In this document: in pieces, positions 1-64,000 of the stretch
How positions within the stretch are numbered: position 1 is the first letter of the stretch
Layout of the letters: the number at the start of each line of letters is the position of its first letter
The notes under the pieces: generated by a model
The model's input: the letters and a program-made list of their open reading frames with translations, nothing else
Databases searched by the model: none
Told to the model about the DNA's origin: nothing
Program-made: the position numbers and the translations under genes
NCBI GenBank assembly: GCA_051009975.1
Contig: JBPCWA010000510.1
Coordinates: 3,158-67,157 of the forward strand
Direction: 5' to 3'
Origin: Hyphomicrobiaceae bacterium
GTDB lineage: Bacteria > Pseudomonadota > Alphaproteobacteria > Rhizobiales > Hyphomicrobiaceae
DNA: 64,000 nt

Positions 1-270
1 CTGACGACCATTGGCGGATTATCACCTCTTGTGTTCGAAACAAGTCTTCAGGCTCAATTCCTCATTCCACTCGCCATTACAATTGTGTTTGGTCTTGCTA
101 CCGCAACGGTCATCGTTCTGATCTTAGTTCCTTGTTTGGTTGGCGTTGGAAGCGATCTTGCTGCCATTGTGAGGGCCATCGTCGCACTTTACCGACCGAT
201 CAAAGGGGAGCCAAAACGAAATGCTCCCCCGCAACCTTCAGTCGCCGGTCGAGCTCATCCCGCTGAATGA
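1..270 (+). CDS. RND (AcrB-type) efflux permease, C-terminal fragment; the 5' end lies outside the window
   Basis: Frame 1 is open from base 1. The tail [36 protein letters not shown] looks like the last TM helix region of RND inner-membrane pumps. Confidence 0.7.
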
Positions 271-382
271 AGAGCAGATCCGACTACTTGCAAGAAATTG
301 TTCGCTTTTGACGGATCAGAAATGGACACCACTTGCCAAGTAGATAATTATTCGGAGTGGGAAATGGCTGGATTTTGGAGCT

Positions 383-1387
383 GTGAGAACCACAAGAACG
401 GACATCGAGCCAGCGTTGCGTTTGAGACGGGTCGACGACATCTGCTCTATTGGACTGATGCTCGTTCCGAATTTTTCGCTGATTGCTTTCACTTCGCTTG
501 TCGAACCACTTCGGCTGGCTAATCGATGCGCGGGGCGACCTCTGTTTAGCTGGCGGATTTTGTCGCGTGACGGGGAGCCGGTACGGGCGTCGAACGGTGT
601 ATCTGTCTCGGTTGACGGCACATTTCGCTCCGCGGAGCGTTTGTCCGCGGCAATTGTTTGTTCTGGCGAGGAAGTTCCCCACATCGATCACCGTGATCTG
701 AACTCCGTTCTAAGGCGATTGGCGTCGTTTGGGTGCTCACTTGGGGCCGTTTGCACCGGGACGTATGTACTCGCGAAGGCCGGCCTGCTCAATGGCTATC
801 GCGCCACTATTCATTGGGAGGACTATCCTAGTCTTGTCTCGGATTTTCCGGATCTTCAGATCTCGAAGGAATTGTTCGAGATAGACCGAAATCGATTCAC
901 CTGCGCCGGAGGCACTGCGGCGATCGATATGATGCTCGCAATTGTCTCTCAAGAGCAAGGTTCAGCGCTCGCCGCTCAAGTAACGGATGTTCTCGTGCAT
1001 CACCGAATGCGAGAAGGCGGCGAACGTCAGCGAATGGATTTGAGAAGTCGTCTTGGGGTGGCCCATCCGAAACTTCTCTCCGTTGTTCAACGCATGGAAG
1101 AGACCGTCGACAGCCCTGTCAGTTGTTCGGAGCTGGCGCGGTCCGAGGGAATTTCGACCAGACAGCTAGAACGACTGTTCTCAAAGTATATCGGTCACTC
1201 CCCAACGCGGCATTATCTGACCGTCAGGCTTGAGCGTGCGCGGTTTCTGCTCGTTCAAACCAGCATGCCTATCTTGTCCGTCGCCATGGCCTGCGGATTT
1301 GTATCCGCTTCGCACTTCTCCAAGAGTTATCACGAGCACTTTCAGCGCACACCGAGCGCCGAGCGGCGAGGTACTCAAAGCAAGTAG
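383..1387 (+). CDS. GlxA-family transcriptional regulator (DJ-1/PfpI-like domain fused to an AraC-type HTH)
   Basis: N-terminus IGLMLVPNFSLIAFTSLVEPLRLAN is the typical GlxA start. The C-terminus has an AraC HTH (ELARSEGISTRQLERLFSKYIGHSPTRHYL ... ACGFVSASHFSKSYHEHF). GTG start. Confidence 0.85.
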   Translation: MRTTRTDIEPALRLRRVDDICSIGLMLVPNFSLIAFTSLVEPLRLANRCAGRPLFSWRILSRDGEPVRASNGVSVSVDGTFRSAERLSAAIVCSGEEVPHIDHRDLNSVLRRLASFGCSLGAVCTGTYVLAKAGLLNGYRATIHWEDYPSLVSDFPDLQISKELFEIDRNRFTCAGGTAAIDMMLAIVSQEQGSALAAQVTDVLVHHRMREGGERQRMDLRSRLGVAHPKLLSVVQRMEETVDSPVSCSELARSEGISTRQLERLFSKYIGHSPTRHYLTVRLERARFLLVQTSMPILSVAMACGFVSASHFSKSYHEHFQRTPSAERRGTQSK

Positions 1388-1471
1388 ACTACTTTCCTGC
1401 CAAGTATTCGTCTTGCCCGGTCGGTCAACTTCCGTTAGGTGAACACTCGCTAGCTCCACGAGGCCGATGAA

Positions 1472-2713
1472 ATGAGACAAGCTGCCCGCTCGAACGCGCG
1501 AATCGCCAAGAAAGTTGTCCTTGCTTACTCTGGCGGACTTGACACATCAATAATTCTAAAGTGGTTGCAAGAGGCCTATGGAGCTGAGGTGGTCACATTC
1601 ACTGCTGATTTAGGGCAGGGCGAAGAATTGGCACCCGCGCGTCGGAAAGCCGAACTACTTGGAATCAAACCCGAAAACATATTCGTTGAAGATCTTCGCG
1701 AAGAATTCGTGCGCGACTACGTTTTTCCGATGTTTCGCGCGAACGCGGTTTACGAAGGCATCTATTTGCTCGGAACGTCAATTGCTCGGCCGTTGATCGC
1801 AAAACGGCAAATTGATATCGCGCGGAGAACTCACGCGGACGCAGTTTGCCACGGTGCCACTGGCAAGGGCAATGATCAGGTTCGATTCGAACTTGGATAC
1901 TATGCTCTGGAACCAGGGATCAAAGTCATTGCGCCTTGGCGGGAGTGGGAGTTTACAGGGCGAGAGGCACTATTGGAATTCGCCCGCAACCATCAAATCC
2001 CAATTGCAAAGGACAACCAAGGAGACGCTCCATTTTCCGTTGATGCGAATTTGCTGCATTCGTCTTCGGAAGGCAAGGTGCTGGAAGATCCTAACGAGTC
2101 ACCACCGTCCATCGTATTTCAAAGAACGATCAGCCCCGAGGATGCACCGGATCATGCAACAACAATTACTGTCGGCTTTGATCGAGGAGATCCTGTTTCC
2201 GTTGATGGCGAGGCGATGAGCCCAGCTGATCTCCTTGCGAAACTAAATGATCTTGGACGGGATAACGGGATTGGACGGATCGATTTGGTTGAGAATCGTT
2301 TCGTAGGAATGAAGTCCCGCGGAATTTATGAAACGCCGGGCGGCACGATATTATTGCAGGCACATCGTGCCATAGAATCCCTCACGCTCGATCGCGGAGC
2401 GTCCCACCTAAAAGACGAGTTAATGCCTCGCTACGCTGAGTTGATTTACAATGGACTTTGGTTCAGCCCAGAGCGCGAAATGTTGCAAGCGCTGATCGAC
2501 AAGAGCCAGGAAAGTGTGAACGGGACTGTTCGCTTGAAGCTCTACAAAGGAAATGTCATCGTCGAGGGTAGGGAGAGCCCGCAGTCGCTTTATTCCGCAA
2601 ATCTTGTGACGTTTGAGGATGATCATGGGGCCTACAACCAGCAAGATGCTGAAGGCTTTATCAAACTCAATGCGTTGCGCCTTCGCATGCTTGAGCGGCG
2701 AAATCGTCGCTAA
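1472..2713 (+). CDS. argG: argininosuccinate synthase
   Basis: [20 protein letters not shown] (N-type ATP-PPase motif), [12 protein letters not shown], and a full-length 413-aa match to type I ArgG. Confidence 0.97.
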
Positions 2714-2714
2714 C

Positions 2715-3263
2715 ATGAAAATTCGAGCGGCAAACCATCAAGATGCGAAAGGTGTGGCCGCCATCTATGGGCCATTGGTGCGTGAGACTGCGATCTCGTT
2801 TGAGGCCGAAATACCCACACTGGACGCTTTTGAAGCGCGCATCGCTGAAACGCAGCACTTCTATCCTTGGTTGGTGGCGGATATTGGCGGGGCAGTGGCC
2901 GGTTACGCCTATGCAGGCGCGCATCGGGCGCGAGCGGCTTATAGATGGTCATGCGAGGTTAGCGTTTATGTCGACGCTGGATCTAGACGTGGGGGCGTTG
3001 CAAGCGCTCTTTATAGTGAGCTTCTGTTCTTGCTTGCACGCCAAAACATTCGCATTGCCTATGCGGGGATAACATTGCCCAATCCAGCCAGCGTGGCACT
3101 TCACGAGCATTTAGGTTTTCGTGCGATAGGGATTTATGAGAACGTAGGTTACAAGAACGGACGTTGGCACGATGTCGGATGGTGGGGCAAGCAACTTGCG
3201 GATCCGGCGAAACCGGTTGTTGAGCCGATCCCTCTGCCAGAGTTGACCCTCTGCCAAAGTTGA
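2715..3263 (+). CDS. GNAT N-acetyltransferase (phosphinothricin / methionine sulfoximine acetyltransferase-like)
   Basis: Starts at MKIRAANHQDAKGVAAIYGP, one nt after the argG stop. Acetyl-CoA motif region RRGGVASALYSELL. The upstream part of the longer 2613 ORF overlaps argG and is not used. Confidence 0.85.
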   Translation: MKIRAANHQDAKGVAAIYGPLVRETAISFEAEIPTLDAFEARIAETQHFYPWLVADIGGAVAGYAYAGAHRARAAYRWSCEVSVYVDAGSRRGGVASALYSELLFLLARQNIRIAYAGITLPNPASVALHEHLGFRAIGIYENVGYKNGRWHDVGWWGKQLADPAKPVVEPIPLPELTLCQS

Positions 3264-3329
3264 TCCACTGCCAGAGGACCCACTGCTAGAGGACCCGCTG
3301 CCAGAGTGACCCACTGCCAGAGTTGACGC
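3234..3329. repeat. Six imperfect 15-17 bp tandem repeats (CTGCCAGAGttGACCCa) straddling the GNAT stop codon
   Basis: Units read directly: ctgccagagttgaccct / ctgccaaagttgatcca / ctgccagaggaccca / ctgctagaggacccg / ctgccagagtgaccca / ctgccagagttgacgc. Confidence 0.85.
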
Positions 3330-3362
3330 CGCAGGATCGATAGCAGGTTTGTCAAGTCCGGA

Positions 3363-4187
3363 TCAATCTCTGTTCCGGTTGCTCATTACTTCATTCCCTT
3401 TGACAGGATCCGCTGCCTCTTCGAGCCCGAAGGATGAGTTGCCAAAACCCATCAGTCGCTGTCCGGAGTCAACCACGAGAGTATGACCAGTGACATGCCG
3501 TGCGCCAATGAGATAGCGCACCGCGTCGACGATATCGGCTGCTCCCAGGCCTTGTCTCATGGGAGTCAATTCTTGTCGGTGTAAGAACTCTGCTTCTGTT
3601 TGTTCGCTTGGCAGGATGAGCCCTGGGGCGATAGCATTGACGGTAACCCCTTTTCTTGCGAGGTCGAATGCCGCCAGCCTCGTTGCGCCGTCTAATCCGA
3701 ATTTGCTACAGAAATAGGTAAATCGCTCCGGGGCTGCTGACGTCATTTGCGTGTCGAGCATGTTGATGATGGCCGCGTCAGGTGGGCTCGGGTTCTGTCT
3801 CGCAAATTCCTGCATGAGAAAAACTGGTGCTGCCAAGTTGACATTGACGAGCTCTTGCCAACTTTCCGGCGTGAGGGTCTCGATGCTGTCCGGGGCAAAC
3901 GAGGACGCGGAGTTAATCAATACGTTCACGGGCCCGAGTGCGGCGCGGGCGTCGAGGACGAGCTGCCCAGCACTTTCTACCTGACTGAGATCACGTTTCA
4001 AAAGGGTTCCGTCACCACCCCGCTCTTCAATTATCGCCAAAGTTTCTTCGGCGCCAGCGACGGAACCATTGTAGTGTGCGCCAATGCGGTAACCGGAATC
4101 TGCCAGACCAATGGCAATTGCGCGTCCGACCCGTCGTCCGGCGCCGGTCACGAGCGCGACGCGCGAAAGTTTGTGGTTGGCGTTCAT
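3363..4187 (-). CDS. SDR-family pteridine reductase, FolM/PTR1-like
   Basis: The Rossmann motif reads VTGAGRRVG, i.e. TGxxxRxG (the FolM/PTR1 signature) rather than the classical TGxxxGxG. It is the last gene of the folB-folK-DHPS operon, and its start overlaps the upstream stop by 4 nt. Confidence 0.8.
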   Translation of the reverse strand: MNANHKLSRVALVTGAGRRVGRAIAIGLADSGYRIGAHYNGSVAGAEETLAIIEERGGDGTLLKRDLSQVESAGQLVLDARAALGPVNVLINSASSFAPDSIETLTPESWQELVNVNLAAPVFLMQEFARQNPSPPDAAIINMLDTQMTSAAPERFTYFCSKFGLDGATRLAAFDLARKGVTVNAIAPGLILPSEQTEAEFLHRQELTPMRQGLGAADIVDAVRYLIGARHVTGHTLVVDSGQRLMGFGNSSFGLEEAADPVKGNEVMSNRNRD

Positions 4188-5089
4188 GTCGCCTTGTTAA
4201 CTCGTTGTGACATCTTCAGCATTTCGATCACTGGTTGGACCCGCGCACCTTCGTGACTTCGCAATAGGTTGGCCTTTGCGAACAGTGCCAGCACTGCGGT
4301 CGCAGTTTCAGCGCAACGAACCTCTTCGCGGAAAAGGTATACCGATCCCGCTGCTTGAACGCACGTGGGCCAGCCAAGAACACGAAACCGAAATGATTGG
4401 AGTACGCTCTCAGTTTGGTATCGCACACGCTCGGGTCCATCCGGTAGATTGAGTGCGAAACCGAATCCAGGATCAATCCAGATTCGCTCGACTCCGGCAC
4501 TGGTCGCCATTCCCACACGTTCCTTGAAGAATTCCAGCTGCTCGGCGATGATAGTGTTGGCCGACGGCACGTCGTCTGATGCTCGAGCATTCTCACCAGG
4601 TGTATAGCAGAGAATGACGCCGGCTCGGTGCTTTGCGATCATCTCGTAAAAACCGATGTCGTCTATTCGGCCAGTAAGATTTATGACACCTGCGCCGGCG
4701 TCCAAGGCTGCTTCGCCAACCTCGGGGTGGTAGGTTTCCGCAGATACCAGGATGCCGTCCCTGCTCAGCGCCTCGATGACGGGGACCAGCGATGTGATCT
4801 GTCCGCGAACGCCGACGATGTCAGCCGAATCCCCCGTTGATTCGGCACCTACATCGATCATCGCACAACCTTCGAGCGTCAAACGTCGACCTCGGTACGC
4901 CGCAGCATCGACAGTGTGCGCGATGCTCTCGCGGTAGGTCGAGTCGCGCGAAAGGTTTATGACCCCGAGCTGATACGGCTTGTCCTCGAAAGTTTTTCCG
5001 AACTTCGGAAAATCGAATGTATTGACGGGGTGCTGCAGTGCGTCTTGATACTTTGTCCAAAGTGGCAACAGTTCGTCTGGTGTGATCAT
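4184..5089 (-). CDS. dihydropteroate synthase-like pterin-binding protein (divergent)
   Basis: Pterin-binding TIM-barrel features: GVINLSRDSTYRES, MIDVGAEST, VSAETYHPEV, INLTG, IWIDPGFGF. Operon context with folK and folB. Confidence 0.75.
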   Translation of the reverse strand: MITPDELLPLWTKYQDALQHPVNTFDFPKFGKTFEDKPYQLGVINLSRDSTYRESIAHTVDAAAYRGRRLTLEGCAMIDVGAESTGDSADIVGVRGQITSLVPVIEALSRDGILVSAETYHPEVGEAALDAGAGVINLTGRIDDIGFYEMIAKHRAGVILCYTPGENARASDDVPSANTIIAEQLEFFKERVGMATSAGVERIWIDPGFGFALNLPDGPERVRYQTESVLQSFRFRVLGWPTCVQAAGSVYLFREEVRCAETATAVLALFAKANLLRSHEGARVQPVIEMLKMSQRVNKAT

Positions 5090-5101
5090 CCCGACTCCTC
5101 G

Positions 5102-5614
5102 CTAGCTCAGGTCTGCCCATTCGTCCGCGATACGCGTCAGATCGCCCACCTCAACTGGCAATGCGTTAAGCAGTTCCCGCATGGGACGGTGGAGAGTTGG
5201 GTGTATCATGTCCGGGGCAACATCACATATGGGCGCCAAAACAAACCGGCGCTGGTGCAGTCTCGGATGCGGTAACTGCAGGTCGTCAGATGCAGACACC
5301 ACGTCGCCGAAAACGAGTAGGTCTAAGTCCAGTGTTCGCGGCCCCCAACGCACATCGCGAGTGCGTTGTCTACTTCCCTCGATCTGATGGAGTGAGCGCA
5401 ACAAGTTCCCTGGTCTGGACTGTGATTCGGCGAGAATCGCAGCGTTGAAGTAGGGGCTCTGCTCGGATGGGCCTCCTATGGGCGAAGTTTCGTACAGTGC
5501 AGAAACCGCAACTATCGAGATGTCGTCCAAATCGCCAATTTGCGTAACGGCAGCGCGAAGGTGTGCGAGTCGGTCTCCGACATTAGATCCTAGCGCGATC
5601 AAGCAGGTCGTCAT
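5102..5614 (-). CDS. folK: 2-amino-4-hydroxy-6-hydroxymethyldihydropteridine diphosphokinase (HPPK)
   Basis: CLIALGSNVGDR, YETSPIGGP, RWGPRTLDLDLL, LPHPRLHQRRFVL are classic HPPK motifs. Confidence 0.92.
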   Translation of the reverse strand: MTTCLIALGSNVGDRLAHLRAAVTQIGDLDDISIVAVSALYETSPIGGPSEQSPYFNAAILAESQSRPGNLLRSLHQIEGSRQRTRDVRWGPRTLDLDLLVFGDVVSASDDLQLPHPRLHQRRFVLAPICDVAPDMIHPTLHRPMRELLNALPVEVGDLTRIADEWADLS

Positions 5615-6186
5615 GCCTGATTGCCCTTTGACCTGAGTTGCCGGGCGCCTTTGTTGTTGCTTTTGCTACTACGACGATAGATCACAACGCCAACTCCTTC
5701 GACCGCATCAAAAACCTCTGTCTTTTGCACCGAGACGCGGACGGCTGAAGCCAACTCGTTCTGCAGTATGAATGTTGCCACATCCTCGGCCCAGGTCTCG
5801 ACAAGGTCAATGTGCTCGTCGGATGCTGCTCGCGTTTGAATGTATTCTACGGCGTCTGCGTACGACACGTACTTACCTGTCTGACGAACAATTTCTGTGT
5901 AGGCGGGGACGGTTTCGATTTCTATGTCGAAACGCATGCCTTGGCGCTGTGTTCGTTCGAAGTCATGTACGCCTATAAATGCTGCGACTTGCAGGCCTCG
6001 AATGACGACCGCGTCTTGCTTCTGCGCGCAAAAGCAAGACTTGACTAAGACGGATGCATCGGATGGGCTCGGCATAAGTAGGGCAACTCTGTTAAACAAA
6101 CCATTGACTGTTTTGGAGTGATGGATGGGACAAGCGTTGCGCCGGCTCGAAAGCAATCCCCGCTCAATGAAACGGACGTAATTCAT
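5611..6186 (-). CDS. folB: dihydroneopterin aldolase; the true start may be the internal Met at 6075
   Basis: IRGLQVAAFIGVHDFERTQRQGMRFDIEIE and the later LVETWAEDVATFIL match the FolB fold. There is a 4-nt overlap with the folK start. The N-terminal ~37 aa of the long ORF look non-native. Confidence 0.85.
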   Translation of the reverse strand: MNYVRFIERGLLSSRRNACPIHHSKTVNGLFNRVALLMPSPSDASVLVKSCFCAQKQDAVVIRGLQVAAFIGVHDFERTQRQGMRFDIEIETVPAYTEIVRQTGKYVSYADAVEYIQTRAASDEHIDLVETWAEDVATFILQNELASAVRVSVQKTEVFDAVEGVGVVIYRRSSKSNNKGARQLRSKGNQA

Positions 6187-6418
6187 CGTTGGATCATGGC
6201 CAATCAGTCAACGCCAACAAGTCATAACAGGTCAGTTATGCTGAATTAGTTATCGCAGGTCTGTTGTCGCAATTCAATTAGCGCAAGCCAGTCACAATCT
6301 CGCGTTTCATTCGAATGAGGCCCCCCGGTCCGGCCGATAGGCAGCAAATCGAATTTTTGTGGAACCAGATCAAATAAACCGCGACGGGGCTAGACCGGAT
6401 TGTCGACTTAAACCGTTT

Positions 6419-6454
6419 CCAAAAAAGTAGAACTGGCACGAGGGAAAGTGCCAG
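6419..6454 (-). terminator. Rho-independent terminator candidate for the small minus-strand operon 7170->6518
   Basis: Perfect 7-bp stem CTGGCAC/GTGCCAG (6433-6439 / 6448-6454) with an 8-nt loop. On the minus strand it is followed by TTCTACTTTTTT. Confidence 0.5.
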
Positions 6455-6517
6455 CCCTGTTCTCGGCTCTAATTTCGATGCCGGCTCTGGGTGCGGGAAG
6501 TGACGGGTTCGGAACTG

Positions 6518-6730
6518 TCAGGCGGCGAGTTTCGTTGATTGATCAGAGAGTGCGTCGGCGATTGCTTCGACTGCGTGCCTCCAATCTTGGGCTGCATCTG
6601 CGTGTGCTAGTCCGAAAGCGTCTAGAGCGTCCGCAGGCGAACCGCCGTCTCGAAAAATGCGTGCACAAGTTTGGCGAGCGATGTCTTGTGCATGCTGCCA
6701 TTGCTGCGGATTAATTTCACTCCGTCTCAT
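6518..6730 (-). CDS. hypothetical small protein (about 70 aa from MRRSEINPQQW...); start uncertain, the ORF is open up to 6952
   Basis: The C-terminal half looks helical and protein-like (QQWQHAQDIARQTCARIFRDGGSPADALDAFGLAHADAAQDWRHAVEAIADAL). Weak GAGG-like SD before Met 6730, and a terminator downstream. No family recognised. Confidence 0.4.
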   Translation of the reverse strand: MRRSEINPQQWQHAQDIARQTCARIFRDGGSPADALDAFGLAHADAAQDWRHAVEAIADALSDQSTKLAA

Positions 6731-6948
6731 CGGATGGGCCTCGCTGTCCAGTGTTACGCTAATGTTTGTTTTGTGCATTATATCAAGCGGCAGATGCGAT
6801 CCGTGCTTCGGTTTTGCGACGCGATACCGGTTCGGCCAAAACTTCCAAGCATGACCTGTAATGTCAGTGGTCGGCCGCATCTGCCAACTCGATTGACGGG
6901 CCCGGGCACGTGGTGCTCCGTCGGTTTGTCTGAGGCGTGGCCGCCGTG

Positions 6949-7170
6949 TCAACGCTGCACTCCCCAGTTGGTCTCGGCGACAACTGTGTCGCCGTGTTTT
7001 TCGTTAAGCCACCACACTGTGCGGTCAGCGGCAGATGTTGGTGCCGTCAGTTGAACGCGATCAATGACGCGGTTGGTTGCCGAGCCAAGTGACTGCCAAT
7101 CTTCGGTAGGTTGGGCCGAAGCGAATGGTACAGCCGAAGCAAACGTGTGGTTGGGATTGGTTTTGTACAT
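6949..7170 (-). CDS. hypothetical 73-aa protein
   Basis: ATG at 7170 is preceded by a GAGG about 10 nt upstream. Its stop overlaps the upstream end of the next ORF by 4 nt. No family recognised. Confidence 0.3.
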   Translation of the reverse strand: MYKTNPNHTFASAVPFASAQPTEDWQSLGSATNRVIDRVQLTAPTSAADRTVWWLNEKHGDTVVAETNWGVQR

Positions 7171-7322
7171 TGGTAGAACGCCTCACAGACAGGAACGTAC
7201 GCTGTTACGTACACTTCTACTTTAAGTTTAGGGACACACGACGTTTTGCGTTAGGGCTACGCTGACGTGATGTGAGCACCTGAGTTCGAAGGGCAAGCAT
7301 TGAAAAATGCTCAGTGCAGAGT

Positions 7323-7550
7323 AACGCGAGACTGAGATACGCGGGATTTGGGAACGCGAAACGGAGGTACGCAGGCTTGGAAAACGCGATACTGAGATAC
7401 GCAGTACTGTGAAACGCGAAACTGAGATACGCGGCACCGTGGAACGCGAAACAGAGATACGCGGCACTGTGAAACGTGAGCCTAAGATACGCTGTACGTG
7501 GAGACGCAAAACTGGAGTACGCAAGGCTAACTCAACGCGATACGAGCGAC
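7323..7550. repeat. Iteron-like array: seven 20-bp cores AACGCGAnACTGAGATACGC spaced exactly 30 bp apart, plus a degenerate eighth
   Basis: Cores start at 7323, 7353, 7383, 7413, 7443, 7473 and 7503. The 10-bp spacers are variable while the cores are conserved. The eighth partial copy is aacgcgatacgagcgac at 7534. Confidence 0.9.
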
Positions 7551-8204
7551 ACTTCAAACTAGCGGTTGGCAAGCCGCTGACGCATACGCAATACCGTGGA
7601 ACTCGAAGCGGCTTGCCTTAGATTATTGAACGTGCCAACGAGCACGTTTCTCGGGGACGCATGCCCCAACGCAGACGCAACAGAACAAAACGCAACGCTA
7701 CTTCTACAACGCAGTACGAAACCATTCTGCAGATCGAAGCGGTCACTCGACCGCTGAGCTGGCGATTGGCCAGTAACGCAAACTCGTTGGTCCAGTTCGG
7801 GTTGCCCGAGCTGTTCCTTGGCGGAACGTTTGAGCAAGGCTCGCGGAGTCATACGCAACAGTTTACTCTCCCTTAACTCGCACTTGCCAACGTGAGCCGA
7901 TACGCAGGTTCACACTGTGTCTCGCCGATGAGGGAGAATAAATCGTTGCTTCGTGGCCACATCGGGGCAGCTATCTGGCGCGGCGATGGAATTTCAATTG
8001 ACAAGTGTTCAGAATAACATGCTTTTTTGTGTTGTTTCGATATGGTTCTTGAAAAAAGAATTTAATATCAGAGAGTTAGGTTTTGTAAGTCAGTTGGCGG
8101 CAGATGTTGGGTTTTCCCCAGCAGAATGCGGGTGGGCTAGGTTTTGCGGCCGCGAGGCTTGTTGAGTGCATCGTCCGTCGATCTCTTGCGTATCGGTAGG
8201 CGTG

Positions 8205-8738
8205 CTAGGGTGCGTTGCTGGCGCTCGCTGCTGCTGCGGCTTTCGCGCATCCCATGGCGAGAGCAATGCACGCGATCGCGTTCCAGCCCGCAAACGAAAG
8301 CCCGATAAATCGCCACGTTGCTTCGCCGCAGCTCGCAAAAGAGGTCGATGATAGTTCCTCGACCAGGCTTGTTCCGCTCGAGCTCAATGGTTGGATGGCC
8401 TGTCCGTCGCACGTTGCAGGTCCTTGCCAAAATCCCCATTCCACGCCGGCATGGTAGGTGGCCAGCCCGGCATTCAAAAGAAAGCCCGTAGCGATGAGTG
8501 CAAAGAGAATGGCCGCGGGGCGGTCGCGCTCTAGGCCTACAAGAATGAGCCCGCCAAATAATGCTGGAATGGCAATGTAGTAGGCGTATCGCTGTTGCAG
8601 GCACAGGGGGCATGGTTGGTACCCTCCGAAGTGCTCGAAACCCAGCGCTGTCAATATGACAGCGGTCGCGGCGAATAGTGAGAACGAGCCCCATATGTAG
8701 GCAGGTTGGTCGGATATCGCTGATTTAGATTGCGCCAT
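8205..8738 (-). CDS. dsbB: disulfide bond formation protein B family (DsbB/BdbC-like)
   Basis: Four-TM profile with the first-loop CPLCLQQRYAYY motif and a second Cys pair (ATCDG ... SCGE) in the large loop. Confidence 0.85.
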   Translation of the reverse strand: MAQSKSAISDQPAYIWGSFSLFAATAVILTALGFEHFGGYQPCPLCLQQRYAYYIAIPALFGGLILVGLERDRPAAILFALIATGFLLNAGLATYHAGVEWGFWQGPATCDGQAIQPLSSSGTSLVEELSSTSFASCGEATWRFIGLSFAGWNAIACIALAMGCAKAAAAASASNAP

Positions 8739-9097
8739 GAGTAACTTTTTGCGTCCCTTTCGTCCCGCTCCTCATCTGGGCTTCCCGTAGATCTCCCTGT
8801 TTGTGGGTGTTCGCATTTCCGGCGGACGGGACTTTAGATTCCAATTCTAGTCCGAACTGCCAAAGCTTTAAAGGTTTCCTGATCATCGTTTTTATCACTT
8901 CCGGTACTATCGCTTCTGGTTCTATTGCTGGGGCGTGGCTCGATCGACGCGCGTTGGTTGAGCGTCTTGTTCGACGCTCCTCGTTTATGGGGCAGGGGAA
9001 GGAGTGCGTTTCGGAGGCCTGGTCAAAGGGCTGCAGTTGGTCTGTGGCCGGTTCGTGATGGCGGCGATTGTGAATGCACGGTGGTTTTTGGTTCGGC

Positions 9098-9718
9098 TTA
9101 GCCGATCAGGCTCAGTGCGGCATCCTTGAGGTAAAGGTAGCCCTGGTACCCAGCGAGCACGATCGTAATCGAAATGATCAGTGCGACCAAGCTCGCGAGA
9201 ACGCCGAGCAAGAGCAGTAGTCCATCTTTCTCCAGGAGCGCAAAACCTAGCAAGAAGATGCCGAGCGCCGGCGCCGTGTTGGTGCCCGGTATGGGGAGCG
9301 CCATCGAGGCGGCTAAAACCAAAATGAGAACGCCGAGTGCAATCCGCACGACCATCGATGTGGTTAGCCAGCTGAGGCGCGGACTGGTGAAATTCTCCAC
9401 GAACAACACCAAACGCAGCATGCCATCCACCAGTTTGCGGCTGAAAGTCTGTGGATCGAACCTTCGTTCCCGCCAGCGTGACGGTAACCAGAGTGTTTGG
9501 TGTCCCAGCAATAGCCTGAAGCCTATCAGAAATAATGGTATGGAAAGAAGCGTCGAGTAGCCAGCGGCGGGTATAGGAAGCGCGGACGGTAGCGCAAAGA
9601 GAACGAGTATCGCAGCGAGACCATGAGTCCCGATCTCATCAACCACTTCACCGTATGAGCTGGTGCCGCGTTGGGGATCGAAGATATTTTCGATAATCTG
9701 GGATAGCGGCTGTCTCAT
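9098..9718 (-). CDS. exoD: ExoD-family exopolysaccharide synthesis membrane protein
   Basis: About 200 aa. N-terminus ...SYGEVVDEIGTHGLAAILVLFALPSALPIP... is followed by LWLPSRWRERRF and C-terminal TM helices, as in ExoD. Confidence 0.8.
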   Translation of the reverse strand: MRQPLSQIIENIFDPQRGTSSYGEVVDEIGTHGLAAILVLFALPSALPIPAAGYSTLLSIPLFLIGFRLLLGHQTLWLPSRWRERRFDPQTFSRKLVDGMLRLVLFVENFTSPRLSWLTTSMVVRIALGVLILVLAASMALPIPGTNTAPALGIFLLGFALLEKDGLLLLLGVLASLVALIISITIVLAGYQGYLYLKDAALSLIG

Positions 9719-9974
9719 CAGTCTCCATCTAATCGATCAGTTGGCGGAAGCATAGGTGGCAGCTTTAGCACTATCGGCGAAGCTCCGGCAGTGCAACAAC
9801 GCGGTGCTTGTCGTCCAAAGCAAAAAGGAGCGGACCCTGGCGGAATCCGCTCCATCGCTCATGATGTTCGAATTTACGAGAGCAGACGTCGCCAGTGTGC
9901 TTCCATGTCAAACGCTCAATATGTTTCATTGAACCATCAGTCCGGCGTGCTAGCTTGCGATGAGAAAATTGCGA

Positions 9975-10172
9975 TCAGTCCGAGTCCTGCGTGTCGTCTG
10001 CGCGCGCAATCAGGCGTCGGCCATCATGCATTTTGCGCGCCATCATTTTGCGCGCCATGAATGTCCCGGCGCTCGTAATCGCCTTGCGCCGCTCGGCTCG
10101 AACTTGTCCCTCGATTGCTCGCAATTCCTCGTCGGATGGCGCCCAAATCGGTGTTTCGAAGATGTTTTTCAT
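9975..10172 (-). CDS. hypothetical small basic protein (65 aa)
   Basis: ATG at 10172 is preceded by a strong SD (GAGGAGAATTCAAATG on the minus strand). Sequence is MKNIFETPIWAPSDEELRAIEGQVRAERRKA... with an internal duplication MARKMMARKM. Divergent from the LysR gene. Confidence 0.5.
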   Translation of the reverse strand: MKNIFETPIWAPSDEELRAIEGQVRAERRKAITSAGTFMARKMMARKMHDGRRLIARADDTQDSD

Positions 10173-10274
10173 TTGAATTCTCCTCATGCATCTCATTGTA
10201 TTTGGAGATATAGGCTCTTACTTGAGGGGCTACAAACGACGATGTCTCACCCGACGAGTTAGAAAAATTCATCT

Positions 10275-11267
10275 ATGTCCACTGCTCTCCCTCCCTTGAA
10301 TGCTCTCCGCGCTTTCGAAGCGGCCGCCCGCCACCTCAGTTTCTCGCGCGCTGCAGAGGAGCTACATGTGACGCCTGCGGCTCTCAGCCATCAGATCAAG
10401 GGGCTTGAGACGTTTCTTGGCCTGAAGTTGTTTATGCGCAAGATCCGCGCGATCGAGCTGACGGATGCTGGAAGGACATTATATCCGGGCTTGCATGCAG
10501 GTTTTGGTCAGCTAAGACAAGCGGTTGGCAGTCTAGATCGGATGAGAGACGATCGCGTGCTGGTAATCAGCGCGCCGCCTGGGTTTACCGCGAAATGGCT
10601 CGCCCCCCGCCTCTACCGATTTTTATCGCAGAACCCTGATATCGACGCGCGCATATCATCCACGCCGGCCATGGTCGATTTTCAGGCCGACGGCGTTGAT
10701 GTGGCTATACGGAATATGGTTCAGACGGATCGTCTCGACGAAATGATCTGTGACAAGCTGGTCGATATCTGTCTGCTGCCTGTGGTAAGTCCTCGCTATC
10801 TTGAAGCGCATGGCCCGCTTGATGAGCCTGAAGCATTGAAAGGGGCAACACTCATTTTCGACGAGTCGCTTCCACAAATATACGGACTGCCGACGTGGTC
10901 TGATTGGTTGGCGGAAGCAGGTGTAATGAATACAGATCTCCAGAGAGGTTTGCGGTTCAACAGTGCTGACCATGCTCTCGATGCCTGTGTTGAAGGCGCT
11001 GGAGTTCTACTGGCCCACTATACTTTGGCGCACGACGATCTGAGGACCGCGCGGTTGCTGGCTCCATTTCCTCTTAAGCTCAAAACGATACGCGGATTTC
11101 ATTTCGTTTGCCCAGCAGGAAGTGAAACACGTCCTAAGGTGGCCGCATTTCGAAAGTGGTTGCACGACGAAATGGCGTTGATGGAATCGAAGAGTGCCTT
11201 AAGTGGATGTTTGGTTAGGCCGGTATCGCATTCGCGGCCAATTCAAGGATCAGCGCATTCAAAATGA
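10275..11267 (+). CDS. LysR-family transcriptional regulator (GcvA/AmpR-like subgroup)
   Basis: LPPLNALRAFEAAARHLSFSRAAEELHVTPAALSHQIKGLE is the GcvA-type wHTH. The 3' end overlaps the convergent hemW by 53 nt. Confidence 0.9.
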   Translation: MSTALPPLNALRAFEAAARHLSFSRAAEELHVTPAALSHQIKGLETFLGLKLFMRKIRAIELTDAGRTLYPGLHAGFGQLRQAVGSLDRMRDDRVLVISAPPGFTAKWLAPRLYRFLSQNPDIDARISSTPAMVDFQADGVDVAIRNMVQTDRLDEMICDKLVDICLLPVVSPRYLEAHGPLDEPEALKGATLIFDESLPQIYGLPTWSDWLAEAGVMNTDLQRGLRFNSADHALDACVEGAGVLLAHYTLAHDDLRTARLLAPFPLKLKTIRGFHFVCPAGSETRPKVAAFRKWLHDEMALMESKSALSGCLVRPVSHSRPIQGSAHSK

Positions 11268-12402
11268 TGCGTCCACGCGGCGTGCACCGGATCCGGTTTT
11301 GATTTGGCAAATGTTCCAAATGGCCGGAATCCTCTAGCATTTGAATTGTCTGAGGTGAGGGTCGAACACCGCCAATTTTCGCCAAGCGATCAAGATTGAT
11401 ACCCTCACTCGTCCTCAAGCCCATCAGAAGAAGTTCGTCTGCTTGCTCCTGTCGCGTGAGTGCGGTATCCGTGGTCACTCCGGTTCCAGTGTCCAAGGTG
11501 CGGTCGCGCCAACGCTCCGGCAGTGCTTCGCTGGTCGTTGCCCGACGCTGGCCGTCGACGATTAGGCGGCCATGCGCGCCCGGTCCTATACCGGCATATT
11601 CTCCGTATCGCCAATAAAGGAGGTTGTGTCGGCTCTCTTCGCCTCGAGCAGCATGATTGGAAATCTCATAGGCGGGAAGTCCATGGTTCTCGGTAATGTT
11701 TTGCGTTAAGCAGAAAAGAGCATCTGCCAGTTTTGGGGGCGGTATGTGGAGCATCCCGGCACTGTGCCGTCTGGCAAAAGGCGTGCCCTCTTCGATGGTA
11801 AGTTGATAGAGCGAGAGGTGTTGGGGACCCAAAGCGATCGCCGAGAGCAGTTCCTTCTCCCAGCTTTTCTCTGACTGCCGCGGGCGCGCGTAGATGAGAT
11901 CGAATGAGACGCGTCCGAAGGTGGCCAATGCAATATCCAATGCTTGTCGGGCCTCCAGAGCCGAGTGGCGGCGGCCGAGTGCTTCCAGGTCTGTGTCGTT
12001 AAGGGCTTGGATTCCGAGCGATAAGCGATTTACTCCTGATTTTCGATAAGCATGGAAACGTCCGGTCTCGACACTGGTCGGATTGGCTTCCAAAGTGATT
12101 TCAGCATCGGGTGCGATTGACCAAGCCTTGTCGATCGCTGCCAGAATCTCGTTGAGGGTCGTTGCTGCCATCATCGATGGTGTTCCACCACCAAAGAAAA
12201 TGCTGGTCACCTGACGTGGACCAATGCGTTGGCGAGTTCTTTCGATATCGGTGCGATAGGCTTCGACAAACCACGAGTCATCAATGCCGCCCACTCGAAC
12301 ATGACTATTGAAGTCGCAATAGGGACATTTGGCAGCACAGAATGGCCAGTGGACATAGACGCCAAAGCCCATAGCGTCAGGATTGGGATGCTGGATAGAC
12401 AC
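11215..12402 (-). CDS. hemW: radical SAM heme chaperone HemW (oxygen-independent coproporphyrinogen oxidase-like)
   Basis: VYVHWPFCAAKCPYCDFNS (CxxxCxxC), SIFFGGGTPS and the HemN C-terminal domain. The alternative start at 12372 would remove the overlap with rdgB. Confidence 0.9.
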   Translation of the reverse strand: MSIQHPNPDAMGFGVYVHWPFCAAKCPYCDFNSHVRVGGIDDSWFVEAYRTDIERTRQRIGPRQVTSIFFGGGTPSMMAATTLNEILAAIDKAWSIAPDAEITLEANPTSVETGRFHAYRKSGVNRLSLGIQALNDTDLEALGRRHSALEARQALDIALATFGRVSFDLIYARPRQSEKSWEKELLSAIALGPQHLSLYQLTIEEGTPFARRHSAGMLHIPPPKLADALFCLTQNITENHGLPAYEISNHAARGEESRHNLLYWRYGEYAGIGPGAHGRLIVDGQRRATTSEALPERWRDRTLDTGTGVTTDTALTRQEQADELLLMGLRTSEGINLDRLAKIGGVRPSPQTIQMLEDSGHLEHLPNQNRIRCTPRGRIILNALILELAANAIPA

Positions 12403-13030
12403 AAGATTCTACAAATTGTCGGAGCGCGCGAGCGCGATGTGATAGGGCTTCAGCCCCGTTACCTTGCCAATTGCTCTTCTCGGACTTTGTCATTTCGCCA
12501 AAGGTCCTGCTGTGGCCTTCCGGTCGGAAGAAGGGGTCGTATCCGAAACCCTCTGCGCCACGCGGTGGCCAGACCAAGTGGCCGTAGACTTTACCCACAA
12601 AGAAATTGATGTTGCCGTCAGTCCATGCGAGCGCAAGGGTTGCGTTGAAATTTGCTATCGGTCCCGGCTTGTACCAGCGTCCCCGCTTTTGGACTTCGTC
12701 ATGGACGCGTTTCATCGCACCGGTGAAATCTTTCGATGGTCCACTCCAGTCAGCCGAATAAACACCGGGCGCGCCATCGAGTGCGGCTACTTCAATACCG
12801 GAGTCATCTGCGAGTGCCGGGTGACCGGTAGCCTCGGCTGCCAACCGGGCCTTTAGTTCAGCATTCTCTTTGAACGTTGTTCCGGTTTCCTCGGGTTCGG
12901 GTAGTCCGAGATCGCCTGCGGACAGTACAGTGATTTCGTAGCTAGCGAGCAGCTCTTTGATTTCGGCAACCTTGTCCGGATTGTGAGTAGCCAGAACGAC
13001 TTGATCGCCTGGCCCAAAAACCTGGTTCAT
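12377..13030 (-). CDS. rdgB: non-canonical purine NTP pyrophosphatase (RdgB/HAM1)
   Basis: VVLATHNPDKVAEIKELL, ADDSGIEV, GFGYDPFF. The ATG at 13030 forms an ATGA overlap with the upstream VOC gene stop. Confidence 0.9.
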   Translation of the reverse strand: MNQVFGPGDQVVLATHNPDKVAEIKELLASYEITVLSAGDLGLPEPEETGTTFKENAELKARLAAEATGHPALADDSGIEVAALDGAPGVYSADWSGPSKDFTGAMKRVHDEVQKRGRWYKPGPIANFNATLALAWTDGNINFFVGKVYGHLVWPPRGAEGFGYDPFFRPEGHSRTFGEMTKSEKSNWQGNGAEALSHRARALRQFVESCVYPASQS

Positions 13031-13458
13031 TCTAATCCCCATATTCGCGGCTCCGCAAATTCGAGGCTGTTGCCCGCTGGATCACGGAAATATATCGAGC
13101 GGCCACCTTGAGGCCATTCAAAGTCGGCTTCGATTTCGACACTATTCGTCTCGAGGGCAATACGCCAAAGTTCTATTTCGACTGCGGTCGCGCGAAAGCA
13201 GATATGACCGGCGCCAATTGCACCGTGAACGGGTACGACTATCGGGGCGCGAGGATCTGTGACGCGCGTCGAACGCGGATCAAATAGCAGGAACACCTGC
13301 TCCCCGCATTTGTAAAAGATGTGGCGTTTCTCGACCATCGCGAATGGTTCTAGGCCCAGTACACGCGAATAGAAGTCCTGGGCTGCCTCCAAATCGTCGA
13401 CATAGAGTGTGCTCTCGAGGATACCTGAGGGATGCATGGGTGATCTCATTGATCTCAT
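13027..13458 (-). CDS. VOC-family (glyoxalase/bleomycin-resistance/dioxygenase fold) protein
   Basis: ILESTLYVDDLEAAQDFYSRVLGL ... GHICFRA ... RSIYFRDPAGNSLEF is the typical paired beta-alpha-beta-beta-beta module. Confidence 0.8.
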   Translation of the reverse strand: MRSMRSPMHPSGILESTLYVDDLEAAQDFYSRVLGLEPFAMVEKRHIFYKCGEQVFLLFDPRSTRVTDPRAPIVVPVHGAIGAGHICFRATAVEIELWRIALETNSVEIEADFEWPQGGRSIYFRDPAGNSLEFAEPRIWGLE

Positions 13459-13486
13459 AACCCAGTGTCACAGGTGCGATATCACT

Positions 13487-14200
13487 CTAGGAAACCGTCA
13501 GTTTTTGGAGCGAAACCAGCTCGCGGATTCCCTTACGCGCAAGCGCCATGAGCTCCTCGAAGCGCGCCTGGCTGAATGGCTCGCCTTCCGCAGTTCCCTG
13601 AATTTCGACAATGCCCCCATTTCCAGTCATCACGAAATTGGCGTCAGCCTGTGCATCGGAATCTTCAGCGTAATCGAGATCGAGGACGCATGCGTCATTG
13701 TGAATACCGGCCGAGATGGCGGCGACTTGATCTTTAAGGACATCGCCGCGCACGAGATCGCGTTCTTTCATCCAATTCAGGCAATCGGACAGCGCAACCC
13801 AGGCCCCAGTAATGGATGCCGTGCGGGTCCCACCATCAGCTTGAATAACATCACAGTCGACAGAGATTTGACGCTCTCCAAGCTTTTCCAAGTCGACGAC
13901 CGCACGTAGTGAACGGCCAATTAAGCGCTGGATCTCCTGTGTTCGGCCAGACGGTTTGCCAAGCGTCACCTCGCGCCGCATGCGTTCGTGGGTGGCCCGC
14001 GGCAACATGCCATATTCGGCAGTCACCCAACCGCGACCTTGGCCCTTCAGCCAGCCCGGAACGCGCTCCTCTAAGCTTGCTGTACACAGGACATGCGTGT
14101 TCCCAAACTTGATCATGCATGAGCCTTCGGCGTGCAGGGACACGGCTCGTTCGAACGAGACGCGACGCAGTTCATCTGGTTGGCGGTCGGAAGGGCGCAT
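13487..14200 (-). CDS. rph: ribonuclease PH
   Basis: [17 protein letters not shown]..., [35 protein letters not shown]. The longer ORF upstream of Met 14200 is not conserved-looking. Confidence 0.95.
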
Positions 14201-14574
14201 TTGGGCTTGCCGTAGTTGTGAGCAGTTGTGAAATGGCGATGGGTCGATTGGAAGGATGACATCACCTGTAGCAGTTCTGTACGATTTCTGCATGAGTTCT
14301 GTACAGGCCGAGGCAACCTAGGCGACGTGCTTGCCCGCTTCAACCACAATTGTCGTACGAGATCATCCAGAGTAGGTGAAATTAGACCTGTTAGCCATGC
14401 CGCAAACGCGCCGAGATAGGTTTGCAGGGCTGGTGAGGCGGTATTGAATTCAATTTCATGCGTCGTGATATCTGGAAGTCGTGATTTCTTTGCAGTCGGA
14501 CAACTTCCGGAATATCCTCCTGTGAGTGATCCGGACGATGGTCCGCCAGTCAACTAGAGCGGTCAGCCTTAGAG

Positions 14575-15642
14575 ATGCAAGTTCCAAACGAGATCAGCAA
14601 TCTAGGGGGATTGAGCGAACGGTCGCAGACGGTACTGCGAAGAATCGTTGAAACCTATTTGGAAACGGGCGATCCAGTAGGCTCGCGCAATCTGTCCCGT
14701 GACTTGCCTATATCCTTGTCGCCAGCGTCGGTCCGGAACGTTATGTCGGATCTGGAGAACCTCGGATTGATCGCCGCGCCGCACACATCGGCTGGGCGAT
14801 TGCCGACTGAGCTTGGATTGCGATTGTTCGTCGATGGCCTACTTGAAGTGGGAAATTTGAGCGCTGATGAACGCGCGCAGATCAAAGTGCAAATGGCCGC
14901 GGGGCGCACCAACTCGGTTGATCATGTTCTCAATGAAGCCACGGAGATGATTTCCGGCTTATCGCACTGCGCCGGTCTGGTTCTTACGGAAAAGCAGGAT
15001 ATTCGACTCAAACATATTGAATTTGTGGCGTTGGAACCGGGAAAGGCCTTGGCCGTTTTGGTCAGTGAAGATCAAAGCATTGAAAATCGCGTTCTGGATG
15101 TTCCGAAAGGTCTTCCGCCATCCGCCTTGGTAGAAGCCGCCAACTTTCTCAATACGCATGTGCGCGGTGTCACGCTTGCCGAAGCGCGCGAGCGCATAGG
15201 CAAAGAATTGGCCGCAAAACGTGCTGAGCTTGACGCGCTCACGCAGAAAGTGATCACGGCCGGATTGGCAGAATGGTCGGGCAAATTGGACGATGATCGT
15301 CGCAATTTGATCGTGCGTGGCCGGTCTAATTTGCTGAAAGATGTCACGGCCACTGACGATCTTGAGCGCATTCGTCAATTGTTTGATGATCTCGAGGCGC
15401 AAAAGGATATGATGCAGCTCTTGAGTTCCGCGGAGACAGCCGACGGTGTGAAAATCTTCATTGGATCGGAAAACAATCTCTTTTCGCTGTCTGGGTCGTC
15501 GCTGATTGTTGCACCGTTTCAAGATGGCGAACAGCGTATTGTTGGCATTCTCGGCGTCATCGGCCCGACCCGCCTAAATTACGCCCGTATCATACCGATG
15601 GTCGACTACACGGCACGATTGGTAAGCCGATTGCTAACTTGA
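14575..15642 (+). CDS. hrcA: heat-inducible transcriptional repressor HrcA
   Basis: [29 protein letters not shown] at the N-terminus, full-length 355 aa, and it precedes grpE as in other alphaproteobacteria. Confidence 0.95.
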
Positions 15643-15759
15643 TTTTGCGGCGTGACCACTGATATCCCACATGAGCGTTTTACGTCGCACACTCGCGGAC
15701 GAGCAGCGTGCGAACTGGGGATCGGACATAGCACCGGTCGAATAATCGGATAAGAAGCA

Positions 15760-16581
15760 ATGATGAGCGACGACGCACAACCGGATAATGCCGGGACTAA
15801 AAAAGATGAGCAGACTGCGTCCAAATCGGACGAATCGGGGGCTTCGATGACAGACGCGAAGCAAACGAATGCAGATGAGCTCAGTCAAGACGCTGGGGCT
15901 GGGGCGACGACCCGAGCGGCAGCATATGTGGATCCTGAGATTGCTGCAGAGGCCAAGATTGCTGAGCTAGAGGCCAAGGTCTCGGAAATGCGGGACCGGT
16001 ATTTGCGGGCCTACGCGGACACTGAGAATCTTCGCAAGCGGACTGAGCGTGAAAAGGCGGATATATCAAAGTACGCGGTAACAAGTTTCGCGCGCGATAT
16101 GCTGAGTATTGCCGATAATCTTGGACGCGCTGTCGAGGCGGCGTCCGGTGCCGAGGACACGGAATCAGGATCGCTCAAGGCACTGCTGGACGGCGTAATG
16201 CTTACACAGCAGGAACTCAAAAAGACTCTTGAGAAACATGGCGTTCGTACGATCGCGTCCGAGGCCGAAGCGTTTGATCCGCACAAGCATCAGGCTGTCA
16301 TGGAGCGGGAAGACGCGTCCGTATCTGCTGGAACAATCGTGCAGGTTTTTCAAGACGGATACCAGATCGAAGAGCGTGTTCTGCGGCCTGCTATGGTGGT
16401 CGTCGCAAAGGGTGGCGCAAAGCCAATCAAGTCGTCTCAATCAACTCAGCCAGTGTCGAAAGCGTCGGACGATGGGCGAGATCAGGACGACCAGGATGAA
16501 CGGCCTGCCCAAGACTCGACAGCAGACAGCGACACAGTGTCCGGGACCGACAGCGAGGCGGATTCGAAAGCAAGCGCTTGA
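15760..16581 (+). CDS. grpE: nucleotide exchange factor GrpE, with acidic N- and C-terminal tails
   Basis: RDRYLRAYADTENLRKRTEREK, LLDGVMLTQQEL, FDPHKHQAV, GYQIEERVLRPAMVVV. Confidence 0.93.
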   Translation: MMSDDAQPDNAGTKKDEQTASKSDESGASMTDAKQTNADELSQDAGAGATTRAAAYVDPEIAAEAKIAELEAKVSEMRDRYLRAYADTENLRKRTEREKADISKYAVTSFARDMLSIADNLGRAVEAASGAEDTESGSLKALLDGVMLTQQELKKTLEKHGVRTIASEAEAFDPHKHQAVMEREDASVSAGTIVQVFQDGYQIEERVLRPAMVVVAKGGAKPIKSSQSTQPVSKASDDGRDQDDQDERPAQDSTADSDTVSGTDSEADSKASA

Positions 16582-16651
16582 GGAGATGGTCGGTTATTCA
16601 ATTTGGCAGTGTCGTCGAAGATGGGTTCGGAACAATCTGTTGGCGCAGTTT

Positions 16652-17287
16652 CTATCGAGCCGCATTCTCCTGCGGCGGGTTAACCCGCCGCATCGTGAGA
16701 TTGTAACGGCCGGGTTTGCCGAGAATCGCAGATGTGTCTGGCACGATGCGGTCGATCCCATGGTATGCCAGTCTTGCGTCGCCGCCGAGTACGATGATAT
16801 CTCCCGATTTCAACAGCAATCTTCGGGTCGGGTCGCGACGGCGCGTACCTCCGATGCGAAACCAGGCATCGTCACCGAGAGAAACCGAGACGACGGGTGC
16901 AGCCACGTCCTGTTCGTCAGCATCCACATGCAATCCAAGTTTAGCCCCAGGTTTGTACCAATTGATCAAGCATGCCTCAGGATCAGCACAATAACTTGCG
17001 ACAGATTGCCAAAGGTCTAGCAAGGTTGGGGGAATCGGAGGCCAAGTGCATGCTGCAAAAGGATGTCGGGGCTGATAGCGGTAGCCACCGCTCTTGCTGG
17101 AGACCCAACCGAGTTCGCCACAGTTTGTCATTTCAACCGAGAACGGCCGGCCGGTGTTGGGCATCGATGGAACGTAGAGCGGCGCCAATGCTTCGATCCG
17201 TCGAACCTCCGACACAAGGCGGAGTTGATCAGATTGCGACAGGTGTCCAGGAAGGTGAACAAATCCTGATGGGGAAGATTGAGCCAC
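16652..17287 (-). CDS. alkB: alpha-ketoglutarate/Fe(II)-dependent dioxygenase AlkB (DNA alkylation repair)
   Basis: MTNCGELGWVSSKSGGYRY, INWYKPGAKLGLHVDADE (HxD), GDIIVLGGDARLAYHGI, RYNLTMRR. Confidence 0.85.
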   Translation of the reverse strand: MAQSSPSGFVHLPGHLSQSDQLRLVSEVRRIEALAPLYVPSMPNTGRPFSVEMTNCGELGWVSSKSGGYRYQPRHPFAACTWPPIPPTLLDLWQSVASYCADPEACLINWYKPGAKLGLHVDADEQDVAAPVVSVSLGDDAWFRIGGTRRRDPTRRLLLKSGDIIVLGGDARLAYHGIDRIVPDTSAILGKPGRYNLTMRRVNPPQENAAR

Positions 17288-17385
17288 GGCATCGCCTTGC
17301 TTTGCAAGTTCCTTGGAGGCGCGAAACGGATCACTAGTTGCGCGCGGGGAGTGTCATGGAGAACCAAAAAGTCAGCGAGTCAACC

Positions 17386-17417
17386 GGTTGCAGGGCTAAA
17401 TCGACGCGCCTATATAC
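17386..17417 (+). promoter_or_regulatory. sigma32 (RpoH)-type heat-shock promoter candidate upstream of dnaK
   Basis: gGTTGCAG - 14 nt - GCCTATATA resembles CTTGAAA-N13-15-CCCCATnT / the alphaproteobacterial CYTATnT -10, about 120 nt upstream of the dnaK ATG. Pattern match by eye only. Confidence 0.4.
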
Positions 17418-17538
17418 GCAGCGAACACTTAAACTAAACTCCAGGGGACTGCGTCTCCAGGTCTAACGGATCGGGAGAAAGCGAGGGCCATAACGAGGAC
17501 TCGCACAGTCTGCCGCGAAAAGAGAGGACGACTAGAGA

Positions 17539-19470
17539 ATGTCAAAAGTCATTGGGATTGACCTTGGTACCACGAACTCTTGCGTCGCCGTTATGGATGG
17601 TGACCAGCCGAAGGTTATCGAAAATTCGGAAGGGATGCGTACCACTCCGTCCATCGTGGCGTTCGGAGACGACGGCAACGAGAAATTGGTTGGCATAGCG
17701 GCTAAACGGCAGGCCGTCACCAATCCCGAAAATACGCTGTTCGCAATCAAGCGTCTGATTGGTCGACGCTTCGACGATCCGACCGTTGAAAAAGATCAAA
17801 AGCTTGTCCCCTACCAGATTGTGAAGGCGTCCAATGGTGACGCCTGGGTCGAGTCGTTTGGAAAACAATATTCTCCATCGCAGATTTCCGCCGACATTCT
17901 GATCAAAATGAAAGAAACGGCCGAAGCGCATCTGGGTGAAACTGTCAGTGAAGCCGTTATCACAGTTCCGGCTTATTTCAACGACGCGCAACGCCAGGCA
18001 ACCAAAGATGCCGGCAAAATTGCCGGTCTTGAAGTTCTGCGGATTATCAACGAGCCGACTGCGGCGGCGTTGGCTTATGGCCTGGACAAGAAAGACAACT
18101 CCAAGATGATCGCCGTTTATGACCTAGGCGGTGGGACGTTTGACATTTCTATTCTGGAGATCGGTGACGGCGTATTCGAGGTGAAGTCTACCAACGGTGA
18201 TACGTTCCTGGGCGGTGAAGACTTTGATATGCGCCTGGTCGAATATTTAGCCTCCGAGTTTAAGAAAGAAAACGGCATAGATCTGACGAACGATAAGCTA
18301 GCTCTGCAACGCCTGAAAGAGGCGGCGGAAAAGGCAAAGATCGAACTTTCGTCGTCGGCTCAGACCGAGGTCAATCTGCCGTTCATTACGGCGGACCAAT
18401 CTGGTCCCAAGCATCTGACGATGAAATTGACTCGGGCCAAGCTTGAGAGTCTCGTCGAGGATCTAATCAAACGTACTGTTGGACCGTGCGGCTCCGCGCT
18501 CAAAGACGCCAATCTCAAGGCGGCTGAGATTGATGAAGTCGTGCTCGTTGGCGGCATGACACGCATGCCGAAGGTGCAGGAGACCGTCAAGAATTTCTTT
18601 GGCAAAGAGCCACATAAGGGTGTCAATCCAGACGAAGTTGTCGCCGTTGGTGCCGCAATCCAAGGTGGAGTTCTTCGCGGTGATGTCAAAGATGTTCTTT
18701 TGCTGGATGTTACCCCGCTGTCCCTGGGTATCGAGACGCTTGGGGGGGTATTTACGCGACTGATAGAGCGCAACACAACGATCCCGACCAAGAAGAGTCA
18801 GGTATTTTCGACGGCCGACGATGGTCAGAATGCGGTCACCATCAAGGTCTATCAGGGTGAGCGGGAAATGGCCGTAGACAACAAGCATCTCGGCACATTC
18901 GATTTAGTAGGCATCGCTCCGGCGCCTCGTGGCGTACCTCAGATCGAGGTCACGTTCGATATCGATGCGAATGGCATTGTCAACGTAAGTGCGAAGGATA
19001 AGGCGACAAACAAGGAGCAGTCTATCCGGATTCAGGCGTCGGGTGGCTTGGCCGATGACGAAATTGAGCGGATGGTTCAGGAGGCCGAGAAGCACGCTGG
19101 CGAAGACAAGAAGCGGCGCGAACTGGTGGAGGCGCGCAACCAGCTAGAGGCGCTTGTTCACTCCACGGAGAACTCCGTCAAAGAGGCTGGCGACAAGCTC
19201 GATGAAGCTGCCAAGGCGGAAGTGGATTCAGCCGTGGCGGCGGCGAAGGAAAAACTCGAGTCGGACGACCTTGAGGCGTTACAATCGGCGACCCAGGACC
19301 TGGCCCAAGCTTCAATGAAGATTGGTGAGGCTGTTTATGGAGGCCAGGCTGGAGAGACCGGCGAGGCGTCTAACGAATCAGACGCTGCCAATGACGGCGG
19401 CGCGAGCGACGAGAATGTTGTTGATGCCGACTTTGAGGAGGTTAAGGACGACGACAAGAAATCCGCCTAG
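17539..19470 (+). CDS. dnaK: molecular chaperone DnaK (Hsp70)
   Basis: [34 protein letters not shown]; full-length 643 aa. Confidence 0.99.
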
Positions 19471-19483
19471 TGAGTTGGGACGT

Positions 19484-19516
19484 GACGGCTCCAGTCAACC
19501 ATCGACCGGAGCCGTC
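19484..19516 (+). terminator. Stem-loop immediately after dnaK (attenuator or partial terminator candidate, no U-tract)
   Basis: Perfect 9-bp inverted repeat GACGGCTCC (19484-19492) / GGAGCCGTC (19508-19516), starting 14 nt after the dnaK stop. Confidence 0.35.
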
Positions 19517-19743
19517 CGACTCAGGACAATAAGCTAAGACGCGTTGAGTCAATTCGCTTTCGTTGCTTTTAACTGCAGCGTCGAATTCATGAGTTGTGTG
19601 GAATGGAGAGTTGCTGCTGAATTGGGAGGCGCTGCGTTCCCGTTGAAGACGTATCCGACTTCTTGAGTAAGGTTTCACTACTCAGTGGCCACTCAGTCCT
19701 CACGATCAACTCTCCACGAGTCAGTCCACACCACGCAGATCAA

Positions 19744-19781
19744 GGTGTGCAATTCGGTGTGTGCAATTCGGTGTGTGCAAC
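19744..19781. repeat. Three tandem copies of a 12-14 bp unit GGTGTGTGCAATTC in the dnaK-dnaJ spacer
   Basis: ggtgtgcaattc / ggtgtgtgcaattc / ggtgtgtgcaac, read directly. Confidence 0.8.
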
Positions 19782-20117
19782 ATAATGCGGGCAGTTCCGT
19801 TCACGAAATTTGGTCGACGATTATCTGTCGAGATACTTGGAACGCCGCTACGTGGCTAAGCGCTATGTGCCACGTCGGCCCGACGACGTAAATCGACCGG
19901 TTTGCTGTGCCCAATCCGTTTGCAAGAGCCAACCAGGCGATTGGACGTGTGACGGCTCAGTCGAGCAGGAAGCTGCAGCGGGTGTTGTCTTTGGGTAAAG
20001 GTACCGACTTTCTCTGATGATGTTGCACGCACAATGACCCATATGGGGAACAGAATTCATCTGATATGACAAAACAAACCAGCGGAAACCGTTATAATGC
20101 GGGATGATTTCGAAACA

Positions 20118-21248
20118 ATGGCCAAGCGGGACTATTACGAGGTTCTTGGGGTCGGTCGCGATGCGAGCGACCAGAAACTCAAATCGGCATATCGCAAATT
20201 GGCCATGAAGTATCATCCGGATCGCAATCCAGGTGATGAGGGCGCCGAACGCAGTTTCAAGGAGGTCAACGAGGCTTACGAGGCACTCAAAGATCCGCAG
20301 AAACGAGCAGCCTACGACCAATTTGGGCACGCTGCCTTCGAAGGGGGGGCAGGCGGGTCCGGAGGTTTTGGTCCCGATTTCTCACATTCGATGGAGAACA
20401 TATTCGAGGATTTCTTTGGCGACATTATGGGCGGTCGCCGCAGCCAGCGCAGCAAGTCTGGCCGAGAGCGCGGATCTGATCTTCGCTACAACATGGAAAT
20501 TTCCTTGCTGGAAGCCTACGAGGGAAAGACGGCGCAAATTCGCGTTCCAACGAGCGTTGCCTGTGAGACCTGTTCAGGCTCAGGGGCCAAACCAGGGTCA
20601 TCGCCCCGGACGTGCCCGACATGTAGCGGATTTGGAAAGGTTCGCGCGAGCCAAGGATTTTTCACAATAGAGCGCACGTGTCATACGTGTCAGGGTCGGG
20701 GAGACATTATCGACGATCCTTGCAGCCCGTGTTCCGGCGCTGGCCGTGTGAGCAAGGAGCGGACGCTGTCGGTAAATATTCCAGCCGGTGTCGAAGACGG
20801 GACGAGGATCCGACTGGCTGGAGAGGGAGAAGCCGGTCTGCGGTCCGGGCCCGCGGGAGATTTGTATATTTTCCTGTCAATCAAACCAGACGCATTCTTT
20901 CAGCGCGACGGATCTGACGTTTTCTGCCGAGTGCCGATCCCCATGGTAAAAGCCGCTCTGGGTGGTGAGATTGAGGTCCCAACGGTGGCCGGAGGTCTCT
21001 ATTCTGTCAAAGTTCCGGCCGGCAGTCAGTCAGGTACGCAGCTTCGACTTGGTGGGAAGGGTATGCCAATTCTGCGGTCGAAAGTGACTGGCGATATGTA
21101 TATTCAACTGGAGGTCGAGACACCTAAGAAATTGACCCGTCGGCAGCGCGAACTATTGCAGGAGTTTGAGAAAGAAAGTCGCACTGAGACGTCGCCGGAC
21201 ACCAACAATTTTTTCACACGCGTGAAAGAGTTTTTTGATACGAAGTAG
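20118..21248 (+). CDS. dnaJ: molecular chaperone DnaJ (Hsp40)
   Basis: [12 protein letters not shown]...[14 protein letters not shown] (J domain), a G/F-rich linker, and four CxxCxGxG zinc-finger repeats ([32 protein letters not shown]). Confidence 0.97.
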
Positions 21249-21569
21249 GACGCGGTGACTGACGGGTGCAAGGGTGTGATGCCATCGTATGAAACTCTGT
21301 GCTGAGTAGTCGCGTGCGGCACGGTGTTGTAAGATTTGGAACGACCTTCAACGAGATGGGATCCAGGCCGAGTGGTAATCTTCGCCGGAAAAAAAGTGCT
21401 TTAGTGCTGGCAACAATTCCGCGGTGATCTGTCGTGACCTCGTTAAAGCGAGGCTCAAGGCCATTGAAACACTCTTCCATCGGCGACGCAGCTCAAAGAA
21501 GCTCATGTGTCTACTAGACAAACACTAGCCGCAATAAGGTCTCGTGCGCATACAAGTCCGGAGATTGCC

Positions 21570-22175
21570 ATGACCCATCCGACGTCACTGCTCTTTATTT
21601 CCGGATCTGCGCGTGAGGCTTCACTCAACAAGAAATTGGCGCGCCTCGGCGCAGAGATTGCAAAGTTGAATGGAGTTCCGGCGACATTTGCTGATTTGGG
21701 CGACTATCCGATGCCGCTGTACGATGGCGATCTAGAAACTAACGAAGGTCCCCCCGACAATGCGCGCAAACTCTACGCACTGATGTCGGCGCACGCAGGT
21801 GTGTTTGTTGCCGCCCCAGAATACAACGCGGGCATCACGCCATTGCTCAAAAACTCGCTCGATTGGATGTCACGGGTGCGCATCGAGAATGACGTGCCGC
21901 TTCAAGTATTCAAAACTCGCGTGTTCTTGCTGGCTGCGGCATCTCCAGGTGGTTTTGGTGGACTGCGAGGCTTGATCATGTTGCGTCAAACATTGACGCT
22001 CGGCTTAGGAGCACTGGTCTTACCGGAGCAGTTTATAATGGCAAAAGCACATGAGAGTTTTGATGAGGATGGTCGTATCGTCGACACTGTCCAGCTAGAG
22101 AGACTGAAGGAGTTGGTGCAAAAATTATCTCGAGCCGCCGCGGCCCTGCAAGGAGATAGCCAAGATGTCAGGTAG
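21570..22175 (+). CDS. NADPH-dependent FMN reductase family protein
   Basis: LLFISGSAREASLNKKLARL and VFVAAPEYNAGITPLLKNSLDW are typical of the family. GGAGA SD before the ATG at 21570. Confidence 0.85.
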   Translation: MTHPTSLLFISGSAREASLNKKLARLGAEIAKLNGVPATFADLGDYPMPLYDGDLETNEGPPDNARKLYALMSAHAGVFVAAPEYNAGITPLLKNSLDWMSRVRIENDVPLQVFKTRVFLLAAASPGGFGGLRGLIMLRQTLTLGLGALVLPEQFIMAKAHESFDEDGRIVDTVQLERLKELVQKLSRAAAALQGDSQDVR

Positions 22176-22878
22176 TGTGGCTAACCGCGAGCGAATGATC
22201 GTAGCGCTCGACATGCCGTCCGCCGAGCATGCCAGAAAGCTAGTGGATACACTCGGGACCCGCGTGTCGTTCTACAAGATTGGACTTGAGTTGGTTATGT
22301 CCGGTGGACTTGATCTGGCAACCGATCTCATTGCGTCTGGAAAACGCGTATTTCTCGACATGAAATTCCTTGATATTTCGAACACTGTAGAGCGAGCGGT
22401 TGCTCGGGTGGCAGAGACGGGAATAAGTTTCCTGACAATCCACGCCATGGATCGCAAGACTTTGCGCGCGGCAGTCGCGGGCGCGGACGGATCGCGGCTC
22501 AAACTGCTCGGCGTTACGGTGCTGACGAGCTTGGATGAGAGCGATTTGGAAGAGCAAGGTGTAACCGGGCTGTCGCCGAGCGAGCTGGTGCTGCGGCGGG
22601 TCGAGTTGGTACAGGAGGCTGGACTTGACGGCGTAGTAGCCTCCGGATTGGAGGCCGCCGCTGTGCGGGCAATGGCGGGCCCGGGTCTCTTGGTCGTAAC
22701 TCCGGGCATTCGGTTGACCGGGGACTTTAAGGACGATCAAGTTAGGATTACGACCGCAGATGCAGCCATTGGCGCGGGGGCCGATTACTTGGTGATCGGA
22801 CGGCCGATCACAGAGGCAGATGATCCAGCGGCCGCGGCAGATATGTTCGCGGGTTTGATTAGTCAAGCCTTGCGCTGA
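22165..22878 (+). CDS. pyrF: orotidine 5'-phosphate decarboxylase
   Basis: MIVALDMPS, FYKIGLEL, VFLDMKFLDISNTV, LVIGRPIT. The start may instead be Met 22195. Confidence 0.93.
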   Translation: MSGSVANRERMIVALDMPSAEHARKLVDTLGTRVSFYKIGLELVMSGGLDLATDLIASGKRVFLDMKFLDISNTVERAVARVAETGISFLTIHAMDRKTLRAAVAGADGSRLKLLGVTVLTSLDESDLEEQGVTGLSPSELVLRRVELVQEAGLDGVVASGLEAAAVRAMAGPGLLVVTPGIRLTGDFKDDQVRITTADAAIGAGADYLVIGRPITEADDPAAAADMFAGLISQALR

Positions 22879-22979
22879 AAAGCCTTGTGCGGCCACCTGC
22901 GAGACATGATTTGCGATAGGGCACCCCTGGTTTTGTCGTGGCTAGTGGTGAAAATGACTGCTGGTTCAAGGTGAGAGCA

Positions 22980-23669
22980 ATGACGAGCGAGCCATGGCAT
23001 GCGCAAGTTCTGACGATTTATCCCGAGATGTTTCCTGGCCCCCTCGCCACGTCTGTTGTCGGTACGGCACTGGCGAAGGAGCGCTGGCGACTGTCAACCA
23101 TCAATTTGCGCGACTTTGGCATTGGGCGGCATCGTGCAGTTGATGATACGCCGGCGGGTGGCGGGCCTGGCATGGTCATGAGATGTGACGTGATTGGTGC
23201 TGCTCTAGATCGTGCTGCCGCCATTGATCCGCAATTGCCAAACATCTATTTGTCGCCGCGCGGTGAGCCGCTCAATCAGGAGTTGGTTCGCGAATTCGCG
23301 AGTGGCCCGGGCGTGCGCATCTTGGCAGGCCGGTTTGAAGGCATTGACGAGCGTGTTTTGGTCAAAAAGGAGATAAGAGAGATTTCGATTGGCGACTACG
23401 TAGTGACGGGCGGCGAACTCCCTGCCATGGTGCTGATCGATGCGTGTGTTCGCCTCAAGCCTGGCGTCCTCGGGGCATATCAGTCTCTGGCAAGTGAGAG
23501 TTTCGACGGAAACTTGCTCGAACATCCCCACTATACGCGTCCGCGTGTATGGGAGGGTCAAGTCATTCCTGACGTCTTGTTATCCGGTGATCACGCGAAG
23601 ATCGCCGCGTGGCGTCGCCAACAGTCCGAGACGTTGACTAGAACCCGGCGACCGGATCTGCTGCGATGA
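22980..23669 (+). CDS. trmD: tRNA (guanine37-N1)-methyltransferase
   Basis: VLTIYPEMFPGPL, DDTPAGGGPGMVM, GRFEGIDERV, SIGDYVVTGGELPAMVLIDA, LEHPHYTRP. Confidence 0.95.
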   Translation: MTSEPWHAQVLTIYPEMFPGPLATSVVGTALAKERWRLSTINLRDFGIGRHRAVDDTPAGGGPGMVMRCDVIGAALDRAAAIDPQLPNIYLSPRGEPLNQELVREFASGPGVRILAGRFEGIDERVLVKKEIREISIGDYVVTGGELPAMVLIDACVRLKPGVLGAYQSLASESFDGNLLEHPHYTRPRVWEGQVIPDVLLSGDHAKIAAWRRQQSETLTRTRRPDLLR

Positions 23670-23891
23670 TGTGGTCTTTCGTGGAACGTGCGGTCGGGCC
23701 GAACGAATGGATGTTAGTCGTGCTGCCAACCTGTGATGCGTTGGCAGTCGACAAATGCGCGGATTTCGCGTATTCAGCCTGTCGCGAAATTCCAAAAATC
23801 GGAGCGCCCGACTAGGGCCGCACGAGCGATGCGAAGGCAATCGAGCTTTTCTTCGCTCCTCTGCCAAGATCAATACAAGGACAACAGCAAA

Positions 23892-24599
23892 ATGAACATT
23901 ATTCAGGAGCTCGAGCAGGAGCAGATGACTGCGATCGCGACGCAACGCGCGATCCCGGAGTTTGGCCCGGGTGATACGGTCCGTGTTATGGTGAAAGTTG
24001 TCGAAGGTAAAAACGTGCGCAATCAGGCCTATGAGGGGGTTTGCATTGCGCGGGCGGGCAGTGGATTGAATGAGAACTTTACGGTGCGTAAGATATCTTA
24101 TGGTGAAGGGGTTGAGCGTGTTTTTCCGATCTACTCGCCATTCATTACGGACATTGAAGTCGTTCGGCGCGGCAAAATTCGACGAGCCAAGCTCTACTAT
24201 CTGCGCGGCCGCCGTGGTCGTTCGGCTCGGATTACGGAGCGAACGGACGCACGCGCAAAGCGGTTAAATGCCGCGTTCAAAGGTTTCAGGAAGCCTAAGG
24301 GCGAAAGAGACGATTTGAAATTGATCGAAACGATCGCCCCGGAACTCGAGACGATGTTGAATAAATTGAATATCCTCAAGTTCGAGCAGATTGCGGCGCT
24401 GTCTGATGATGACATTGCCAATATTGACGAGGCTCTGAAGTTGAACGGACGGATCGAGCGCGATGATTGGGTTGCCCAGGCTCAAAGGCTTATGGCGGAG
24501 GCGACGGTTGAGGAAGTCCCGGCAGCTGACGAGGCCGCGTCAAACAGTGATGGTCAGTCCGCCGGCGCTGACGAATCTGCGAACAAGGACAATAGTTAA
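23892..24599 (+). CDS. rplS: 50S ribosomal protein L19 with a C-terminal extension of about 110 aa
   Basis: [11 protein letters not shown] ... [62 protein letters not shown]...[20 protein letters not shown] is the canonical L19 domain. It continues for 100+ more residues to 24599. Confidence 0.9.
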
Positions 24600-24887
24600 C
24601 AGAAATGCATAACCGCTGCCTCTCTCTGCAACGGCTAATGCATGTTGTGCTGGTGCATTCAATGTGGGACCGAATGCGCCGTGGCATCGTCATTTTTTAG
24701 GCGTCCGCGCTAGCCCACTTATGCGCAGCCAACAATAGGATCTCAAATCGGATTGATCGACGCGATTACAGTCGCACATATCTCTTCGTAAGGCAGCAGG
24801 CGAACCAATTCGGATGACTGCTGCCTAGATGTCTTAGCGGCAAGCCATGTCGTGATGCGATGCTATGCTACGTGAGCCCAATTTGAC

Positions 24888-25739
24888 GTGACAGATATGT
24901 CCAATTCAAGTGCTCGAGGACGCGGATTGCGCCCATCGGGCGGGGATATTCCACTGCATGGAAGTGAGGCCTTTGCGGCCATGCGCAAGGCCGGACAGCT
25001 GGCGGCACAGGCTTTGGACATGCTCGTGCCACATGTTCAGCCGGGCGTAACAACCGAGGCTCTGGATAATCTTGTCTTCGAGTTTGCGTGCGACAATGGT
25101 GCCGTGCCAGCCACGCTGAATTATCGCGGTTACCCAAAATCGTGCTGCACGTCAATTAATCACGTGGTTTGCCATGGCATTCCTGGACCAAAGCCGCTGC
25201 GTCGCGGCGATATTTTGAACATTGACGTGACCCTGATTGTCGATGGCTGGCATGGCGATACCAGCCGAATGTTTCCGGTAGGCCCGGTGAACCGAAAGGC
25301 GGATCGTTTGATCGACGTTACGTTTGAGGCGCTAAATCGGGGAGTAGCGGCGGTCAAACCCGGGCATACTACCGGTCACATTGGAGCGGCAATTCAGAAC
25401 TATGCCGAGGCTGAGCGCTGCAGCGTCGTGCGCGATTTCTGCGGCCATGGCCTCGGGCAAGTCTTTCATGACAAACCGAACATCCTTCACTACGGCATTG
25501 CTGGTGAGGGACCCGAGTTGAGGCCGGGAATGTTATTTACGATCGAGCCGATGATCAACTTGGGTCGGCCGCAAGTGAAGATTCTACCTGATGGCTGGAC
25601 GGCGGTGACCCGTGATCGTGAGTTGTCCGCTCAATTCGAACATACGGTCGGCGTGACGGACGATGGATGCGAAGTTTTCACTTATTCCCCTCGCGGACTT
25701 GATCGTCCGCAATATGATGATGAGAGTTCGAAGGATTGA
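24888..25739 (+). CDS. map: type I methionine aminopeptidase
   Basis: SINHVVCHGIP, DVTLIVDGWHGDTS, FCGHGLG, FTIEPM, QFEHTVGVT (metal ligands). The start is GTG 24888 or ATG 24897. Confidence 0.95.
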   Translation: MTDMSNSSARGRGLRPSGGDIPLHGSEAFAAMRKAGQLAAQALDMLVPHVQPGVTTEALDNLVFEFACDNGAVPATLNYRGYPKSCCTSINHVVCHGIPGPKPLRRGDILNIDVTLIVDGWHGDTSRMFPVGPVNRKADRLIDVTFEALNRGVAAVKPGHTTGHIGAAIQNYAEAERCSVVRDFCGHGLGQVFHDKPNILHYGIAGEGPELRPGMLFTIEPMINLGRPQVKILPDGWTAVTRDRELSAQFEHTVGVTDDGCEVFTYSPRGLDRPQYDDESSKD

Positions 25740-26110
25740 TGTGAGCATGTTCGGCAGATTCGGACGCGGTTAACATGTCCGACAATCATGTCCGACAATA
25801 GTGGGATGTTGGACGTTCTCGTCCATGACGGAGATTCAGCCATCTTGCTATTGATCGTCGATTGATCAGGGGCTCGCGCGCGAGACCAGCTGGGGGCCTC
25901 GCATTCTCGGCCATGAGCGAGATTAGCTCGGCGAGTGCGGTGCCATGACGATGGCGGTCAGGTCTTCGGAGTACCCGCGATGCAACCGCAGGGCGCTGGC
26001 AGTGGGTTCGAGTGCTTGTGGATGCGATGCTGCAACTGTTGAGGCTAATCGTCTACAGCTTGACCCACGTGACTAGTGCCTCCAGGTTAGTTGAAATCCT
26101 GAAAAAGTGA

Positions 26111-27085
<975 letters not shown>

Positions 27086-27272
27086 ACTGAGCCGCAGACC
27101 CGCTTGTGGATTTGGTCATCGGCGTGCTTCATCGTACACTTTGAGTGCGCGATGAGAACTCCTTGCGCTATCTATCATCCTTCGCGTCAATGGGTGAGCT
27201 TTGCAGCGAGCTGCGAAATTCTGAGCAACTATGTTCAGATGTTCTGCGGCTCGCGATGAAAGGTGCCTTGAC

Positions 27273-28163
27273 ATGGACTGGGACAAGCTCCGCATCTTTC
27301 ATGCGGCTGCCGAAGCCGGCAGCTTCACGCATGCCGGCGAACACTTGAATATGAGCCAATCTGCGGTCAGCCGACAGGTATCGTCTCTTGAAAAGGATCT
27401 TGGCGTCGCGCTGTTTCACCGACACGCGCGCGGTCTTGTTCTCACCGAACAGGGAGAAACGTTATTTACGACCGCCACTGAAGTGATGACCAAGTTGCAT
27501 ACTGCAGAGACACTTCTGAGCGATGCGACAACGAAACCAACAGGCGATTTGCGTCTGACGTGTCCGGTCGGTCTCGGTACCGTTTGGGTGACCCAGCGCA
27601 TGCGTGAGTTTATGGATCTTTACCCCGACATTCGGGTTGAGTTGGTGCTCAATGATGAGATGTTGGACATCTCGATGCGGCTGGCTGACGCTGCCCTTTG
27701 GACACATGAGCCCGAACAAAGCGATTTGATCCGCCGTGTCTTGTTTCATGCCGGAGTTCGCGCATTCGCCTCGGCTCAATATGTGCGCCGATATGGTGCT
27801 CCGCGTTCGCTCGATGACCTAAACGATCACAGGATTGTGTCGCATAGCGGTGCCCCGGCCCAACATCTCTCGGCAATCCGATGGTTGGAGACCGCGGGCC
27901 GAAACGGGAGCGCACCCCGTATCCCTTCGTTTCGGGCCAACAGCGTGATTGCAATGAAATATGCTATCCGTTCGGGCGTCGGCATAGGGCTGATACCGGA
28001 GTACTTGGCGGAGGAGGAATCAGATTTAGTGCCCGTGCTGAATGAAGTTAAGTTACCAACTATGCCCGTCATTTTTGTCTACCCAGAAGAGCTGAAGACA
28101 TCGAAGAAAATTCAGGTATTGCGGGACTTTTTGGTGGCTCAAGCGAAAAAGTTCAAATACTAG
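27273..28163 (+). CDS. LysR-family transcriptional regulator
   Basis: MDWDKLRIFHAAAEAGSFTHAGEHLNMSQSAVSRQVSSLEKDLGVALF wHTH followed by the LysR substrate-binding domain. Confidence 0.88.
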   Translation: MDWDKLRIFHAAAEAGSFTHAGEHLNMSQSAVSRQVSSLEKDLGVALFHRHARGLVLTEQGETLFTTATEVMTKLHTAETLLSDATTKPTGDLRLTCPVGLGTVWVTQRMREFMDLYPDIRVELVLNDEMLDISMRLADAALWTHEPEQSDLIRRVLFHAGVRAFASAQYVRRYGAPRSLDDLNDHRIVSHSGAPAQHLSAIRWLETAGRNGSAPRIPSFRANSVIAMKYAIRSGVGIGLIPEYLAEEESDLVPVLNEVKLPTMPVIFVYPEELKTSKKIQVLRDFLVAQAKKFKY

Positions 28164-28578
28164 GGGCCAAGTGGCCCGCAGGTGATATGCGTACGACGCA
28201 TGCCTCACATGCGACGCTACTCCTTGTCGAAAAGTCATGTCTTGCGATTTATTATGGATGCTGTGACGGACAGCTAGTGAAGGCTGTACCCTCCCTTCAA
28301 CGCCTTCGACCCATCCTCTTGGATGTGGCTAACTTTGAGCCGGGCTTTGTGCCCGGCTCTCTTTTTTGGGTCTGCATGAGCGGTGTTCAAACAGAGTTCG
28401 CGCGTGCCACCCTTAAGCCTTTGAGACACAATCTGCCCTTGACGCGTACCACGGCTTTTGGGCGAGACGTTGCAGGTTCCGCTTGCAGGCAGTATCACAC
28501 TCGCCAAAAGCCGGTTGTTGGACAGTCCGTTGTTGGACAGTCCAATGTTAGAAGATTGAACGGGGAGGCCGTGGCGAG

Positions 28579-29982
28579 ATGGCACATACGCTCTACGACA
28601 AGATTTTTGACGCCCATATCGTGGATCGGCAAGACGATGGCACGTGCATCATATATATCGATCGTCATTTGGTACATGAAGTGACGAGTCCGCAGGCTTT
28701 CGAGGGGCTTCGTCTTGCTGGCCGCTCAGTTCGCGCGCCAGAAAAAACGTTGGCCGTAGTCGATCATAACGTTCCGACGACTGATCGAGCGAGAGGGATT
28801 GATGATCCTGAAGCCAAACTGCAGGTGGAAACGCTCGCAAAGAATGCCTCCGAGTTCGGAATTGAGTATTTCAACGAGACCGACCAGCGTCAGGGTATCG
28901 TGCATGTGATTGGCCCCGAGCAAGGTTTTACGTTGCCGGGCACAACGATTGTTTGCGGCGATAGCCACACATCGACACACGGAGCATTCGGTGCGCTGGC
29001 GCACGGGATTGGGACAAGCGAAGTTGAGCATGTCTTGGCGACCCAGACGCTGATCCAAAGCAAAGCAAAAAACATGCGGATCACGGTCGACGGGCAACTC
29101 AATGCAGGGGTGACAGCCAAGGATATCATTCTTGCCATTATTGGCAAGATTGGAACAGCTGGTGGGACGGGCCACGTCATCGAGTATTGCGGAAGCGCAA
29201 TCGAAGCCTTGTCGATGGAAGGTCGCATGACCGTTTGCAACATGTCGATCGAAGGAGGAGCGCGGGCGGGAATGGTGGCGCCGGACGATAAAACCTTGGA
29301 GTATTTAAAAGGTCGACCAAAGGCTCCGAAAGCGGGGGCCTGGGATATGGCCGTCAGATACTGGGAAACTCTGCGGTCAGACGACGATGCCCACTTTGAC
29401 AGGACAGTCACACTCGATGCCAACAATCTGCCGCCAACCGTCACTTGGGGAACGAGTCCCGAAATGGTCGCTACTATCGAGGATCACGTACCAGACCCGG
29501 TGCAGATCGAAGATGAGGGGCGGCGTCGTGCGGTCGAGCGAGCCCTCTCTTATATGGGCTTGGAAGCGAACACTAGGATTCAGGATATTGGTTTGGACGT
29601 GGTGTGGATTGGCTCATGCACGAATGGGCGTATCGACGATCTGCGCGCCGCAGCGCGGATCGTTAAGGGCAAACGCATATCCGAGCGATTGGACTATGCG
29701 CATGTCGTTCCAGGGTCAGGCTTAGTGAAGGCTCAGGCCGAAGCTGAGGGCCTCGACAAAGTATTCAGGGATGCTGGGTTCGACTGGCGCGAGCCAGGCT
29801 GCTCCATGTGTTTGGGAATGAATCCGGACCAGTTAAAGCCGGGCCAGCGTTGTGCAGCGACGTCAAATCGCAACTTTGAAGGACGTCAAGGCTATCGTGG
29901 TCGGACCCACCTGGTGTCCCCGGCGATGGCGGCCGCTGCGGCAATAGCAGGTCATTTTGTCGACGTGAGAGCCCTCAGCTGA
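28579..29982 (+). CDS. leuC: 3-isopropylmalate dehydratase large subunit
   Basis: [55 protein letters not shown] (aconitase-family Fe-S ligands). No leuD follows. Confidence 0.98.
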
Positions 29983-30210
29983 GTATTGCTACGTTTTCGG
30001 CGGGAGAATGGGCGTTCACTGTTGGCTGACGCAAGACGAGATTGAGCTTGACGCGTGTTAGCTCATATCGACGGCGGATGGTGTCCTTCAAGCTAACGTG
30101 ATGATTTGTTCATTGTGTCGCACAACCACTTGCGTATTTCAGTCTGACGCGGTGGAGCCGAGGCCCTACCCGAGAACTGGCCAGTAATCGAAGGCAAAAG
30201 GAGCCTACGT

Positions 30211-30519
30211 ATGAGCAAGAAAATTTCTACTGCAGCCATTGTTGCAGGCGCTGTGGCGATGGCTGCGAGTGGTATTCAGACGACTGGAGCCTCAGCGGGC
30301 GACATGGAGAAGTGTTACGGCATTTCGCTGGCTGGCAAGAATGACTGTAAGGCCGGTGCAGGGACGACATGCGCCGGAACATCGACGATTGACTATCAGG
30401 GAAACGCTTGGACGTTGGTTCCAAAGGGTAGCTGCGAAAGCCTGGCCTGGGACAAAGTTCTTCCGGGCGATCGAAAAGGTAGCCTTGCAGAGCTGAAGCG
30501 AGACAATCCATCATCGTAG
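30211..30519 (+). CDS. DUF2282-family secreted Cys-containing peptide; bufferin (BufA)-type RiPP precursor
   Basis: Strong SD (AAAGGAG). Sec signal peptide [29 protein letters not shown]. The core has four Cys in the DUF2282 pattern: [24 protein letters not shown]...[12 protein letters not shown]. Confidence 0.85.
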
Positions 30520-30610
30520 TCGATGCTCGTTGCTGCATTGGCGATATGTGCGTCTCAGGCGGCGCACCTAACACCTCGATGAACGCATAGCGATCAGGAA
30601 AGCGGCCCAT

Positions 30611-31501
30611 ATGATGGAGGCTCGGATCAACAGGACCAAGGCGTTGCCGGATCGAGCCGGTGTAGGTCTGAAGCCAGAGCACTTTGCAGAATTGCTGCAG
30701 GCTGAGCCAGATGTCGGCTGGTTTGAAGTACATCCCGAAAATTATATGGGCTCGGGCGGCCCACCCCATCGTTATCTGACTGCAATTCGCGAGCTGTATC
30801 CGCTCTCACTGCACGGGGTCGGGCTGTCCATTGGTTCTGCAGATCCTCTCGACAGGAACCATCTCAGCCGATTAAAGGCGCTCATCGAGCGGTACGAGCC
30901 GGATAGCTTTTCCGAGCATCTTGCCTGGTCAACACACGACGAGAGTTTTTTGAACGATTTGCTGCCGTTGCCCTACACGGACGAAACTTTGCGCATTGTT
31001 TGCGACCATGTTGACGAGGTGCAGGATTACCTCGCACGCCGGATGCTGTTGGAAAATCCTGCCACTTATGTCGTGTTTGAAGAGAGCACATACGAAGAAA
31101 TCGAGTTTTTGGAGGAGATTGCCTCGCGCACAGGTTGTGGATTGTTATTGGATGTCAACAACGTGTTCGTATCCTGCACCAATCACGCGCGATCCGCGAA
31201 TGATTACATCGATCGATTTCCCATTGCCTTGGTGGACGAGATCCATTTGGCGGGGCACGCCGAGGATCAGGATGACGCCGGCCAGCGTTTGTTGATAGAT
31301 GCACACGATCGTCGCGTCATTGGCGAAGTCTGGAAACTCTTCGAACGCGCCATTGCGCGCGATGGACCAAGGCCAACATTGATAGAATGGGACAACGACA
31401 TTCCAGCTTGGCCTGTCCTTTTTGCCGAGGCTCAACACGCCGAGTCGCTACTTCGTCGAATATCGATGTCTCGGAAAGCCCGCGATCATGCGATGGCGTG
31501 A
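30611..31501 (+). CDS. DUF692 / MbnB-like multinuclear non-heme iron oxidase (MNIO, BufB-type)
   Basis: [62 protein letters not shown] are DUF692 TIM-barrel signatures. Confidence 0.9.
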
Positions 31502-32258
31502 CGCGCAAAGCAGCTTCGTCGATCGTCTGTTTCAGTCCGATTTGGACGTCCCCGCCGGGATTGGAACTACGGGCGATTTTCCTGCAAAGAAGAGGTTCAA
31601 TGTTTATCGCAACAACGTCATGGCTAGCCTCTCTGATGCGTTGGTTTCAAATTATCCCGTCGTGAATACGCTTGTCGGTGACGAATTTTTTCGCGAAATG
31701 GCGCGTGTGTTTATTGTGTCGCACCCGCCAGGAACACCAGTATTGCTCGAATATGGTCGAGAATTTGCGTCTTTCATTGAAACGTTTGCCCCGGCGCGGA
31801 CTTTGCCCTATCTCGCCGATGTCGCGCGGCTCGAATGGGCATGGATCGTGGCTTACCATGCTGCCGACAGTGACCCGATAGCTATTGGAGCGCTGCAAGC
31901 GATCGCGGCGGATCAACTGGAGGAGGTCCGACTAGATTTTCACCCGTCCTTTCATTTGATTCGATCTGGGTGGCCTGCTGCATCGATCTGGCACGCCCAT
32001 CAATTTGACGACGACCCGGCGGTACGCATGCAAGATATCGCTCCGGAGCGCGAAAACGCGATTGTGGTTCGCCCGCGATCATCGGTCGACGTGCGACGTA
32101 TAAAGGCCGGTTCGGCAGAATTTGTAGCGTGTCTACGGCGTGGTGGAACGCTCGCTCAAGCCGCCGAACCATTGGCTGACGGAAGTAGCGATGATATGGG
32201 AGCAATGCTCCACTTGTTATTTGACTCCGGAAGCATTGTTGGCGTGTCGCACCCGTGA
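31488..32258 (+). CDS. DUF2063-family protein (BufC-type MNIO partner)
   Basis: [62 protein letters not shown] matches the DUF2063 N-terminal signature. The ATG at 31488 overlaps the end of the MNIO gene. Confidence 0.85.
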
Positions 32259-32334
32259 CAGACTTCAGTCCACCATACCAAAAGTCCACCATGTCAAATT
32301 TGAGTTTTTTACCTTAAATGGGGAGGCGTTGGCC

Positions 32335-32904
32335 ATGATATTGGCACTCAAGAACATTCATACGGGCGTCTTCCGCGCCTTGGAAAACCTTACAAACGGC
32401 TGGTTCGTCGGCCTAGCGGCACGTTTTGTATTCTCGAGTGTGCTATTGATGTACTTCTTGAACTCTGCGTCCACGAAAGTGGGATCTGATTTCCCTGGCG
32501 TTCTTGTTCCGACCTCGGGCGCGTATGCGCAAATGTTGCCTCCAGTAGCCGAGCAATTCGGCTACAACGCGGACAAGATCCCTTTCTTTCCTTACGGTTT
32601 AATTGTTTACGCGGGAACCTACGCGGAATTCCTGTTGCCAATTCTGGTCTTGGTGGGGTTGTTTACGCGCCTGTCGAGCCTCGGGCTCATCATATTCATT
32701 TTTGTAATGACGTACGTTGACATCTTTTTTCACGGGGTGGACGCGAAGACCATTGGCGAAATGTTTGATCGCATCCAGGACTCGCCAATCTGTGATCAGC
32801 GATTGCTCTGGTTGTTTCCGCTGGTGTATTTGGTTTTGAAAGGCCCAGGCCTGATCTCGCTTGACGCTCTTCTGGGATATTTTTTCGAGGAGGACGAAAT
32901 CTAG
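32335..32904 (+). CDS. DoxX-family membrane protein
   Basis: GGGGAGG SD about 8 nt before ATG 32335. Four hydrophobic segments (FVGLAARFVFSSVLLMYF, VYAGTYAEFLLPILVLVGLFTRL, SSLGLIIFIFVMTYV, LLWLFPLVYLVLKGPG) fit the DoxX layout. Confidence 0.8.
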   Translation: MILALKNIHTGVFRALENLTNGWFVGLAARFVFSSVLLMYFLNSASTKVGSDFPGVLVPTSGAYAQMLPPVAEQFGYNADKIPFFPYGLIVYAGTYAEFLLPILVLVGLFTRLSSLGLIIFIFVMTYVDIFFHGVDAKTIGEMFDRIQDSPICDQRLLWLFPLVYLVLKGPGLISLDALLGYFFEEDEI

Positions 32905-33247
32905 ATAATTCACTGGGAAGCGATATCGGCAAAGGCGGCCATTGGAAAATACGCCGTCACCACGGTCCCCTCAAAAAGAGAATGAGATAGTCCTTGGGGC
33001 CGTTTTACTGGAGACGTCTTAACGGAACCGAGAAAAATCCCCCACTCGGAAGTATGGTCCAGTGCATTGGATACTGGACCAGATGATATTGGCGTAACGG
33101 CACTCTCATTCTGTTCGACGGTGCCGCAGTGAACCGATTGGTGCGTCGCAGGATAGAGATGAACGTTGAATGTATCCGAAAGGCTGATCGCCGCGCGTCT
33201 CGGAACGTTAATGCTGTGCCAGCCTCCTGGATATAGAGAGCGAAGTT

Positions 33248-33856
33248 CTAGTTCTTCAGAAACGCATCGACATTTTGATTGATCGGTAGGACCGCGTCAT
33301 TGGACTCGAAAGGTTTGCCAGCGGTTTCGAGTCTATCCTTGAGGCGAGAGTTGCGGGACATCGCCGCTGGTTGATCAAGCGCCGCCGTTGCCTTGACAAG
33401 TTGATCCACATCACTCGCGCTCTCGTCATAGCAGAGCGCCCCCTTAATGATGGCTCCTTCCTCGATTGCGACGGTCCGATGATGGATTTCACTGTTTACA
33501 CAAGCTGTCTTTTCAATGACGACCCGCGTTGCGCGAATCACGCCGAGCGTGGCTCCCCGCACAAAAAGCTCGTCAACGGTTATAGCGCCTTCGACCGATG
33601 CGTTCTCGTCAACGATAAGGAGTTTGCATCTGATGTTGCCGTGGACGGCCCCTTTCACCATGATGTCTCCGTCGCTTTCGAGATCGCCGGTCATGGTTAG
33701 CCATTCGTCAATGACCGAATTCGACGGTGAGCGTCCATTGTTCGATTTTGGCACACCGACCGAGACCAGTGCGTTTTGGGACACTTGACCCTGATAATTG
33801 CCATGATGCAATTCAGGGCCAGGCCGGCCGTCGATCTCAGGTTTTTTGCTGAACAT
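33248..33856 (-). CDS. bactofilin-family cytoskeletal protein
   Basis: The beta-helix repeat region GDLESDGDIMVKGAVHGNIRCKLLIVDENASVEGAITVDELFVRGATLGVIRATRVVIEKTACVNSEIHHRTVAIEEGAIIKG is typical of DUF583/bactofilin. Confidence 0.85.
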   Translation of the reverse strand: MFSKKPEIDGRPGPELHHGNYQGQVSQNALVSVGVPKSNNGRSPSNSVIDEWLTMTGDLESDGDIMVKGAVHGNIRCKLLIVDENASVEGAITVDELFVRGATLGVIRATRVVIEKTACVNSEIHHRTVAIEEGAIIKGALCYDESASDVDQLVKATAALDQPAAMSRNSRLKDRLETAGKPFESNDAVLPINQNVDAFLKN

Positions 33857-34088
33857 ATTGCCATTACCCTTGGTTGGAGCTGCGAGGTCTTAGAGAAACA
33901 TATGCTCCAGGTCTCAAAAACCGTGCCAAACGGGAGATTGGGCCTCGCTCAGAATAATATTTTCATGTGAGAACCGGGTTGGCCTGGCGACATCCGGCCA
34001 ATGATGCACGACTAAGATGCATCAAGCATAACAGGCGCAAAGAGATATACAGTTGACGATACGCGGCTATTCGAAGTATCAAATGGGT

Positions 34089-34142
34089 TCGTGGTGATTT
34101 GGCCGGCCGGCTTGCAGCCACGTAAAAAAACTCGCTAAAAGG
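34089..34142 (+). promoter_or_regulatory. SAM-II (alphaproteobacterial metA-type) riboswitch
   Basis: tcGTGGTGATTTGGCCGGCCGGCTTGCAGCCACGTAAAAAAACTCGCTAAAAGG matches my memory of the SAM-II consensus (GAUUUGGC...GGCUUGCAGCCAC...AAA..CGCUAAAA pseudoknot/triplex strands). It sits in the 5' leader of metZ. Confidence 0.7.
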
Positions 34143-34152
34143 CCGCGCGCGG

Positions 34153-34207
34153 ACCTGGCTCTGATCGCTCGGCTTTTGCGAGCTGTGATCGGCCAGGTTT
34201 TTTTGTG
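34153..34207 (+). terminator. Rho-independent terminator (riboswitch expression platform) ahead of metZ
   Basis: Long imperfect hairpin CCTGGC-ctGATC-GCTCG ... CGAGC-tgtGATC-gGCCAGG followed by TTTTTTT, about 45 nt before the metZ ATG. Confidence 0.6.
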
Positions 34208-34248
34208 GCCGGAATAGATCTATTCAACTCGGCTACGGAGAGTGCGCG

Positions 34249-35457
34249 ATGAAAGATGATGATGCCAAAAACGGCCGCTCAGACCGTTGGCTACCTCAGA
34301 CAACATTGGTCCATGGCGGCGTTCTACGCTCCCAGTTCGGTGAAACGTCCGAGGCACTCTACCTCACGCAAGGTTACCTCTACGACAGCGCGGAACAAGC
34401 TGAGCAACGCTTCAAGGATGAGGCAGGCGGATTCATCTATTCAAGATATGCAAATCCGACGGTTGCAATGTTTGAGGAACGCATGCGCTCGTTCGAAGGT
34501 GCCGGCGCTGGGCGTGCCACGGCAACAGGCATGGCTGCTGTTAGCGCGGCGATCTTGTCTTATGTGAGCGCCGGCGACCATGTGGTCTCTGCGCGAGCCT
34601 TGTTTGGGTCCTGTCGCTACATCGTCGAAGATCTTTGTCCAAGATATGGGATTGAGTCGACCCTCGTTCACGGACCTGACCTCGATCAATGGCGTGCAGC
34701 TGTTCGCTCGAATACTAAACTGTTCTTCTTCGAATCACCTTCCAATCCGACGCTTGATCTGGTCGACATTGTATCGGTCTGCAAAATTGCACGCGAAATT
34801 GGGGCACTCGTAGTCGTCGACAACGTCTTCGCGACGCCAATGCTACAAAGGCCGCTGGAACTCGGAGCGGACGTTGTGGTTTATTCGGCAACGAAACATA
34901 TTGATGGACAGGGCCGTTGCCTCGGTGGAATTGTTCTTGGCTCGAAAGACTACGTCAGTGACAACTTGCATACATACTTGAAGCATACCGGCCCATCGCT
35001 TAGTCCGTTCAACGCTTGGACTCTACTTAAGGGGCTCGAGACGCTGCCTGTTCGCGTACGGCAGCAGTGCGAAAGTGCAGATGTTGTGGCCCACAGTCTT
35101 AGCGGACGCCATGATATCAACAGGGTCATTTATTGTGGGCATGACTGTCATCCTCAGATCGAGCTGGCGAAACGTCAAATGCACGGGGGCGGGCAGATCG
35201 TATCGTTCGAATTGGCTGGAGGCAAAGTCCATGCCTTCAAGTTTTTAAATGCTCTGAAGTTGATAAGACTGTCCAACAATCTTGGAGATGCCAAGAGCCT
35301 TATCACGCATCCGGCGACGACGACCCATCAACGACTGAAACCCGAGGAGCGCGAGCGACTTGGCATTGGTGACGGCCTTGTTCGATTGTCGGTGGGTCTC
35401 GAAGCGACCGAGGATATTCTAGCTGACATCGAGGCTGCATTGGCCGCAGCTGGCTGA
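34249..35457 (+). CDS. metZ: O-succinylhomoserine sulfhydrylase (PLP-dependent Cys/Met metabolism family)
   Basis: WLPQTTLVHGG, YSRYANPTV, VVYSATKHIDGQG (PLP lysine), LSNNLGDAKSLITHPATTTH, LVRLSVGLE. Confidence 0.92.
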   Translation: MKDDDAKNGRSDRWLPQTTLVHGGVLRSQFGETSEALYLTQGYLYDSAEQAEQRFKDEAGGFIYSRYANPTVAMFEERMRSFEGAGAGRATATGMAAVSAAILSYVSAGDHVVSARALFGSCRYIVEDLCPRYGIESTLVHGPDLDQWRAAVRSNTKLFFFESPSNPTLDLVDIVSVCKIAREIGALVVVDNVFATPMLQRPLELGADVVVYSATKHIDGQGRCLGGIVLGSKDYVSDNLHTYLKHTGPSLSPFNAWTLLKGLETLPVRVRQQCESADVVAHSLSGRHDINRVIYCGHDCHPQIELAKRQMHGGGQIVSFELAGGKVHAFKFLNALKLIRLSNNLGDAKSLITHPATTTHQRLKPEERERLGIGDGLVRLSVGLEATEDILADIEAALAAAG

Positions 35458-35745
35458 TCCATTGGGCGACAAGTGTTCGTGGTCTGTGGCGGTGTAGGGA
35501 AATGAACTCTTTTCGTAATGGTGTCACATTCCGATCTCGGTCATTCAGTTTATCTTCCGAAGGTGGAAATTCAGAGTTGGAAAAGTCTTCGTTCCTCCAA
35601 CGCAGCGAGGTATTGCATGAACTCACAGCTCATTTCGTGGATCGCAACCACAGGATCTGGAAATAAGAGTGCAGAACCAAATAACGATGATTTCAGATGC
35701 ATGTATTGATGGCCTGGAACTATCGAACAATGTAAGGAGCTGGCA

Positions 35746-38700
35746 ATGTCGATCCATGTGGCCCTAACCCACAGGACAACATACACTTACGACCGCCAGA
35801 TCAGTCTTGGTCCGCAAATTGTGCGGTTGCGGCCTGCGCCGCATAGCAGAACTCCCATCTTAAGCTATGCGCTTTCTCTCACGCCCGAAGACCATTTTCT
35901 CAACTGGCAGCAAGATCCCTTTGGTAACTTTCTCGCCCGCATGGTGCCGCATTCAAAGACCAAGGAGTTCTCAATAACGGTCGATTTGGTGGCGGACGTT
36001 TCGATTATCAATCCATTTAATTTCTTCCTCGAAGAGACGGCCATGCTGTGGCCGCCGTCGTACTCGGCGCTCGAACTTTCGGAACTCGCGCCATATCTGG
36101 CTCACGAGCCACCTGGAGACCGCCTCAAGGCGTATCTTACCGAGATCACAGGCGACATGGATGGCCAAACGATTGATGAAATTGTTGCGCTCAATCAGCG
36201 TGTGGAGCGAGATATCGGCTATGTCATTCGGATGGAAGAGGGAGTTCAGCCGGTAGAGGAAACCTTGCGTATGGCGTCAGGATCCTGTCGCGATAGCGGT
36301 TGGTTGTTGGTTAATATTCTTCGAAATCTCGGACTGGCCGCACGATTTGTTTCTGGCTATCTTATCCAGTTGAAGCCAGACGAAAGGCCCCTAGAAGGGC
36401 CGGTTGGTACCGATCAAGACTTCACAGATTTGCACGCATGGGCCGAAGTCTACCTTCCAGGGGCCGGTTGGGTTGGGCTTGATCCGACATCTGGATTGCT
36501 TGCTGGTGAGGGCCACATTCCCTTGGCGGCAGCCCCTCACTTCGCGTCCGCTGCTCCTATCTCCGGTCGCCATGAGCCGTCCGAAGTTTCGTTCGACTTC
36601 AGCATGCAAATTCGTCGGATCGCTGAAACACCCCGAGTAACAAAGCCTTATAGCGAGGTGCAATGGCGAGAAATTCTGGCGGCGGGACGAGATGTTGATG
36701 TGCGCCTCGAGAAGAGCGACGTACGTCTGACTATGGGCGGGGAACCCACATTCGTATCAGTCGATGACATGGATGGTGCAGAGTGGACGACCGAAGCGGT
36801 CGGTCCAACAAAGCGGGCGTTCGCCGAAGGTCTTGTACGCAGATTGGCGCGTCGGCGTGCGAGTGGGGCACTGCTGCATTTTGGGCAAGGTAAATGGTAT
36901 CCGGGCGAGCAGTTGCCGCGCTGGTCTTTCGCTGTTTACTGGCGCAAAGATGGTCAGCCGTTGTGGGAAGATGAAACCCTGATAGGATGGGAGAGGCCCG
37001 AAGTTCAGGCGTCGATACAATCGGCGGAGAATTTTACGCGCGAATTGTGCAATCAGATGGGGTTGCCGGCGGATAGTGCTTTGGCTGCCTATGAGGATGC
37101 TGCCTATTTCGCGCTGGTTGAGCAAAAATTGCCCCTGGGCGAGAGCGTATCCGAGAATGAGATCGAAGATGAAGCTGAGCGCGCACGTCTCATTAGGGCC
37201 TTTGATCGTGGATTAGCAACGCCAGTCGGATTCATTGTTCCTATCCAGGTATGGCAAACCAAGGATCGCGGTCGACGTTGGGTTACTGAGCGTTGGAGGA
37301 CACGACGCGACAAACTGTTTTTGCTACCTGGCGATTCACCTATTGGATTTCGATTGCCATTGGCTGGACTGCGCCACGTTCCAGGAACGGATTATCCGCA
37401 CATGAGGCCGCGTGATCCGCTTTCGCAATATGAGCCTTTGCCGCAACGTGCAGAACTTCTGTTTCAGCGTCGCTCAGTTGCACTTGAAGAAACTGCAGCC
37501 GCTGATGCGAACGTAGAAGAGATTGCGGGCAGTGTGCGCACAGCGATGGCTATCGAGCCGCGCGATGGTCAGCTCTGCATTTTCATGCCACCGCTAACTG
37601 ACGCTGAGGATTATGCGGCACTGGTGGCGGCTATTGAGGAGAGTGCAAAGCACACACGCACACCGATTCGAATTGAAGGCTACGAGCCACCAAGTGATCC
37701 GCGGCTGTGTGTTCTCAAAGTGACACCTGACCCTGGTGTCCTTGAAGTCAACACCAACCCGGTAGCGAATTGGGATGATGCAGTCGACGATACATATACG
37801 CTCTATGAAGATGCCCGCGAATCGAGGTTGGCAACTGAAAAGTTCATGATGGATGGGCGACATACCGGTACCGGTGGCGGCAACCATATTGTCCTCGGGG
37901 GCCCCTCCGCAGCTGACAGTCCCTTTTTGCGTCGCCCAGATCTCTTGGCCAGCATCATTACCTATTGGCAGCACCATCCCTCTTTGTCTTATCTCTTCTC
38001 CGGCTTGTTTCTCGGTCCAACGAGTCAGGCGCCACGCGTCGATGAGGCTCGTCATGAGCAGGTTTATGAGCTTGAAATTGCAATGGCTCAGCTGCCTGAA
38101 GTGGGAGCTGAGCCACCGCCACTTTGGTTAGTCGATCGATTGTTTCGAAACTTACTGATCGATTCGACCGGCAACACGCATCGTGCTGAAATTTGTATCG
38201 ACAAACTCTACTCGCCTGACGGACCGGCAGGTCGCCTCGGCCTGGTTGAATTTCGATCTTTTGAAATGCCGCCGCATGCGCGTATGAGTTTGGCGCAGCA
38301 ATTGCTTCTCCGGGCACTGGTTGCGGTTTTCTGGGAAAAGCCATATCGCCACCGTATGGTCCGATGGGGCACAGCGCTGCACGATCGCTTCATGTTGCCC
38401 CATTTTGTGTGGTCAGATTTTGTAAGTGTACTCGAGGACTTAAACGCCAATGACTTTGCATTCCGAGGGGAGTGGTTTGCACCGCATTTTGAATTTCGCT
38501 TTCCGGCCTACGGCTCGGTTTGCCACGGTGGTGTGAGATTGGAAGTTCGACAGGCGCTTGAACCGTGGCATGTCTTGGGAGAGGAAGGTGCCGTCGGAGG
38601 AACAGCTCGTTACGTCGATAGTTCTCTAGAGCGATTGCAAGTCATGTGCACAGGATTGGTTCCAGGCCGCCATACAATCCTGTGCCAGGGACAACGAGTG

Positions 38701-39045
38701 CCACTGATGGAAACCGGCGTGTGGGGAGAGGGCGTTGCAGGCATCCGCTATCGCGCGTGGCAACCACCGACCGCGTTGCATCCGACGATTGGAATTCACT
38801 CTCCTCTTACCTTCGATATTGTAGACACATGGTCGAATCGCTCGATCGGCGGTTGTCGGTACCATGTGTTTCACCCCGGTGGGAAGTCGCCGGACACCTT
38901 CCCAGTGAATTCCTATGAGGCTGAAGGACGGCGATTGGCAAGATTTGAAGCGATAGGTCACACACCTGGCGACGTCACGCTACCGCCGCCGATCGTCAAT
39001 CCCGACTATCCATCTACACTCGACCTTCGCCGCATTGGCGTGTGA
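35746..39045 (+). CDS. large transglutaminase-family protein (N-terminal transglutaminase-like region with core, plus a long DUF2126-type C-terminal region)
   Basis: MSIHVALTHRTTYTYDR... N-domain. The core has an intact Cys-His-Asp triad: ASGSCRDSGWLL, TDLHAWAEVYLPGAGW, VGLDPTSG. 1099 aa. Confidence 0.9.
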   Translation: MSIHVALTHRTTYTYDRQISLGPQIVRLRPAPHSRTPILSYALSLTPEDHFLNWQQDPFGNFLARMVPHSKTKEFSITVDLVADVSIINPFNFFLEETAMLWPPSYSALELSELAPYLAHEPPGDRLKAYLTEITGDMDGQTIDEIVALNQRVERDIGYVIRMEEGVQPVEETLRMASGSCRDSGWLLVNILRNLGLAARFVSGYLIQLKPDERPLEGPVGTDQDFTDLHAWAEVYLPGAGWVGLDPTSGLLAGEGHIPLAAAPHFASAAPISGRHEPSEVSFDFSMQIRRIAETPRVTKPYSEVQWREILAAGRDVDVRLEKSDVRLTMGGEPTFVSVDDMDGAEWTTEAVGPTKRAFAEGLVRRLARRRASGALLHFGQGKWYPGEQLPRWSFAVYWRKDGQPLWEDETLIGWERPEVQASIQSAENFTRELCNQMGLPADSALAAYEDAAYFALVEQKLPLGESVSENEIEDEAERARLIRAFDRGLATPVGFIVPIQVWQTKDRGRRWVTERWRTRRDKLFLLPGDSPIGFRLPLAGLRHVPGTDYPHMRPRDPLSQYEPLPQRAELLFQRRSVALEETAAADANVEEIAGSVRTAMAIEPRDGQLCIFMPPLTDAEDYAALVAAIEESAKHTRTPIRIEGYEPPSDPRLCVLKVTPDPGVLEVNTNPVANWDDAVDDTYTLYEDARESRLATEKFMMDGRHTGTGGGNHIVLGGPSAADSPFLRRPDLLASIITYWQHHPSLSYLFSGLFLGPTSQAPRVDEARHEQVYELEIAMAQLPEVGAEPPPLWLVDRLFRNLLIDSTGNTHRAEICIDKLYSPDGPAGRLGLVEFRSFEMPPHARMSLAQQLLLRALVAVFWEKPYRHRMVRWGTALHDRFMLPHFVWSDFVSVLEDLNANDFAFRGEWFAPHFEFRFPAYGSVCHGGVRLEVRQALEPWHVLGEEGAVGGTARYVDSSLERLQVMCTGLVPGRHTILCQGQRVPLMETGVWGEGVAGIRYRAWQPPTALHPTIGIHSPLTFDIVDTWSNRSIGGCRYHVFHPGGKSPDTFPVNSYEAEGRRLARFEAIGHTPGDVTLPPPIVNPDYPSTLDLRRIGV

Positions 39046-39323
39046 TCGGTAGACGGCAGCCAGTCTTTCATTTCGAGCTTAGGTGGTGATCGATGTTGCC
39101 GACCAAGCTAACTGATTTGCGCTTAACTTCAATGGGTTGTACGCTATCACGTGCGAATTGTGTCGGCCGTGGCGTGGTCCTGAATTTGGTGAAAGGAGGG
39201 GTAGGCTGCGACGGATGTGTCGAGAAGTCTTTTCATCATATGTTCGGCTCAACGTCTGTAGTGACGTCGAATAATCTTCTTGGATGTCGGACTGGGCCAA
39301 GTGATTCCAAGTCATTCCAAGGG

Positions 39324-39440
39324 AGGCCAGTCGAAGCGAGGCAGTCGAAGCGAGGCAGTCGAAGCGAGGCAGTCGAAGCAAGGCAGTCGAAGCAAGGCAG
39401 TCGAAGCAAGGCAGTCGAAGCAAGGCAGTCGAAGCAAGGC
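39324..39440. repeat. Eight head-to-tail copies of the 14-bp unit AGGCAGTCGAAGC(G/A), plus a partial ninth, in the spacer between cluster genes 1 and 2
   Basis: Read directly. The first unit has one extra C. Units 2-3 end in G and units 4-8 end in A. Because 14 is not a multiple of 3, all six frames give spurious repeat ORFs. Confidence 0.95.
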
Positions 39441-39479
39441 CATGTCGGGTGATCAGGCAATGTTGGGAGCCTATAGGAA

Positions 39480-42062
39480 TTGAACGTCGATAATTCATAT
39501 ACCTACGATAGATTTCCGAGAGCCTACGAACAGCTTCTGACAGACTATCGAAGGCAAACCAACGGATTTGATGAGCTCCTAGGCGCAGATGGTGCGGTGC
39601 GTGCCCATTGGCGCCCGATAATGAACGAACTCGATCGGCTTGGGCACGAGCGTGCAGCCGGGGTGTCGGAGAGGATCCAGCGGCGCATTGTCGAGAACGG
39701 CTTGACGCTTGACAGCTTTGCCGATCCCAAGAATGCGGATCAGCCTTGGAATCTCAATTTGGTGCCGTTGGTTCTTCCTATTGGAGAATGGCGGACCATT
39801 GAGCAAGCAGTGATACAGCGGGCGCGTCTTTATGAATTGCTCCTCGCCGATCTCTATGGACCTCAATCCGTCATTTCCGAGGGGCTGTTGCCGGGTGAGT
39901 TAATATTCAACGATCCAACATTTCTCCGTCCCATGCATGGGACGCCAGCAGTACCACGAAGGCTGATGTTCATGGCGGCCGATTTGGCGCGCGGAAGCGA
40001 CGGCCGCTGGCGACTTCTCGATATTCATGCAGAAACGCTCGCAGGCCATGGATATGCACTGGCCAATCGCGTTGTGCTAGCTGACGTGTGCGCGCGCCAG
40101 TTTCATGAGAGCAACGCGCTGCGTATTTCGCAATTTTATCAGGACGTCGCTCGGGAATTGGGAAGTCGCGCAAACAAGGAGGTCCCCAATATCGTAATTC
40201 TCGGGCCGAATCCGGACTACGAGACCTACCTCAGTCATGCTTATACGGCGCGATACTTGGGGTATCCGTTGGTGGAAGGGAGCGATGTCCGTGTCGTTGG
40301 AGGCAAGCTCTATCATAAGACCCTGGCAGGCTTGCAGCCGATCGATCTCGTTGTGCGCGCGGTAGAGGCTCTAAAGTCGGATCCACTTGAGCTCGATCCG
40401 AACGCGTTTGACGGCCCGCCCGCGCTGGTGCAAGCGGCACGGACCGATCCAGGATTGCTCGCCAATGCGCTCGGTACGGCCATTGTAGAAAACCGCGGAC
40501 TTGCGCCCTACCTAGCAAAGTTGAGCCAGCATCTGTTGGGTGAAGTACCCATGATTTTCGATGCAGAACGCCTTTGGCTGGGCGATCCTGCCGTTCGGGC
40601 GGCGGTGATTGGTAACGGCGGTGAAGGGTACCTCATCCGCTCAGCCTTCGAAGGAACAGCGCGACCAGGGCAAGCCAATCCGGGTGAACTTCTCTCGCCG
40701 GCCGATACTGATCGTTACGCCGAGATGGTTTCGGAGATAGAGCTTAACGGCACACGTTATGTTGCCGAGAAGTCTTTGCAGTTTGCTACGGCCCCAGCCT
40801 GGACGTCCGAGGGACTGACACCAAGGCCATACGCGTTGCGCGTTTTCGTTGCTGCGAGCGGAGATAGTTACAGCGTTATGCCAGGCGGCATTGCACTCAC
40901 GATCGATTGCGGCGCAGCGATTGCATTGACGTCGGACGCAGCCGAATCGCGCGATGTTTGGATTTCGGCCGCAGAGCCACAGGGACCTCACTTTAGTCGA
41001 TGGCGCCTGTCCGTGGAAGAAACTCAAGTTCAGCGTATCGGTACGCGGCTGCCGAGTCGCGTTGCCGACAACTTGTATTGGCTTGGCAGGTATGTCGAAC
41101 GCGCGGACTGGACGATGCGAGTTATGCGAAATGCGTTGCAACGCGGTGAGGAAGACTTACGCCCCATCAGACGAACAGACGCAGCCGAAAGTGCTCTCGC
41201 GATAATGATCAAGAAGGGGCGCGAGGCGGCAGACGTTGCCCGTGAATCGGACGGACCGGTGTCCATCGAGGCGCGAGTGGAGGAGCTTTTTGCTGCAGCT
41301 GAGCGGCCATATGGAATTCGCACGACCTTTCGACACATCCGACGCGTGGCACGTCAAAGCCGAGATCGCTTGTCAGCCGACGCGTGGCGGGTTCTGAGTA
41401 GTTTGTCAATCGCTGGCGATACATCCTCTGCAGGCGGCGCGGATCCAACGATTGAACTGGCCGAGCGCTTGGACAGCCGTATCGCCCAACTGGCGGCATT
41501 CAACGGCCTGATGCACGAAAACATGACGCGCAACTTTGGGTGGCGGTTTCTGGATCTAGGGCGGCGGCTGGAGCGAGCGCAGCAAATGGCCGAATTGCTG
41601 AAATCTCTGCTTTTGAATGCGATGAGCGAAGCCGACGAGACGGAGCGGCTTGCATTCCTTTTGGAGACATCTGATAGTTTTATGACTTATCGTGCGCGAT
41701 ATCGTTTTGCGCCGTCATTCCCTCTTGTACTCGATTTGCTTATGGTCGATGAAACCAATCCGCGAAGTTTGTCATTTCAACTTGTAGGAATTTCAGACCA
41801 TATCGCAGAGCTGCCGAAAGCATCGGTCGATGCGATCCGAACACCAGAGCAGCGTCAGGCGTTGGAGTTGCTGACGCTCGTCCGTTTGGCCGACTTGGAG
41901 GCACTTCGTACGGTCGATGAAGATGGGGTTCGGGGCGGGCTGGCGGACTTGCTCGACCGGATTATCGGCGGCCTGCCGGAACTGTCGGATACAATATCAC
42001 GGCGCTATTTTAGCCTTACCGAAGAGCGACCACATCGTGTTCACACGCGTCTCGAGCACTAG
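39480..42062 (+). CDS. circularly permuted type-2 ATP-grasp domain fused to an alpha-E domain (DUF404/DUF407 + DUF403 type)
   Basis: FDELLGADGAVRAHWRPIMNEL..., PWNLNLVPLVLPIGEWRTIEQAVIQRARLYELLLADLYGPQ is the characteristic N-terminus. The C-terminal third (ADNLYWLGRYVERAD ... GWRFLDLGRRLERAQ) is the alpha-E repeat signature. TTG start at 39480 is uncertain. Confidence 0.9.
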   Translation: MNVDNSYTYDRFPRAYEQLLTDYRRQTNGFDELLGADGAVRAHWRPIMNELDRLGHERAAGVSERIQRRIVENGLTLDSFADPKNADQPWNLNLVPLVLPIGEWRTIEQAVIQRARLYELLLADLYGPQSVISEGLLPGELIFNDPTFLRPMHGTPAVPRRLMFMAADLARGSDGRWRLLDIHAETLAGHGYALANRVVLADVCARQFHESNALRISQFYQDVARELGSRANKEVPNIVILGPNPDYETYLSHAYTARYLGYPLVEGSDVRVVGGKLYHKTLAGLQPIDLVVRAVEALKSDPLELDPNAFDGPPALVQAARTDPGLLANALGTAIVENRGLAPYLAKLSQHLLGEVPMIFDAERLWLGDPAVRAAVIGNGGEGYLIRSAFEGTARPGQANPGELLSPADTDRYAEMVSEIELNGTRYVAEKSLQFATAPAWTSEGLTPRPYALRVFVAASGDSYSVMPGGIALTIDCGAAIALTSDAAESRDVWISAAEPQGPHFSRWRLSVEETQVQRIGTRLPSRVADNLYWLGRYVERADWTMRVMRNALQRGEEDLRPIRRTDAAESALAIMIKKGREAADVARESDGPVSIEARVEELFAAAERPYGIRTTFRHIRRVARQSRDRLSADAWRVLSSLSIAGDTSSAGGADPTIELAERLDSRIAQLAAFNGLMHENMTRNFGWRFLDLGRRLERAQQMAELLKSLLLNAMSEADETERLAFLLETSDSFMTYRARYRFAPSFPLVLDLLMVDETNPRSLSFQLVGISDHIAELPKASVDAIRTPEQRQALELLTLVRLADLEALRTVDEDGVRGGLADLLDRIIGGLPELSDTISRRYFSLTEERPHRVHTRLEH

Positions 42063-42248
42063 ATCAAAATGGGCGATCCATGACAGAGTATTGTCGATGT
42101 TCGAGCTTTTTCGGTTCCATTGTCTATTCAGAAATATGTGCAACTCGGTCAGATTCGCTCGATAGGTTTTGGTTGAAGAAATTTGTGCCGGAGATAGTCT
42201 CAAACACATCATCGCAGAACGGGATCGGCCGCTAGGCCCTTAGGCTCA

Positions 42249-43145
42249 ATGAACTACGAGATCAGCCACACGACGACATACCAATACGCACACTCCGTAC
42301 ATCAATCCTATCACTTGGTTCATCTCACTCCTCGTGTCGTCGCGCATCAGGTCATTGCAGAGCATCACATTACTGTTGAACCGGTCCCAGGGGGGCAGTG
42401 GGGAGGCGTTGATTATTTTGGCAACCCATACAGTATCCTTAATGTTGAAATCGAACACAATCGGCTTGTGGTGAGTTCTGCAAGCAAAGTTCAGGTCCAC
42501 GCCAAAGCCCTACTTGCACTGGACGAAACAACCCCTTGGAGGGCGTTGGCGCGTCGAGACGTTCCGAATATTGAGCAACATAAGGACGTGTGGCAATTCA
42601 CGGCTATGTCGCGGCATGGCCCGCTGGTCCAAGCATTGGCGGAATATGCTCAACCATCGTTTTCGAACAATTGCCCAGTATTGGTCGGTGTCGCCGACCT
42701 GACGCGGCGCATCTATGAAGACTTTTCGTTTGATCCGACTGCAACTGATGTGTCAACGCCGGTAGAAACAGTTCTCAAGCAGCGGCGCGGAGTATGTCAG
42801 GATTTCGCACATTTGCAAATCGCAGCTCTGCGATCTCTGGGGCTTCCGGCAAAGTATGTGAGCGGCTATATTTTAACGCATCCACCAGAGGGTCAGCAAC
42901 GTCTGGTTGGGGCCGACGCATCGCACGCTTGGATATCGACATGGGCCCCAGAGTGCGGCTGGGTAGACTTTGATCCGACCAACAATGTTATTCCGAGCGA
43001 TGAACACATAACCGTTGCCTACGGTCGTGACTATGATGACGTTAGTCCAATCAGTGGAGTGTTGCTCGGAGGTGGTCACCATTCCGTTCAAGTGGCGGTC
43101 GACGTTGTTCCGGTTCAGGCTGCAGAAGATGGTGTCGGTCTATAG
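42249..43145 (+). CDS. transglutaminase-family protein (bacterial TGase N-terminal domain plus cysteine-protease-like core)
   Basis: MNYEISHTTTYQYAHSV N-domain and an intact triad: RRGVCQDFAHL, ADASHAWISTW, WVDFDPTN. Confidence 0.9.
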   Translation: MNYEISHTTTYQYAHSVHQSYHLVHLTPRVVAHQVIAEHHITVEPVPGGQWGGVDYFGNPYSILNVEIEHNRLVVSSASKVQVHAKALLALDETTPWRALARRDVPNIEQHKDVWQFTAMSRHGPLVQALAEYAQPSFSNNCPVLVGVADLTRRIYEDFSFDPTATDVSTPVETVLKQRRGVCQDFAHLQIAALRSLGLPAKYVSGYILTHPPEGQQRLVGADASHAWISTWAPECGWVDFDPTNNVIPSDEHITVAYGRDYDDVSPISGVLLGGGHHSVQVAVDVVPVQAAEDGVGL

Positions 43146-43225
43146 GCGGTCAGTCGGGTGCGCCGCAATGGTTATTATAGTCATCGCATTCGGCTGTTAT
43201 TAGGGCGCCGCTATTGGAATGGGCA

Positions 43226-44836
43226 TCAGACGCGGCAGGCCATTCCATCACCGGCTGGGTCAGCCCCGCCATCGAATGTCCCATCGATCATGCGAATTGC
43301 ATGAACGGCTGGGCGCAAATAGCTCTGCGCGTGGCGCAGGGTTGGATAACCGAGATCCTGAAGCTCACGCTCGGTCGAGCGGAGGATGCGGTTCGTAACT
43401 TCGATCGTATTCGATGTTGCCATGAAGCGAGGTGCGCAAACAGCTTCTTGGGCCGACATTCCGAAATCAATGACATTCAGGATTGCTTGCAAAATACCCA
43501 TGGTAATTGTTGTCCCGCCAGGCGCACCGACAACCAGAAACGGTTCTGCACCTTTGAAAATGATCGTTGGTGAAATAGCGGAAAAACGTGCCTTGCCGGG
43601 CGCAAGTGAGCCGGCGGTGCCCGGGCGAGGATCAAATACCATCATGCAATTATTGTACATGAAGCCGAGGCCATCGGTCACTACACCGGAGCTAGAACCA
43701 AGAGAATGTGTCATGGAAACACAGTTACCTTGTGTGTCGGCGACGCAAATATGTGTAGTGTCCCGACTTTCCGATCCGCCAGAATTGACCCGTGGGACGA
43801 TCGTTTTTTTGCCGCGCCGGATACGATCGGCCATGCGCTTGGCATAAGATTTTGAGCTTAGCTCGTCTATGGGAATATCCAAGAATCGCGGATCGCCCAT
43901 GCGGGAATCTTTGTCGACCGTCGCGATCTTCATCGCCTCCGCGACTATTGCAATATAGCTCGATGAGTTGTGGCCCAATTTCTCGAGTTCGAAATTTTCA
44001 AGAATATTGAGCATCAAGAGGAGCATGAGACCACCGCCGGGCAGCGGATTTGTTGCGACGTGAAAGCCGCGATAATCGGTGACAAAAGGCGCTGCAATTT
44101 CCGGTTGGCACGCAGCTAAGTCGGCGGTTGTGATGAGTCCGCCGTTGGCCTTCATATCGGCAATGATCTGCCGCGAGATTGCTCCAGTGTAGAAGTCGTC
44201 AGCGCCGTCCGCGGCCAGTCGTCTGTATGTTTGACCTAAATCTGGGTTTCGTAAGATTTCGCCGACTCGATAGAGTGTACTGTCAGGCTTGGTATAGATT
44301 TTTGCTGTAGCAGCAAAGTCTTTGAGGCCATGAACGCGGGCGATCCGTCCGTTCTCCTCCCCGCGCGTCCAGAACTCAAAGACCTTTGGTCGAACAACAA
44401 ATCCTTCTTCACAGTAGGTAACGGCCGGCTCTATGACATCAGCCAGTGATCGAGAGCCGTGGCGGGCGAGTGCCGTCGCAAAAGCACGCAGCGTCATTGG
44501 TGTCGTCATCGACTGATAGCCAATCTCATTGACCCGATCGCGAAGAATAAAGCCAAAGCCGTCATCGCATTCGCGCACAATCCGGTCCTGCCACATTTCA
44601 GGGCTAACTGTTGATGGCGCGCGGCCGTGGAAGTCGATCAATTCGTGCGTGCCACTGTGAGCCATATAAATATGCATTGATCCAAAGCCAGCGATTCCAC
44701 ACATTTGCGGATCGACGACCGTTTGTACTAGTGCTGCTCCGATCGCAGCATCAACAACGTTTCCGCCAGCTTTGAGAATATTGAGACCTTCTTCAACGGC
44801 CTCAGGCTGTGGCGCGCAGACCATCCCCTTGGTCAT
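43226..44836 (-). CDS. ggt: gamma-glutamyltransferase
   Basis: GGNVVDAAIGAALVQTVVDP, the autoprocessing site SRDTTHICVAD (Thr nucleophile), and GAPGGTTITMGILQ. Confidence 0.93.
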   Translation of the reverse strand: MTKGMVCAPQPEAVEEGLNILKAGGNVVDAAIGAALVQTVVDPQMCGIAGFGSMHIYMAHSGTHELIDFHGRAPSTVSPEMWQDRIVRECDDGFGFILRDRVNEIGYQSMTTPMTLRAFATALARHGSRSLADVIEPAVTYCEEGFVVRPKVFEFWTRGEENGRIARVHGLKDFAATAKIYTKPDSTLYRVGEILRNPDLGQTYRRLAADGADDFYTGAISRQIIADMKANGGLITTADLAACQPEIAAPFVTDYRGFHVATNPLPGGGLMLLLMLNILENFELEKLGHNSSSYIAIVAEAMKIATVDKDSRMGDPRFLDIPIDELSSKSYAKRMADRIRRGKKTIVPRVNSGGSESRDTTHICVADTQGNCVSMTHSLGSSSGVVTDGLGFMYNNCMMVFDPRPGTAGSLAPGKARFSAISPTIIFKGAEPFLVVGAPGGTTITMGILQAILNVIDFGMSAQEAVCAPRFMATSNTIEVTNRILRSTERELQDLGYPTLRHAQSYLRPAVHAIRMIDGTFDGGADPAGDGMACRV

Positions 44837-45264
44837 AACGGTCTACCTCTCACTCTGGAAGCAAGACTCAATGGAGGTCGATAGGTACATCGCGTTTGCC
44901 TCTGTCTCAAGATTTGACCATGTCTCAACAGAGGCCGGTCTCATAATCTATCGTGCATTTCTACGCGGTTTCAGAAGAAAATGCCGATCGAGTGCACACT
45001 GAGTGGTTAGCATGAAATTGCGAAATCCTATGACCTGGGTTGACCAAGAGATCAATTACTAGACCGTTCGGACTGAGCGCTGGTTTGCGAAGGCGCGCGG
45101 CAAATTGCGCTCGACTTCTGGCCATGTGGCGTGCGACGGGCATCGCATGCATAACCGGATCGTAAGTGGAGCCATGCGCGCCGAGAGGCATGGCTGTGGC
45201 CCTCGGCAGTCAACGAAAGACAGGCCGGCCGATACTTGCGTTTGCCAATAAATCAGCGCGGACC

Positions 45265-46455
45265 TTAAGCGAGATAATTGAGAAGGACGGCTACAAAGAG
45301 GGTTTGAGGAACAGCAATTGCTGGCAGTGCCAATGCCAATCGCCACGATCCGGTCGTATCCTTCAGGCTCATAATTTCGGTATAGTCGGTAGCGACGCCC
45401 GCCATCAGGAAGGCGAAGCCATTTCCCGGCGCTCCAGCTCGCGTTACGAGATCGGCAGCTAGCGGGGCGGAGCCTTCCGAACAGACTTCTATGACGGTTG
45501 CAGCAAGGACCGTGAGCAGGACACCCATAAGCGTTGGTCCGAACCACTCGGCAAATGCCTCTGCGGGTAAAATTGCGCGCAGCCCTGCAGCAAGGACAAC
45601 GCCAAAAAGCAACCAACGCAAAACCATTCGTGAGCCCTTCAATCCGTCACCCAGCATTGTGGCGGTTCCAACCCAACTGGGTTTGAGCCCTGTCATCCAG
45701 ACGCGGAGCGCATGGCCCAATTTTGCGTCTCCATTAGCGCTCGCTTCTTGACGAGCAGGATTGTCTGGCAAGTGACCATTGGCAACGAGCGCGTCAAAAA
45801 TCCAACCCGTGGACAGGGCTACCAAGGCGGACAAGATGACAAATGCGATAGTATAAACCCAACCGACGAGCGCAATGAGCAACACAGTTAAACTGAGTGA
45901 ATTCCAAGGGCTGGCGAGCAAGAAGGCCACGGTTTGACCAATGCTGGCGCCACGCTCATAGAGTTTCATGCCAACCATGAGTATACCGTGGCTGCAGAGA
46001 TCGAACAGGACACCGGCAGCAGTCGCGCGCAGGAGGCCTGTGGAACGGCGGCTGCCGGAAAGTGCCGAAATTACGATCCCGCGTGGAACGCGATCGAGCA
46101 AACCGACGAATAGAATACCAAGGCCGATTCCCCACCACATGGCATTCATAAGATCAAATGTTCCGCGCGCGAAGTGAGCGAAAATCGAGTGGCTGCTGTC
46201 TTGACCAACAATCAGCCATCCGACGTAACCGAAGGCCACAGCGAAAGCGCTGGACCACAACATCCAATCGATACGAGATCGCTTCGCTTCAGCTCCGGTC
46301 AACCCGTGCGCTGTCGGACAACACGCCGTTGAGATATCCGCGCGTCTGAAACCTCTATCTGTGCCACAATTGAGTGGCTCAGGATCAACTGTGACGCATT
46401 GAGAAGGGGCGTTTGTGTTCGAATCATTTTTGATTGTGTCCACCATGTTCAGCAA
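45265..46455 (-). CDS. permease, UPF0718/ArsP-like family, with a Cys-rich N-terminal tail
   Basis: Multi-TM protein with internal two-fold repeat character. The N-terminal cytoplasmic region carries C..C....CC (SQCVTVDPEPLNCGTDRG...STACCPTAHG). Confidence 0.75.
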   Translation of the reverse strand: MLNMVDTIKNDSNTNAPSQCVTVDPEPLNCGTDRGFRRADISTACCPTAHGLTGAEAKRSRIDWMLWSSAFAVAFGYVGWLIVGQDSSHSIFAHFARGTFDLMNAMWWGIGLGILFVGLLDRVPRGIVISALSGSRRSTGLLRATAAGVLFDLCSHGILMVGMKLYERGASIGQTVAFLLASPWNSLSLTVLLIALVGWVYTIAFVILSALVALSTGWIFDALVANGHLPDNPARQEASANGDAKLGHALRVWMTGLKPSWVGTATMLGDGLKGSRMVLRWLLFGVVLAAGLRAILPAEAFAEWFGPTLMGVLLTVLAATVIEVCSEGSAPLAADLVTRAGAPGNGFAFLMAGVATDYTEIMSLKDTTGSWRLALALPAIAVPQTLFVAVLLNYLA

Positions 46456-46545
46456 GTAGACCTTCCAGTAACTGTAAGGTCAAGGTTCAGCATCCATGGT
46501 CCAGAGCTTTTTTCAACCGCCAAAAGATTATGAGATACATACAGA

Positions 46546-47349
46546 TCAAGTATCAGTTGGCCTTGTCTTTTGAATTGCCCTCCCGGCCAGAAATGCGCGA
46601 ATATTTTGTTGGGGTTCGCCGGTCGCATACGCAGTAGACAGCGCATCGATGCCGGCCCAAATACCTTCCTGAACCGAGACTTCTTGCCATTTGTTCATGA
46701 GCGCTTTTTGGGCCTTGATGGCAGTGGGGGCAGCGCGGCAGATGCCGTCGATCCACCTATCTATCTCGGCATCCAGGGTCTCGGGCTGCGCGACTTTCTG
46801 GATCAATCCGAACTGGAACGCAGTCCTGGCATCATAGGACTGTCCCGTAAGCAACATCTCACGTGTGCGCCCCCAACCAATCTGACCGGGAAGCAGCGCT
46901 GCTTCTATTACAGAAGGCAATCCCAAGTGCACCTCAGGCATCGCGAATGTTGCCGTCGAGGCTGCGGCACGCATGTCGCAGCTAGCCGCGACTTCAAGTC
47001 CGGCACCGAGACAGTATCCCTTGATCCGGGCGATAACTGGCACAGGACAGGCGCGAATGGCATGGCAGGCTCTGTGCAAATTTGTTATGAAAATGCGAGC
47101 GCTGTCCGCGCATAGACCGCTGAGTTCATTCAAGTCTGCACCGCCGACGAAGGCACGATCACCAGCACCTGTCAGTATGACGGCGCGAACGTCAAGTTGA
47201 GAGCTAACTTTTTCGAAGTTCTTGGTGAGAGCAATGATCAGGGCGCTCGACAGGCTATTGAGCTTGGCCGGATTGTCGATAGTAATTGTCGCAATCGGTC
47301 CGCGGACTTGATCTTCTGCTATCGTCAACTGCACGGTTGGATCGCTCAT
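46546..47349 (-). CDS. enoyl-CoA hydratase/isomerase (crotonase) family protein
   Basis: ITIDNPAKLNSL, VILTGAGDRAFVGGADL, GYCLGAGLEVAASCD, PEVHLGLP. Confidence 0.88.
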   Translation of the reverse strand: MSDPTVQLTIAEDQVRGPIATITIDNPAKLNSLSSALIIALTKNFEKVSSQLDVRAVILTGAGDRAFVGGADLNELSGLCADSARIFITNLHRACHAIRACPVPVIARIKGYCLGAGLEVAASCDMRAAASTATFAMPEVHLGLPSVIEAALLPGQIGWGRTREMLLTGQSYDARTAFQFGLIQKVAQPETLDAEIDRWIDGICRAAPTAIKAQKALMNKWQEVSVQEGIWAGIDALSTAYATGEPQQNIRAFLAGRAIQKTRPTDT

Positions 47350-47532
47350 CCCGATTGTCCATTCTTCAGAAAGCTGCGTGTCATGACCTAGCGCGATCCC
47401 GCCGAATACCAGTATTAGAGTTATGCGCCAATGATTCGTGCCATAAATCCAGAGACGCCATGTGTTTACACTCTATGGAATTGCACGAATATTGCGAATC
47501 GAGGCCCAGTAGTCGAAGGATCGCGACTGTCG

Positions 47533-48162
47533 ATGCCGTTTCAGAACCGTGTAACACCCGATGGCCAGATCGTTGCCACACCAGCGCGGGGAACGCTGAT
47601 GGGAAATCGTGGCGGCCAGATGCACCGGGTAGACAAATCGCTCGGACCCAAGCGCTGGGTGACCAAACAGTGGATCACCTGTCGCCTCTCGTACAAGGGG
47701 CGATGGCGTGAAGTGATGGCGCCGAACTCCTACACAGAACTGTTTTTTCTAGACGAAGCAACGTCGTTCGCCGCTGGCCATCGACCGTGTTATGAGTGTC
47801 GACGACGGGAAGCTGTATATTTCTCCGAGCTTTGGGGCGAGGTGTTCGGAGCGGGCGATCGCGCGAAGGCAGGCGATATCGACAACACACTACATTCCGA
47901 AAGACTGAGCGCAGACGGAAGAAAGGCGAGTTTCACGGCGGAGGTCGGCACGTTGCCTACGGCAACGATGGTATTTTGGCGAGATGGAATGTATCTGCTC
48001 TTGGCAGGGCGGATGCTGAGGTGGTCGCTTGATGGATACGGTGCTGCCGTCGATCCTGATCCGGCACTACAGGTTGAAGTGCTGACGCCACGGAGTACTG
48101 TCGAGATTTTTCGCATGGGTTATGATGCGGATCTGCATGAAACAGCTTTGCGGTTCACGTGA
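47533..48162 (+). CDS. conserved hypothetical protein
   Basis: MPFQNRVTPDGQIVATPARGTLMGNRGG...YTELFFLDEATSFAAGHRPCYECRR. I recall homologues annotated only as hypothetical. The start is chosen at ATG 47533. Confidence 0.6.
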   Translation: MPFQNRVTPDGQIVATPARGTLMGNRGGQMHRVDKSLGPKRWVTKQWITCRLSYKGRWREVMAPNSYTELFFLDEATSFAAGHRPCYECRRREAVYFSELWGEVFGAGDRAKAGDIDNTLHSERLSADGRKASFTAEVGTLPTATMVFWRDGMYLLLAGRMLRWSLDGYGAAVDPDPALQVEVLTPRSTVEIFRMGYDADLHETALRFT

Positions 48163-48199
48163 TCGAGAGAACTAATGCGCATAGCGGGGAGCGAAGTGC

Positions 48200-49309
48200 T
48201 TGGGCAAAACTGATTGGCAAGACGGCATAATTCCGGCACAGGGCATTCGTTTGCTGATAGCGCAAGACGCCGTCAAATTGGCGCAACCGCTTAAGGGCAA
48301 TCAACTCCAGCCAGCAAGTCTCGATTTAAGACTTGGCGGTGTAGCTTATCGTGTTCGGGCCAGCTTTCTGCCTGCGCGTGGCGCTCCGGTGCGCGAGCGT
48401 ATCGACGCATTGGCCCTACATCAGATTGACTTGACTGGGGGGGCAGTTCTGGAAACCGGGTGCGTTTACGTCGTGCCATTGATTGAGTCTTTGGCTCTTC
48501 CGCAATCAATTGCTGCCGCCGCAAACCCCAAAAGTTCGACTGGGCGGTTGGATGTTTTCACTCGGGTCATTGCTGATGGAGTAAACGCGTTTGATACGAT
48601 GCCTGTCGGTTGCAACGGAGCACTTTTTGCAGAAATCTGCCCGCAGACATTCCCGGTGATAGTTCGTGAGGGCTCAAGTTTGTCGCAGATTCGATTTCGC
48701 GTTGGAAATCCCACGGAGACGGACGAGTCGCTTCGCTCTCTGCACGCACGCGACACTCTTGTCTCTGGCGGCTCTGCGGCTGATATACAAGGCGGCATTG
48801 CTCTTGCCGTCGACCTCTCGCGGGAATTTGGGCAGGTCAGTGAGGGGCTGGTTGGGTATCGCGCTAAGCGTAATTCAGGTTTGGTAGATGTTGATGCGCC
48901 AGGCTCATGTGCGGTCGCAGAGTACTGGGAACCGATCCATGCTGAAAAGGCCTCGCGTTTGATTCTAGATCCTGACCAGTTTTACATTTTGGCATCAAAG
49001 GAAGCGGTGCACGTACCGCCAAGTCACGCCGCGGAGATGGTGCCCTTCAATCCCTTGGTTGGCGAATTTCGTGTCCACTATGCCGGTTTTATGGATCCGG
49101 GGTTTGGTCATGCTAGCGCTGGCGGCAGCGGGGCTAGGGTCGTATTGGAAGTGCGTTCTCACAAGGTCCCCTTTATTCTGGAAGATGGTCAAATTGTTGG
49201 TAGACTCATCTACGAGAGGATGGCAGAGACGCCGGAAATTCTCTACGGAGACGGTTTAGGCAGCCACTACCAGGCTCAGGGGCTCAAACTTTCCAAACAC
49301 TTCAAGTAG
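48200..49309 (+). CDS. 2'-deoxycytidine 5'-triphosphate deaminase (long, about 360-aa alphaproteobacterial form)
   Basis: QPASLDLRLG, NPKSSTGRLDVF, FRVHYAGFMDPGFG, VLEVRSH. Confidence 0.8.
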   Translation: MGKTDWQDGIIPAQGIRLLIAQDAVKLAQPLKGNQLQPASLDLRLGGVAYRVRASFLPARGAPVRERIDALALHQIDLTGGAVLETGCVYVVPLIESLALPQSIAAAANPKSSTGRLDVFTRVIADGVNAFDTMPVGCNGALFAEICPQTFPVIVREGSSLSQIRFRVGNPTETDESLRSLHARDTLVSGGSAADIQGGIALAVDLSREFGQVSEGLVGYRAKRNSGLVDVDAPGSCAVAEYWEPIHAEKASRLILDPDQFYILASKEAVHVPPSHAAEMVPFNPLVGEFRVHYAGFMDPGFGHASAGGSGARVVLEVRSHKVPFILEDGQIVGRLIYERMAETPEILYGDGLGSHYQAQGLKLSKHFK

Positions 49310-49506
49310 ATCGTTGCTAGGGAAGTTTGACGCCGGACGCGCCGCCTGGCCAAGCAGTTTAAATACGGTCCGCAGTGGTTGGCGGGCTTCGCGATATGAC
49401 AGTTCTTGTTCATGCCCTTCGCATTCTGTTGCTTGGTTATGTTGCCTCGCCGGCCCCCGGCTGCAGCAGTTCCGGCTCCAGATGTTCCTGCAGAACGTAT
49501 TCGATG

Positions 49507-49956
49507 TTAGGGACAGTCTAGTGCGACCTGAGCGGACGCTTGGTTATTGTATTCGTTCTCTTCCTCGAACACATTCTCGGGATCGACCGTAAGCCGCACT
49601 TTATGCATGCCAGTCAACTTGGGTGTATTGTTGGATCGGATGCGAACCGGTACTGTAACAGACTCGCGTGGACGCATAGTATTGACGAAGCGGTCGTTGC
49701 CTAAGACTTCTGGATAATTTTTGAGTTGAGAGGCGAGCATGACCTTGGTTGTAAAAATCTGTCCTTGACCTTGGCCAACATTGGTAACGCGAACGGATCC
49801 GGTGATGAGGGGCGCGCGACCACTACAGTCTCCAGTGGCATGCAAATCTACCGCCGTGATCGTCAGATCCGGTAGATCACGAGCAGCGACATGGAACGTG
49901 GCGAATGCCGACAGAATGGCCGATACCGCGACGAGCAAGACGTAGCGAGAAATCAC
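49507..49956 (-). CDS. secreted CARDB-like domain protein
   Basis: Signal peptide MISRYVLLVAVSAILSAFA, then DLTITAVDL...GSVRVTNVGQGQG...ESVTVPVRI...VRLTVDPENVFEEENEYNN (CARDB pattern). The GTG start overlaps the dapE stop (GTGA). Confidence 0.7.
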   Translation of the reverse strand: MISRYVLLVAVSAILSAFATFHVAARDLPDLTITAVDLHATGDCSGRAPLITGSVRVTNVGQGQGQIFTTKVMLASQLKNYPEVLGNDRFVNTMRPRESVTVPVRIRSNNTPKLTGMHKVRLTVDPENVFEEENEYNNQASAQVALDCP

Positions 49957-51143
49957 GCGAAATATCCTTCGATCAAGCGTTCGTAGATCGACGTCAACTG
50001 ATGCATGTGGTCAACAGGACAGCACTCGTCAATTTGATGGATCGTCTTGTTAACAAGACCCAGCTCAATTACCGGACAATACGCTTGTATGAAGCGGGCA
50101 TCGGATGTGCCGCCGCTGGTGGAAAGCTTGGGTACCAGCCCCGTGACACTCTGAACAGCTGCAATAGTTGCGTCGACGAGTTGACCACCGGGCTTTGTCA
50201 GGAAAACGTCGCCAGTTCCCTCAAACGCCAGGTCGAAATGGGCGTCGACGCTCTCGGCTGCAGCGTGGCACTGTTCTCGGATCCAAGCTTCCATTTTAGG
50301 GCGGGTCCAATTGTCGTTGTAACGCACGTTGAGCGTTGCCCGTGCGTGCCCAGGGATTACATTTGCCGCGGTGTTCGGGACGGAGATGAGGGTAAATTGG
50401 AGGCGTGACGGTTCAAACGCGTCGCTGCCAGAATCAATTGATATCGATGACAAACGATCGATAATTCTCGCCAGCTTTGGAACCGGATTGTCGGCCAGTT
50501 GTGGATAGGCGGCATGTCCTTGTTTGCCTTGAACGGCAATATGAGCAGTCACGCTGCCCCGCCGACCGATTTTGATCATGTCACCAATCCGGCTAGGACA
50601 GCTTGGTTCGCCGACAAGGCAAGCGTCGAGTTTTTCCTCCTGCGCGACCAACCAATTGAGCACCTTGCTCGTTCCGTTTATGGCAGCGCCTTCCTCATCA
50701 CCCGTAATGAGAAGGGACACTGATCCCCGCAGCCCACCGCGTCGTTCAATACTCCGCGCCGCAGCTGCAACGAAACAGGCGATAGCGCCCTTCATGTCAA
50801 CCGCTCCGCGCCCGTATATTACGCCGCCATGTATTTCAGCCCCGAACGGCGGATAGGTCCATTCGCTCTCCTCGCCTGGAGGCACTACGTCAGTGTGTCC
50901 AGCAAAGCATAAATTCGGGCTTTGGGCCCCAAAGCGAGCATAAGTGTTATCAACGTCGGATGTTCCTGGTTCAGAAAATGTCAGTCGGTGAACGGTGAAA
51001 CCGACCGATTCCAAAAGACTCTGCAGGACGTCCTGCGCTCCGCAGTCGCGCGGCGTAACGGATGGGCATCTCAGCAACGCCTGCGCAATGGAGACCGGAT
51101 CGCGCACATCAATGGTAGATGTTGTCTCTGTTTGATTGGTCAT
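49953..51143 (-). CDS. dapE: succinyl-diaminopimelate desuccinylase
   Basis: LLRCPSVTP, LCFAGHTDVVPPG, GRGAVDMKG, ITGDEEG, GGTSDARF. Confidence 0.95.
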   Translation of the reverse strand: MTNQTETTSTIDVRDPVSIAQALLRCPSVTPRDCGAQDVLQSLLESVGFTVHRLTFSEPGTSDVDNTYARFGAQSPNLCFAGHTDVVPPGEESEWTYPPFGAEIHGGVIYGRGAVDMKGAIACFVAAAARSIERRGGLRGSVSLLITGDEEGAAINGTSKVLNWLVAQEEKLDACLVGEPSCPSRIGDMIKIGRRGSVTAHIAVQGKQGHAAYPQLADNPVPKLARIIDRLSSISIDSGSDAFEPSRLQFTLISVPNTAANVIPGHARATLNVRYNDNWTRPKMEAWIREQCHAAAESVDAHFDLAFEGTGDVFLTKPGGQLVDATIAAVQSVTGLVPKLSTSGGTSDARFIQAYCPVIELGLVNKTIHQIDECCPVDHMHQLTSIYERLIEGYFA

Positions 51144-51246
51144 TGGGCCTCATGATCGAAACTCGCTGGCCGGATCGAAAGAACTCGACCGACAGAAAAT
51201 CCTTTAAAGCTGACAAAACGCGTGCGATGAGATACCTTTCCCCGGG

Positions 51247-51762
51247 TCAGACGCAGGCCCTCGGTGCTAAGATGGCAACGCCAGTCTCGTCAAACACTCC
51301 GTCGATATACTGCAGTCGTCCGTCAGGTGCGCTCAACCGGGCGCTGGCCTTTCCGCCTTGAATTTCGCCAAAAGTCAGATGGTCCGTGTCAGTATCGCGA
51401 CCGATGCGATCGTCCAAATCGACGAGATATGTAAAGTTCTTGCCCTCCACAAACCCGCTGAACGTGAGTTGTCCGTGTCGGTCGCCCTCAGTTAGACCTT
51501 CTACTGATTTCAGTTTGACATCACCATCATTGCGCAATTCCGCTGCGCCGTATCCAGTGTCAACATACGCTAGACCGTCCGAGGAATTGAGGTCCAGCTC
51601 GATCAATTGGATAGTCAATCCTGGTCCACTGACGAACTCGAACCGAAAATAGTCTGGTGAGGCTTCGGCAAAAACTATCCTTACCTGGGGACCACAGGCG
51701 GCCGCGGATTGGGCCAAGGCAATGCACATAAGGGACGAAATAGCGACGACCCACAGTCTCAT
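51247..51762 (-). CDS. hypothetical secreted protein
   Basis: Signal peptide MRLWVVAISSLMCIALAQSAAA, then a beta-rich sequence with an N-terminal Cys (ACGP) and a C-terminal Cys (RACV). No family recognised. Confidence 0.55.
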   Translation of the reverse strand: MRLWVVAISSLMCIALAQSAAACGPQVRIVFAEASPDYFRFEFVSGPGLTIQLIELDLNSSDGLAYVDTGYGAAELRNDGDVKLKSVEGLTEGDRHGQLTFSGFVEGKNFTYLVDLDDRIGRDTDTDHLTFGEIQGGKASARLSAPDGRLQYIDGVFDETGVAILAPRACV

Positions 51763-52191
51763 CCGATTTGCGTCAACGCTCACGCTGCACTCCATTGGTT
51801 TGACCAAGACGGCATTGCAGTGTTTCTGAGATAGCCGAAGAGATGCTCATCACGTGCTCCGTACTGAGGCACTTTGTTGCACGCGCTACGCGAAAGTGCA
51901 TCGCACCGCAAAACTTTGGCTTCGCATGGGACACATGCGCGCCAGATGCGGAAAATTGATCTGCAATAGTGTTATTTTGTCGGACCCTTCCTTGTCGGAT
52001 CGGTCTCTGCCTCTGTGCGCCCCTAGGCAGAGCACATCCCGACCATGGGAGATGCTTTCTGCGGCCTCGACCATTTGATGATGCGCGAGATGCAATCAAG
52101 ACCATGTTCGCTCAACGCCACGTGTCATCTACTCTATTCGCGTCTACATTCGCGTCTACCGGCTCTCAATATTGCGTGTGCATCAGGTCAG

Positions 52192-52815
52192 CTAACGCGA
52201 ATGCCATGCCATTACGGTCTTCACGCTACGCCGATCATGCACCCGTCGTCGATGTTCGGCCACGCGAGGCAATTGGGTTTCGGGTTCAATGCTATCACGC
52301 TCAAGCCAGAGTGCCACTGTGAAGAGGTAGGCGTCGCAGATTGTAAACTGATTACCAGTCACCCAGGGGCCTTTGAGAAACTCGCCCTCAATGAGTTGAA
52401 ACGCAGCCAATACCGTCTCGGGCATTTTGCGCCTTAGTTCGGCAATTGCGATGGGATCGTCGGCCCAGCGCGCGGCTCGTCCGCCATGCGCATGATTCAC
52501 ATGGACCGTAGAGCACAGGTAGCTGTTGAATTCTTGGACGCGACCAAAGGCGAACGGGTCATAAATCGGCGCAAGCTGCGCGTCAGGAAAGCGCTGAGCG
52601 ATATAGGCCAGAACGGCAGGCGTTTCAGTGAGAACGCCACCATCTGTGACCAATGCTGGAACACGGCCCTTGGGATTAATGGCTAAGAAATTCGGGTTGC
52701 GTTGCTCGTTTGAGTTGAAATCGACCAAAACCGAATCGTACTCTGCACCTGCTTCTTCCAAAGCAATGTGTGAAGCCAATGCGCAACTCTGTGGAGAGTA
52801 ATATAGTGTGAGCAT
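52192..52815 (-). CDS. glutathione S-transferase
   Basis: MLTLYYSPQSCALASHIALEE, INPKGRVPAL, VLTETPAVLAYI; GST N- and C-domains. Confidence 0.9.
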   Translation of the reverse strand: MLTLYYSPQSCALASHIALEEAGAEYDSVLVDFNSNEQRNPNFLAINPKGRVPALVTDGGVLTETPAVLAYIAQRFPDAQLAPIYDPFAFGRVQEFNSYLCSTVHVNHAHGGRAARWADDPIAIAELRRKMPETVLAAFQLIEGEFLKGPWVTGNQFTICDAYLFTVALWLERDSIEPETQLPRVAEHRRRVHDRRSVKTVMAWHSR

Positions 52816-52854
52816 GGGTAGGCTTTGATTTCGCAGCCAACGGATTCCGTCTGA

Positions 52855-53703
52855 TCAATCCCGCAGCAATTCATTGATACTCGTTTTCGATCGTGTTTGC
52901 TCATCTACTGTCTTGACTATCACGGCGCAGTAGAGGTTCGGCCCGCCCGTACTTGACCCGGCGCTTGGCATGGTTCCCGGAACAACCACTGAGTATGGCG
53001 GAACCTTGCCGATATGAACGGCCCCAGACGACCGATCAACAATTTTTGTCGATGCCCCTATGTAGACGCCCATAGACAAGACGCTTCCTTCGCCAATAAT
53101 AACACCTTCTGCCACCTCTGACCGCGCACCAATGAAGCAATTGTCCTCAACGATTACCGGGTTTGCCTGTAGTGGCTCTAATACACCACCGATGCCAGCG
53201 CCGCCGGAAATGTGGCAATCCTTTCCAATCTGTGCGCAGCTACCAACGGTTGCCCATGTGTCCACCATGGTTCCGCTATCGACGTAGGCGCCTAAGTTGA
53301 CGAATGAGGGCATAAGCACGACGCCAGGGCCTATGTATGCGGAACGTCGAACTATGGCACCAGGCACGGCCCGGAAACCCGCTTCCTGGAAATTTGCCGT
53401 CGCCCAACCTTCGAATTTAAGCGGCACCTTATCCCAAGCTCGTACGCTTGCGTCATTGCCTGGAGCGTAGGTCATGACAGTCATATCAGAAAGGCGGAAA
53501 GACAGCAGAACCGCCTTTTTGAGCCACTGATTGACACACCACTCACCGTCTCGCCTCTCGGCGACGCGGACGGCGCCTGCATCAAGTTCTGCCAGCGCTG
53601 TCTCGATGGCTTCGCGGGTTTTACCGTGTGTATCGGCAGAGATGCTGTCACGGTTGTCCCAGGCTTCGTTGATAACTGCTTCGAGGGGATTAATGTCGGC
53701 CAT
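52855..53703 (-). CDS. dapD: 2,3,4,5-tetrahydropyridine-2,6-dicarboxylate N-succinyltransferase
   Basis: [21 protein letters not shown] and the hexapeptide-repeat region ([40 protein letters not shown]). Confidence 0.95.
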
Positions 53704-53813
53704 GGGGTATATTGTCCTCACGTGGCTAAACCTTCGGCCGCCTTTTTGCGCGCGCTGCGACTTGAGTCAATGGTGCGGTTTCTCTCGATCGGTCGCAATG
53801 CCAGGTTCGCAAT

Positions 53814-54491
53814 TTATTTTGTGGGGTGATTGAGATGGGCTTTGATCAAACGTTTTGCATCTGCGCTGTCCCACTCAGCGGGGCCAACAAGGCGGCCAAT
53901 TTCGCGACCCTGGCGGTCAATCAGCAACGTTGATGGCATGCCGATCGTTTTCAGTTTGAAACCCAGCTGGGCTGAAGGGTCGTGATAGAGTTTGAGTGAT
54001 TTCACATCGATGTCATCAAGAAACTTCTGCGACTTGGCGGGGCTTCCGCGATCGACACTGACGGCGACGACTTCAAAATCTTCTCCTCCAAGTTCGGCCT
54101 GTAGACGGTCGAGATCGGGCATTTCCTTTCGGCAAGGGGCACACCAGGTTGCCCATAGATTGAGGAGCACGATGCGTCCGGCGAAATTTTCGATCGATAT
54201 GGATTGGCCAGCTCCATTGTTAAATGGTGCGGGTGGGACGGGTGTCGGATCGTCTTTGAAGACGAACGTCGTCATGGCTCCGACATTCAAATCTGTGGTC
54301 ATGTCGGTTCCAGTTGCCTGGCTGCTGGACGTGGCATTGTGCGGTGCAGAGACGGATTTGGTTTTGTCGTTCTCGTTGGAGAAATCGCTCGTTCCTTCGC
54401 CCATCCAGTAGACTGCACCAAAACCAAAAATGGCGGACGCGGCGGCCACAACGGCGTAGATTGGCCAGGACGTTTGCTTTTTTTCGCTCAT
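53814..54491 (-). CDS. TlpA-family periplasmic thiol:disulfide oxidoreductase (thioredoxin fold)
   Basis: N-terminal membrane anchor WPIYAVVAAASAIFGFGAVYW and the active site LLNLWATWCAPCRKEMP. Confidence 0.88.
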   Translation of the reverse strand: MSEKKQTSWPIYAVVAAASAIFGFGAVYWMGEGTSDFSNENDKTKSVSAPHNATSSSQATGTDMTTDLNVGAMTTFVFKDDPTPVPPAPFNNGAGQSISIENFAGRIVLLNLWATWCAPCRKEMPDLDRLQAELGGEDFEVVAVSVDRGSPAKSQKFLDDIDVKSLKLYHDPSAQLGFKLKTIGMPSTLLIDRQGREIGRLVGPAEWDSADAKRLIKAHLNHPTK

Positions 54492-54716
54492 GAGATTGGC
54501 TTATCCCTCAGTTGTTGCTGGCGTTTTCTAATCGGCGACGCTTCACCTGCGACATTCAAGACTGGTTGAGATCGTTCCGACCGGGAATGATTGTGTACTT
54601 GTGTACTATCGATCTCCGCGGAGATAAGTTACTCACTTTTGGGTCAAGTGCGTACGATCCGGTTCGGCAAGGAGGCATCGGCTCACTGGCGCCTGCAATA
54701 CCGGCTCCTTCGCAGC

Positions 54717-54791
54717 GCGTGTCTTGCGAACCGGTGTCTGCGTCAGCCGTGTCTTCGTAACCGGTATCCGTGATTATGGTGTCCGCGAACC
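54717..54791. repeat. Five imperfect 15-bp direct repeats (cGGTGTCTGCGTnan) in the tlpA-argH divergent intergenic region
   Basis: gcgtgtcttgcgaac / cggtgtctgcgtcag / ccgtgtcttcgtaac / cggtatccgtgatta / tggtgtccgcgaacc, read directly. Confidence 0.75.
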
Positions 54792-54912
54792 TGGCATTAA
54801 GTGGGGCAAGGCCTCTAGATACAACTTCTTTGAACACGGCTTCTTTCAACGGAGACTATCAGGAAGCTGATCCCTTGAGCACGTTATCTCTAGCAAGCTG
54901 GACAACTTGAGA

Positions 54913-56322
54913 ATGAACGACAAAAGCGCCAACAAGATGTGGGGGGGGCGGTTTCAATCGTCACCCTCTGAGATCATGGAGCAAATCAACGCATCAGTCG
55001 ATTACGATCAGCGGTTCGCCCAACAGGATATCCGCGGTTCGGTGGCGCATGCCGAGATGCTAGCGGCCGCCGGAATAATTGATGAGATTGACGCTCGCCA
55101 AATCCTGCATGGTCTGGCACAAATTCGATCCGAAATTTCATCCGGCCAATTTGGTTGGGATCGTGGACTAGAAGATGTCCACATGAATGTTGAAAACCGT
55201 CTGAGCGAGATAATTGGGGCCTCGGCAGGCCGCTTGCATACTGCGCGGTCTCGCAACGATCAGGTGGCAACAGACTTCCGCCTGTTCATCCGAGATGCAA
55301 TTGACGCGATCGACAACCAATTGGCCGAGATACAATTCCAACTCGCCCTTAAGGCTAACGAATACGCGGCTGTCGTCATGCCGGGTTTCACTCACCTGCA
55401 ACCCGCCCAGCCGGTGACTTTCGGCCACCACTTACTTGCCTATGTGGAAATGCTAGCTCGTGACCGAGGTCGTTTTGCCGATTCTCGGGCGAGGCTGAAC
55501 GAATGCCCTCTCGGCGCCGCTGCGCTTGCTGGGACGTCCTTTCCTATCGACAGATATTCAACGGCGGCAGCTCTCGACTTTGCTCAACCAACGGCCAATT
55601 CACTAGATAGCGTCTCCGATCGAGATTTCGTTCTCGAAACGCTGGCTGCTGCAGCGATTTCGGCGATGCATTTGTCGCGTTTCGCCGAAGAAATCGTGAT
55701 CTGGTGCACACCGCAGTTTGGCTTCGTTCGACTTTCGGATGCGTGGACTACGGGGTCGTCCATTATGCCGCAAAAGCGCAACCCCGATGCCGCCGAACTC
55801 GTGCGCGCAAAAATTGGTCGGATCGCTGGCGCATTCCATAGTCTCACCATGGTCATGAAAGGGTTGCCCCTCGCTTACTCAAAGGACATGCAGGAAGACA
55901 AAGAAGTGACTTTCGATGCTCTTGACAGCTACCGACTATCGCTCGCGGCGATGGCCGGTATGGTGCGTGACATTGAGCCCATTCCAGAGGCGATGGCTCA
56001 CGCGGCTGAAGCCGGATTTTCGACGGCGACCGATTTGGCCGATTGGCTTGTGCGCAACTTGGGATTGCCGTTTCGCGATGCCCACAACGTGACAGGACGA
56101 ATTGTTGCACTCGCCGAACAGAAAGGCTGTCAGCTGAGTGAAATTCCGTTGAAGGAATTGAAAGCTGTCGAGCCGCGCCTCACTGCAGATGTGTTTTCAG
56201 TGCTGAGTGCTGACAATTCTGTTTCCAGTCGAATCAGCTATGGTGGAACTGCGCCACAGAACGTTCGAAAAATGGCTCAGTCGTGGGTCGAACAGCTGGA
56301 AAACCAACTCGAAAAGGGCTAA
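54913..56322 (+). CDS. argH: argininosuccinate lyase
   Basis: [52 protein letters not shown] (fumarate-lyase signature). Confidence 0.97.
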
Positions 56323-56499
56323 CGTGTTGGTTACGTTAGTGTTGCTGCAGGTGATTGCAGCTGGGTCCAAGCAGAGACCGGGCACGTGCTGAGTTGCGTG
56401 GTGGGTGTGGCATCGCATCGGGGTCAGGGCTGATCTTGGGGTGCTGACGATCTAGGGGCAGAGTGGCACACCAGATGCCGCTCAAAATGGCGGATCAAA

Positions 56500-56712
56500 A
56501 TGATGTCAAGACGTGCGCTCAAGGGCTTCGCATGCATCGCTGTCTGCGCGAGCGTTTTGGTTGGCTGCGGCGTGCGCGGCTCACTGGAGTTGCCGCCGGA
56601 GGCAAAGGAGCGCCAGCCAGAGGCTGCGACGGCAGAGGCCGGGCAAGGCAAACCTGCAGGAAGTGCGTCCAAACCTCACCAAAGCTTTTTTCTAGACCGC
56701 CTGTTGCGCTAG
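56500..56712 (+). CDS. small lipoprotein (LptM/YifL-like position between argH and lysA)
   Basis: Signal peptide with lipobox MMSRRALKGFACIAVCASVLVGC|G, followed by a short low-complexity Pro/Ala/Glu tail. Confidence 0.7.
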   Translation: MMSRRALKGFACIAVCASVLVGCGVRGSLELPPEAKERQPEAATAEAGQGKPAGSASKPHQSFFLDRLLR

Positions 56713-56925
56713 ATCCCTCATTGCGGTCTTTGTCGACCACTGCGATTGAGTTTAACGGATTCTTGCTCCCCGATTGGTGTTCACTGCGATTGCAACAAAC
56801 GGCTGCGTTGCGCGCTGGATCGTGCTAACGTCATGTATTAGCTGAAAAAATAACCAGCGCGCGAGACTGATCTCCCACGCTTGATCGATTCTCCAACTCT
56901 TGATCGACTGTTCGCCTCCACAGCC

Positions 56926-58197
56926 ATGCATCACTTCACCTATCAATCCGGCCAGTTACACGCAGAATCGGTCCCCGTTGCGGACATCGCAGCTGACGTC
57001 GGGACTCCATTTTACTGCTACGCAACGGCGACGCTCAATCGTCACTATCGGGTGCTGTCGGACGCATTCGGTGCCCTCGATCATCTCATTTGCTATGCTG
57101 TTAAAGCCAATTCGAATCAGGCGGTTTTGGGGACCATGGCCAACCTCGGGGCCGGTATGGACGTTGTCTCGGAGGGCGAATTGCGTCGCGCGCGAGCTGT
57201 TGGCGTGCCGGCCAGCAAGATCATTTTCGCCGGCGTCGGGAAATCGCGATCGGAGATGCGCTATGCTCTTGCTGAGGATATTTTGGGATTTAACATTGAG
57301 AGCCAACCGGAACTGGAGGCCCTCAGTTCCGTTGCCACCGAGACTGGACGCTCTGCGCGCATAGCAATCCGCGTAAACCCGGATGTCGATGCGAAAACGC
57401 ACGCAAAAATCTCAACTGGAAAGTCTGAAAACAAGTTTGGAGTGCCTTTTCTAGAGGCGCCTGCTCTCTATGATCTTGCCGCAAGACTGCCGGGCATCAA
57501 AGCCACCGGCATTCACATGCACATTGGCAGTCAAATCTCTGTCTTGGAACCGTTTTCCAAGGCCTTCACTTTGATGCGTGAGCTGACACTTGAGCTGCGC
57601 CGCTGTGGTCACACGTTAACCCACCTCGATCTCGGTGGGGGGTTGGGTGTACCCTATTCCGCGTCGAACGCGCGACCGCCGCACCCTGATGAATATGCTG
57701 CGGTCGTCGCTCGAGAACTGGGCGATCTGGGACTCAAGCTCATTCTCGAACCTGGCCGCATGTTGACTGCAAATGCCGGTGTTTTGGTCACGCGGGTCCT
57801 ATTCGTCAAATCAACGCCGGCGAAGCGATTTACGGTTGTCGACGCGGCGATGAACGATTTGATCCGTCCCACACTCTATGATGCTGAGCACGACATCTGG
57901 CCAGTGACTGAGAGTTTGAGGCAGAGCGATCCTGTGGTCCAGGATGTGGTCGGTCCGGTATGCGAGACGGGCGACTATTTGGCACAAGATAGGCGCCTGC
58001 CCCCCTTTGTAGAAGGCGATTTGATGTCGTTCATGGCGGCTGGAGCTTACGGAGCCGTGATGGCTTCCAGCTATAATTCAAGGTTGCTCGTGCCAGAAGT
58101 TCTTGTGGCCGGAGATCAGCTCGCTGTCATTCGCCCGCGGCCGTCCTATGAGGATTTGATTGCGCTGGATCGACTGCCACCTTGGCTGTCACCATAA
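56926..58197 (+). CDS. lysA: diaminopimelate decarboxylase
   Basis: TPFYCY, ICYAVKANSN (PLP lysine), HMHIGSQ, DLGGGLGV, GPVCETGD, AGAYG. Confidence 0.96.
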   Translation: MHHFTYQSGQLHAESVPVADIAADVGTPFYCYATATLNRHYRVLSDAFGALDHLICYAVKANSNQAVLGTMANLGAGMDVVSEGELRRARAVGVPASKIIFAGVGKSRSEMRYALAEDILGFNIESQPELEALSSVATETGRSARIAIRVNPDVDAKTHAKISTGKSENKFGVPFLEAPALYDLAARLPGIKATGIHMHIGSQISVLEPFSKAFTLMRELTLELRRCGHTLTHLDLGGGLGVPYSASNARPPHPDEYAAVVARELGDLGLKLILEPGRMLTANAGVLVTRVLFVKSTPAKRFTVVDAAMNDLIRPTLYDAEHDIWPVTESLRQSDPVVQDVVGPVCETGDYLAQDRRLPPFVEGDLMSFMAAGAYGAVMASSYNSRLLVPEVLVAGDQLAVIRPRPSYEDLIALDRLPPWLSP

Positions 58198-58598
58198 CTT
58201 GATCGGCTGCAATCCCCGCTATCAGATTGCCCCTGTACCACCGCGTTTTACTATGCGAGTTTGTCGTGGCTATGGTTTCGTGGGGCCGTCGTCGCGAGGG
58301 TTAACGGGTCATTTGGTCGCGATTGAATTGGCGGTCGGTGACGGCACGATATCCGTTATTATCGGGGCACGTTGTTATTGGGACGCTCACCACCGTTAGA
58401 CTGGCAGTTGCAGTCGCTGTTGGAATGGCGCAGTTGGAATGGCAATGAAACGGTGGTGGCGCACGATCAAAGGGCTGGATGAGCACGGACTTGGGGCGAG
58501 AGTGGCGAGAGCCTGGTGCGCCCCAGCACGGTCGTGTACTTCAGTCGTTCGCGGCAGTCGTGGACATGATAGGCAAGCTTGAAAATCGGGCCGGCAGG

Positions 58599-61304
58599 AT
58601 GGCAAAATCATCAGAACGTCTCTCGCAAACTGATCGGCAGTTTGGTCGTAAGATCGCCGGCAGTAGATGGATGCTCTACATCGAACGCATTTGGCCACGC
58701 GTTTGGGCCACCGTCGCGGTCGTAGCGGCATTCTTGTTGGTCTCTTTGTTCGGGATCTGGCCTGTCCTGGGCGAGGTTGCTCACTGGTCGATGCTAGCGG
58801 CATTTGCTATCGCGTTCGCGGTTGCCTCGGCATTCGTTTTTTCCACCTCATTCCCGACCCGCGAAGAAGCTTTGCGTCGACTTGAAGCGAAGTCCTCGGT
58901 GCCACATAGACCGGCGTCGACCTATGACGACGCACTGTCAAGCGCACCTTCCGACGGCGTCACGGCTGAGATTTGGCAAGCCCATCGCGAGCGTATGCGC
59001 AGGCAACTTGATCGACTGCATGTGTCCACACCGGCTCCGCGGACAGATAGGTATGACACGTTCGGTTTGCGTGCGGTCATGATCGTGGCAGTCATTGTTT
59101 GCGCGGGATTGGTTGGTGACGCCGCTATTGATCGATTGCAGGCAGCATTTCGCATGGGGAGCATCGCCAAAGTCGAGGGACTGCGGCTTGATGCGTGGGT
59201 CACTCCCCCGCCCTATACTGGCAGGCCGCCGATCCTTGTGGCCGATGGATCAGCTGCGGCTATCAGCGTCGATGAGGCTGGAGGAGGCCGCGGCGACGTC
59301 TTCGAGATCCCGGAAAACAGTGTGATCGTTGTCCGAATGGGCGGTAAACCAGACGTTGCTCTCGAACTGAACTATTTGGGCGCCGATGATCAGCCGATGG
59401 GAGCTTCCATCGAAGAAGACGACGAAGACGGCAATGCCGCGAAGTCGAACCAAGTGCGTGGTATTATTGCTCGCGGAACGACTGGGGTAAGCGTTACGGC
59501 AAACGGTGCGCAACTGGCGCGATGGTCGTTCAACGTGGTTGCGGACCAGCCACCCAAGATCAAGTTCACCAAGGATTTTGAGAAGACCCCGCGCGGAGCG
59601 ATGAAGCTCTTTTATGCGATCGAGGACGACTACGGTATAGCCTCTGCGGAAGCGAAGTTTGAGCGATTGCCACTGGAGCCAGGCGACCCAAAAACGAAGT
59701 GGGCGCGACCCGACATACTGAAAGGACCTCGGCCACCGCTCGAACGGCCGCCACGCATCGTCCTGCGCGTACCGCCGCCGGGCGCAAAGTCACCAGAGAC
59801 TTGGAGTTTCCACGAACTTGGTGCGCATCCCTGGGCAGGAATGCCGGTCCGCATGACCTTGGAAGTACGCGATCATGCGGACCATCTGGGTCGAAGTGAA
59901 AGCAAGGATATCGTTCTGCCGGAGCGATTGTTTTTCAATCCAATGGCGCGCGCCGTTTTGGAACAGCGCCGCCGGTTGGTGTTCGATCCGCGGTACCGCA
60001 AGCTTGTCGTCAAGGCGCTCGATGCGTTGTCCCTCGAACCCGAAGAATATATCAAAGATAAGGCTGTTTATCTGGGCTTTAGGAGCGTAAGGCACCGTCT
60101 AGAAAACAATTCCGGTCGCGTAGCAATAAGTAGTGCCGTTGAGCAATTGTGGCACCTTGCGCTGCGTATAGAAAACGGCGGCGGGCTTTCAGAAGCAGAG
60201 CGTCGACTGCGCGAAATTCAACAGAAGTTGTCCGAAGCGATAGAGCGTGGCGCCTCGCAACAAGAATTACAGGAGCTGATGCGGCAATTGCGCCAGGCCC
60301 TGGCCCAATTCCTGAACGAACTCGCCCGACAGGCACAGCAGGAGCGGCCGCCCGCCAACGCTCAACAAAACCGCTCGCCAGGTCAATCGATGAGCAGTCA
60401 GGATCTGCAGCGCATGCTGGACAATCTTGAACAGATGATGCGGCAAGGTTCTAAACAGTCTGCGCAAGAGATGTTGAGCCAATTGCGAGATCTTCTGGAT
60501 CGACTGCAATCCGGCCGCATGGTTCGGCGCCCGGGCCAAGGTCAACAGGGTCGAAGTCAGCAAATGATGCAGATGATGGACCAGTTCGGGAATCTCATCG
60601 GTGAGCAGCAGCGGTTGATGGACGACACATTTGGCGCCCAACGCCAAGGGCCACGTTCTGGGCAACGTGGTCAACAAGGGCAACGTGGTCAAGAAGGTCA
60701 GCGTGGTCAGCAGGGACAACGCGGGCAGGGACAACGCGGGCAAGGACAACGCGGGCAAGGACAACGCGGCCGGGGACAGCGGGGCCAAGGTCAACAGTTT
60801 GGCCGCAACGGTCGCGGTGGCCGCAACGGCCAACAACTGTCGCCGGACGCGTTAGGACAAAGACAAGGCGATCTCAGTCGCCAACTTGATCGTTTGCGCC
60901 AAGGGATGGGTCGTTTCGGACTGCAGTCACCGCGTGAATTCGACGGTGCCCAGCAATCTATGGACAGCGCCGAACAGGCGTTGCGGGAAGGGGATCTCGG
61001 TCGTGCTACCGAACAACAGGCGCAAGCATTGGAGCAACTCCGCTCCGGTACCCGCTCGATGGCCGAGCAGATGTTGCAGCAGATGCCGTCGCGGTTCGGC
61101 CAGTCTGCTGATTCCCCTCTCGACCCGTTGGGTCGACCACAGCGCTCAGAAGGGCCCGACCTGGGAACGAGCGTAAAAGTTCCAGATGAAATCGACGCAC
61201 AGCGCGTACGTGAAATCATCGAACTGTTGCGCCAGCGGCTGGGCGAACGTTTCCGACCGGAACTTGAGTTGGATTATATCGAGCGGCTCTTGCGTCGTTT
61301 CTGA
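58599..61304 (+). CDS. TIGR02302-type alphaproteobacterial membrane protein with a Gln/Gly-rich low-complexity region (DUF4175-like)
   Basis: N-terminal TM helices (VWATVAVVAAFLLVSLFGIW, MLAAFAIAFAVASAFVF, AVMIVAVIVCAGLV) and a long C-terminal region with GQRGQ repeats, located after lysA as I recall for this family. Confidence 0.8.
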   Translation: MAKSSERLSQTDRQFGRKIAGSRWMLYIERIWPRVWATVAVVAAFLLVSLFGIWPVLGEVAHWSMLAAFAIAFAVASAFVFSTSFPTREEALRRLEAKSSVPHRPASTYDDALSSAPSDGVTAEIWQAHRERMRRQLDRLHVSTPAPRTDRYDTFGLRAVMIVAVIVCAGLVGDAAIDRLQAAFRMGSIAKVEGLRLDAWVTPPPYTGRPPILVADGSAAAISVDEAGGGRGDVFEIPENSVIVVRMGGKPDVALELNYLGADDQPMGASIEEDDEDGNAAKSNQVRGIIARGTTGVSVTANGAQLARWSFNVVADQPPKIKFTKDFEKTPRGAMKLFYAIEDDYGIASAEAKFERLPLEPGDPKTKWARPDILKGPRPPLERPPRIVLRVPPPGAKSPETWSFHELGAHPWAGMPVRMTLEVRDHADHLGRSESKDIVLPERLFFNPMARAVLEQRRRLVFDPRYRKLVVKALDALSLEPEEYIKDKAVYLGFRSVRHRLENNSGRVAISSAVEQLWHLALRIENGGGLSEAERRLREIQQKLSEAIERGASQQELQELMRQLRQALAQFLNELARQAQQERPPANAQQNRSPGQSMSSQDLQRMLDNLEQMMRQGSKQSAQEMLSQLRDLLDRLQSGRMVRRPGQGQQGRSQQMMQMMDQFGNLIGEQQRLMDDTFGAQRQGPRSGQRGQQGQRGQEGQRGQQGQRGQGQRGQGQRGQGQRGRGQRGQGQQFGRNGRGGRNGQQLSPDALGQRQGDLSRQLDRLRQGMGRFGLQSPREFDGAQQSMDSAEQALREGDLGRATEQQAQALEQLRSGTRSMAEQMLQQMPSRFGQSADSPLDPLGRPQRSEGPDLGTSVKVPDEIDAQRVREIIELLRQRLGERFRPELELDYIERLLRRF
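60655..60795 (+). repeat. In-frame 15-bp DNA repeats encoding (GQRGQ)n inside the TIGR02302-type gene
   Basis: gggacaacgcgggca(a/g) recurs about four times after related ggtcaacaagggcaacgt units. The protein reads GQRGQQGQRGQEGQRGQQGQRGQGQRGQGQRGQGQRGRGQRGQGQQ. Confidence 0.85.
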
Positions 61305-61387
61305 GCGCAAATGCTGTGATCTGCGCCAAGGCAATGATTTGAGCCGGCGTCTGATTGGCGTCGACATTATCGTCGGCACCGGTGTCG

Positions 61388-62407
61388 TCACTGGCTGGGG
61401 CTTGACGGTGGAGCATCGTTTGCAAGCCGTACCGGCCCTGGCTGGCTGCGCAGCATGGCTCCGGCAATGCCATGATGGCTGATCAGCGTTGTCGAAGCAC
61501 GCCCGCCAGGTGGGGCCTCGCCGTTCCACCAAGCAGAGAACTGGCGCCAAAGATCTGTTACGAGGAGCCACCCGTAGGGCTCATGCGACAATGGGACGTC
61601 ATAAGGTGCGTACGTGAACTTGTACTCGAAAAATACTGATGTCCGACCTAGCTGGATCTCTAGTCCGGCCAATGCCTGCCCGACAAACCCGGCGAAGTGA
61701 TATTCATACGTGCGAGCTCTCTCCGAATGAATGCCAATTTCGGTATGTGGCAAAGAGATGCCTGCCCCGGCTCCGACATATGGTCGAAACCGGCTCCAAG
61801 CAGGCGCCAATCTCGCCATTCCGTTGAGTGTGAGCATGTTGTGTCCATGGCTGAATTCCAAATGACGGAAAACGTCGCCCATGCGCTGCTTGGACGGAAG
61901 AGTTTCGCCATTCAACGTGCCTTCGAATGTTGCAATGTCGTCACGTTGGGCGATCGCTTTCGCATGGGTAAAGTCCAACATGCTGCCGAACTGTCCGTTT
62001 GAGCCCCACCGTTGAATACGCACACCGTAATAGATCGGTGCCTTGAATGGTCGACCGATCCAACCGAAATCTTTAACCGTCATATCTGTACGGCCCGGAT
62101 TCACAAAGCGAACCGCAGAAGGGTGGGTGTACGCGACGCCACCGTAACCCCCAATCGCCCATTCTGTTCCGGCCGCTGAGGCGGGTCGTGCCGATCCGCT
62201 GGAACTGCCAGAACGAGCAGCGGTGGACGCAGCAGCATCATCTGGCCCAGTCTCGACGTTGAGGGCCGTCGGTAGAAGTTGAGTGGCAAACAAGAACGCG
62301 TACGCACAGCCCCCTATGACCGCCAAAGCCCTATCGCGCCAGCCACTCCTCGATCCGTCGCCCCATCCGCAATGGATCGGCGATTTTTGAATACTACTGA
62401 TAGTCAT
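61388..62407 (-). CDS. putative outer-membrane beta-barrel protein (possibly PagL/LpxQ/OmpW-like; family not certain)
   Basis: Starts at MTISSIQKS (ATG 62407). It has a hydrophobic N-terminal segment and alternating-hydrophobic strands (YVGAGAGISL, FAGFVGQALAGLEIQL, SVFFEYKFTYA). Confidence 0.55.
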   Translation of the reverse strand: MTISSIQKSPIHCGWGDGSRSGWRDRALAVIGGCAYAFLFATQLLPTALNVETGPDDAAASTAARSGSSSGSARPASAAGTEWAIGGYGGVAYTHPSAVRFVNPGRTDMTVKDFGWIGRPFKAPIYYGVRIQRWGSNGQFGSMLDFTHAKAIAQRDDIATFEGTLNGETLPSKQRMGDVFRHLEFSHGHNMLTLNGMARLAPAWSRFRPYVGAGAGISLPHTEIGIHSERARTYEYHFAGFVGQALAGLEIQLGRTSVFFEYKFTYAPYDVPLSHEPYGWLLVTDLWRQFSAWWNGEAPPGGRASTTLISHHGIAGAMLRSQPGPVRLANDAPPSSPSQ

Positions 62408-62585
62408 GGTGATCCCCCCAGTAGCCAGCCACCTGGTCGCAAGCAAATCAGCAGCGCGAGCAACGCTGGCATTGATCTGAGTCACATAAAGCCGCCATCC
62501 AGCCCCTTTCTTACCGCGTCCAATTCTTACCGTATCCAAGTCACTGCAATCAGCGAACCGAGCGCAGCGTCGCATGCGAGAGACT

Positions 62586-64000
62586 TCACTCGTTTCGATT
62601 CAGCCGTACAGTGACACGATCCGTACGTCCGCTTGCATCAATCATGGTCAATCTGACAAAGCCTTCGCGATGCGCGCTCCAAAGATAATGCCGAAGGTGA
62701 ATTGCGGTCGCTATTGGCGCCCCGTCTGCCAGCCAGGTGAACGGCAACGCGCCGCCACTCACTTTCAAGAGAAGCGATTGATCCAGTCCCCCAATGTCGA
62801 CCTCGGATCGATCAGGTGGAAACACAATCCGAGGAGGTTGGTCCAGAAAGATGCCGGCAGCGCTTATTCGGGCGTCTCGAGAGAATCGCCGCAATGCGGC
62901 GGGAAGATGGTCACCTGTCCGAACGAAAGCGGCCTTCGGACGCTTCTGCAGCGGGGCTCGATTGCGGCTCAATCGTGCAAACGCGTCGAACAGCAGAGGC
63001 CCAGCTGCAGTTCGTCCCAAGAGACCCGGTGTCGACGACGAGTCTGGTCTGCCAACCCAAACGACGACGGTATGTTTGCCGTCGAAGCCCGCGGCCCATG
63101 CGTCTCTATGACCATAGGACGTGCCAGTCTTAAACGCGATTGTACCGCCTTTCGCATCTGGCGGCGGCGGTGCGTCCTTCAGTATGTCACTGACGTAGTA
63201 GGCGGCAACGTTTGTTAGTAGGCGTTTCTCAGTCTTGTGCAGCGACCCAAGTGATCGCTTGCTCGCTTTCCGCAAGACGCGAAGCCTGACTGGGCGACCG
63301 CCACGCGCTAGCGCGGCATAGAGTTTGGCTAATTCATCCAGGCGAATCCCAATTCCGCCAAGTGCTATTGCGAGAGACGGTTCAGAATGGAGCGGGAGTT
63401 TGGTGCTGATGTTTGTACGGCGCAGGCGCCCAATGAAGCGACCAGGTCCGACGGCATCCAGTAACTTTACCGCTGGAATGTTTAGGGAGTGCGCGAGTGC
63501 GTCCCTGACGGTAATCGTTCCGCGATATCTCTTGTCAAAATTCTTGGGTGAGTATGTACCGAATCGTGATGGATTGTCGTCGATCAGCATTTCTGGATGA
63601 GCAAGGCCGCGCTCGAACGCTAGACCGTAGATGATCGGCTTCAAAGTGGATCCCGGAGACCGTATCGCTCGTGTCATGTCGATTGACCCGAACCGCCGAT
63701 TATCAAAGAAACCCGCTGACCCAATCCGAGCAAGAACTTCTCCGGTAGTGTGATCGACGACAATCATCGCAGCCGAGAGTCGCTCTCCAAGTGCGCCAAT
63801 GCGCTTGGAGACCAGCTCTTCCAACTCCCGTTGGATCCGCTTATCGATCGTTGTGCGATGGATGGACTTCCGCGGTGCATCATTTCTGACCCGGTCTGCA
63901 AGGTGCGGCGCCAGTATTGGCAGCCGCCGGCGATGATCGGGAACCGGTTCGGCATTTGCGCGGTCGCGCTCCGCCGCTGAGATTGTGCCGGCCTGAACCG
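62586..64000 (-). CDS. pbpC: penicillin-binding protein 1C, C-terminal part (transpeptidase plus PbpC C-terminal domain); the 5' end lies outside the window
   Basis: I checked that the frame stays open from 63824 to the window edge (...LPILAPHLADRVRNDAPRKSIHRTTIDKRIQRELEEL...). Transpeptidase SxxK motif RSPGSTLKP. The C-terminal beta-domain ends ...VTVRLNRNE. Confidence 0.85.
   Translation of the reverse strand, partial: VQAGTISAAERDRANAEPVPDHRRRLPILAPHLADRVRNDAPRKSIHRTTIDKRIQRELEELVSKRIGALGERLSAAMIVVDHTTGEVLARIGSAGFFDNRRFGSIDMTRAIRSPGSTLKPIIYGLAFERGLAHPEMLIDDNPSRFGTYSPKNFDKRYRGTITVRDALAHSLNIPAVKLLDAVGPGRFIGRLRRTNISTKLPLHSEPSLAIALGGIGIRLDELAKLYAALARGGRPVRLRVLRKASKRSLGSLHKTEKRLLTNVAAYYVSDILKDAPPPPDAKGGTIAFKTGTSYGHRDAWAAGFDGKHTVVVWVGRPDSSSTPGLLGRTAAGPLLFDAFARLSRNRAPLQKRPKAAFVRTGDHLPAALRRFSRDARISAAGIFLDQPPRIVFPPDRSEVDIGGLDQSLLLKVSGGALPFTWLADGAPIATAIHLRHYLWSAHREGFVRLTMIDASGRTDRVTVRLNRNE

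What the first reader, a model, noticed from the sequence alone, without database searches (positions are those of the whole stretch)
7290..8100. Iteron-like array: seven 20-bp cores at exact 30-bp phasing, decayed motif copies and an AT-rich block in a gene-poor gap
Cores AACGCGAnACTGAGATACGC start at 7323, 7353, 7383, 7413, 7443, 7473 and 7503, so the spacing is exactly 30 bp, roughly three helical turns. The cores are conserved while the 10-bp spacers vary freely. That is the pattern expected for a protein-binding site array and not for coding sequence. Further ACGCA/ACGCG-containing fragments continue to about 7910 (gacgcatacgcaatac, aacgcagacgcaacagaacaaaacgcaacgc, gatacgcagg). A perfect 10-bp inverted repeat, GGCAAGCCGC (7568-7577) / GCGGCTTGCC (7608-7617), lies within this stretch. 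A markedly AT-rich stretch (about 7990-8092: ...gaataacatgcttttttgtgttgtttcgatatggttcttgaaaaaagaatttaatatcag...) follows. Iterons next to an AT-rich DNA-unwinding-type block are the classic layout of plasmid or phage replication origins. Here there is no rep, par or integrase gene, and the flanks are housekeeping genes (the fol operon and dsbB). The array also lies directly upstream of the small minus-strand ORF pair 7170->6518, so it could instead be a multi-operator regulatory region. I cannot assign it to any known element.
Basis: seen in the sequence. Interest (0 to 1): 0.7.

Follow-up and report, generated by a model that had tools for sequence, protein, structure and literature searches.

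The report
Repeat-rich leader RNA, not an origin
The 30-bp repeat array is real, but it is not a replication origin: it sits in a roughly 1.2-kb untranslated leader, packed with GCGU motifs and apparently under DNA-damage (SOS) control, upstream of a tiny orphan protein gene conserved across Hyphomicrobiaceae, and no known RNA family matches it.

Summary
The array is confirmed at 7323-7522 (period 30, no indels, unique in the window). It is better read on the minus strand as 14 units of 15 nt, GCGT-N4-CAGT-N3, running 7522->7313.

It is not an iteron origin. There is no Rep gene, no DnaA box here and no GC-skew switch, and the locus is a vertically inherited chromosomal locus.

In about 80 Hyphomicrobiaceae species, the roughly 1 kb upstream of a conserved ~70-aa orphan protein (here 6730->6518) is packed with sense-strand GCGT. 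Density is 3.3-4.5 per 100 nt against a background of 0.6, and GTTGCGT is enriched 123-fold. The motif falls in all three reading frames, and the complement is depleted.

Two RNA hairpin modules covary across species and hold G.U pairs only on the sense strand. Invariant GCGU sits in their loops.

An exact alphaproteobacterial SOS box (GAAC-N7-GAAC) lies at the 5' end in 58/82 loci (7 of 8 bases here), and a DnaA box is present in 58/82 loci.

Best reading: an SOS-controlled long leader RNA that displays many GCGU sites for an unknown binder. The window's array is a lineage-specific tandem amplification of that module. Rfam, Pfam, NCBIfam and PDB have no match.

The parts
7313..7522 (-). Tandem array: 14 units of 15 nt (GCGT-N4-CAGT-N3) in two alternating subtypes.
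   Evidence: TRF; 20-mer search; 15-nt register and per-position counts. As RNA it folds no better than shuffled sequence on either strand (z = -0.8 and +0.45).
7563..7655 (-). Conserved two-hairpin RNA motif. Hairpin 1 stem is 7629-7635 with 7642-7648. The hairpin 2 loop carries invariant GCGUAU.
   Evidence: Covariance model R1 scores 82.9 bits here, the only hit in the window. It hits once per locus on the sense strand in 62 of 82 sources. Of the cells, 82.7% are paired against 35-47% when the partner is slid. 18 of 22 pairs show compensatory changes, and 0 of 500 shuffles reach the observed values. G.U pairs number 73 against 12 A.C on this strand.
6731..7927 (-). Inferred untranslated leader of about 1.2 kb. 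It is dense in GCGU on the sense strand. The 5' end is inferred, not mapped.
   Evidence: 31 GCGT in the 1050 nt upstream of the gene. ACGC density on the + strand is unique in the window. The same strand-specific density is seen in about 80 related loci. There is no terminator-like site on the minus strand between 7927 and 6731.
7908..7922 (-). SOS-box-like site AGAC-ACAGTGT-GAAC, matching 7 of the 8 specified bases of GAAC-N7-GAAC.
   Evidence: An exact GAAC-N7-GAAC lies at the homologous position in 58 of 82 loci and almost nowhere else within +-5 kb. The motif is the Caulobacter and alphaproteobacterial LexA operator, GTTCN7GTTC (PMC9578287).
7935..7962 (-). Putative promoter: -10-like TATTCT (7940->7935) and a weak -35-like ATGTGG (7962->7957). 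This is inferred.
   Evidence: A conserved TTWATT element lies about 15 nt upstream of the SOS box across loci. The consensus scan found no sigma-70 site here, so this falls below that tool's threshold.
7988..8014 (-). Conserved upstream block TTCTGAAC-N-TGTCAATTGAAATTCC, of unknown role.
   Evidence: nhmmer finds block a in 46 loci, always on the sense strand.
7965..8095 (.). AT-rich intergenic stretch between the dsbB stop and the promoter-like block.
   Evidence: GC is 0.43-0.455. Relatives are also AT-rich here, and most carry a DnaA box in or near this stretch. The window has no such box with at most 1 mismatch.
6776..6897 (-). Second conserved RNA module. It has a long stem, 6789-6798 paired with 6876-6885. 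In relatives an inner hairpin presents CAGU-N3-GCGU in its loop.
   Evidence: Alignment A3 of 17 loci: 93.6% of cells paired against 27-47% when slid, and 17 of 24 pairs with compensatory changes.
6518..6730 (-). Conserved small protein gene (70 aa, motif ARQxCARIFRDGGSPADAL, C-terminus ...AA). A GAGG Shine-Dalgarno sequence lies 8 nt upstream.
   Evidence: Homologues P0003-P0022. 122 species hits in the genome collection. 97 clusters among 1.84 billion representative proteins, many of them 66-80 aa. The start context matches that of relatives. Translation. No match in Pfam, NCBIfam, PHROGs, PADLOC or PDB.
6429..6458 (-). Intrinsic-terminator-like hairpin followed by a T run, 60 nt after the small protein's stop codon.
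   Evidence: It is the only minus-strand terminator-like site in 6200-8300.

Best explanation
The array is part of the long (about 1.2 kb) untranslated leader of a transcript read on the minus strand. The transcript starts at a promoter just downstream of dsbB and runs through to a conserved 70-aa orphan protein gene (6730->6518) and its terminator.

This module is conserved across Hyphomicrobiaceae. Its parts, in order, are:
- a promoter-like block carrying a LexA (SOS) operator,
- a GCGU-dense leader with two covarying hairpin modules,
- the small protein gene.

A DnaA box also lies nearby in most species.

The leader carries 20-40 copies of GCGU (consensus GUUGCGU, or CAGU-N3-GCGU), always on the sense strand. 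Some sit in the loops of conserved hairpins and most lie in weakly structured sequence.

The window's 30-bp array is a lineage-specific tandem amplification (14 x 15 nt) of that GCGU module. Other species reach the same motif density with scattered copies or with other short tandem arrays.

**Proposed mechanism (inferred, not shown).** After DNA damage LexA is cleaved and the RNA is made. Its many GCGU sites then bind several copies of an RNA-binding factor, possibly the small protein itself. This either controls translation of the small protein or titrates the factor, in the manner of CsrB/RsmZ or the TRAP-binding trp leader.

**Shown:** the array; family-wide strand-specific motif density; its non-coding nature; the covarying sense-strand RNA hairpins; conservation of the SOS box and the DnaA box; absence of origin features.

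**Inferred:** the transcription start, LexA control in this organism, RNA-level reading of GCGU, and the binding partner.
For: **Motif density.**
- GCGT on the sense strand rises to 3.3-4.5 per 100 nt between -900 and -500 (1.5-4.5 over -1100 to -150) in about 80 loci, against 0.6 background. ACGC falls to 0.1-0.3.
- GTTGCGT is enriched 123-fold against the flanks and 19.5-fold against a Markov-1 expectation. ACGCAAC occurs 0 times against 3.3 expected.
- The motif is spread over all three frames and no long ORF is shared.

**RNA structure.**
- Covarying hairpins are supported.
- G.U pairs outnumber A.C 73 to 12 on the sense strand.
- Invariant GCGU lies in both hairpin loops.
- The array half-unit CAGTTTCGCGT is the same as the loop motif of block c.

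**The array itself.**
- GCGT positions in the array have 1/56 mismatches against 38/154 elsewhere.
- GCGT-bearing tandem arrays recur in relatives, for example L058 with 18 nt x 8.3 and L050 with 15 nt x 9.

**Regulatory sites and transcript boundaries.**
- An SOS box is present in 58/82 loci (PMC9578287).
- A DnaA box is present in 58/82 loci.
- There is no minus-strand terminator before the gene, and there is one just after it.

**Databases.** Rfam has no match.
Against: - No expression data exist. The promoter is below the consensus scanner's threshold and the transcription start is inferred.
- The window's SOS box matches only 7 of 8 bases, and the window lacks the DnaA box.
- Predicted accessibility of GCGU is no higher than that of tetramers with the same composition.
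- The array RNA is not distinctive in folding.
- The roughly 5.1-nt lattice of motif distances is also close to half a DNA helical turn, so DNA-level binding is not excluded.
- No binding protein has been identified. The small protein has no recognisable nucleic-acid-binding fold.
- The loci were collected through the protein, so whether the RNA can occur without it is untested.
Confidence: 0.6

Rival explanations
1. DNA-level array. The direct GCGT repeats are binding sites on double-stranded DNA for a protein, possibly the small protein. They would form a large operator or nucleoprotein platform downstream of the SOS promoter, for autoregulation, a roadblock or titration. The analogy is to ParR/parC or omega-type arrays.
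For: - The array has exact 15/30-bp phasing.
- Motif pair distances are periodic at about 5.1 nt out to about 50 nt, near half a helical turn.
- LexA and DnaA boxes show that the locus is read at the DNA level as well.
- GCGU shows no excess accessibility in RNA folding.
- The best, though not significant, Foldseek neighbours of the small protein are helix-turn-helix DNA binders.
Against: - Peaks at 5 and 15 nt are as strong as those at 10 and 20, which would place sites on opposite faces of the DNA helix.
- Invariant GCGU sits in the loops of hairpins that covary with G.U pairs on one strand only. That has no meaning for duplex DNA.
- The reverse orientation is never used and its complement is depleted.
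- The small protein has no significant match to any DNA-binding family.
Confidence: 0.2
2. Neutral minisatellite. This particular 30-bp array is a recent slippage or unequal-crossover expansion with no function of its own, sitting in a leader whose function lies elsewhere.
For: - The array sequence is found in no other genome or metagenome.
- It lies in the variable middle of the leader, where relatives differ.
- Unrelated tandem repeats also occur in this region in relatives, for example L001 (40 nt) and L007 (18 nt), without GCGT.
Against: - Divergence among copies is strongly uneven: GCGT is kept at 55 of 56 positions while other positions have decayed by 25%.
- The array supplies 13 of the window's 31 exact GCGT motifs (14 units, one degenerate) and brings the count into the range seen in relatives, where most loci have 18-41.
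- 63 of the 91 TRF rows (overlapping rows included) from the upstream regions have consensus units carrying GCGT, and none carries ACGC.
Confidence: 0.12
3. Iteron-type replication origin, or a remnant of an integrated plasmid or phage replicon.
For: There are tandem 20-bp cores with an AT-rich block nearby. DnaA boxes occur at the homologous locus in many relatives.
Against: - There is no Rep, Par or integrase gene.
- There is no DnaA box or CtrA site in the window's copy, and GC skew is monotonic.
- Flank skew has the same sign in 42 of 53 relatives, with r = 0.76.
- The locus keeps conserved chromosomal synteny with dsbB.
- The motif is strand-specific and embedded between covarying RNA hairpins.
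- Relatives have only one DnaA box per locus.
Confidence: 0.02
4. Type III toxin-antitoxin-like system. A repeat RNA would be processed into units that neutralise a downstream toxin.
For: A tandem direct-repeat array lies directly upstream of a small gene on the same strand.
Against: - The downstream protein is 70 aa and has no ToxN, AbiQ, CptN or PADLOC match.
- There is no terminator between the repeats and the gene.
- Relatives have scattered motifs rather than a regular array.
- The locus is core-chromosomal, not mobile.
Confidence: 0.02
5. Coding repeat. The array would encode a 10-aa repeat protein, from minus-strand ORF 7572->7228 (RISVSRFTVP...) or plus-strand ORF 7409-7621.
For: The period is a multiple of 3, and ORFs are open across the array on both strands. 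Gene callers predicted 199-200-aa ORFs in the gap in some relatives.
Against: - GCGT falls in all three frames in relatives, and no ORF is shared.
- The motif is read in a different frame in the window (CGT codon) than in the L002 ORF (GCG codon).
- There are no Pfam or PHROGs hits.
Confidence: 0.02

Closest known systems
CsrB/RsmZ/RsmY-type protein-sequestering RNAs (and CrcZ)
   Same: One RNA carries many copies of a short motif (GGA or A-rich there, GCGU here). Some copies sit in hairpin loops and some in linkers, so that several copies of a binder can be held at once.
   Different: - There is no sequence or structure homology (Rfam has no match).
- The motif differs and the partner is unknown.
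- This one is about 1.2 kb and appears to continue into a protein gene rather than being a free-standing sRNA.
- It sits behind an SOS box.
- It is confined to Hyphomicrobiaceae.
TRAP-binding trp leader of Bacillus (11 G/UAG triplets with 2-3 nt spacers)
   Same: Both are a 5' leader with a short motif repeated on a lattice of about 5 nt. In the TRAP case a multimeric protein reads the motif to control the downstream gene.
   Different: - The motif here is a tetramer or heptamer, with 20-40 copies spread over about 1 kb instead of 11 copies in about 55 nt.
- No TRAP homologue is known or was tested in these genomes.
- The lattice is loose.
ToxI antitoxin RNA of type III toxin-antitoxin systems
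   Same: Both are a tandem direct-repeat array immediately upstream of a gene on the same strand.
   Different: - There is no ToxN-family toxin.
- There is no terminator between the array and the gene.
- The regular array is seen in only one lineage.
- The locus is chromosomal core, not mobile.
Plasmid or phage iteron origins (pSC101, R6K, P1, lambda ori)
   Same: Both have tandem cores of about 20 bp with more variable spacers and an AT-rich stretch close by.
   Different: - There is no initiator gene.
- The phasing is 30 bp, built from 15-nt half-units.
- The conservation is strand-specific and tied to a transcript.
- There is no skew switch.
- The locus is vertically inherited.
LexA-regulated small-protein genes of Alphaproteobacteria (e.g. 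Caulobacter sidA; SOS box GTTCN7GTTC)
   Same: Both have a direct-repeat SOS box at the promoter of a very small protein gene (PMC9578287 and PMC4211646).
   Different: - The protein here is soluble, helical, 70 aa and unrelated in sequence, whereas SidA is a 29-aa membrane protein.
- No 1-kb repeat-rich leader has been described for known SOS genes.

Membership tests
Iteron-type replication origin | Tandem direct repeats of about 17-22 bp that bind an initiator | tested here: inconclusive
   Repeats are present, but they resolve into 15-nt half-units centred on GCGT. Binding cannot be tested here.
Iteron-type replication origin | Adjacent gene for a Rep initiator (or par/integrase genes of a mobile replicon) | tested here: not met
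   No Pfam or PHROGs domain of that kind is found in any ORF from 4.5 to 11 kb. The neighbours are folB, dsbB and exoD.
Chromosomal origin (oriC) | GC-skew switch and a cluster of DnaA boxes | tested here: not met
   Skew is monotonic, and there is no box with at most 1 mismatch within 6-9 kb. In relatives the flank skew has the same sign in 42/53 loci, and there is only one box per locus.
Dispersed REP/BIME-like repeat family | Many copies scattered through intergenic regions | tested here: not met
   All hits in the window lie in the one array. The six metagenome hits are isolated chance 20-mers in unrelated contexts. The rest of this genome could not be searched.
Type III toxin-antitoxin (ToxIN-like) | ToxN/AbiQ-family endoribonuclease gene downstream of the repeats, separated from them by a terminator | tested here: not met
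   No Pfam or PADLOC hit. No minus-strand terminator between 7313 and 6731.
Any Rfam family | Covariance-model match | tested here: not met
   There are 0 hits at E <= 10 in 6100-8300. There are none in the homologous region of six relatives.
LexA (SOS) regulon, alphaproteobacterial type | GTTC-N7-GTTC direct-repeat operator at the promoter | tested here: met
   It is exact in 58/82 loci at one conserved position, with 62 sites there and 0-2 per 200-bp bin elsewhere. The window's copy matches 7 of 8 bases at 7908-7922. The motif is taken from PMC9578287.
LexA (SOS) regulon, alphaproteobacterial type | Induction by DNA damage and LexA binding | not testable with these tools
   No expression or binding data are available.
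Multivalent protein-binding RNA (CsrB-like or TRAP-leader-like) | Many copies of one short motif on the transcribed strand, some presented in hairpin loops | tested here: met
   density and strand; invariant GCGU in the loops of covarying hairpins.
Multivalent protein-binding RNA (CsrB-like or TRAP-leader-like) | A cognate RNA-binding protein that recognises the motif | not testable with these tools
   The small protein has no known fold match. No CsrA or TRAP search was made.
Multivalent protein-binding RNA (CsrB-like or TRAP-leader-like) | Motifs kept accessible (single-stranded) | tested here: inconclusive
   plfold P(unpaired) for GCGU is 0.058 against 0.03-0.09 for tetramers of the same composition. 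The complement is depleted to 0.56 of expectation, and ACGCAAC is absent.
HdaB / DnaA domain IV-like small proteins | Sequence similarity to DnaA domain IV | tested here: not met
No member hits Pfam Bac_DnaA_C.

The most novel reading that the evidence does not exclude
This would be a previously undescribed class of DNA-damage-inducible regulatory RNA. It is a leader of about 1.2 kb, controlled by an SOS box and flanked by a DnaA box, and its 20-40 GUUGCGU sites act as a multivalent sponge or assembly scaffold for an unknown RNA-binding factor, possibly the co-encoded 70-aa protein with a protease-tag-like ...AA end. It would link the SOS response, and perhaps control of replication initiation, to RNA-based titration in budding Hyphomicrobiaceae.
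Probability: 0.3. Interest if true: 0.8.

Novelty: new variant of a known kind. Interest (0 to 1): 0.62.

Why it matters
Large, conserved non-coding RNAs with extreme motif repetition are rare in bacteria, and each one characterised so far (CsrB, RsmZ, CrcZ, the TRAP leader, ToxI) exposed a regulatory principle. This element has several features that make it worth following up:

- It is conserved in more than 60 species and carries two covarying structural modules.
- It has a 123-fold enriched heptamer.
- It has an SOS operator and a DnaA box.
- It precedes an orphan protein found in only 97 clusters among 1.84 billion representative proteins.
- It has no match in Rfam, Pfam, NCBIfam or PDB.

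It gives a directly testable handle on SOS-linked post-transcriptional control in an under-studied group of Alphaproteobacteria.

It also corrects two public gene calls. More generally, it shows that an 'iteron-like' array seen in raw sequence can be the local, amplified form of a family-wide RNA feature.

Tried and rejected
- **Rfam.** Nothing was found at gathering threshold or at E <= 10 on the window, nor in six relatives.
- **The 73-aa ORF (6949-7170).** Its only hit among 5.8 billion proteins is itself, and tblastn finds nothing in 86 loci. I treat it as not a gene.
- **The look-up of encoding contigs.** DsbB and P0001 are not on record.
- **Coding-repeat idea.** Rejected by the frame analysis.
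- **Dispersed-repeat idea.** The metagenome scan with the 20-mer gave six isolated chance hits.
- **Origin idea.** Rejected on GC skew, DnaA and CtrA boxes in the window and on flank skew in 53 loci.
- **Fold of the array RNA.** It is no different from shuffles on either strand.
- **Accessibility of GCGU by plfold.** There is no signal. An earlier full partition-function script timed out.
- **Small-protein function.**
  - The AF2 model has three helices (pLDDT 75).
  - Foldseek against PDB gives nothing with E <= 0.001.
  - The PDB profile search finds nothing.
  - NCBIfam, PHROGs and PADLOC find nothing.
  - There are weak DUF732 hits in 7 of 21 members (best E = 0.003), which I judge uninformative.
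- **HdaB / DnaA domain IV resemblance.** I saw it by eye (a DAFG motif), but hhalign rejects it.
- **5' stem GTTCGC/GCGAAC in block a.** The stem is not kept where the direct repeat is kept, so it is read as a LexA box and not as an RNA hairpin.
- **Promoter motifs.** Pho-box, sigma-54, EcfG and RpoH readings of block a were considered by eye and do not fit the required spacings.
- **Exact GTTC-N7-GTTC at 28385.** It lies between a LysR gene and leuC and is probably chance.
- **Literature.** Searches for the motif or for a described Hyphomicrobium RNA found nothing relevant.
- **Chi-site idea.** GTTGCGT is not over-represented in the flanks, where its frequency is at about the chance level, and the locus lies in either orientation relative to GC skew.
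Full report
**Observation.** The array exists as described.
- TRF reports 7323-7522 with period 30, 6.7 copies and 4% indels.
- The 20-mer core matches six times with at most 3 mismatches at exact 30-bp steps, against 0.04 expected, and nowhere else in the 64 kb. The seventh copy is more diverged.
- The inverted repeat at 7568-7578 and 7607-7617 is perfect.
- The AT-rich block has GC 0.43.
- ACGC density on the + strand peaks at 23 per 500 bp against a window mean of 2.8.
- The neighbours are folB and dsbB, and no rep, par or integrase domain is present.

Read on the minus strand, the array is 14 consecutive 15-nt units (7522->7313) of two alternating subtypes, GCGT-N4-CAGT-N3. GCGT is kept at 55 of 56 positions while the other positions have decayed by 25% (p = 3.5e-5).

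**Where the window comes from, and what the 'ORF pair' is.** The window is from a Hyphomicrobiaceae MAG.
- The 73-aa ORF (6949-7170) has no relative among 5.8 billion proteins or in 86 related loci.
- The second ORF does have relatives. They form a small family of proteins of about 70-100 aa with the invariant core ARQxCARIFRDGGSPADAL and a conserved ...AA end.
- The family has only 97 clusters among 1.84 billion representatives, and many members are 66-80 aa.
- Comparison with close relatives puts the real start at ATG 6730, with a GAGG Shine-Dalgarno sequence in the same context as 'ccaatccgATG' in relatives.
- The protein has no match in Pfam, NCBIfam, PHROGs, PADLOC or PDB. It is predicted to be three helices, with no significant structural neighbour.

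**The array is a local form of a family-wide feature.** I fetched 80 loci from different species through the protein, plus six from metagenomes.
- In most of them dsbB lies 1.0-1.9 kb upstream on the same strand.
- In nearly all of them the gap is packed with GCGT on the gene's strand. Density is 3.3-4.5 per 100 nt between -900 and -500, against 0.6 in the flanks, while the complement ACGC drops to 0.1-0.3.
- The heptamer GTTGCGT is enriched 123-fold against the flanks and 19.5-fold against a Markov-1 expectation. ACGCAAC never occurs.
- The motif falls in all three frames and no ORF is shared, so the region is non-coding.
- Distances between motifs show a lattice of about 5.1 nt that is visible out to about 50 nt.
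- Short tandem arrays of GCGT-bearing units recur in many species, for example 18 nt x 8.3 in L058 and 15 nt x 9 in L050, and none carries ACGC.
- The window's exact 20-mer is not found as an array anywhere else.

So the window's array is a lineage-specific amplification of a module that other species keep in scattered or differently amplified form.

**Evidence for RNA.** Two blocks of the gap are conserved in sequence and covary.

Block b (window 7563-7655) has two hairpins.
- A covariance model built from 39 sequences finds it once per locus, on the sense strand, in 62 of 82 sources. That includes 23 loci not used to build the model. It is found only once in the window.
- Of the cells, 82.7% are paired against 35-47% when the partner is slid. 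18 of 22 pairs show compensatory changes, and no shuffle out of 500 reaches the observed values.
- G.U pairs outnumber A.C 73 to 12, which fits RNA of the window's minus strand and not of the other strand.

Block c (6776-6897) lies just upstream of the gene.
- It has a long stem, 6789-6798 with 6876-6885.
- In relatives it has an inner hairpin whose loop presents CAGU-N3-GCGU, the same string as the array's half-unit.
- 93.6% of cells are paired against 27-47% when slid, and 17 of 24 pairs show compensatory changes.

The only minus-strand terminator-like site in 6200-8300 lies 60 nt after the gene.

**DNA-level control elements.** The most conserved part of the 5' block is an exact GAAC-N7-GAAC.
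- It occurs in 58 of 82 loci at one position and almost nowhere else within +-5 kb.
- This is the direct-repeat LexA operator of Caulobacter and related Alphaproteobacteria, GTTCN7GTTC (PMC9578287).
- A TTWATT element lies about 15 nt upstream of it.
- The window's copy is AGAC-ACAGTGT-GAAC at 7908-7922, with TATTCT at 7940->7935. The consensus promoter scan did not reach its threshold here.

A DnaA box is also kept at the locus.
- It is present with at most 1 mismatch in 58 of 82 loci and is often a perfect TTATCCACA.
- It lies either right after the dsbB stop, about 165 nt upstream of the SOS box, or about 85 nt downstream of it in loci without dsbB.
- The window has lost it.

**Why it is not an origin.**
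- Cumulative GC skew rises through the locus, and there is no DnaA or CtrA site within 6-9 kb.
- In 53 relatives the two flanks have the same skew sign in 42, with r = 0.76, and the locus occurs in both orientations relative to skew.
- There is one DnaA box per locus, not a cluster.
- There is no initiator gene.
- The neighbouring genes are housekeeping genes in conserved order.

**Mechanism.** I take the locus to be a LexA-controlled transcription unit whose leader of about 1.2 kb displays many GCGU sites. The most likely role is multivalent binding of an RNA-binding factor, possibly the co-encoded protein. This would control that protein's synthesis or titrate the factor, as in CsrB/RsmZ or the TRAP-binding trp leader.

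This step is inferred, and several findings weaken it:
- Predicted accessibility of GCGU is not raised.
- The array RNA folds like shuffled sequence.
- The 5.1-nt lattice is also compatible with binding to duplex DNA at half-turn steps.

I therefore keep a DNA-level array as the main rival (0.2). A neutral minisatellite comes next (0.12). That reading is disfavoured by the selective retention of GCGT in the array.

**Novelty.** I found no Rfam family, no protein family and no paper that describes this element. The kind of element, a motif-repeat regulatory RNA, is known. The motif, the SOS and DnaA context, the size and the protein partner are new.

Noticed in passing
window 6518-7170 (-): The public gene calls of this MAG look wrong. 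ACR2PG_20405 (73 aa, 6949-7170) has no relative anywhere and lies inside the leader. ACR2PG_20400 (120 aa) is extended at its N-terminus across a covarying RNA stem. The conserved protein is 6730->6518 (70 aa).
   Followed up: yes
related loci L001-L086, about 700-1900 nt upstream of the small protein motif: A DnaA box (TTATCCACA, often perfect) is kept in 58 of 82 loci, in two different positions relative to the SOS box, although flank GC skew shows the locus is not an origin. The reason is unknown. The window's copy lacks it.
   Followed up: partly
small protein family (window 6518-6730; P0003-P0118): Nearly all members end in (R/K)(R/K)AA. A C-terminal ...AA resembles the ends recognised by ClpXP (ssrA-like). 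From general knowledge, this suggests a short-lived protein.
   Followed up: no
L023 (JBNOAI010000001.1) and L067 (JBLNBZ010000118.1): An 873-kb contig labelled Leptospira interrogans LS0056 and a contig of a 'Bacteroidota' MAG both carry this Hyphomicrobiaceae-type locus. L023 is almost identical to L019 in the conserved blocks. Contamination or mis-binning in the public records is likely.
   Followed up: no
L001 5623-5969 (also L002, L003): A different tandem repeat lies directly upstream of the small gene and is interrupted by an assembly gap (a run of N). Its 40-nt units each hold a GGCTGCC/GGCAGCC hairpin and no GCGT. The leader region seems prone to tandem amplification in general.
   Followed up: partly
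window 6292-6319 (+): There is a partial inverted copy of the array unit (TCACAATCTCGCGTTTCA..., 18-28 nt, 71-83% complementary to array units). It lies beyond the small gene's terminator and before folB. It is probably chance, given 14 similar units to match against.
   Followed up: no
window 34081-34158 (+): SAM_alpha riboswitch (RF00521, 76.4 bits). It is the only Rfam hit at gathering threshold in the window.
   Followed up: no
window 28385-28399: This is the only exact GTTC-N7-GTTC in the window. It lies between a LysR-type gene and leuC, not near a known SOS gene, and is probably chance.
   Followed up: partly
related loci, -1150 to -150 relative to the small protein motif: Distances between GCGT motifs are periodic at about 5.1 nt, with peaks at 5, 10, 15, 20-21, 25-26, 30-31, 36, 45-46 and 51. 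The window was excluded from this count.
   Followed up: partly

Follow-up and report, generated by a model that had tools for sequence, protein, structure and literature searches.

A probable canonical buf1ABCD bufferin gene cluster in a Hyphomicrobiaceae bacterium

Four co-directional open reading frames (ORFs) on the + strand at 30211-32904 of the window (the whole 64,000-nucleotide stretch of DNA that was analysed) make up, at a probability of roughly 0.88, a canonical Hyphomicrobiaceae gene cluster for bufferin biosynthesis of the buf1ABCD type, in the order bufA, bufB, bufC and bufD (Table 1). The sequence-only reading had described a bufferin operon of a DUF2282 precursor, a DUF692 (MNIO) enzyme, a DUF2063 partner and a DoxX membrane protein; all four ORFs were present in that arrangement and every protein motif it had quoted was found in the sequence. 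The profile search that it had proposed placed all four proteins above the gathering scores of their Pfam families, with 85.6 bits for the precursor against PF10048 (cutoff 22.4), 360.8 bits for BufB against PF05114 (MNIO), 89.1 bits for BufC against PF09836 (DUF2063; cutoff 27.2) and 31.1 bits for BufD against PF07681 (DoxX; cutoff 23.6), and the neighbourhood of the locus was annotated by direct Pfam scans. On every feature that can be tested in silico the Buf1-type assignment is supported, and no feature of the sequence contradicts it; the chemistry, export and copper phenotype ascribed to the cluster are extrapolated from one or two characterised homologues. GenBank already holds identical BufA, BufC and BufD proteins, from a Hyphomicrobiaceae metagenome-assembled genome. 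The genes had also been called tightly spaced, which holds for bufB and bufC only, as gaps of 91 nt and 76 nt separate bufA from bufB and bufC from bufD, respectively. The order bufA-bufB-bufC was kept in all 80 of the homologous loci compared.

Table 1. Features of the predicted buf1ABCD locus in window coordinates.
Feature	Positions	Strand	Basis
Conserved upstream block TCAAGCTAACGTGATGATTTGTTCATTGTGTC, candidate operon promoter or operator	30088-30119	+	alignment with relatives
Shine-Dalgarno AAGGAG, 7 nt 5' of the bufA ATG	30198-30203	+	read from sequence
bufA, BufA1-type (DUF2282) bufferin precursor, 102 aa	30211-30519	+	PF10048
Predicted Sec signal peptide, aa 1-29, cleavage A29/G30	30211-30297	+	inspection, -3/-1 rule
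Predicted core peptide, 73 aa, including 27-aa tail after CysIV	30298-30516	+	
bufB, MNIO (DUF692) bufferin maturase, 296 aa	30611-31501	+	PF05114, NF050167
bufC, DUF2063 partner protein, 256 aa	31488-32258	+	PF09836
bufD, DoxX-family membrane protein, 189 aa	32335-32904	+	PF07681

The precursor has the four Cys in the DUF2282 pattern that had been claimed for it, with the PF10048 match covering residues 32-79, and is 100% identical to MGI9524024.1, named 'BufA1 family periplasmic bufferin-type metallophore' in GenBank. The Cys codons lie at 30313 (C35, CysI), 30346 (C46, CysII), 30370 (C54, CysIII) and 30433 (C75, CysIV), giving a spacing of 11/8/21; all four Cys were invariant in an alignment of 42 homologues, and 118 of the 120 nearest BufA protein clusters contained exactly four. 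The N-terminus, judged by inspection and the -3/-1 rule only, combines a KK n-region with an h-region rich in Ala and Val and has A-S-A at positions -3 to -1, and the unmodified core would have an average mass of 7596.4 Da. A charged tail of about 25 residues after the last Cys had been put forward as a particular feature of this copy. The tail is present, at 27 residues, and is not special, because it is conserved in all 120 of the nearest protein clusters; it was thus set aside as a unique feature and is a conserved subfamily trait, in which residues P85, R88, G90, S91, R97 and D98 were invariant among the 42 aligned homologues. A PDB sequence search with BufA returned chance matches only. 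An AlphaFold model built from the 42-sequence alignment was unreliable (mean pLDDT 54, too low for fold comparison), and the low-confidence fold that it shows, a pair of beta-strands and short helices around CysIV, is in line with what has been published for BufA1 (PMC11626156).

BufB scored 398.2 bits against the NCBIfam MNIO_BufB equivalog model NF050167 (cutoff 310) and fell below the cutoffs of the ApyH and ChrH models. Its nine putative iron-site residues (H68, H103, E148, D181, N183, H212, D230, H232 and E259) are all present, show no variation across 80 of 80 homologues and have residues of the same type opposite them in an alignment with the MNIO structure 3BWW; the suggested check for absent metal ligands thus revealed no gap. 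Residues N183, D230 and H232, making up site 3, correspond to HvfB N175, D242 and H244; sites 1 and 2 were assigned by MbnB numbering. A second ATG at 30614 offers an alternative bufB start. As had been reported, bufC starts with an ATG inside the end of bufB; the overlap amounts to 14 nt and suggests translational coupling of the two genes. BufC is exactly MGI9524026.1, named 'HvfC/BufC N-terminal domain-containing protein' in GenBank, and a PDB sequence search with it returned no match. The listed bufD ORF begins at GTG 32140, but the true start codon is ATG 32335, after GGGGAGG; the 189-residue product, which closes the operon as a DoxX protein in keeping with the earlier description, is exactly MGI9524027.1 ('DoxX family protein' in GenBank) and showed about four hydrophobic segments in a hydropathy scan. 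About half of the 80 loci had a bufD homologue at the corresponding place, and the ORFs flanking relatives' loci included 20 further DoxX ORFs. A DoxX gene is frequent in the Buf1 family and not essential to it.

The closest described counterpart is bufferin 1 of Caulobacter vibrioides, whose buf1ABCD operon (CCNA_03363-03366 / CC3254-CC3257) has identical gene content and order (DUF2282, MNIO, DUF2063, DoxX). The precursors are only distantly related; the one here has a Sec-type N-terminus by inspection, as predicted above, and the Cys spacing of the two is identical, with Caulobacter BufA1 carrying Cys12/23/31/52 (PMC11626156); D-C-K at CysII and x-C-A at CysIII here match Caulobacter Asp22-Cys23-Lys24 and Ser30-Cys31-Ala32. 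The two differ in the tail after CysIV, which is 11 residues longer here than the 16 of Caulobacter, in the residues before CysI in the predicted core (5 here, 11 in Caulobacter) and in the length of BufD (150 residues in Caulobacter CC3257). Bufferin 2 (Buf2, BUF_6/12Cys) is excluded, as BufA scored 20.2 bits against the BufA2 model NF050166 (cutoff 60) and has only four Cys, not six or twelve. Oxazolin/Hvf (hvfABC with the DoxX-like HvfX), fontiphorin and gonophorin, which are Lys-Cys repeat captophorins, share the MNIO and DUF2063 pair with the present cluster, and a Sec-exported precursor, 5-thiooxazole chemistry and copper binding, common to these captophorins and the Buf1 type, would by analogy extend to it; their precursors, however, carry EGKCG repeats and not the DUF2282 fold. 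An Oxazolin/Hvf-type captophorin is excluded by the absence of EGKCG repeats from the precursor and by scores below cutoff against the HvfB (243 bits, cutoff 360), HvfC (55 bits, cutoff 142) and HvfX (27 bits, cutoff 80) models. Methanobactin biosynthesis by MbnABC likewise yields a copper ligand by having an MNIO enzyme modify Cys residues of a ribosomal peptide, but it pairs that enzyme with MbnC in place of a DUF2063 protein, starts from a leader-bearing precursor that is not exported by Sec, and ends in an oxazolone/thioamide; it is excluded here by the score of BufB against the MbnB model (51 bits, cutoff 325) and by the absence of MbnC and MbnA.

The operon lies directly downstream of leuC (28579-29982), with a spacer of 228 nt before bufA, and a scan of 58 window ORFs, with every ORF of at least 150 aa among them, turned up no leuD. 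The position after leuC, which the sequence-only reading had remarked on, was verified and is not special because four related Hyphomicrobiaceae genomes keep leuC and bufA next to each other in conserved synteny; the idea that bufABCD had displaced leuD was rejected on the same ground. The same 58 ORFs yielded no Sigma70_r2/r4 or NrsF protein, confirming that no ECF sigma/anti-sigma pair adjoins the operon. The absence of an adjacent SigF/NrsF pair cannot count as unusual because it is typical of the nearest relatives. Caulobacter, in contrast, has an adjacent sigF-nrsF pair and a GTAACC-N16-CGAA promoter (PMC3511200), and the likewise four-gene operon SMb20530-SMb20527 of Sinorhizobium meliloti (Hyphomicrobiales), with DUF692 and DUF2063 genes, is under RpoE7 (ECF16), divergent from rpoE7-ecfR7, with a mapped TGTAACA-N16-CGAAT promoter (PMC6180224), both of which the window lacks. 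A search for the GTAACC-N16-CGAA (SigF/ECF16) motif, as had been recommended, gave no match in 29983-30210 and three matches in the window, which is chance level. A scan of the + strand of 29900-33300 gave no sigma-70-like promoter, there was no copper-responsive regulator in the window and Rfam had no matching family within or upstream of the operon; folding gave z = -0.55 for RNA structure in the leuC-bufA spacer and z = +0.8 between bufA and bufB, where no terminator-like site or attenuator was found.

A conserved block of the form TCAAGnnAACGTGA-N7-TTCATTGTGTC, present at a single place in the window, lies upstream of bufA. It can be aligned with the sequence upstream of the five nearest Hyphomicrobiaceae loci (L001-L004 and L007), and its TGATTT(CC) core was present upstream of bufA in 25 of the 80 loci. 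By eye, the block is neither a clean inverted repeat nor a fit to a sigma-70 promoter, and it does not match the SigF/ECF16-type motif. The RirA box is TGA-N9-TCA, whereas the block contains TGA-N8-TCA, and the block was left unassigned to any known site. Transcription would most likely start from the operon's own promoter in the leuC-bufA spacer, for which the block is the probable site, with a regulator encoded elsewhere, other than a SigF/ECF16 sigma factor, presumably acting there.

If the locus functions as Caulobacter vibrioides Buf1 does, on which the steps of modification, export, disulfide formation and copper binding are modelled (PMC11626156), a BufB/BufC complex in the cytoplasm would use O2 and its iron cofactor to turn the central residues C46 and C54 into 5-thiooxazoles by oxidation, with a loss of 4 Da for each Cys. 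The peptide would then be exported by the Sec system and cut by signal peptidase after A29, the C35-C75 disulfide would form in the periplasm, and the product of approximately 7.6 kDa would chelate Cu(I)/Cu(II) via its thiooxazole groups and in this way buffer copper in the periplasm; BufD is probably not needed for the modification. It is possible, if unlikely, that the same cluster and chemistry serve a role other than copper defence, in response to Cd, Au, Cr or Hg or to oxidative or chlorine stress. For homologous operons, induction by gold, cadmium and chromate is known, as is control by BvgAS in Bordetella (PMC3511200), MerC-bufferin fusion proteins exist, genes for HSP20 (8) and AhpC/Redoxin (6) recur among 150 flanking ORFs of relatives' buf loci, and the SigF-type regulation known from Caulobacter is absent here; nevertheless, copper protection and binding are the only demonstrated bufferin and captophorin phenotypes (PMC11626156, PMC13097082) and no metal-specific gene adjoins the cluster.

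Conversion of the central Cys to oxazolone-thioamide pairs, as in methanobactin, in place of 5-thiooxazoles is very improbable. The two structures are isomeric and hard to distinguish, and the initial assignment of Oxazolin was oxazolone/thioamide (PMC11252979), but that assignment has since been revised to 5-thiooxazole and DUF2063-dependent MNIOs appear to install 5-thiooxazole generally (PMC13097082); Buf1 itself was assigned as a 5-thiooxazole by NMR (PMC11626156), and the low MbnB score of BufB likewise speaks against the methanobactin chemistry. Scarcely credible is an unmodified, merely disulfide-bonded periplasmic DUF2282 protein beside enzymes that are inactive or act on another substrate, given that, although stand-alone precursor genes have been described and the literature leaves the functionality of all such clusters undecided, the four genes are intact with overlapping bufB and bufC, the putative iron site of BufB is complete, the gene order is kept throughout the loci compared and no second DUF2282-like precursor ORF was found in the window.

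As a canonical buf1ABCD cluster, the locus is an ordinary member of one of the commonest families of bacterial peptide natural products. BufA has at least 7992 homologues at E<=1e-3, 8000 candidates being the number scored, and 1209 clusters were found at 50% identity; more than 20,000 captophorin biosynthetic gene clusters are present in RefSeq (PMC13097082). The framing of the operon as rare or unusual thus finds no support, with thousands of family members and the exact protein already named BufA1 in GenBank. The locus is one more uncharacterised member of a very large, recently defined class of copper-binding RiPPs, with little value beyond annotation. Tentatively, and against the odds, the Hyphomicrobiaceae/Rhodospirillales Buf1 subfamily to which it belongs might differ from Caulobacter in having another regulator at the conserved upstream block together with a function of its own for the conserved C-terminal extension LPxxRKGSLxxLxRDxP, which may be, for example, a BufC recognition site or a periplasmic docking site; if so, this subfamily would form a separate branch of the bufferins in both regulation and function. 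The locus has modest value as one of the many bufferin operons in Alphaproteobacteria that lack Caulobacter-type SigF/NrsF control, and the conserved upstream block provides a concrete starting point for finding the regulator of such operons.

The genes at 30211-32904 form a bufferin-type operon, as proposed in the sequence-only reading, with family profiles, cysteine spacing, candidate metal-site residues and gene order all in agreement. Each of the four proteins exceeded the Pfam gathering score of its expected family, with 85.6 bits for BufA against DUF2282, 360.8 bits for BufB over the entire MbnB_TglH_ChrH (MNIO) model, 89.1 bits for BufC against DUF2063 and 31.1 bits for BufD against DoxX. 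Among the NCBIfam models, BufB scored 398.2 on the MNIO_BufB equivalog, above its curated cutoff of 310, and fell below the cutoffs of HvfB (243 vs 360), ApyH, ChrH and MbnB. BufA scored below the BufA2 cutoff (20 vs 60), which fits a precursor of Buf1 type rather than Buf2 type.

The four ORFs lie in one direction at the expected place, but their description as tightly spaced applies to one junction only: bufB and bufC overlap by 14 nt, whereas 91 nt separate bufA from bufB and 76 nt separate bufC from bufD. The bufC and bufD products are identical to the GenBank entries MGI9524026.1 and MGI9524027.1, respectively, and the boundaries of both genes are thus independently confirmed. BufA corresponds to MGI9524024.1, and all three entries derive from the same 68-kb contig of one Hyphomicrobiaceae MAG.

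Positions of the buf genes and of other features in the window
Feature	Position	Strand	Details
RF00519 match	28306-28374	+	lysR-leuC spacer
Conserved block	30088-30119		32 nt
bufA	30211-30519	+	102 aa; AAGGAG 7 nt 5' of ATG
bufB	30611-31501	+	296 aa
bufC	ATG at 31488	+	256 aa; most plausible start
bufD	ATG at 32335	+	189 aa; real start, preceded by GGGGAGG; ORF open from 32140
SAM_alpha riboswitch	34081-34158	+	RF00521
metZ-like gene	34249-35457		Cys/Met PLP enzyme
Three-gene cluster	35746-43145	+
ORF	8137-8694	-	no Pfam match
ORF	47431-48162	+	no Pfam match
ORF	51247-51807	-	no Pfam match
ORF	61388-62575	-	no Pfam match

The cysteines of BufA (C35, C46, C54 and C75; CysI to CysIV) are spaced 11/8/21, as are Cys12/23/31/52 of the Caulobacter vibrioides BufA1 core, in which CysII and CysIII become 5-thiooxazoles and CysI and CysIV form a disulfide (PMC11626156). 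The local context also matches, D-C46-K corresponding to Asp22-Cys23-Lys24 and T-C54-A to Ser30-Cys31-Ala32. On inspection, MSKK at the N-terminus, followed by an Ala/Val-rich stretch and ASA|GD, resembles a Sec signal peptide with a predicted cut after A29, which would leave a core of 73 aa and 7596 Da. A low-confidence AlphaFold model (pLDDT 54) places strands at 32-36 and 67-71 and short helices near CysIV, an arrangement resembling that described for BufA1. By homology, oxidation by BufB and BufC would turn C46 and C54 into 5-thiooxazoles, the modified peptide would then be Sec-exported and cleaved, a C35-C75 disulfide would form and the product would chelate periplasmic copper, with BufD as a probable accessory protein.

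BufB carries nine candidate metal-site residues, the putative iron ligands whose absence would have argued against an MNIO enzyme: H68, H103, E148, D181, N183, H212, D230, H232 and E259. All nine are invariant in the 80 homologues retrieved from genomes and align to identical residues in the solved MNIO structure 3BWW. N183, D230 and H232 are the counterparts of the essential HvfB site-3 residues N175, D242 and H244, and the remaining six we take, from MbnB numbering and matching spacings, to serve metal sites 1 and 2.

The operon is an ordinary representative of a known and very large family, and GenBank already labels the locus accordingly. BufA has at least 7992 homologues at E<=1e-3 (among 8000 candidates scored); it also has 1209 representatives at 50% identity, and a genomic scan with BufB returned at least 519 loci, the best 80 of which all keep the order bufA-bufB-bufC. 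Among RiPPs modified by MNIO enzymes, bufferins are described as the largest group (PMC11626156, PMC12452194), and the wider 'captophorin' class exceeds 20,000 biosynthetic gene clusters in RefSeq (PMC13097082). The charged C-terminal tail, initially singled out in this copy, is a subfamily trait, since a tail of 18-33 aa follows the last cysteine in all 120 nearest clusters (exactly 27 aa, with the same sequence, in 60), an alignment of 42 sequences shows no variation at P85, R88, G90, S91, R97 or D98, and tails recur among 124 more distant representatives. In the latter, the commonest class has 15-24-aa tails with a '...P.G..GSL.P.' motif (65/124), and an RD.P extension occurs in a subset (15-19/124).

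The position of bufABCD directly after leuC, where leuD might be expected, was likewise correct as an adjacency but is not a special feature. The entire order trxB-lysR-leuC-bufABCD (26120-32904) is conserved in two related loci (L001, L004), and leuC-bufABCD is kept in two more (L002, L003) whose retrieved upstream sequence is short or ends at a contig edge; all four are from Hyphomicrobiaceae or Filomicrobium. No leuD was found in the 64-kb window, so the gene would lie elsewhere. The spacer between lysR and leuC contains a sub-threshold mmgR/suhB sRNA match (32.8 bits, gathering score 41, E = 6e-4) overlapping weak BjrC1505 and SorX matches.

Elsewhere in the window, a SAM_alpha riboswitch (76.4 bits, gathering score 36) lies directly 5' of the metZ-like gene; SAM_alpha is related to SAM-II, whose model (RF01726) matches the same positions weakly. 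The three-gene cluster encodes a transglutaminase/DUF2126 protein (1099 aa), a circularly permuted ATP-grasp and Alpha-E domain protein (860 aa) and a transglutaminase-like protein (298 aa), and is followed on the opposite strand by a gamma-glutamyltranspeptidase gene. Four ORFs of 185-395 aa had no Pfam match at E<=1e-4.

No terminator was found 3' of leuC, no significant RNA structure in the leuC-bufA or bufA-bufB spacer, and no Rfam match in the operon. The window also contains no ECF sigma/anti-sigma pair adjoining the buf genes, as previously observed, but this is the norm among the nearest loci: in 63 of them (within L001-L069), the 150 ORFs on either side of the buf genes include fewer than two members each of the Sigma70 and NrsF families. 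The recurrent neighbours are DoxX (20), HSP20 (8) and AhpC/Redoxin (6), the latter two hinting at a general stress-gene neighbourhood. A search of 29983-30210, the interval proposed for a SigF-type motif search, found no counterpart of the Caulobacter SigF (GTAACC-N16-CGAA; PMC3511200) or S. meliloti RpoE7 (TGTAACA-N16-CGAAT; PMC6180224) promoters, and the window has three matches outside this interval, no more than chance would give. This region does contain a conserved block, TCAAGnnAACGTGA-N7-TTCATTGTGTC, approximately 92-123 nt 5' of bufA, common to the window and five related Hyphomicrobiaceae loci (L001-L004, L007), which does not match the SigF/ECF16 motif and could be matched to no known sigma factor or regulator. 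Of the 80 regions upstream of bufA, 25 contain the hexamer TGATTT found within this block, often as TGATTTCC, vs 5.2 +/- 2.1 for random windows from the same loci, an imperfect control in that the windows are mostly coding and the loci related. Roseibium loci place a TGATTT(CC) core within a GAT-N9-ATC dyad. Only five of the 80 loci (L018, L041, L043, L065 and L076) have a SigF/ECF16-like motif (GTAAC[AG]-N16-CGAA, one mismatch allowed) 40-65 nt 5' of bufA. As such motifs precede bufA in a minority of the relatives, there seem to be two or more regulatory classes of bufferin operon.

Follow-up and report, generated by a model that had tools for sequence, protein, structure and literature searches.

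A role in the ATP-dependent formation and cleavage of amide bonds has been predicted since 2008-2009 (Iyer et al.) for bacterial operons that encode a transglutaminase-like protein with a DUF2126 region (gene A), a fusion of a circularly permuted ATP-grasp with an Alpha-E domain (gene B) and a small transglutaminase-like protein (gene C). The closest arrangement, described from computational work, is the Rv2566-type neighbourhood (Iyer, Burroughs & Aravind 2008; Iyer et al. 2009). As an earlier note on the present DNA had held, the literature on this family defines no substrate or product for any member, and it reports no confirmed physiological function. Operons paralogous to A-B-C include that of the proteasome-like Anbu, which combines a circularly permuted ATP-grasp, an Alpha-E protein, a transglutaminase and the Anbu subunit; in P. 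putida, nitrogen limitation likewise induces it. In B. cenocepacia H111, the genes I35_5080-5084 (BCAM1233-1237), annotated as DUF404/407, DUF403, transglutaminase-like, 'large' transglutaminase-like and DUF404/407/403, depend on NtrC/sigma-54 under nitrogen limitation and are down 3- to 9-fold in an ntrC mutant (values as tabulated).

We analysed a stretch of 64,000 nucleotides (the window), whose source contig belongs to a Hyphomicrobiaceae MAG. The three same-strand open reading frames given in the earlier note lie on the plus strand at exactly the coordinates it listed, and Pfam bore out its domain assignments. Domain architectures and gene order match the Rv2566-type neighbourhood without essential difference; peculiar to the window are spacers of unusual length, 434 and 187 bp, and a tandem repeat with a 14-bp unit. 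Three of the four domain families of the Anbu operon recur here, whereas the window carries no Anbu gene by Pfam, fuses the ATP-grasp and Alpha-E domains that are separate in the Anbu operon, and possesses the DUF2126 ligase that the Anbu operon lacks. The Burkholderia form comprises six genes, with an extra unfused ATP-grasp, Alpha-E and small transglutaminase upstream, in contrast to the three core genes of the window; in a sequence comparison, the genes of the Burkholderia arboris counterpart could be aligned, in identical order, with A (55%), B (30%) and C (39%).

Gene A (35746..39045, plus strand) encodes 1099 amino acids and is preceded by AGGAG 8-12 nt before its ATG; its product is 100% identical to a protein of a Hyphomicrobiaceae MAG. 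Its N-terminal transglutaminase-like thiol amidase/peptidase module (aa 6-247; 35761..36486, plus strand) consists of Bact_transglu_N (aa 6-83, 85 bits) and Transglut_core (aa 130-247, 59 bits), and it resembles 3isr, a putative cysteine protease (Foldseek, E 3e-11). The motifs GSCRDS at 179, LHAW at 229 and GLDPT at 244 supply the triad Cys181-His230-Asp246, which is invariant in 26 A homologues. The remainder, DUF2126 (PF09899; aa 278-1095; 36577..39030, plus strand), scored 1285 bits against a cut-off of 27. The earlier note had described it merely as a very long region and had proposed structure prediction to define its fold. The AF2 model (pLDDT 83.2, pTM 0.85) produced PDB matches in Foldseek of which 48 of the best 50 were GS, GmaS, gamma-GCS, GshF or Dop, among them GshF 3ln7, gamma-GCS 2d32 and Dop 5lrt. 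These matches are individually weak (best E 0.017, probability up to 0.95; sequence identity ~10-15%) and mutually consistent; a DUF2126 sequence profile found no GS-like chain in the PDB. We infer from the model that DUF2126 has a glutamine-synthetase/gamma-glutamyl-ligase-like fold, and Iyer 2008 placed it among the glutamine-synthetase/GCS2-type carboxylate-amine ligases.

Gene B (39480..42062, plus strand; 860 aa) starts with TTG, the sole in-frame start past the stops at 39450 and 39474 that retains the conserved N-terminus, with GGGAG located 11-15 nt upstream. Pfam identified CP_ATPgrasp_2 at aa 96-472 (39765-40895, plus strand; 306 bits) and a helical Alpha-E domain at aa 524-844 (41049-42011, plus strand; 243 bits). 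The N-terminal half resembles PDB 3n6x (E 4.7e-43), whose label 'glutathionylspermidine synthase' is a structural-genomics guess. Among 59 orthologues, R171, R197, R258, D269, R293, D301, R321 and N329 are invariant, and the ER motifs E540-R541 and E698-R699 of the Alpha-E domain are at least 97% conserved. The two closest relatives carry an extra unfused ATP-grasp/Alpha-E pair, which the window lacks; gene B shares only ~24-26% identity with such unfused proteins. Rv2567 is presumably the counterpart of gene B. Rv2567 and Rv2411c lysates yielded no GABA-trehalose, a negative result for one reaction only, and a Yersinia homologue of the circularly permuted ATP-grasp frees phosphate from ATP.

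Gene C (42249..43145, plus strand; 298 aa) likewise combines Bact_transglu_N with Transglut_core (74.7 bits). GVCQDF at 181, SHAW at 225 and DFDPT at 240 provide the triad Cys183-His226-Asp242, whose conservation is 97% or higher across 44 syntenic C orthologues. Thus, the intact Cys-His-Asp triads announced in the earlier note were found at the places it named, and the operon has two papain-fold transglutaminase-like modules, the N-terminus of A and the C protein. In the PDB, gene C matches 6g49 (1.6e-13; deposited as protein-glutamine gamma-glutamyltransferase) and 3isr (2.1e-11). None of the A, B and C proteins has a transmembrane segment or signal peptide; they are soluble and cytoplasmic.

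We take Rv2569c of M. tuberculosis to be the counterpart of gene C. It has been described as a cell-wall-associated 'serine protease' that cleaves E-cadherin, casein, fibrinogen and fibronectin (PLoS Pathog 2024), and the protease activity of the recombinant protein and the phenotypes of the deletion mutant would be compatible with C-type proteins being exported, broad-specificity proteases and the operon serving extracellular proteolysis. We regard this as very improbable. Apart from the missing export signals, the activity was stopped by AEBSF/PMSF but not by E-64/N-ethylmaleimide, a pattern that one would not expect of a Cys-His-Asp enzyme; the text of the paper contains neither 'catalytic' nor 'active site', and the host-specific substrate is inapplicable to free-living Hyphomicrobiaceae. 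The 'serine protease' claim, the sole biochemical one for these operons, fits the transglutaminase-like fold poorly.

The co-occurrence of the three genes, which the earlier note had suggested examining, extends across phyla and is ordered: of 78 species loci that could be evaluated, 74 have gene B after A, and in 68 of 68 gene C comes after B. These loci span Proteobacteria, Nitrospirales, Acidobacteriota, Bacteroidota and Desulfobacteraceae, and gene calls in locus L081 agree with the synteny. That the set is widespread was also correct: at least 600 species were matched, and DUF2126 by itself makes up 6134 clusters at 50% identity. Across phyla, the A, B and C genes are passed on together, with short spacers between them, and the cluster in the window is an intact, ordinary orthologue of this very common bacterial operon of three genes. 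When the flanking ORFs were clustered without bias, no other conserved neighbours emerged. An anti-phage defence or conflict system, for which nothing speaks except that functionally unassigned multi-enzyme operons sometimes prove to be one, is scarcely credible: PADLOC gave no match for A, B or C, the base composition is uniform around the cluster, the chromosomal synteny is stable across phyla with mobile-element and defence-island neighbours absent, and the Burkholderia cluster belongs to a nitrogen regulon.

With regard to regulation, sigma-54-type promoter matches precede gene A in Pseudomonas and several Betaproteobacteria. When the window is counted together with 78 loci, 14 of 79 sequences have a site of at least 9/11 upstream of gene A, versus 2/78 and 5/78 in controls; this enrichment is driven by Pseudomonas loci, which are not independent. 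The window contains a weak candidate -24/-12 match in the motif scan, TGGAAATAAGAGTGCA (8/11; 35658..35673, plus strand), 88 nt upstream of gene A; the Pseudomonas and betaproteobacterial matches are far stronger at comparable distance, and none stands out upstream of gene A in the Hyphomicrobium loci. In marine metagenomes, the A-B-C domains show covariation with those of urea metabolism. Since NtrC/sigma-54 induces orthologous clusters under nitrogen limitation, the probable role of the system is to scavenge or redistribute nitrogen. The earlier note had called the set functionally dark, which holds for the substrate but not entirely, given this Burkholderia dependence and the Rv2569c protease claim. 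Both the NtrC/sigma-54 dependence and the urea covariation would also suit transglutaminase-like enzymes that act mainly as glutaminases, deamidases or peptidases and release ammonia or amino acids from peptides, with the ligases re-capturing nitrogen or regulating the amidases. The intact thiol triads, the similarity of gene C to 6g49 and the possibility, raised in the Anbu paper, of ammonia release by the transglutaminase point the same way. This explanation is nevertheless unlikely in our estimation, as it leaves unexplained the strict co-inheritance of two different ATP-dependent ligases and their fusion to the other modules.

The model matches to GS and gamma-glutamyl ligases point to two ATP-dependent carboxylate-amine ligases per operon, the putative DUF2126 module of A and the circularly permuted ATP-grasp of B, beside two thiol amidases. 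The best explanation, which we put forward tentatively and rate somewhat short of an even chance, is an intact 'amidoligase plus thiol-amidase' operon for ligation and cleavage of a small amide in nitrogen scavenging or redistribution. Working one after the other, the two ligases would activate a carboxylate as acyl-phosphate and couple it to an amine, and the thiol enzymes would hydrolyse or transfer the resulting amide. In glutathione and glutathionylspermidine metabolism, a GS-fold ligase and an ATP-grasp ligase act one after the other, and the ligase that makes a bond is fused to the papain-fold thiol amidase that cleaves it. The two-ligase series would parallel GshA plus GshB (or GshF) in glutathione synthesis, and the amidase-ligase fusion in A the E. 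coli glutathionylspermidine synthetase/amidase. We use this likeness purely as a working analogy and claim no membership of those families: the window proteins gave no Pfam match to GshA, GshB, GSP_synth or CHAP. As the likeliest substrate we regard a small amide of the gamma-glutamyl type or a short peptide, in preference to a protein tag encoded by a gene.

A serious alternative is that the substrate is a protein or peptide: proteins are frequent targets of papain-fold transglutaminase-like enzymes, the protein modifiers PafA/Dop and RimK belong to these ligase superfamilies, and the proteasome-like Anbu is found in paralogous operons. The ligases might tag side chains or termini and the transglutaminase-like enzymes remove or process the tags, in proteome remodelling or recycling during nitrogen starvation. 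The pupylation enzymes PafA/Dop belong to the ligase superfamily proposed for DUF2126 too, and Dop, a protein-directed GS-fold enzyme, is among its Foldseek matches; the best of these are, however, small-molecule ligases. RimK/RimB provides the precedent of an ATP-grasp and an opposing peptidase on a protein tail, the large gene A product has extra beta-rich parts at its C-terminus in the model, and induction by nitrogen limitation is compatible with proteome recycling. However, the window lacks a Pup-like gene, proteasome genes and a Pup_ligase Pfam match, and the surroundings of the cluster in 80 loci hold neither a conserved small ORF nor a Pup-like tag gene, in agreement with Iyer 2008. 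Neither Anbu nor another protease partner is conserved beside A-B-C in the flanking-ORF clustering, and the Anbu-operon proteins gave no detected interactions (Anbu paper). We consider tagging possible but rather doubtful. Papers on Anbu refer to Iyer et al. 2009 when they ascribe peptide synthesis or tagging to the ATP-grasp/Alpha-E/transglutaminase set, and the literature credits Iyer et al. with a peptide-ligase/peptidase proposal, as the earlier note had stated.

A gamma-glutamyltransferase gene (ggt; 43226-44836, minus strand; PF01019, 402 bits; TIGR00066, 372 bits, cut-off 357.85) ends 80 bp past gene C. The earlier note was right about this convergent neighbour, but the co-occurrence it considered failed: a ggt-like gene lies within 10 kb of the cluster in only 1 of 80 loci, and that one is distant and weak. 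Therefore ggt is not part of the A-B-C system. The neighbouring metZ does not belong to it either. The A-B spacer (39046..39479; 434 bp) is unusually long compared with the median of ~38 bp in 74 loci, as is the B-C spacer (187 bp); an Rfam search of the A-B spacer gave no match. A 119-aa ORF in it (39093-39452) is unsupported as a gene and runs across a tandem repeat of 14-bp period (39328..39440; TRF score 205). The repeat unit, CAGTCGAAGC(G/A)AGG, is present in 8 copies, 3 G-type followed by 5 A-type (8 matches versus 0.03 expected; none elsewhere in the window). As the repeat was absent from 80 related loci, it is a local feature outside the conserved system.

The cluster at 35746-43145 consists of three genes on the plus strand, whose ORFs have exactly the coordinates given in the earlier note. 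Gene A (35746-39045) encodes a 1099-aa protein with Bact_transglu_N, Transglut_core and a full-length DUF2126 region, gene B (39480-42062) an 860-aa protein with CP_ATPgrasp_2 followed by Alpha-E, and gene C (42249-43145) a 298-aa protein with Bact_transglu_N and Transglut_core. The contig belongs to a metagenome-assembled genome of Hyphomicrobiaceae, and protein A shares 100% identity with a protein from such a genome. Translation of B starts at a TTG, its sole usable start codon. The domain families previously named from inspection were borne out by Pfam HMM searches. The transglutaminase-like, papain-fold family PF01841 scored 59.0 bits in A and 74.7 bits in C (cut-off 23), and DUF2126 (PF09899) matched A with 1285.5 bits over profile positions 2-826 of 826. 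Protein B lies within both the cpATP-grasp family (PF14403; 306.1 bits, cut-off 32) and the Alpha-E family (PF04168; 243.4 bits, cut-off 20.8), and PDB entry 3n6x matched its residues 26-495 with an E-value of 4.7e-43. The six motifs that had been quoted for the two transglutaminase cores sit at the residues assigned to them, and the catalytic Cys-His-Asp triads are intact and conserved. The triad of A (C181, H230, D246) is invariant across 26 homologue sequences, and that of C (C183, H226, D242) shows at least 97% conservation over 44 syntenic orthologues. The ER motifs of the Alpha-E domain of B (E540-R541 and E698-R699) are likewise kept at 97% or more in 59 orthologues. A, B and C are cytoplasmic proteins, in which neither a signal peptide nor a hydrophobic segment was found. 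No NCBIfam model fits any of the three, and the PADLOC defence-system models gave no match at E-values up to 0.01. An Rfam scan of 35300-45000 returned nothing beyond a COG2908 RNA match inside A (37497-37551, plus strand), which is almost certainly due to chance (19.2 bits, gathering score 58.7; E 0.36). A consensus scan for promoters and terminators produced a signal no higher than that of shuffled sequences.

The earlier note correctly recognized the DUF2126 region but left it undefined; we read it as a second ligase. A full-length AF2 model of A reached a pLDDT of only 64.6, and a fold search with it retrieved the transglutaminase domain and meaningless diphtheria-toxin matches. Because this model was too poor, it was replaced by a DUF2126-only model built from a more divergent alignment (pLDDT 83.2, pTM 0.85). 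Among its best 50 Foldseek PDB matches, 48 belong to one superfamily, the carboxylate-amine ligases, including gamma-glutamylmethylamide synthetase, many glutamine synthetases (GS), gamma-glutamylcysteine synthetase, GshF and Dop. Each match is weak when taken singly, with a best E-value of 0.017, probabilities up to 0.95, TM values of 0.25-0.30 and approximately 290 aligned columns. A divergent DUF2126 HMM run against PDB chains reached no GS-like chain, and Pfam searches of three DUF2126 sub-segments at E-values up to 10 returned DUF2126 and transglutaminase and no GS/GCS family. The DUF2126 motifs GGEPTF, EVN, GGGNH and EFRSFE are conserved and located on predicted strands of the model; we take them to resemble GS motifs. 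DUF2126 is a probable ligase fold of the GS/GCS2 type, as judged from the structural model, in agreement with Iyer et al. (2008), who placed it among the carboxylate-amine ligases of this type. The operon would thus encode two different ATP-dependent amide ligases, two thiol amidase/transferase modules and an Alpha-E domain.

We then compared the cluster with related loci from other genomes. A homologue scan with one genome per species yielded at least 600 matches, of which 80 loci from Alpha-, Beta- and Gammaproteobacteria, Nitrospirales, Acidobacteriota, Bacteroidota and Desulfobacteraceae were kept for analysis. In 74 of 78 evaluable loci, the next gene 3' of A is B, in the same orientation, and B is immediately followed by C wherever this could be evaluated (68 of 68), with median spacers of approximately 38 bp. 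The expected co-occurrence of the genes was thus found, adjacent and in order, across distant taxa, and the three are tightly co-inherited. For L081, one of the related loci, the A-B-C adjacency was upheld by independent gene calls. In L023, L035, L045 and L055, A is present and neither B nor C occurs within the locus sequence; the cluster of L023 is broken, with a DNA methylase gene after A. This methylase and the genes inserted between A and B elsewhere (an alpha/beta-hydrolase in L062, a cyclase in L060) provided no functional lead. Clustering of flanking ORFs in the 80 loci uncovered no further recurrent family, so that the conserved unit is exactly A-B-C. A flanking cluster present in 31 loci turned out to consist of antisense shadow ORFs from DNA of high GC content, and two others were generic ABC ATPases and LysR regulators. 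The gene set is as widespread and large as had been supposed, with A homologues in at least 600 species and approximately 7 kb of coding capacity. In Ralstonia, Burkholderia, Caballeronia and Azospirillum, A resides on 64 secondary replicons or megaplasmids. A search with the DUF2126 part alone gave 6134 clusters (representatives at 50% identity), of which 1756 have E-values of 1e-30 or lower; they include forms with and without the transglutaminase fusion.

A minority of loci carry enlarged versions of the unit. In L081 and L082, the closest relatives among the matches listed (76% and 74% identity, respectively), independent gene calls placed an extra pair of unfused cpATP-grasp and Alpha-E genes immediately 5' of A (L081 7416-9961; L082 7374-9931). 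The same pair precedes A in L046, L062, L065, L075 and L080, and a re-scan with the unfused proteins assigned the five-gene form to 7 of 68 evaluable loci. The form found in Burkholderia arboris has six genes, the sixth encoding another small transglutaminase (L083 5490-8850). In the Anbu operon, the proteasome-like Anbu is encoded beside grasp, Alpha-E and transglutaminase genes, whereas Anbu is missing beside A-B-C in the window. The five- and six-gene forms correspond to an Anbu-type set, without Anbu, merged with the A-B-C set. In L082, B and C are inverted (17052-20506, minus strand) and lie approximately 3.7 kb from A, with unrelated DUF2848, AtuA and TPR genes in between; hence, A and B-C can be separated locally without loss. 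The window has the three-gene form, as do the majority of loci, and no second grasp or Alpha-E gene was found in its 64 kb.

Immediately downstream, 80 bp from C and convergent with it, lies the gamma-glutamyltransferase gene ggt (43226-44836, minus strand), which the earlier note had pointed out and whose co-occurrence it proposed to check. The gene is genuine; its TIGR00066 score of 372 is barely above the cut-off of 357.85. The encoded protein, probably a cytoplasmic hydrolase of the GGT family, has no signal peptide, begins at the mature domain and contains the TTH processing motif. A functional link to A-B-C did not hold up: a ggt-like match within 10 kb of A was limited to one of the 80 loci, where it lies at a distance of 8 kb and has 25% identity, and ggt is absent near A in both L081 and L082. 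The ggt gene is incidental and outside the system. Similarly, the co-occurrence of an Ntn-hydrolase, for which a check had been proposed, was not observed, as neither Anbu nor any other Ntn-hydrolase is conserved with A-B-C in the 80 loci or among the window neighbors.

Three independent lines converge and point to nitrogen limitation as the condition under which the system is used. The genes I35_5080 to I35_5084 of B. cenocepacia H111 lie side by side and are annotated as DUF404/407, DUF403, transglutaminase-like, large transglutaminase-like and DUF404/407/403, respectively. All five were lower in an ntrC mutant under nitrogen limitation, with tabulated values of -8.2, -9.4, -9.4, -6.0 and -3.1, and they are among the common sigma-54/NtrC targets. 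By sequence, the B. cepacia-complex relative B. arboris has exactly this gene order, including the A, B and C orthologues, and a sigma-54-type site matching 9 of 11 positions in front of the cluster (L083 5418-5433). Upstream of A, 14 of the 79 sequences (the window and 78 loci) have a sigma-54-type -24/-12 match at 9 or more of 11 positions; in the controls, 2 of 78 and 5 of 78 do. All ten Pseudomonas-type loci, which are not independent of each other, carry TGGCA(T/C)-N5-TTGC(G/C) at a fixed distance of approximately 53 nt 5' of A (locus position ~9948 in L028, L033, L039, L044, L061, L068, L069, L071, L072 and L074). Comparable sites occur in Zoogloea, Azonexus and Limnohabitans. These sites agree with the published NtrC/sigma-54 dependence in B. 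cenocepacia. The third line comes from marine metagenomes, where Bact_transglu_N, DUF403, DUF404 and DUF407 rise and fall in abundance together with urea-metabolism domains. In P. putida, nitrogen limitation also raises the expression of the paralogous Anbu-type set, by a factor of 11 to 37. The gene set, described earlier as functionally dark, is not fully so, given the B. cenocepacia data on its regulation. In the window, the only -24/-12 match upstream of A is a weak one of 8 of 11 positions (35658-35673), which makes nitrogen regulation of this copy no more than possible.

From the parts of the operon, we infer that the two ligases would form amide bonds in two steps via acyl-phosphate intermediates, and that the two Cys-His-Asp enzymes would hydrolyze or transfer these bonds. 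Quite possibly, if at somewhat less than an even chance, the product is a small gamma-glutamyl-type amide or short peptide. The main rival, which we consider rather unlikely, is the tagging of proteins with amino acids or peptides for turnover in nitrogen starvation, a proposal that other papers credit to Iyer et al. (2009). The regulatory data concern the very condition that tagging invokes. Among ORFs of 25-130 aa upstream, downstream or in the spacers, however, no cross-phylum cluster and no Pup-like tag gene was found, and this lack of a conserved tag gene nearby favors a small-molecule product. The nearest fold relatives of the DUF2126 model, which are small-molecule ligases, argue in the same direction. 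So do two analogies from established enzymology, neither of which implies membership of a common family: glutathione synthesis likewise pairs a GS-fold with an ATP-grasp ligase, and in glutathionylspermidine synthetase/amidase an amidase is fused to a ligase, as would be the case in A. Taking the small molecule and a gene-independent amino-acid protein tag together, we tentatively propose, as a reading that is doubtful in its full extent, that A-B-C makes an undescribed cytoplasmic amide of either kind. Its assembly would fall to two different ATP-dependent ligases acting one after the other and its breakdown to two dedicated thiol amidases, as part of a widespread nitrogen-starvation response in hundreds of species including Pseudomonas, Burkholderia, rhizobia and mycobacteria.

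In the literature searched, no physiological substrate has been defined for the A-B-C family and no characterized orthologue with a defined substrate was found; a search on 'DUF2126' returned no paper. The cpATP-grasp of the Yersinia Anbu operon released phosphate from ATP, and for the other proteins of that operon neither interactions nor peptidase activity were detected. In a 2026 preprint on GABA-trehalose, E. coli lysates with Rv2567, the putative mycobacterial counterpart of B, or with Rv2411c made no GABA-trehalose, so that Rv2567 figures there as a negative candidate only. Rv2569c, the putative counterpart of C, has been reported to be a 'serine protease' of the cell wall that cuts E-cadherin and casein. 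AEBSF and PMSF inhibited it and E-64 and NEM did not, whereas its conserved domain predicts a cysteine protease. This claim fits poorly with a Cys-His-Asp enzyme devoid of a signal peptide, and such an activity would not explain the presence of the genes in a free-living soil or water bacterium. The rlo operon, which combines an ATP-grasp with an inactive transglutaminase, is a different system.

The window copy is an ordinary, intact member of the Rv2566-type neighborhood, described computationally in 2008-2009. Observation and interpretation in the earlier note were correct apart from three points: the probable second ligase in DUF2126, the incidental ggt and the existing regulatory data. 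Of the 'known unknowns' in bacterial genomes, the A-B-C family is one of the larger ones, and its genes are passed on together. Once its product is defined, bacterial nitrogen physiology would gain either a new metabolite or a new protein modification. As tractable Pseudomonas, Burkholderia, Sinorhizobium and Azospirillum have the same operon, the window adds nothing unique, and the biochemical question is no more testable here than in the orthologues of model bacteria. The useful outputs are the framing as two ligases and two amidases and the exclusion of ggt as a partner, while the convergence on nitrogen limitation tells in which condition the product should be sought.

The surroundings of the cluster in the window are made up of housekeeping-type genes, namely those for bactofilin (33248-33856, minus strand), O-succinylhomoserine sulfhydrylase (metZ; 34249-35457, plus strand), an ArsP/SaoE-like permease (45265-46455, minus strand) and enoyl-CoA hydratase (46546-47349, minus strand). 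Like ggt, metZ has no conserved association with A-B-C. No signs of mobile elements were found around the cluster, and the GC content is uniform along the window (0.52-0.58). The spacers are atypically long, with 187 bp between B and C and 434 bp between A and B (39046-39479), which would be the third longest of 74 measured. The A-B spacer contains a tandem repeat (39328-39440) of the 14-bp unit CAGTCGAAGC(G/A)AGG in eight copies, three of the G type followed by five of the A type. The repeat was found nowhere else in the window nor in the 80 related loci, and it may be a minisatellite or reflect a stretch of the metagenome-assembled genome that is prone to assembly errors. A 119-aa ORF (39093-39452) was considered as a gene for a repeat-peptide substrate and rejected: the 14-bp period is out of frame, and both ORF and repeat are missing from relatives. 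Just before the 14-bp repeat, a second repeat with a 10-bp unit and 2.5 copies is located at 39297-39321.
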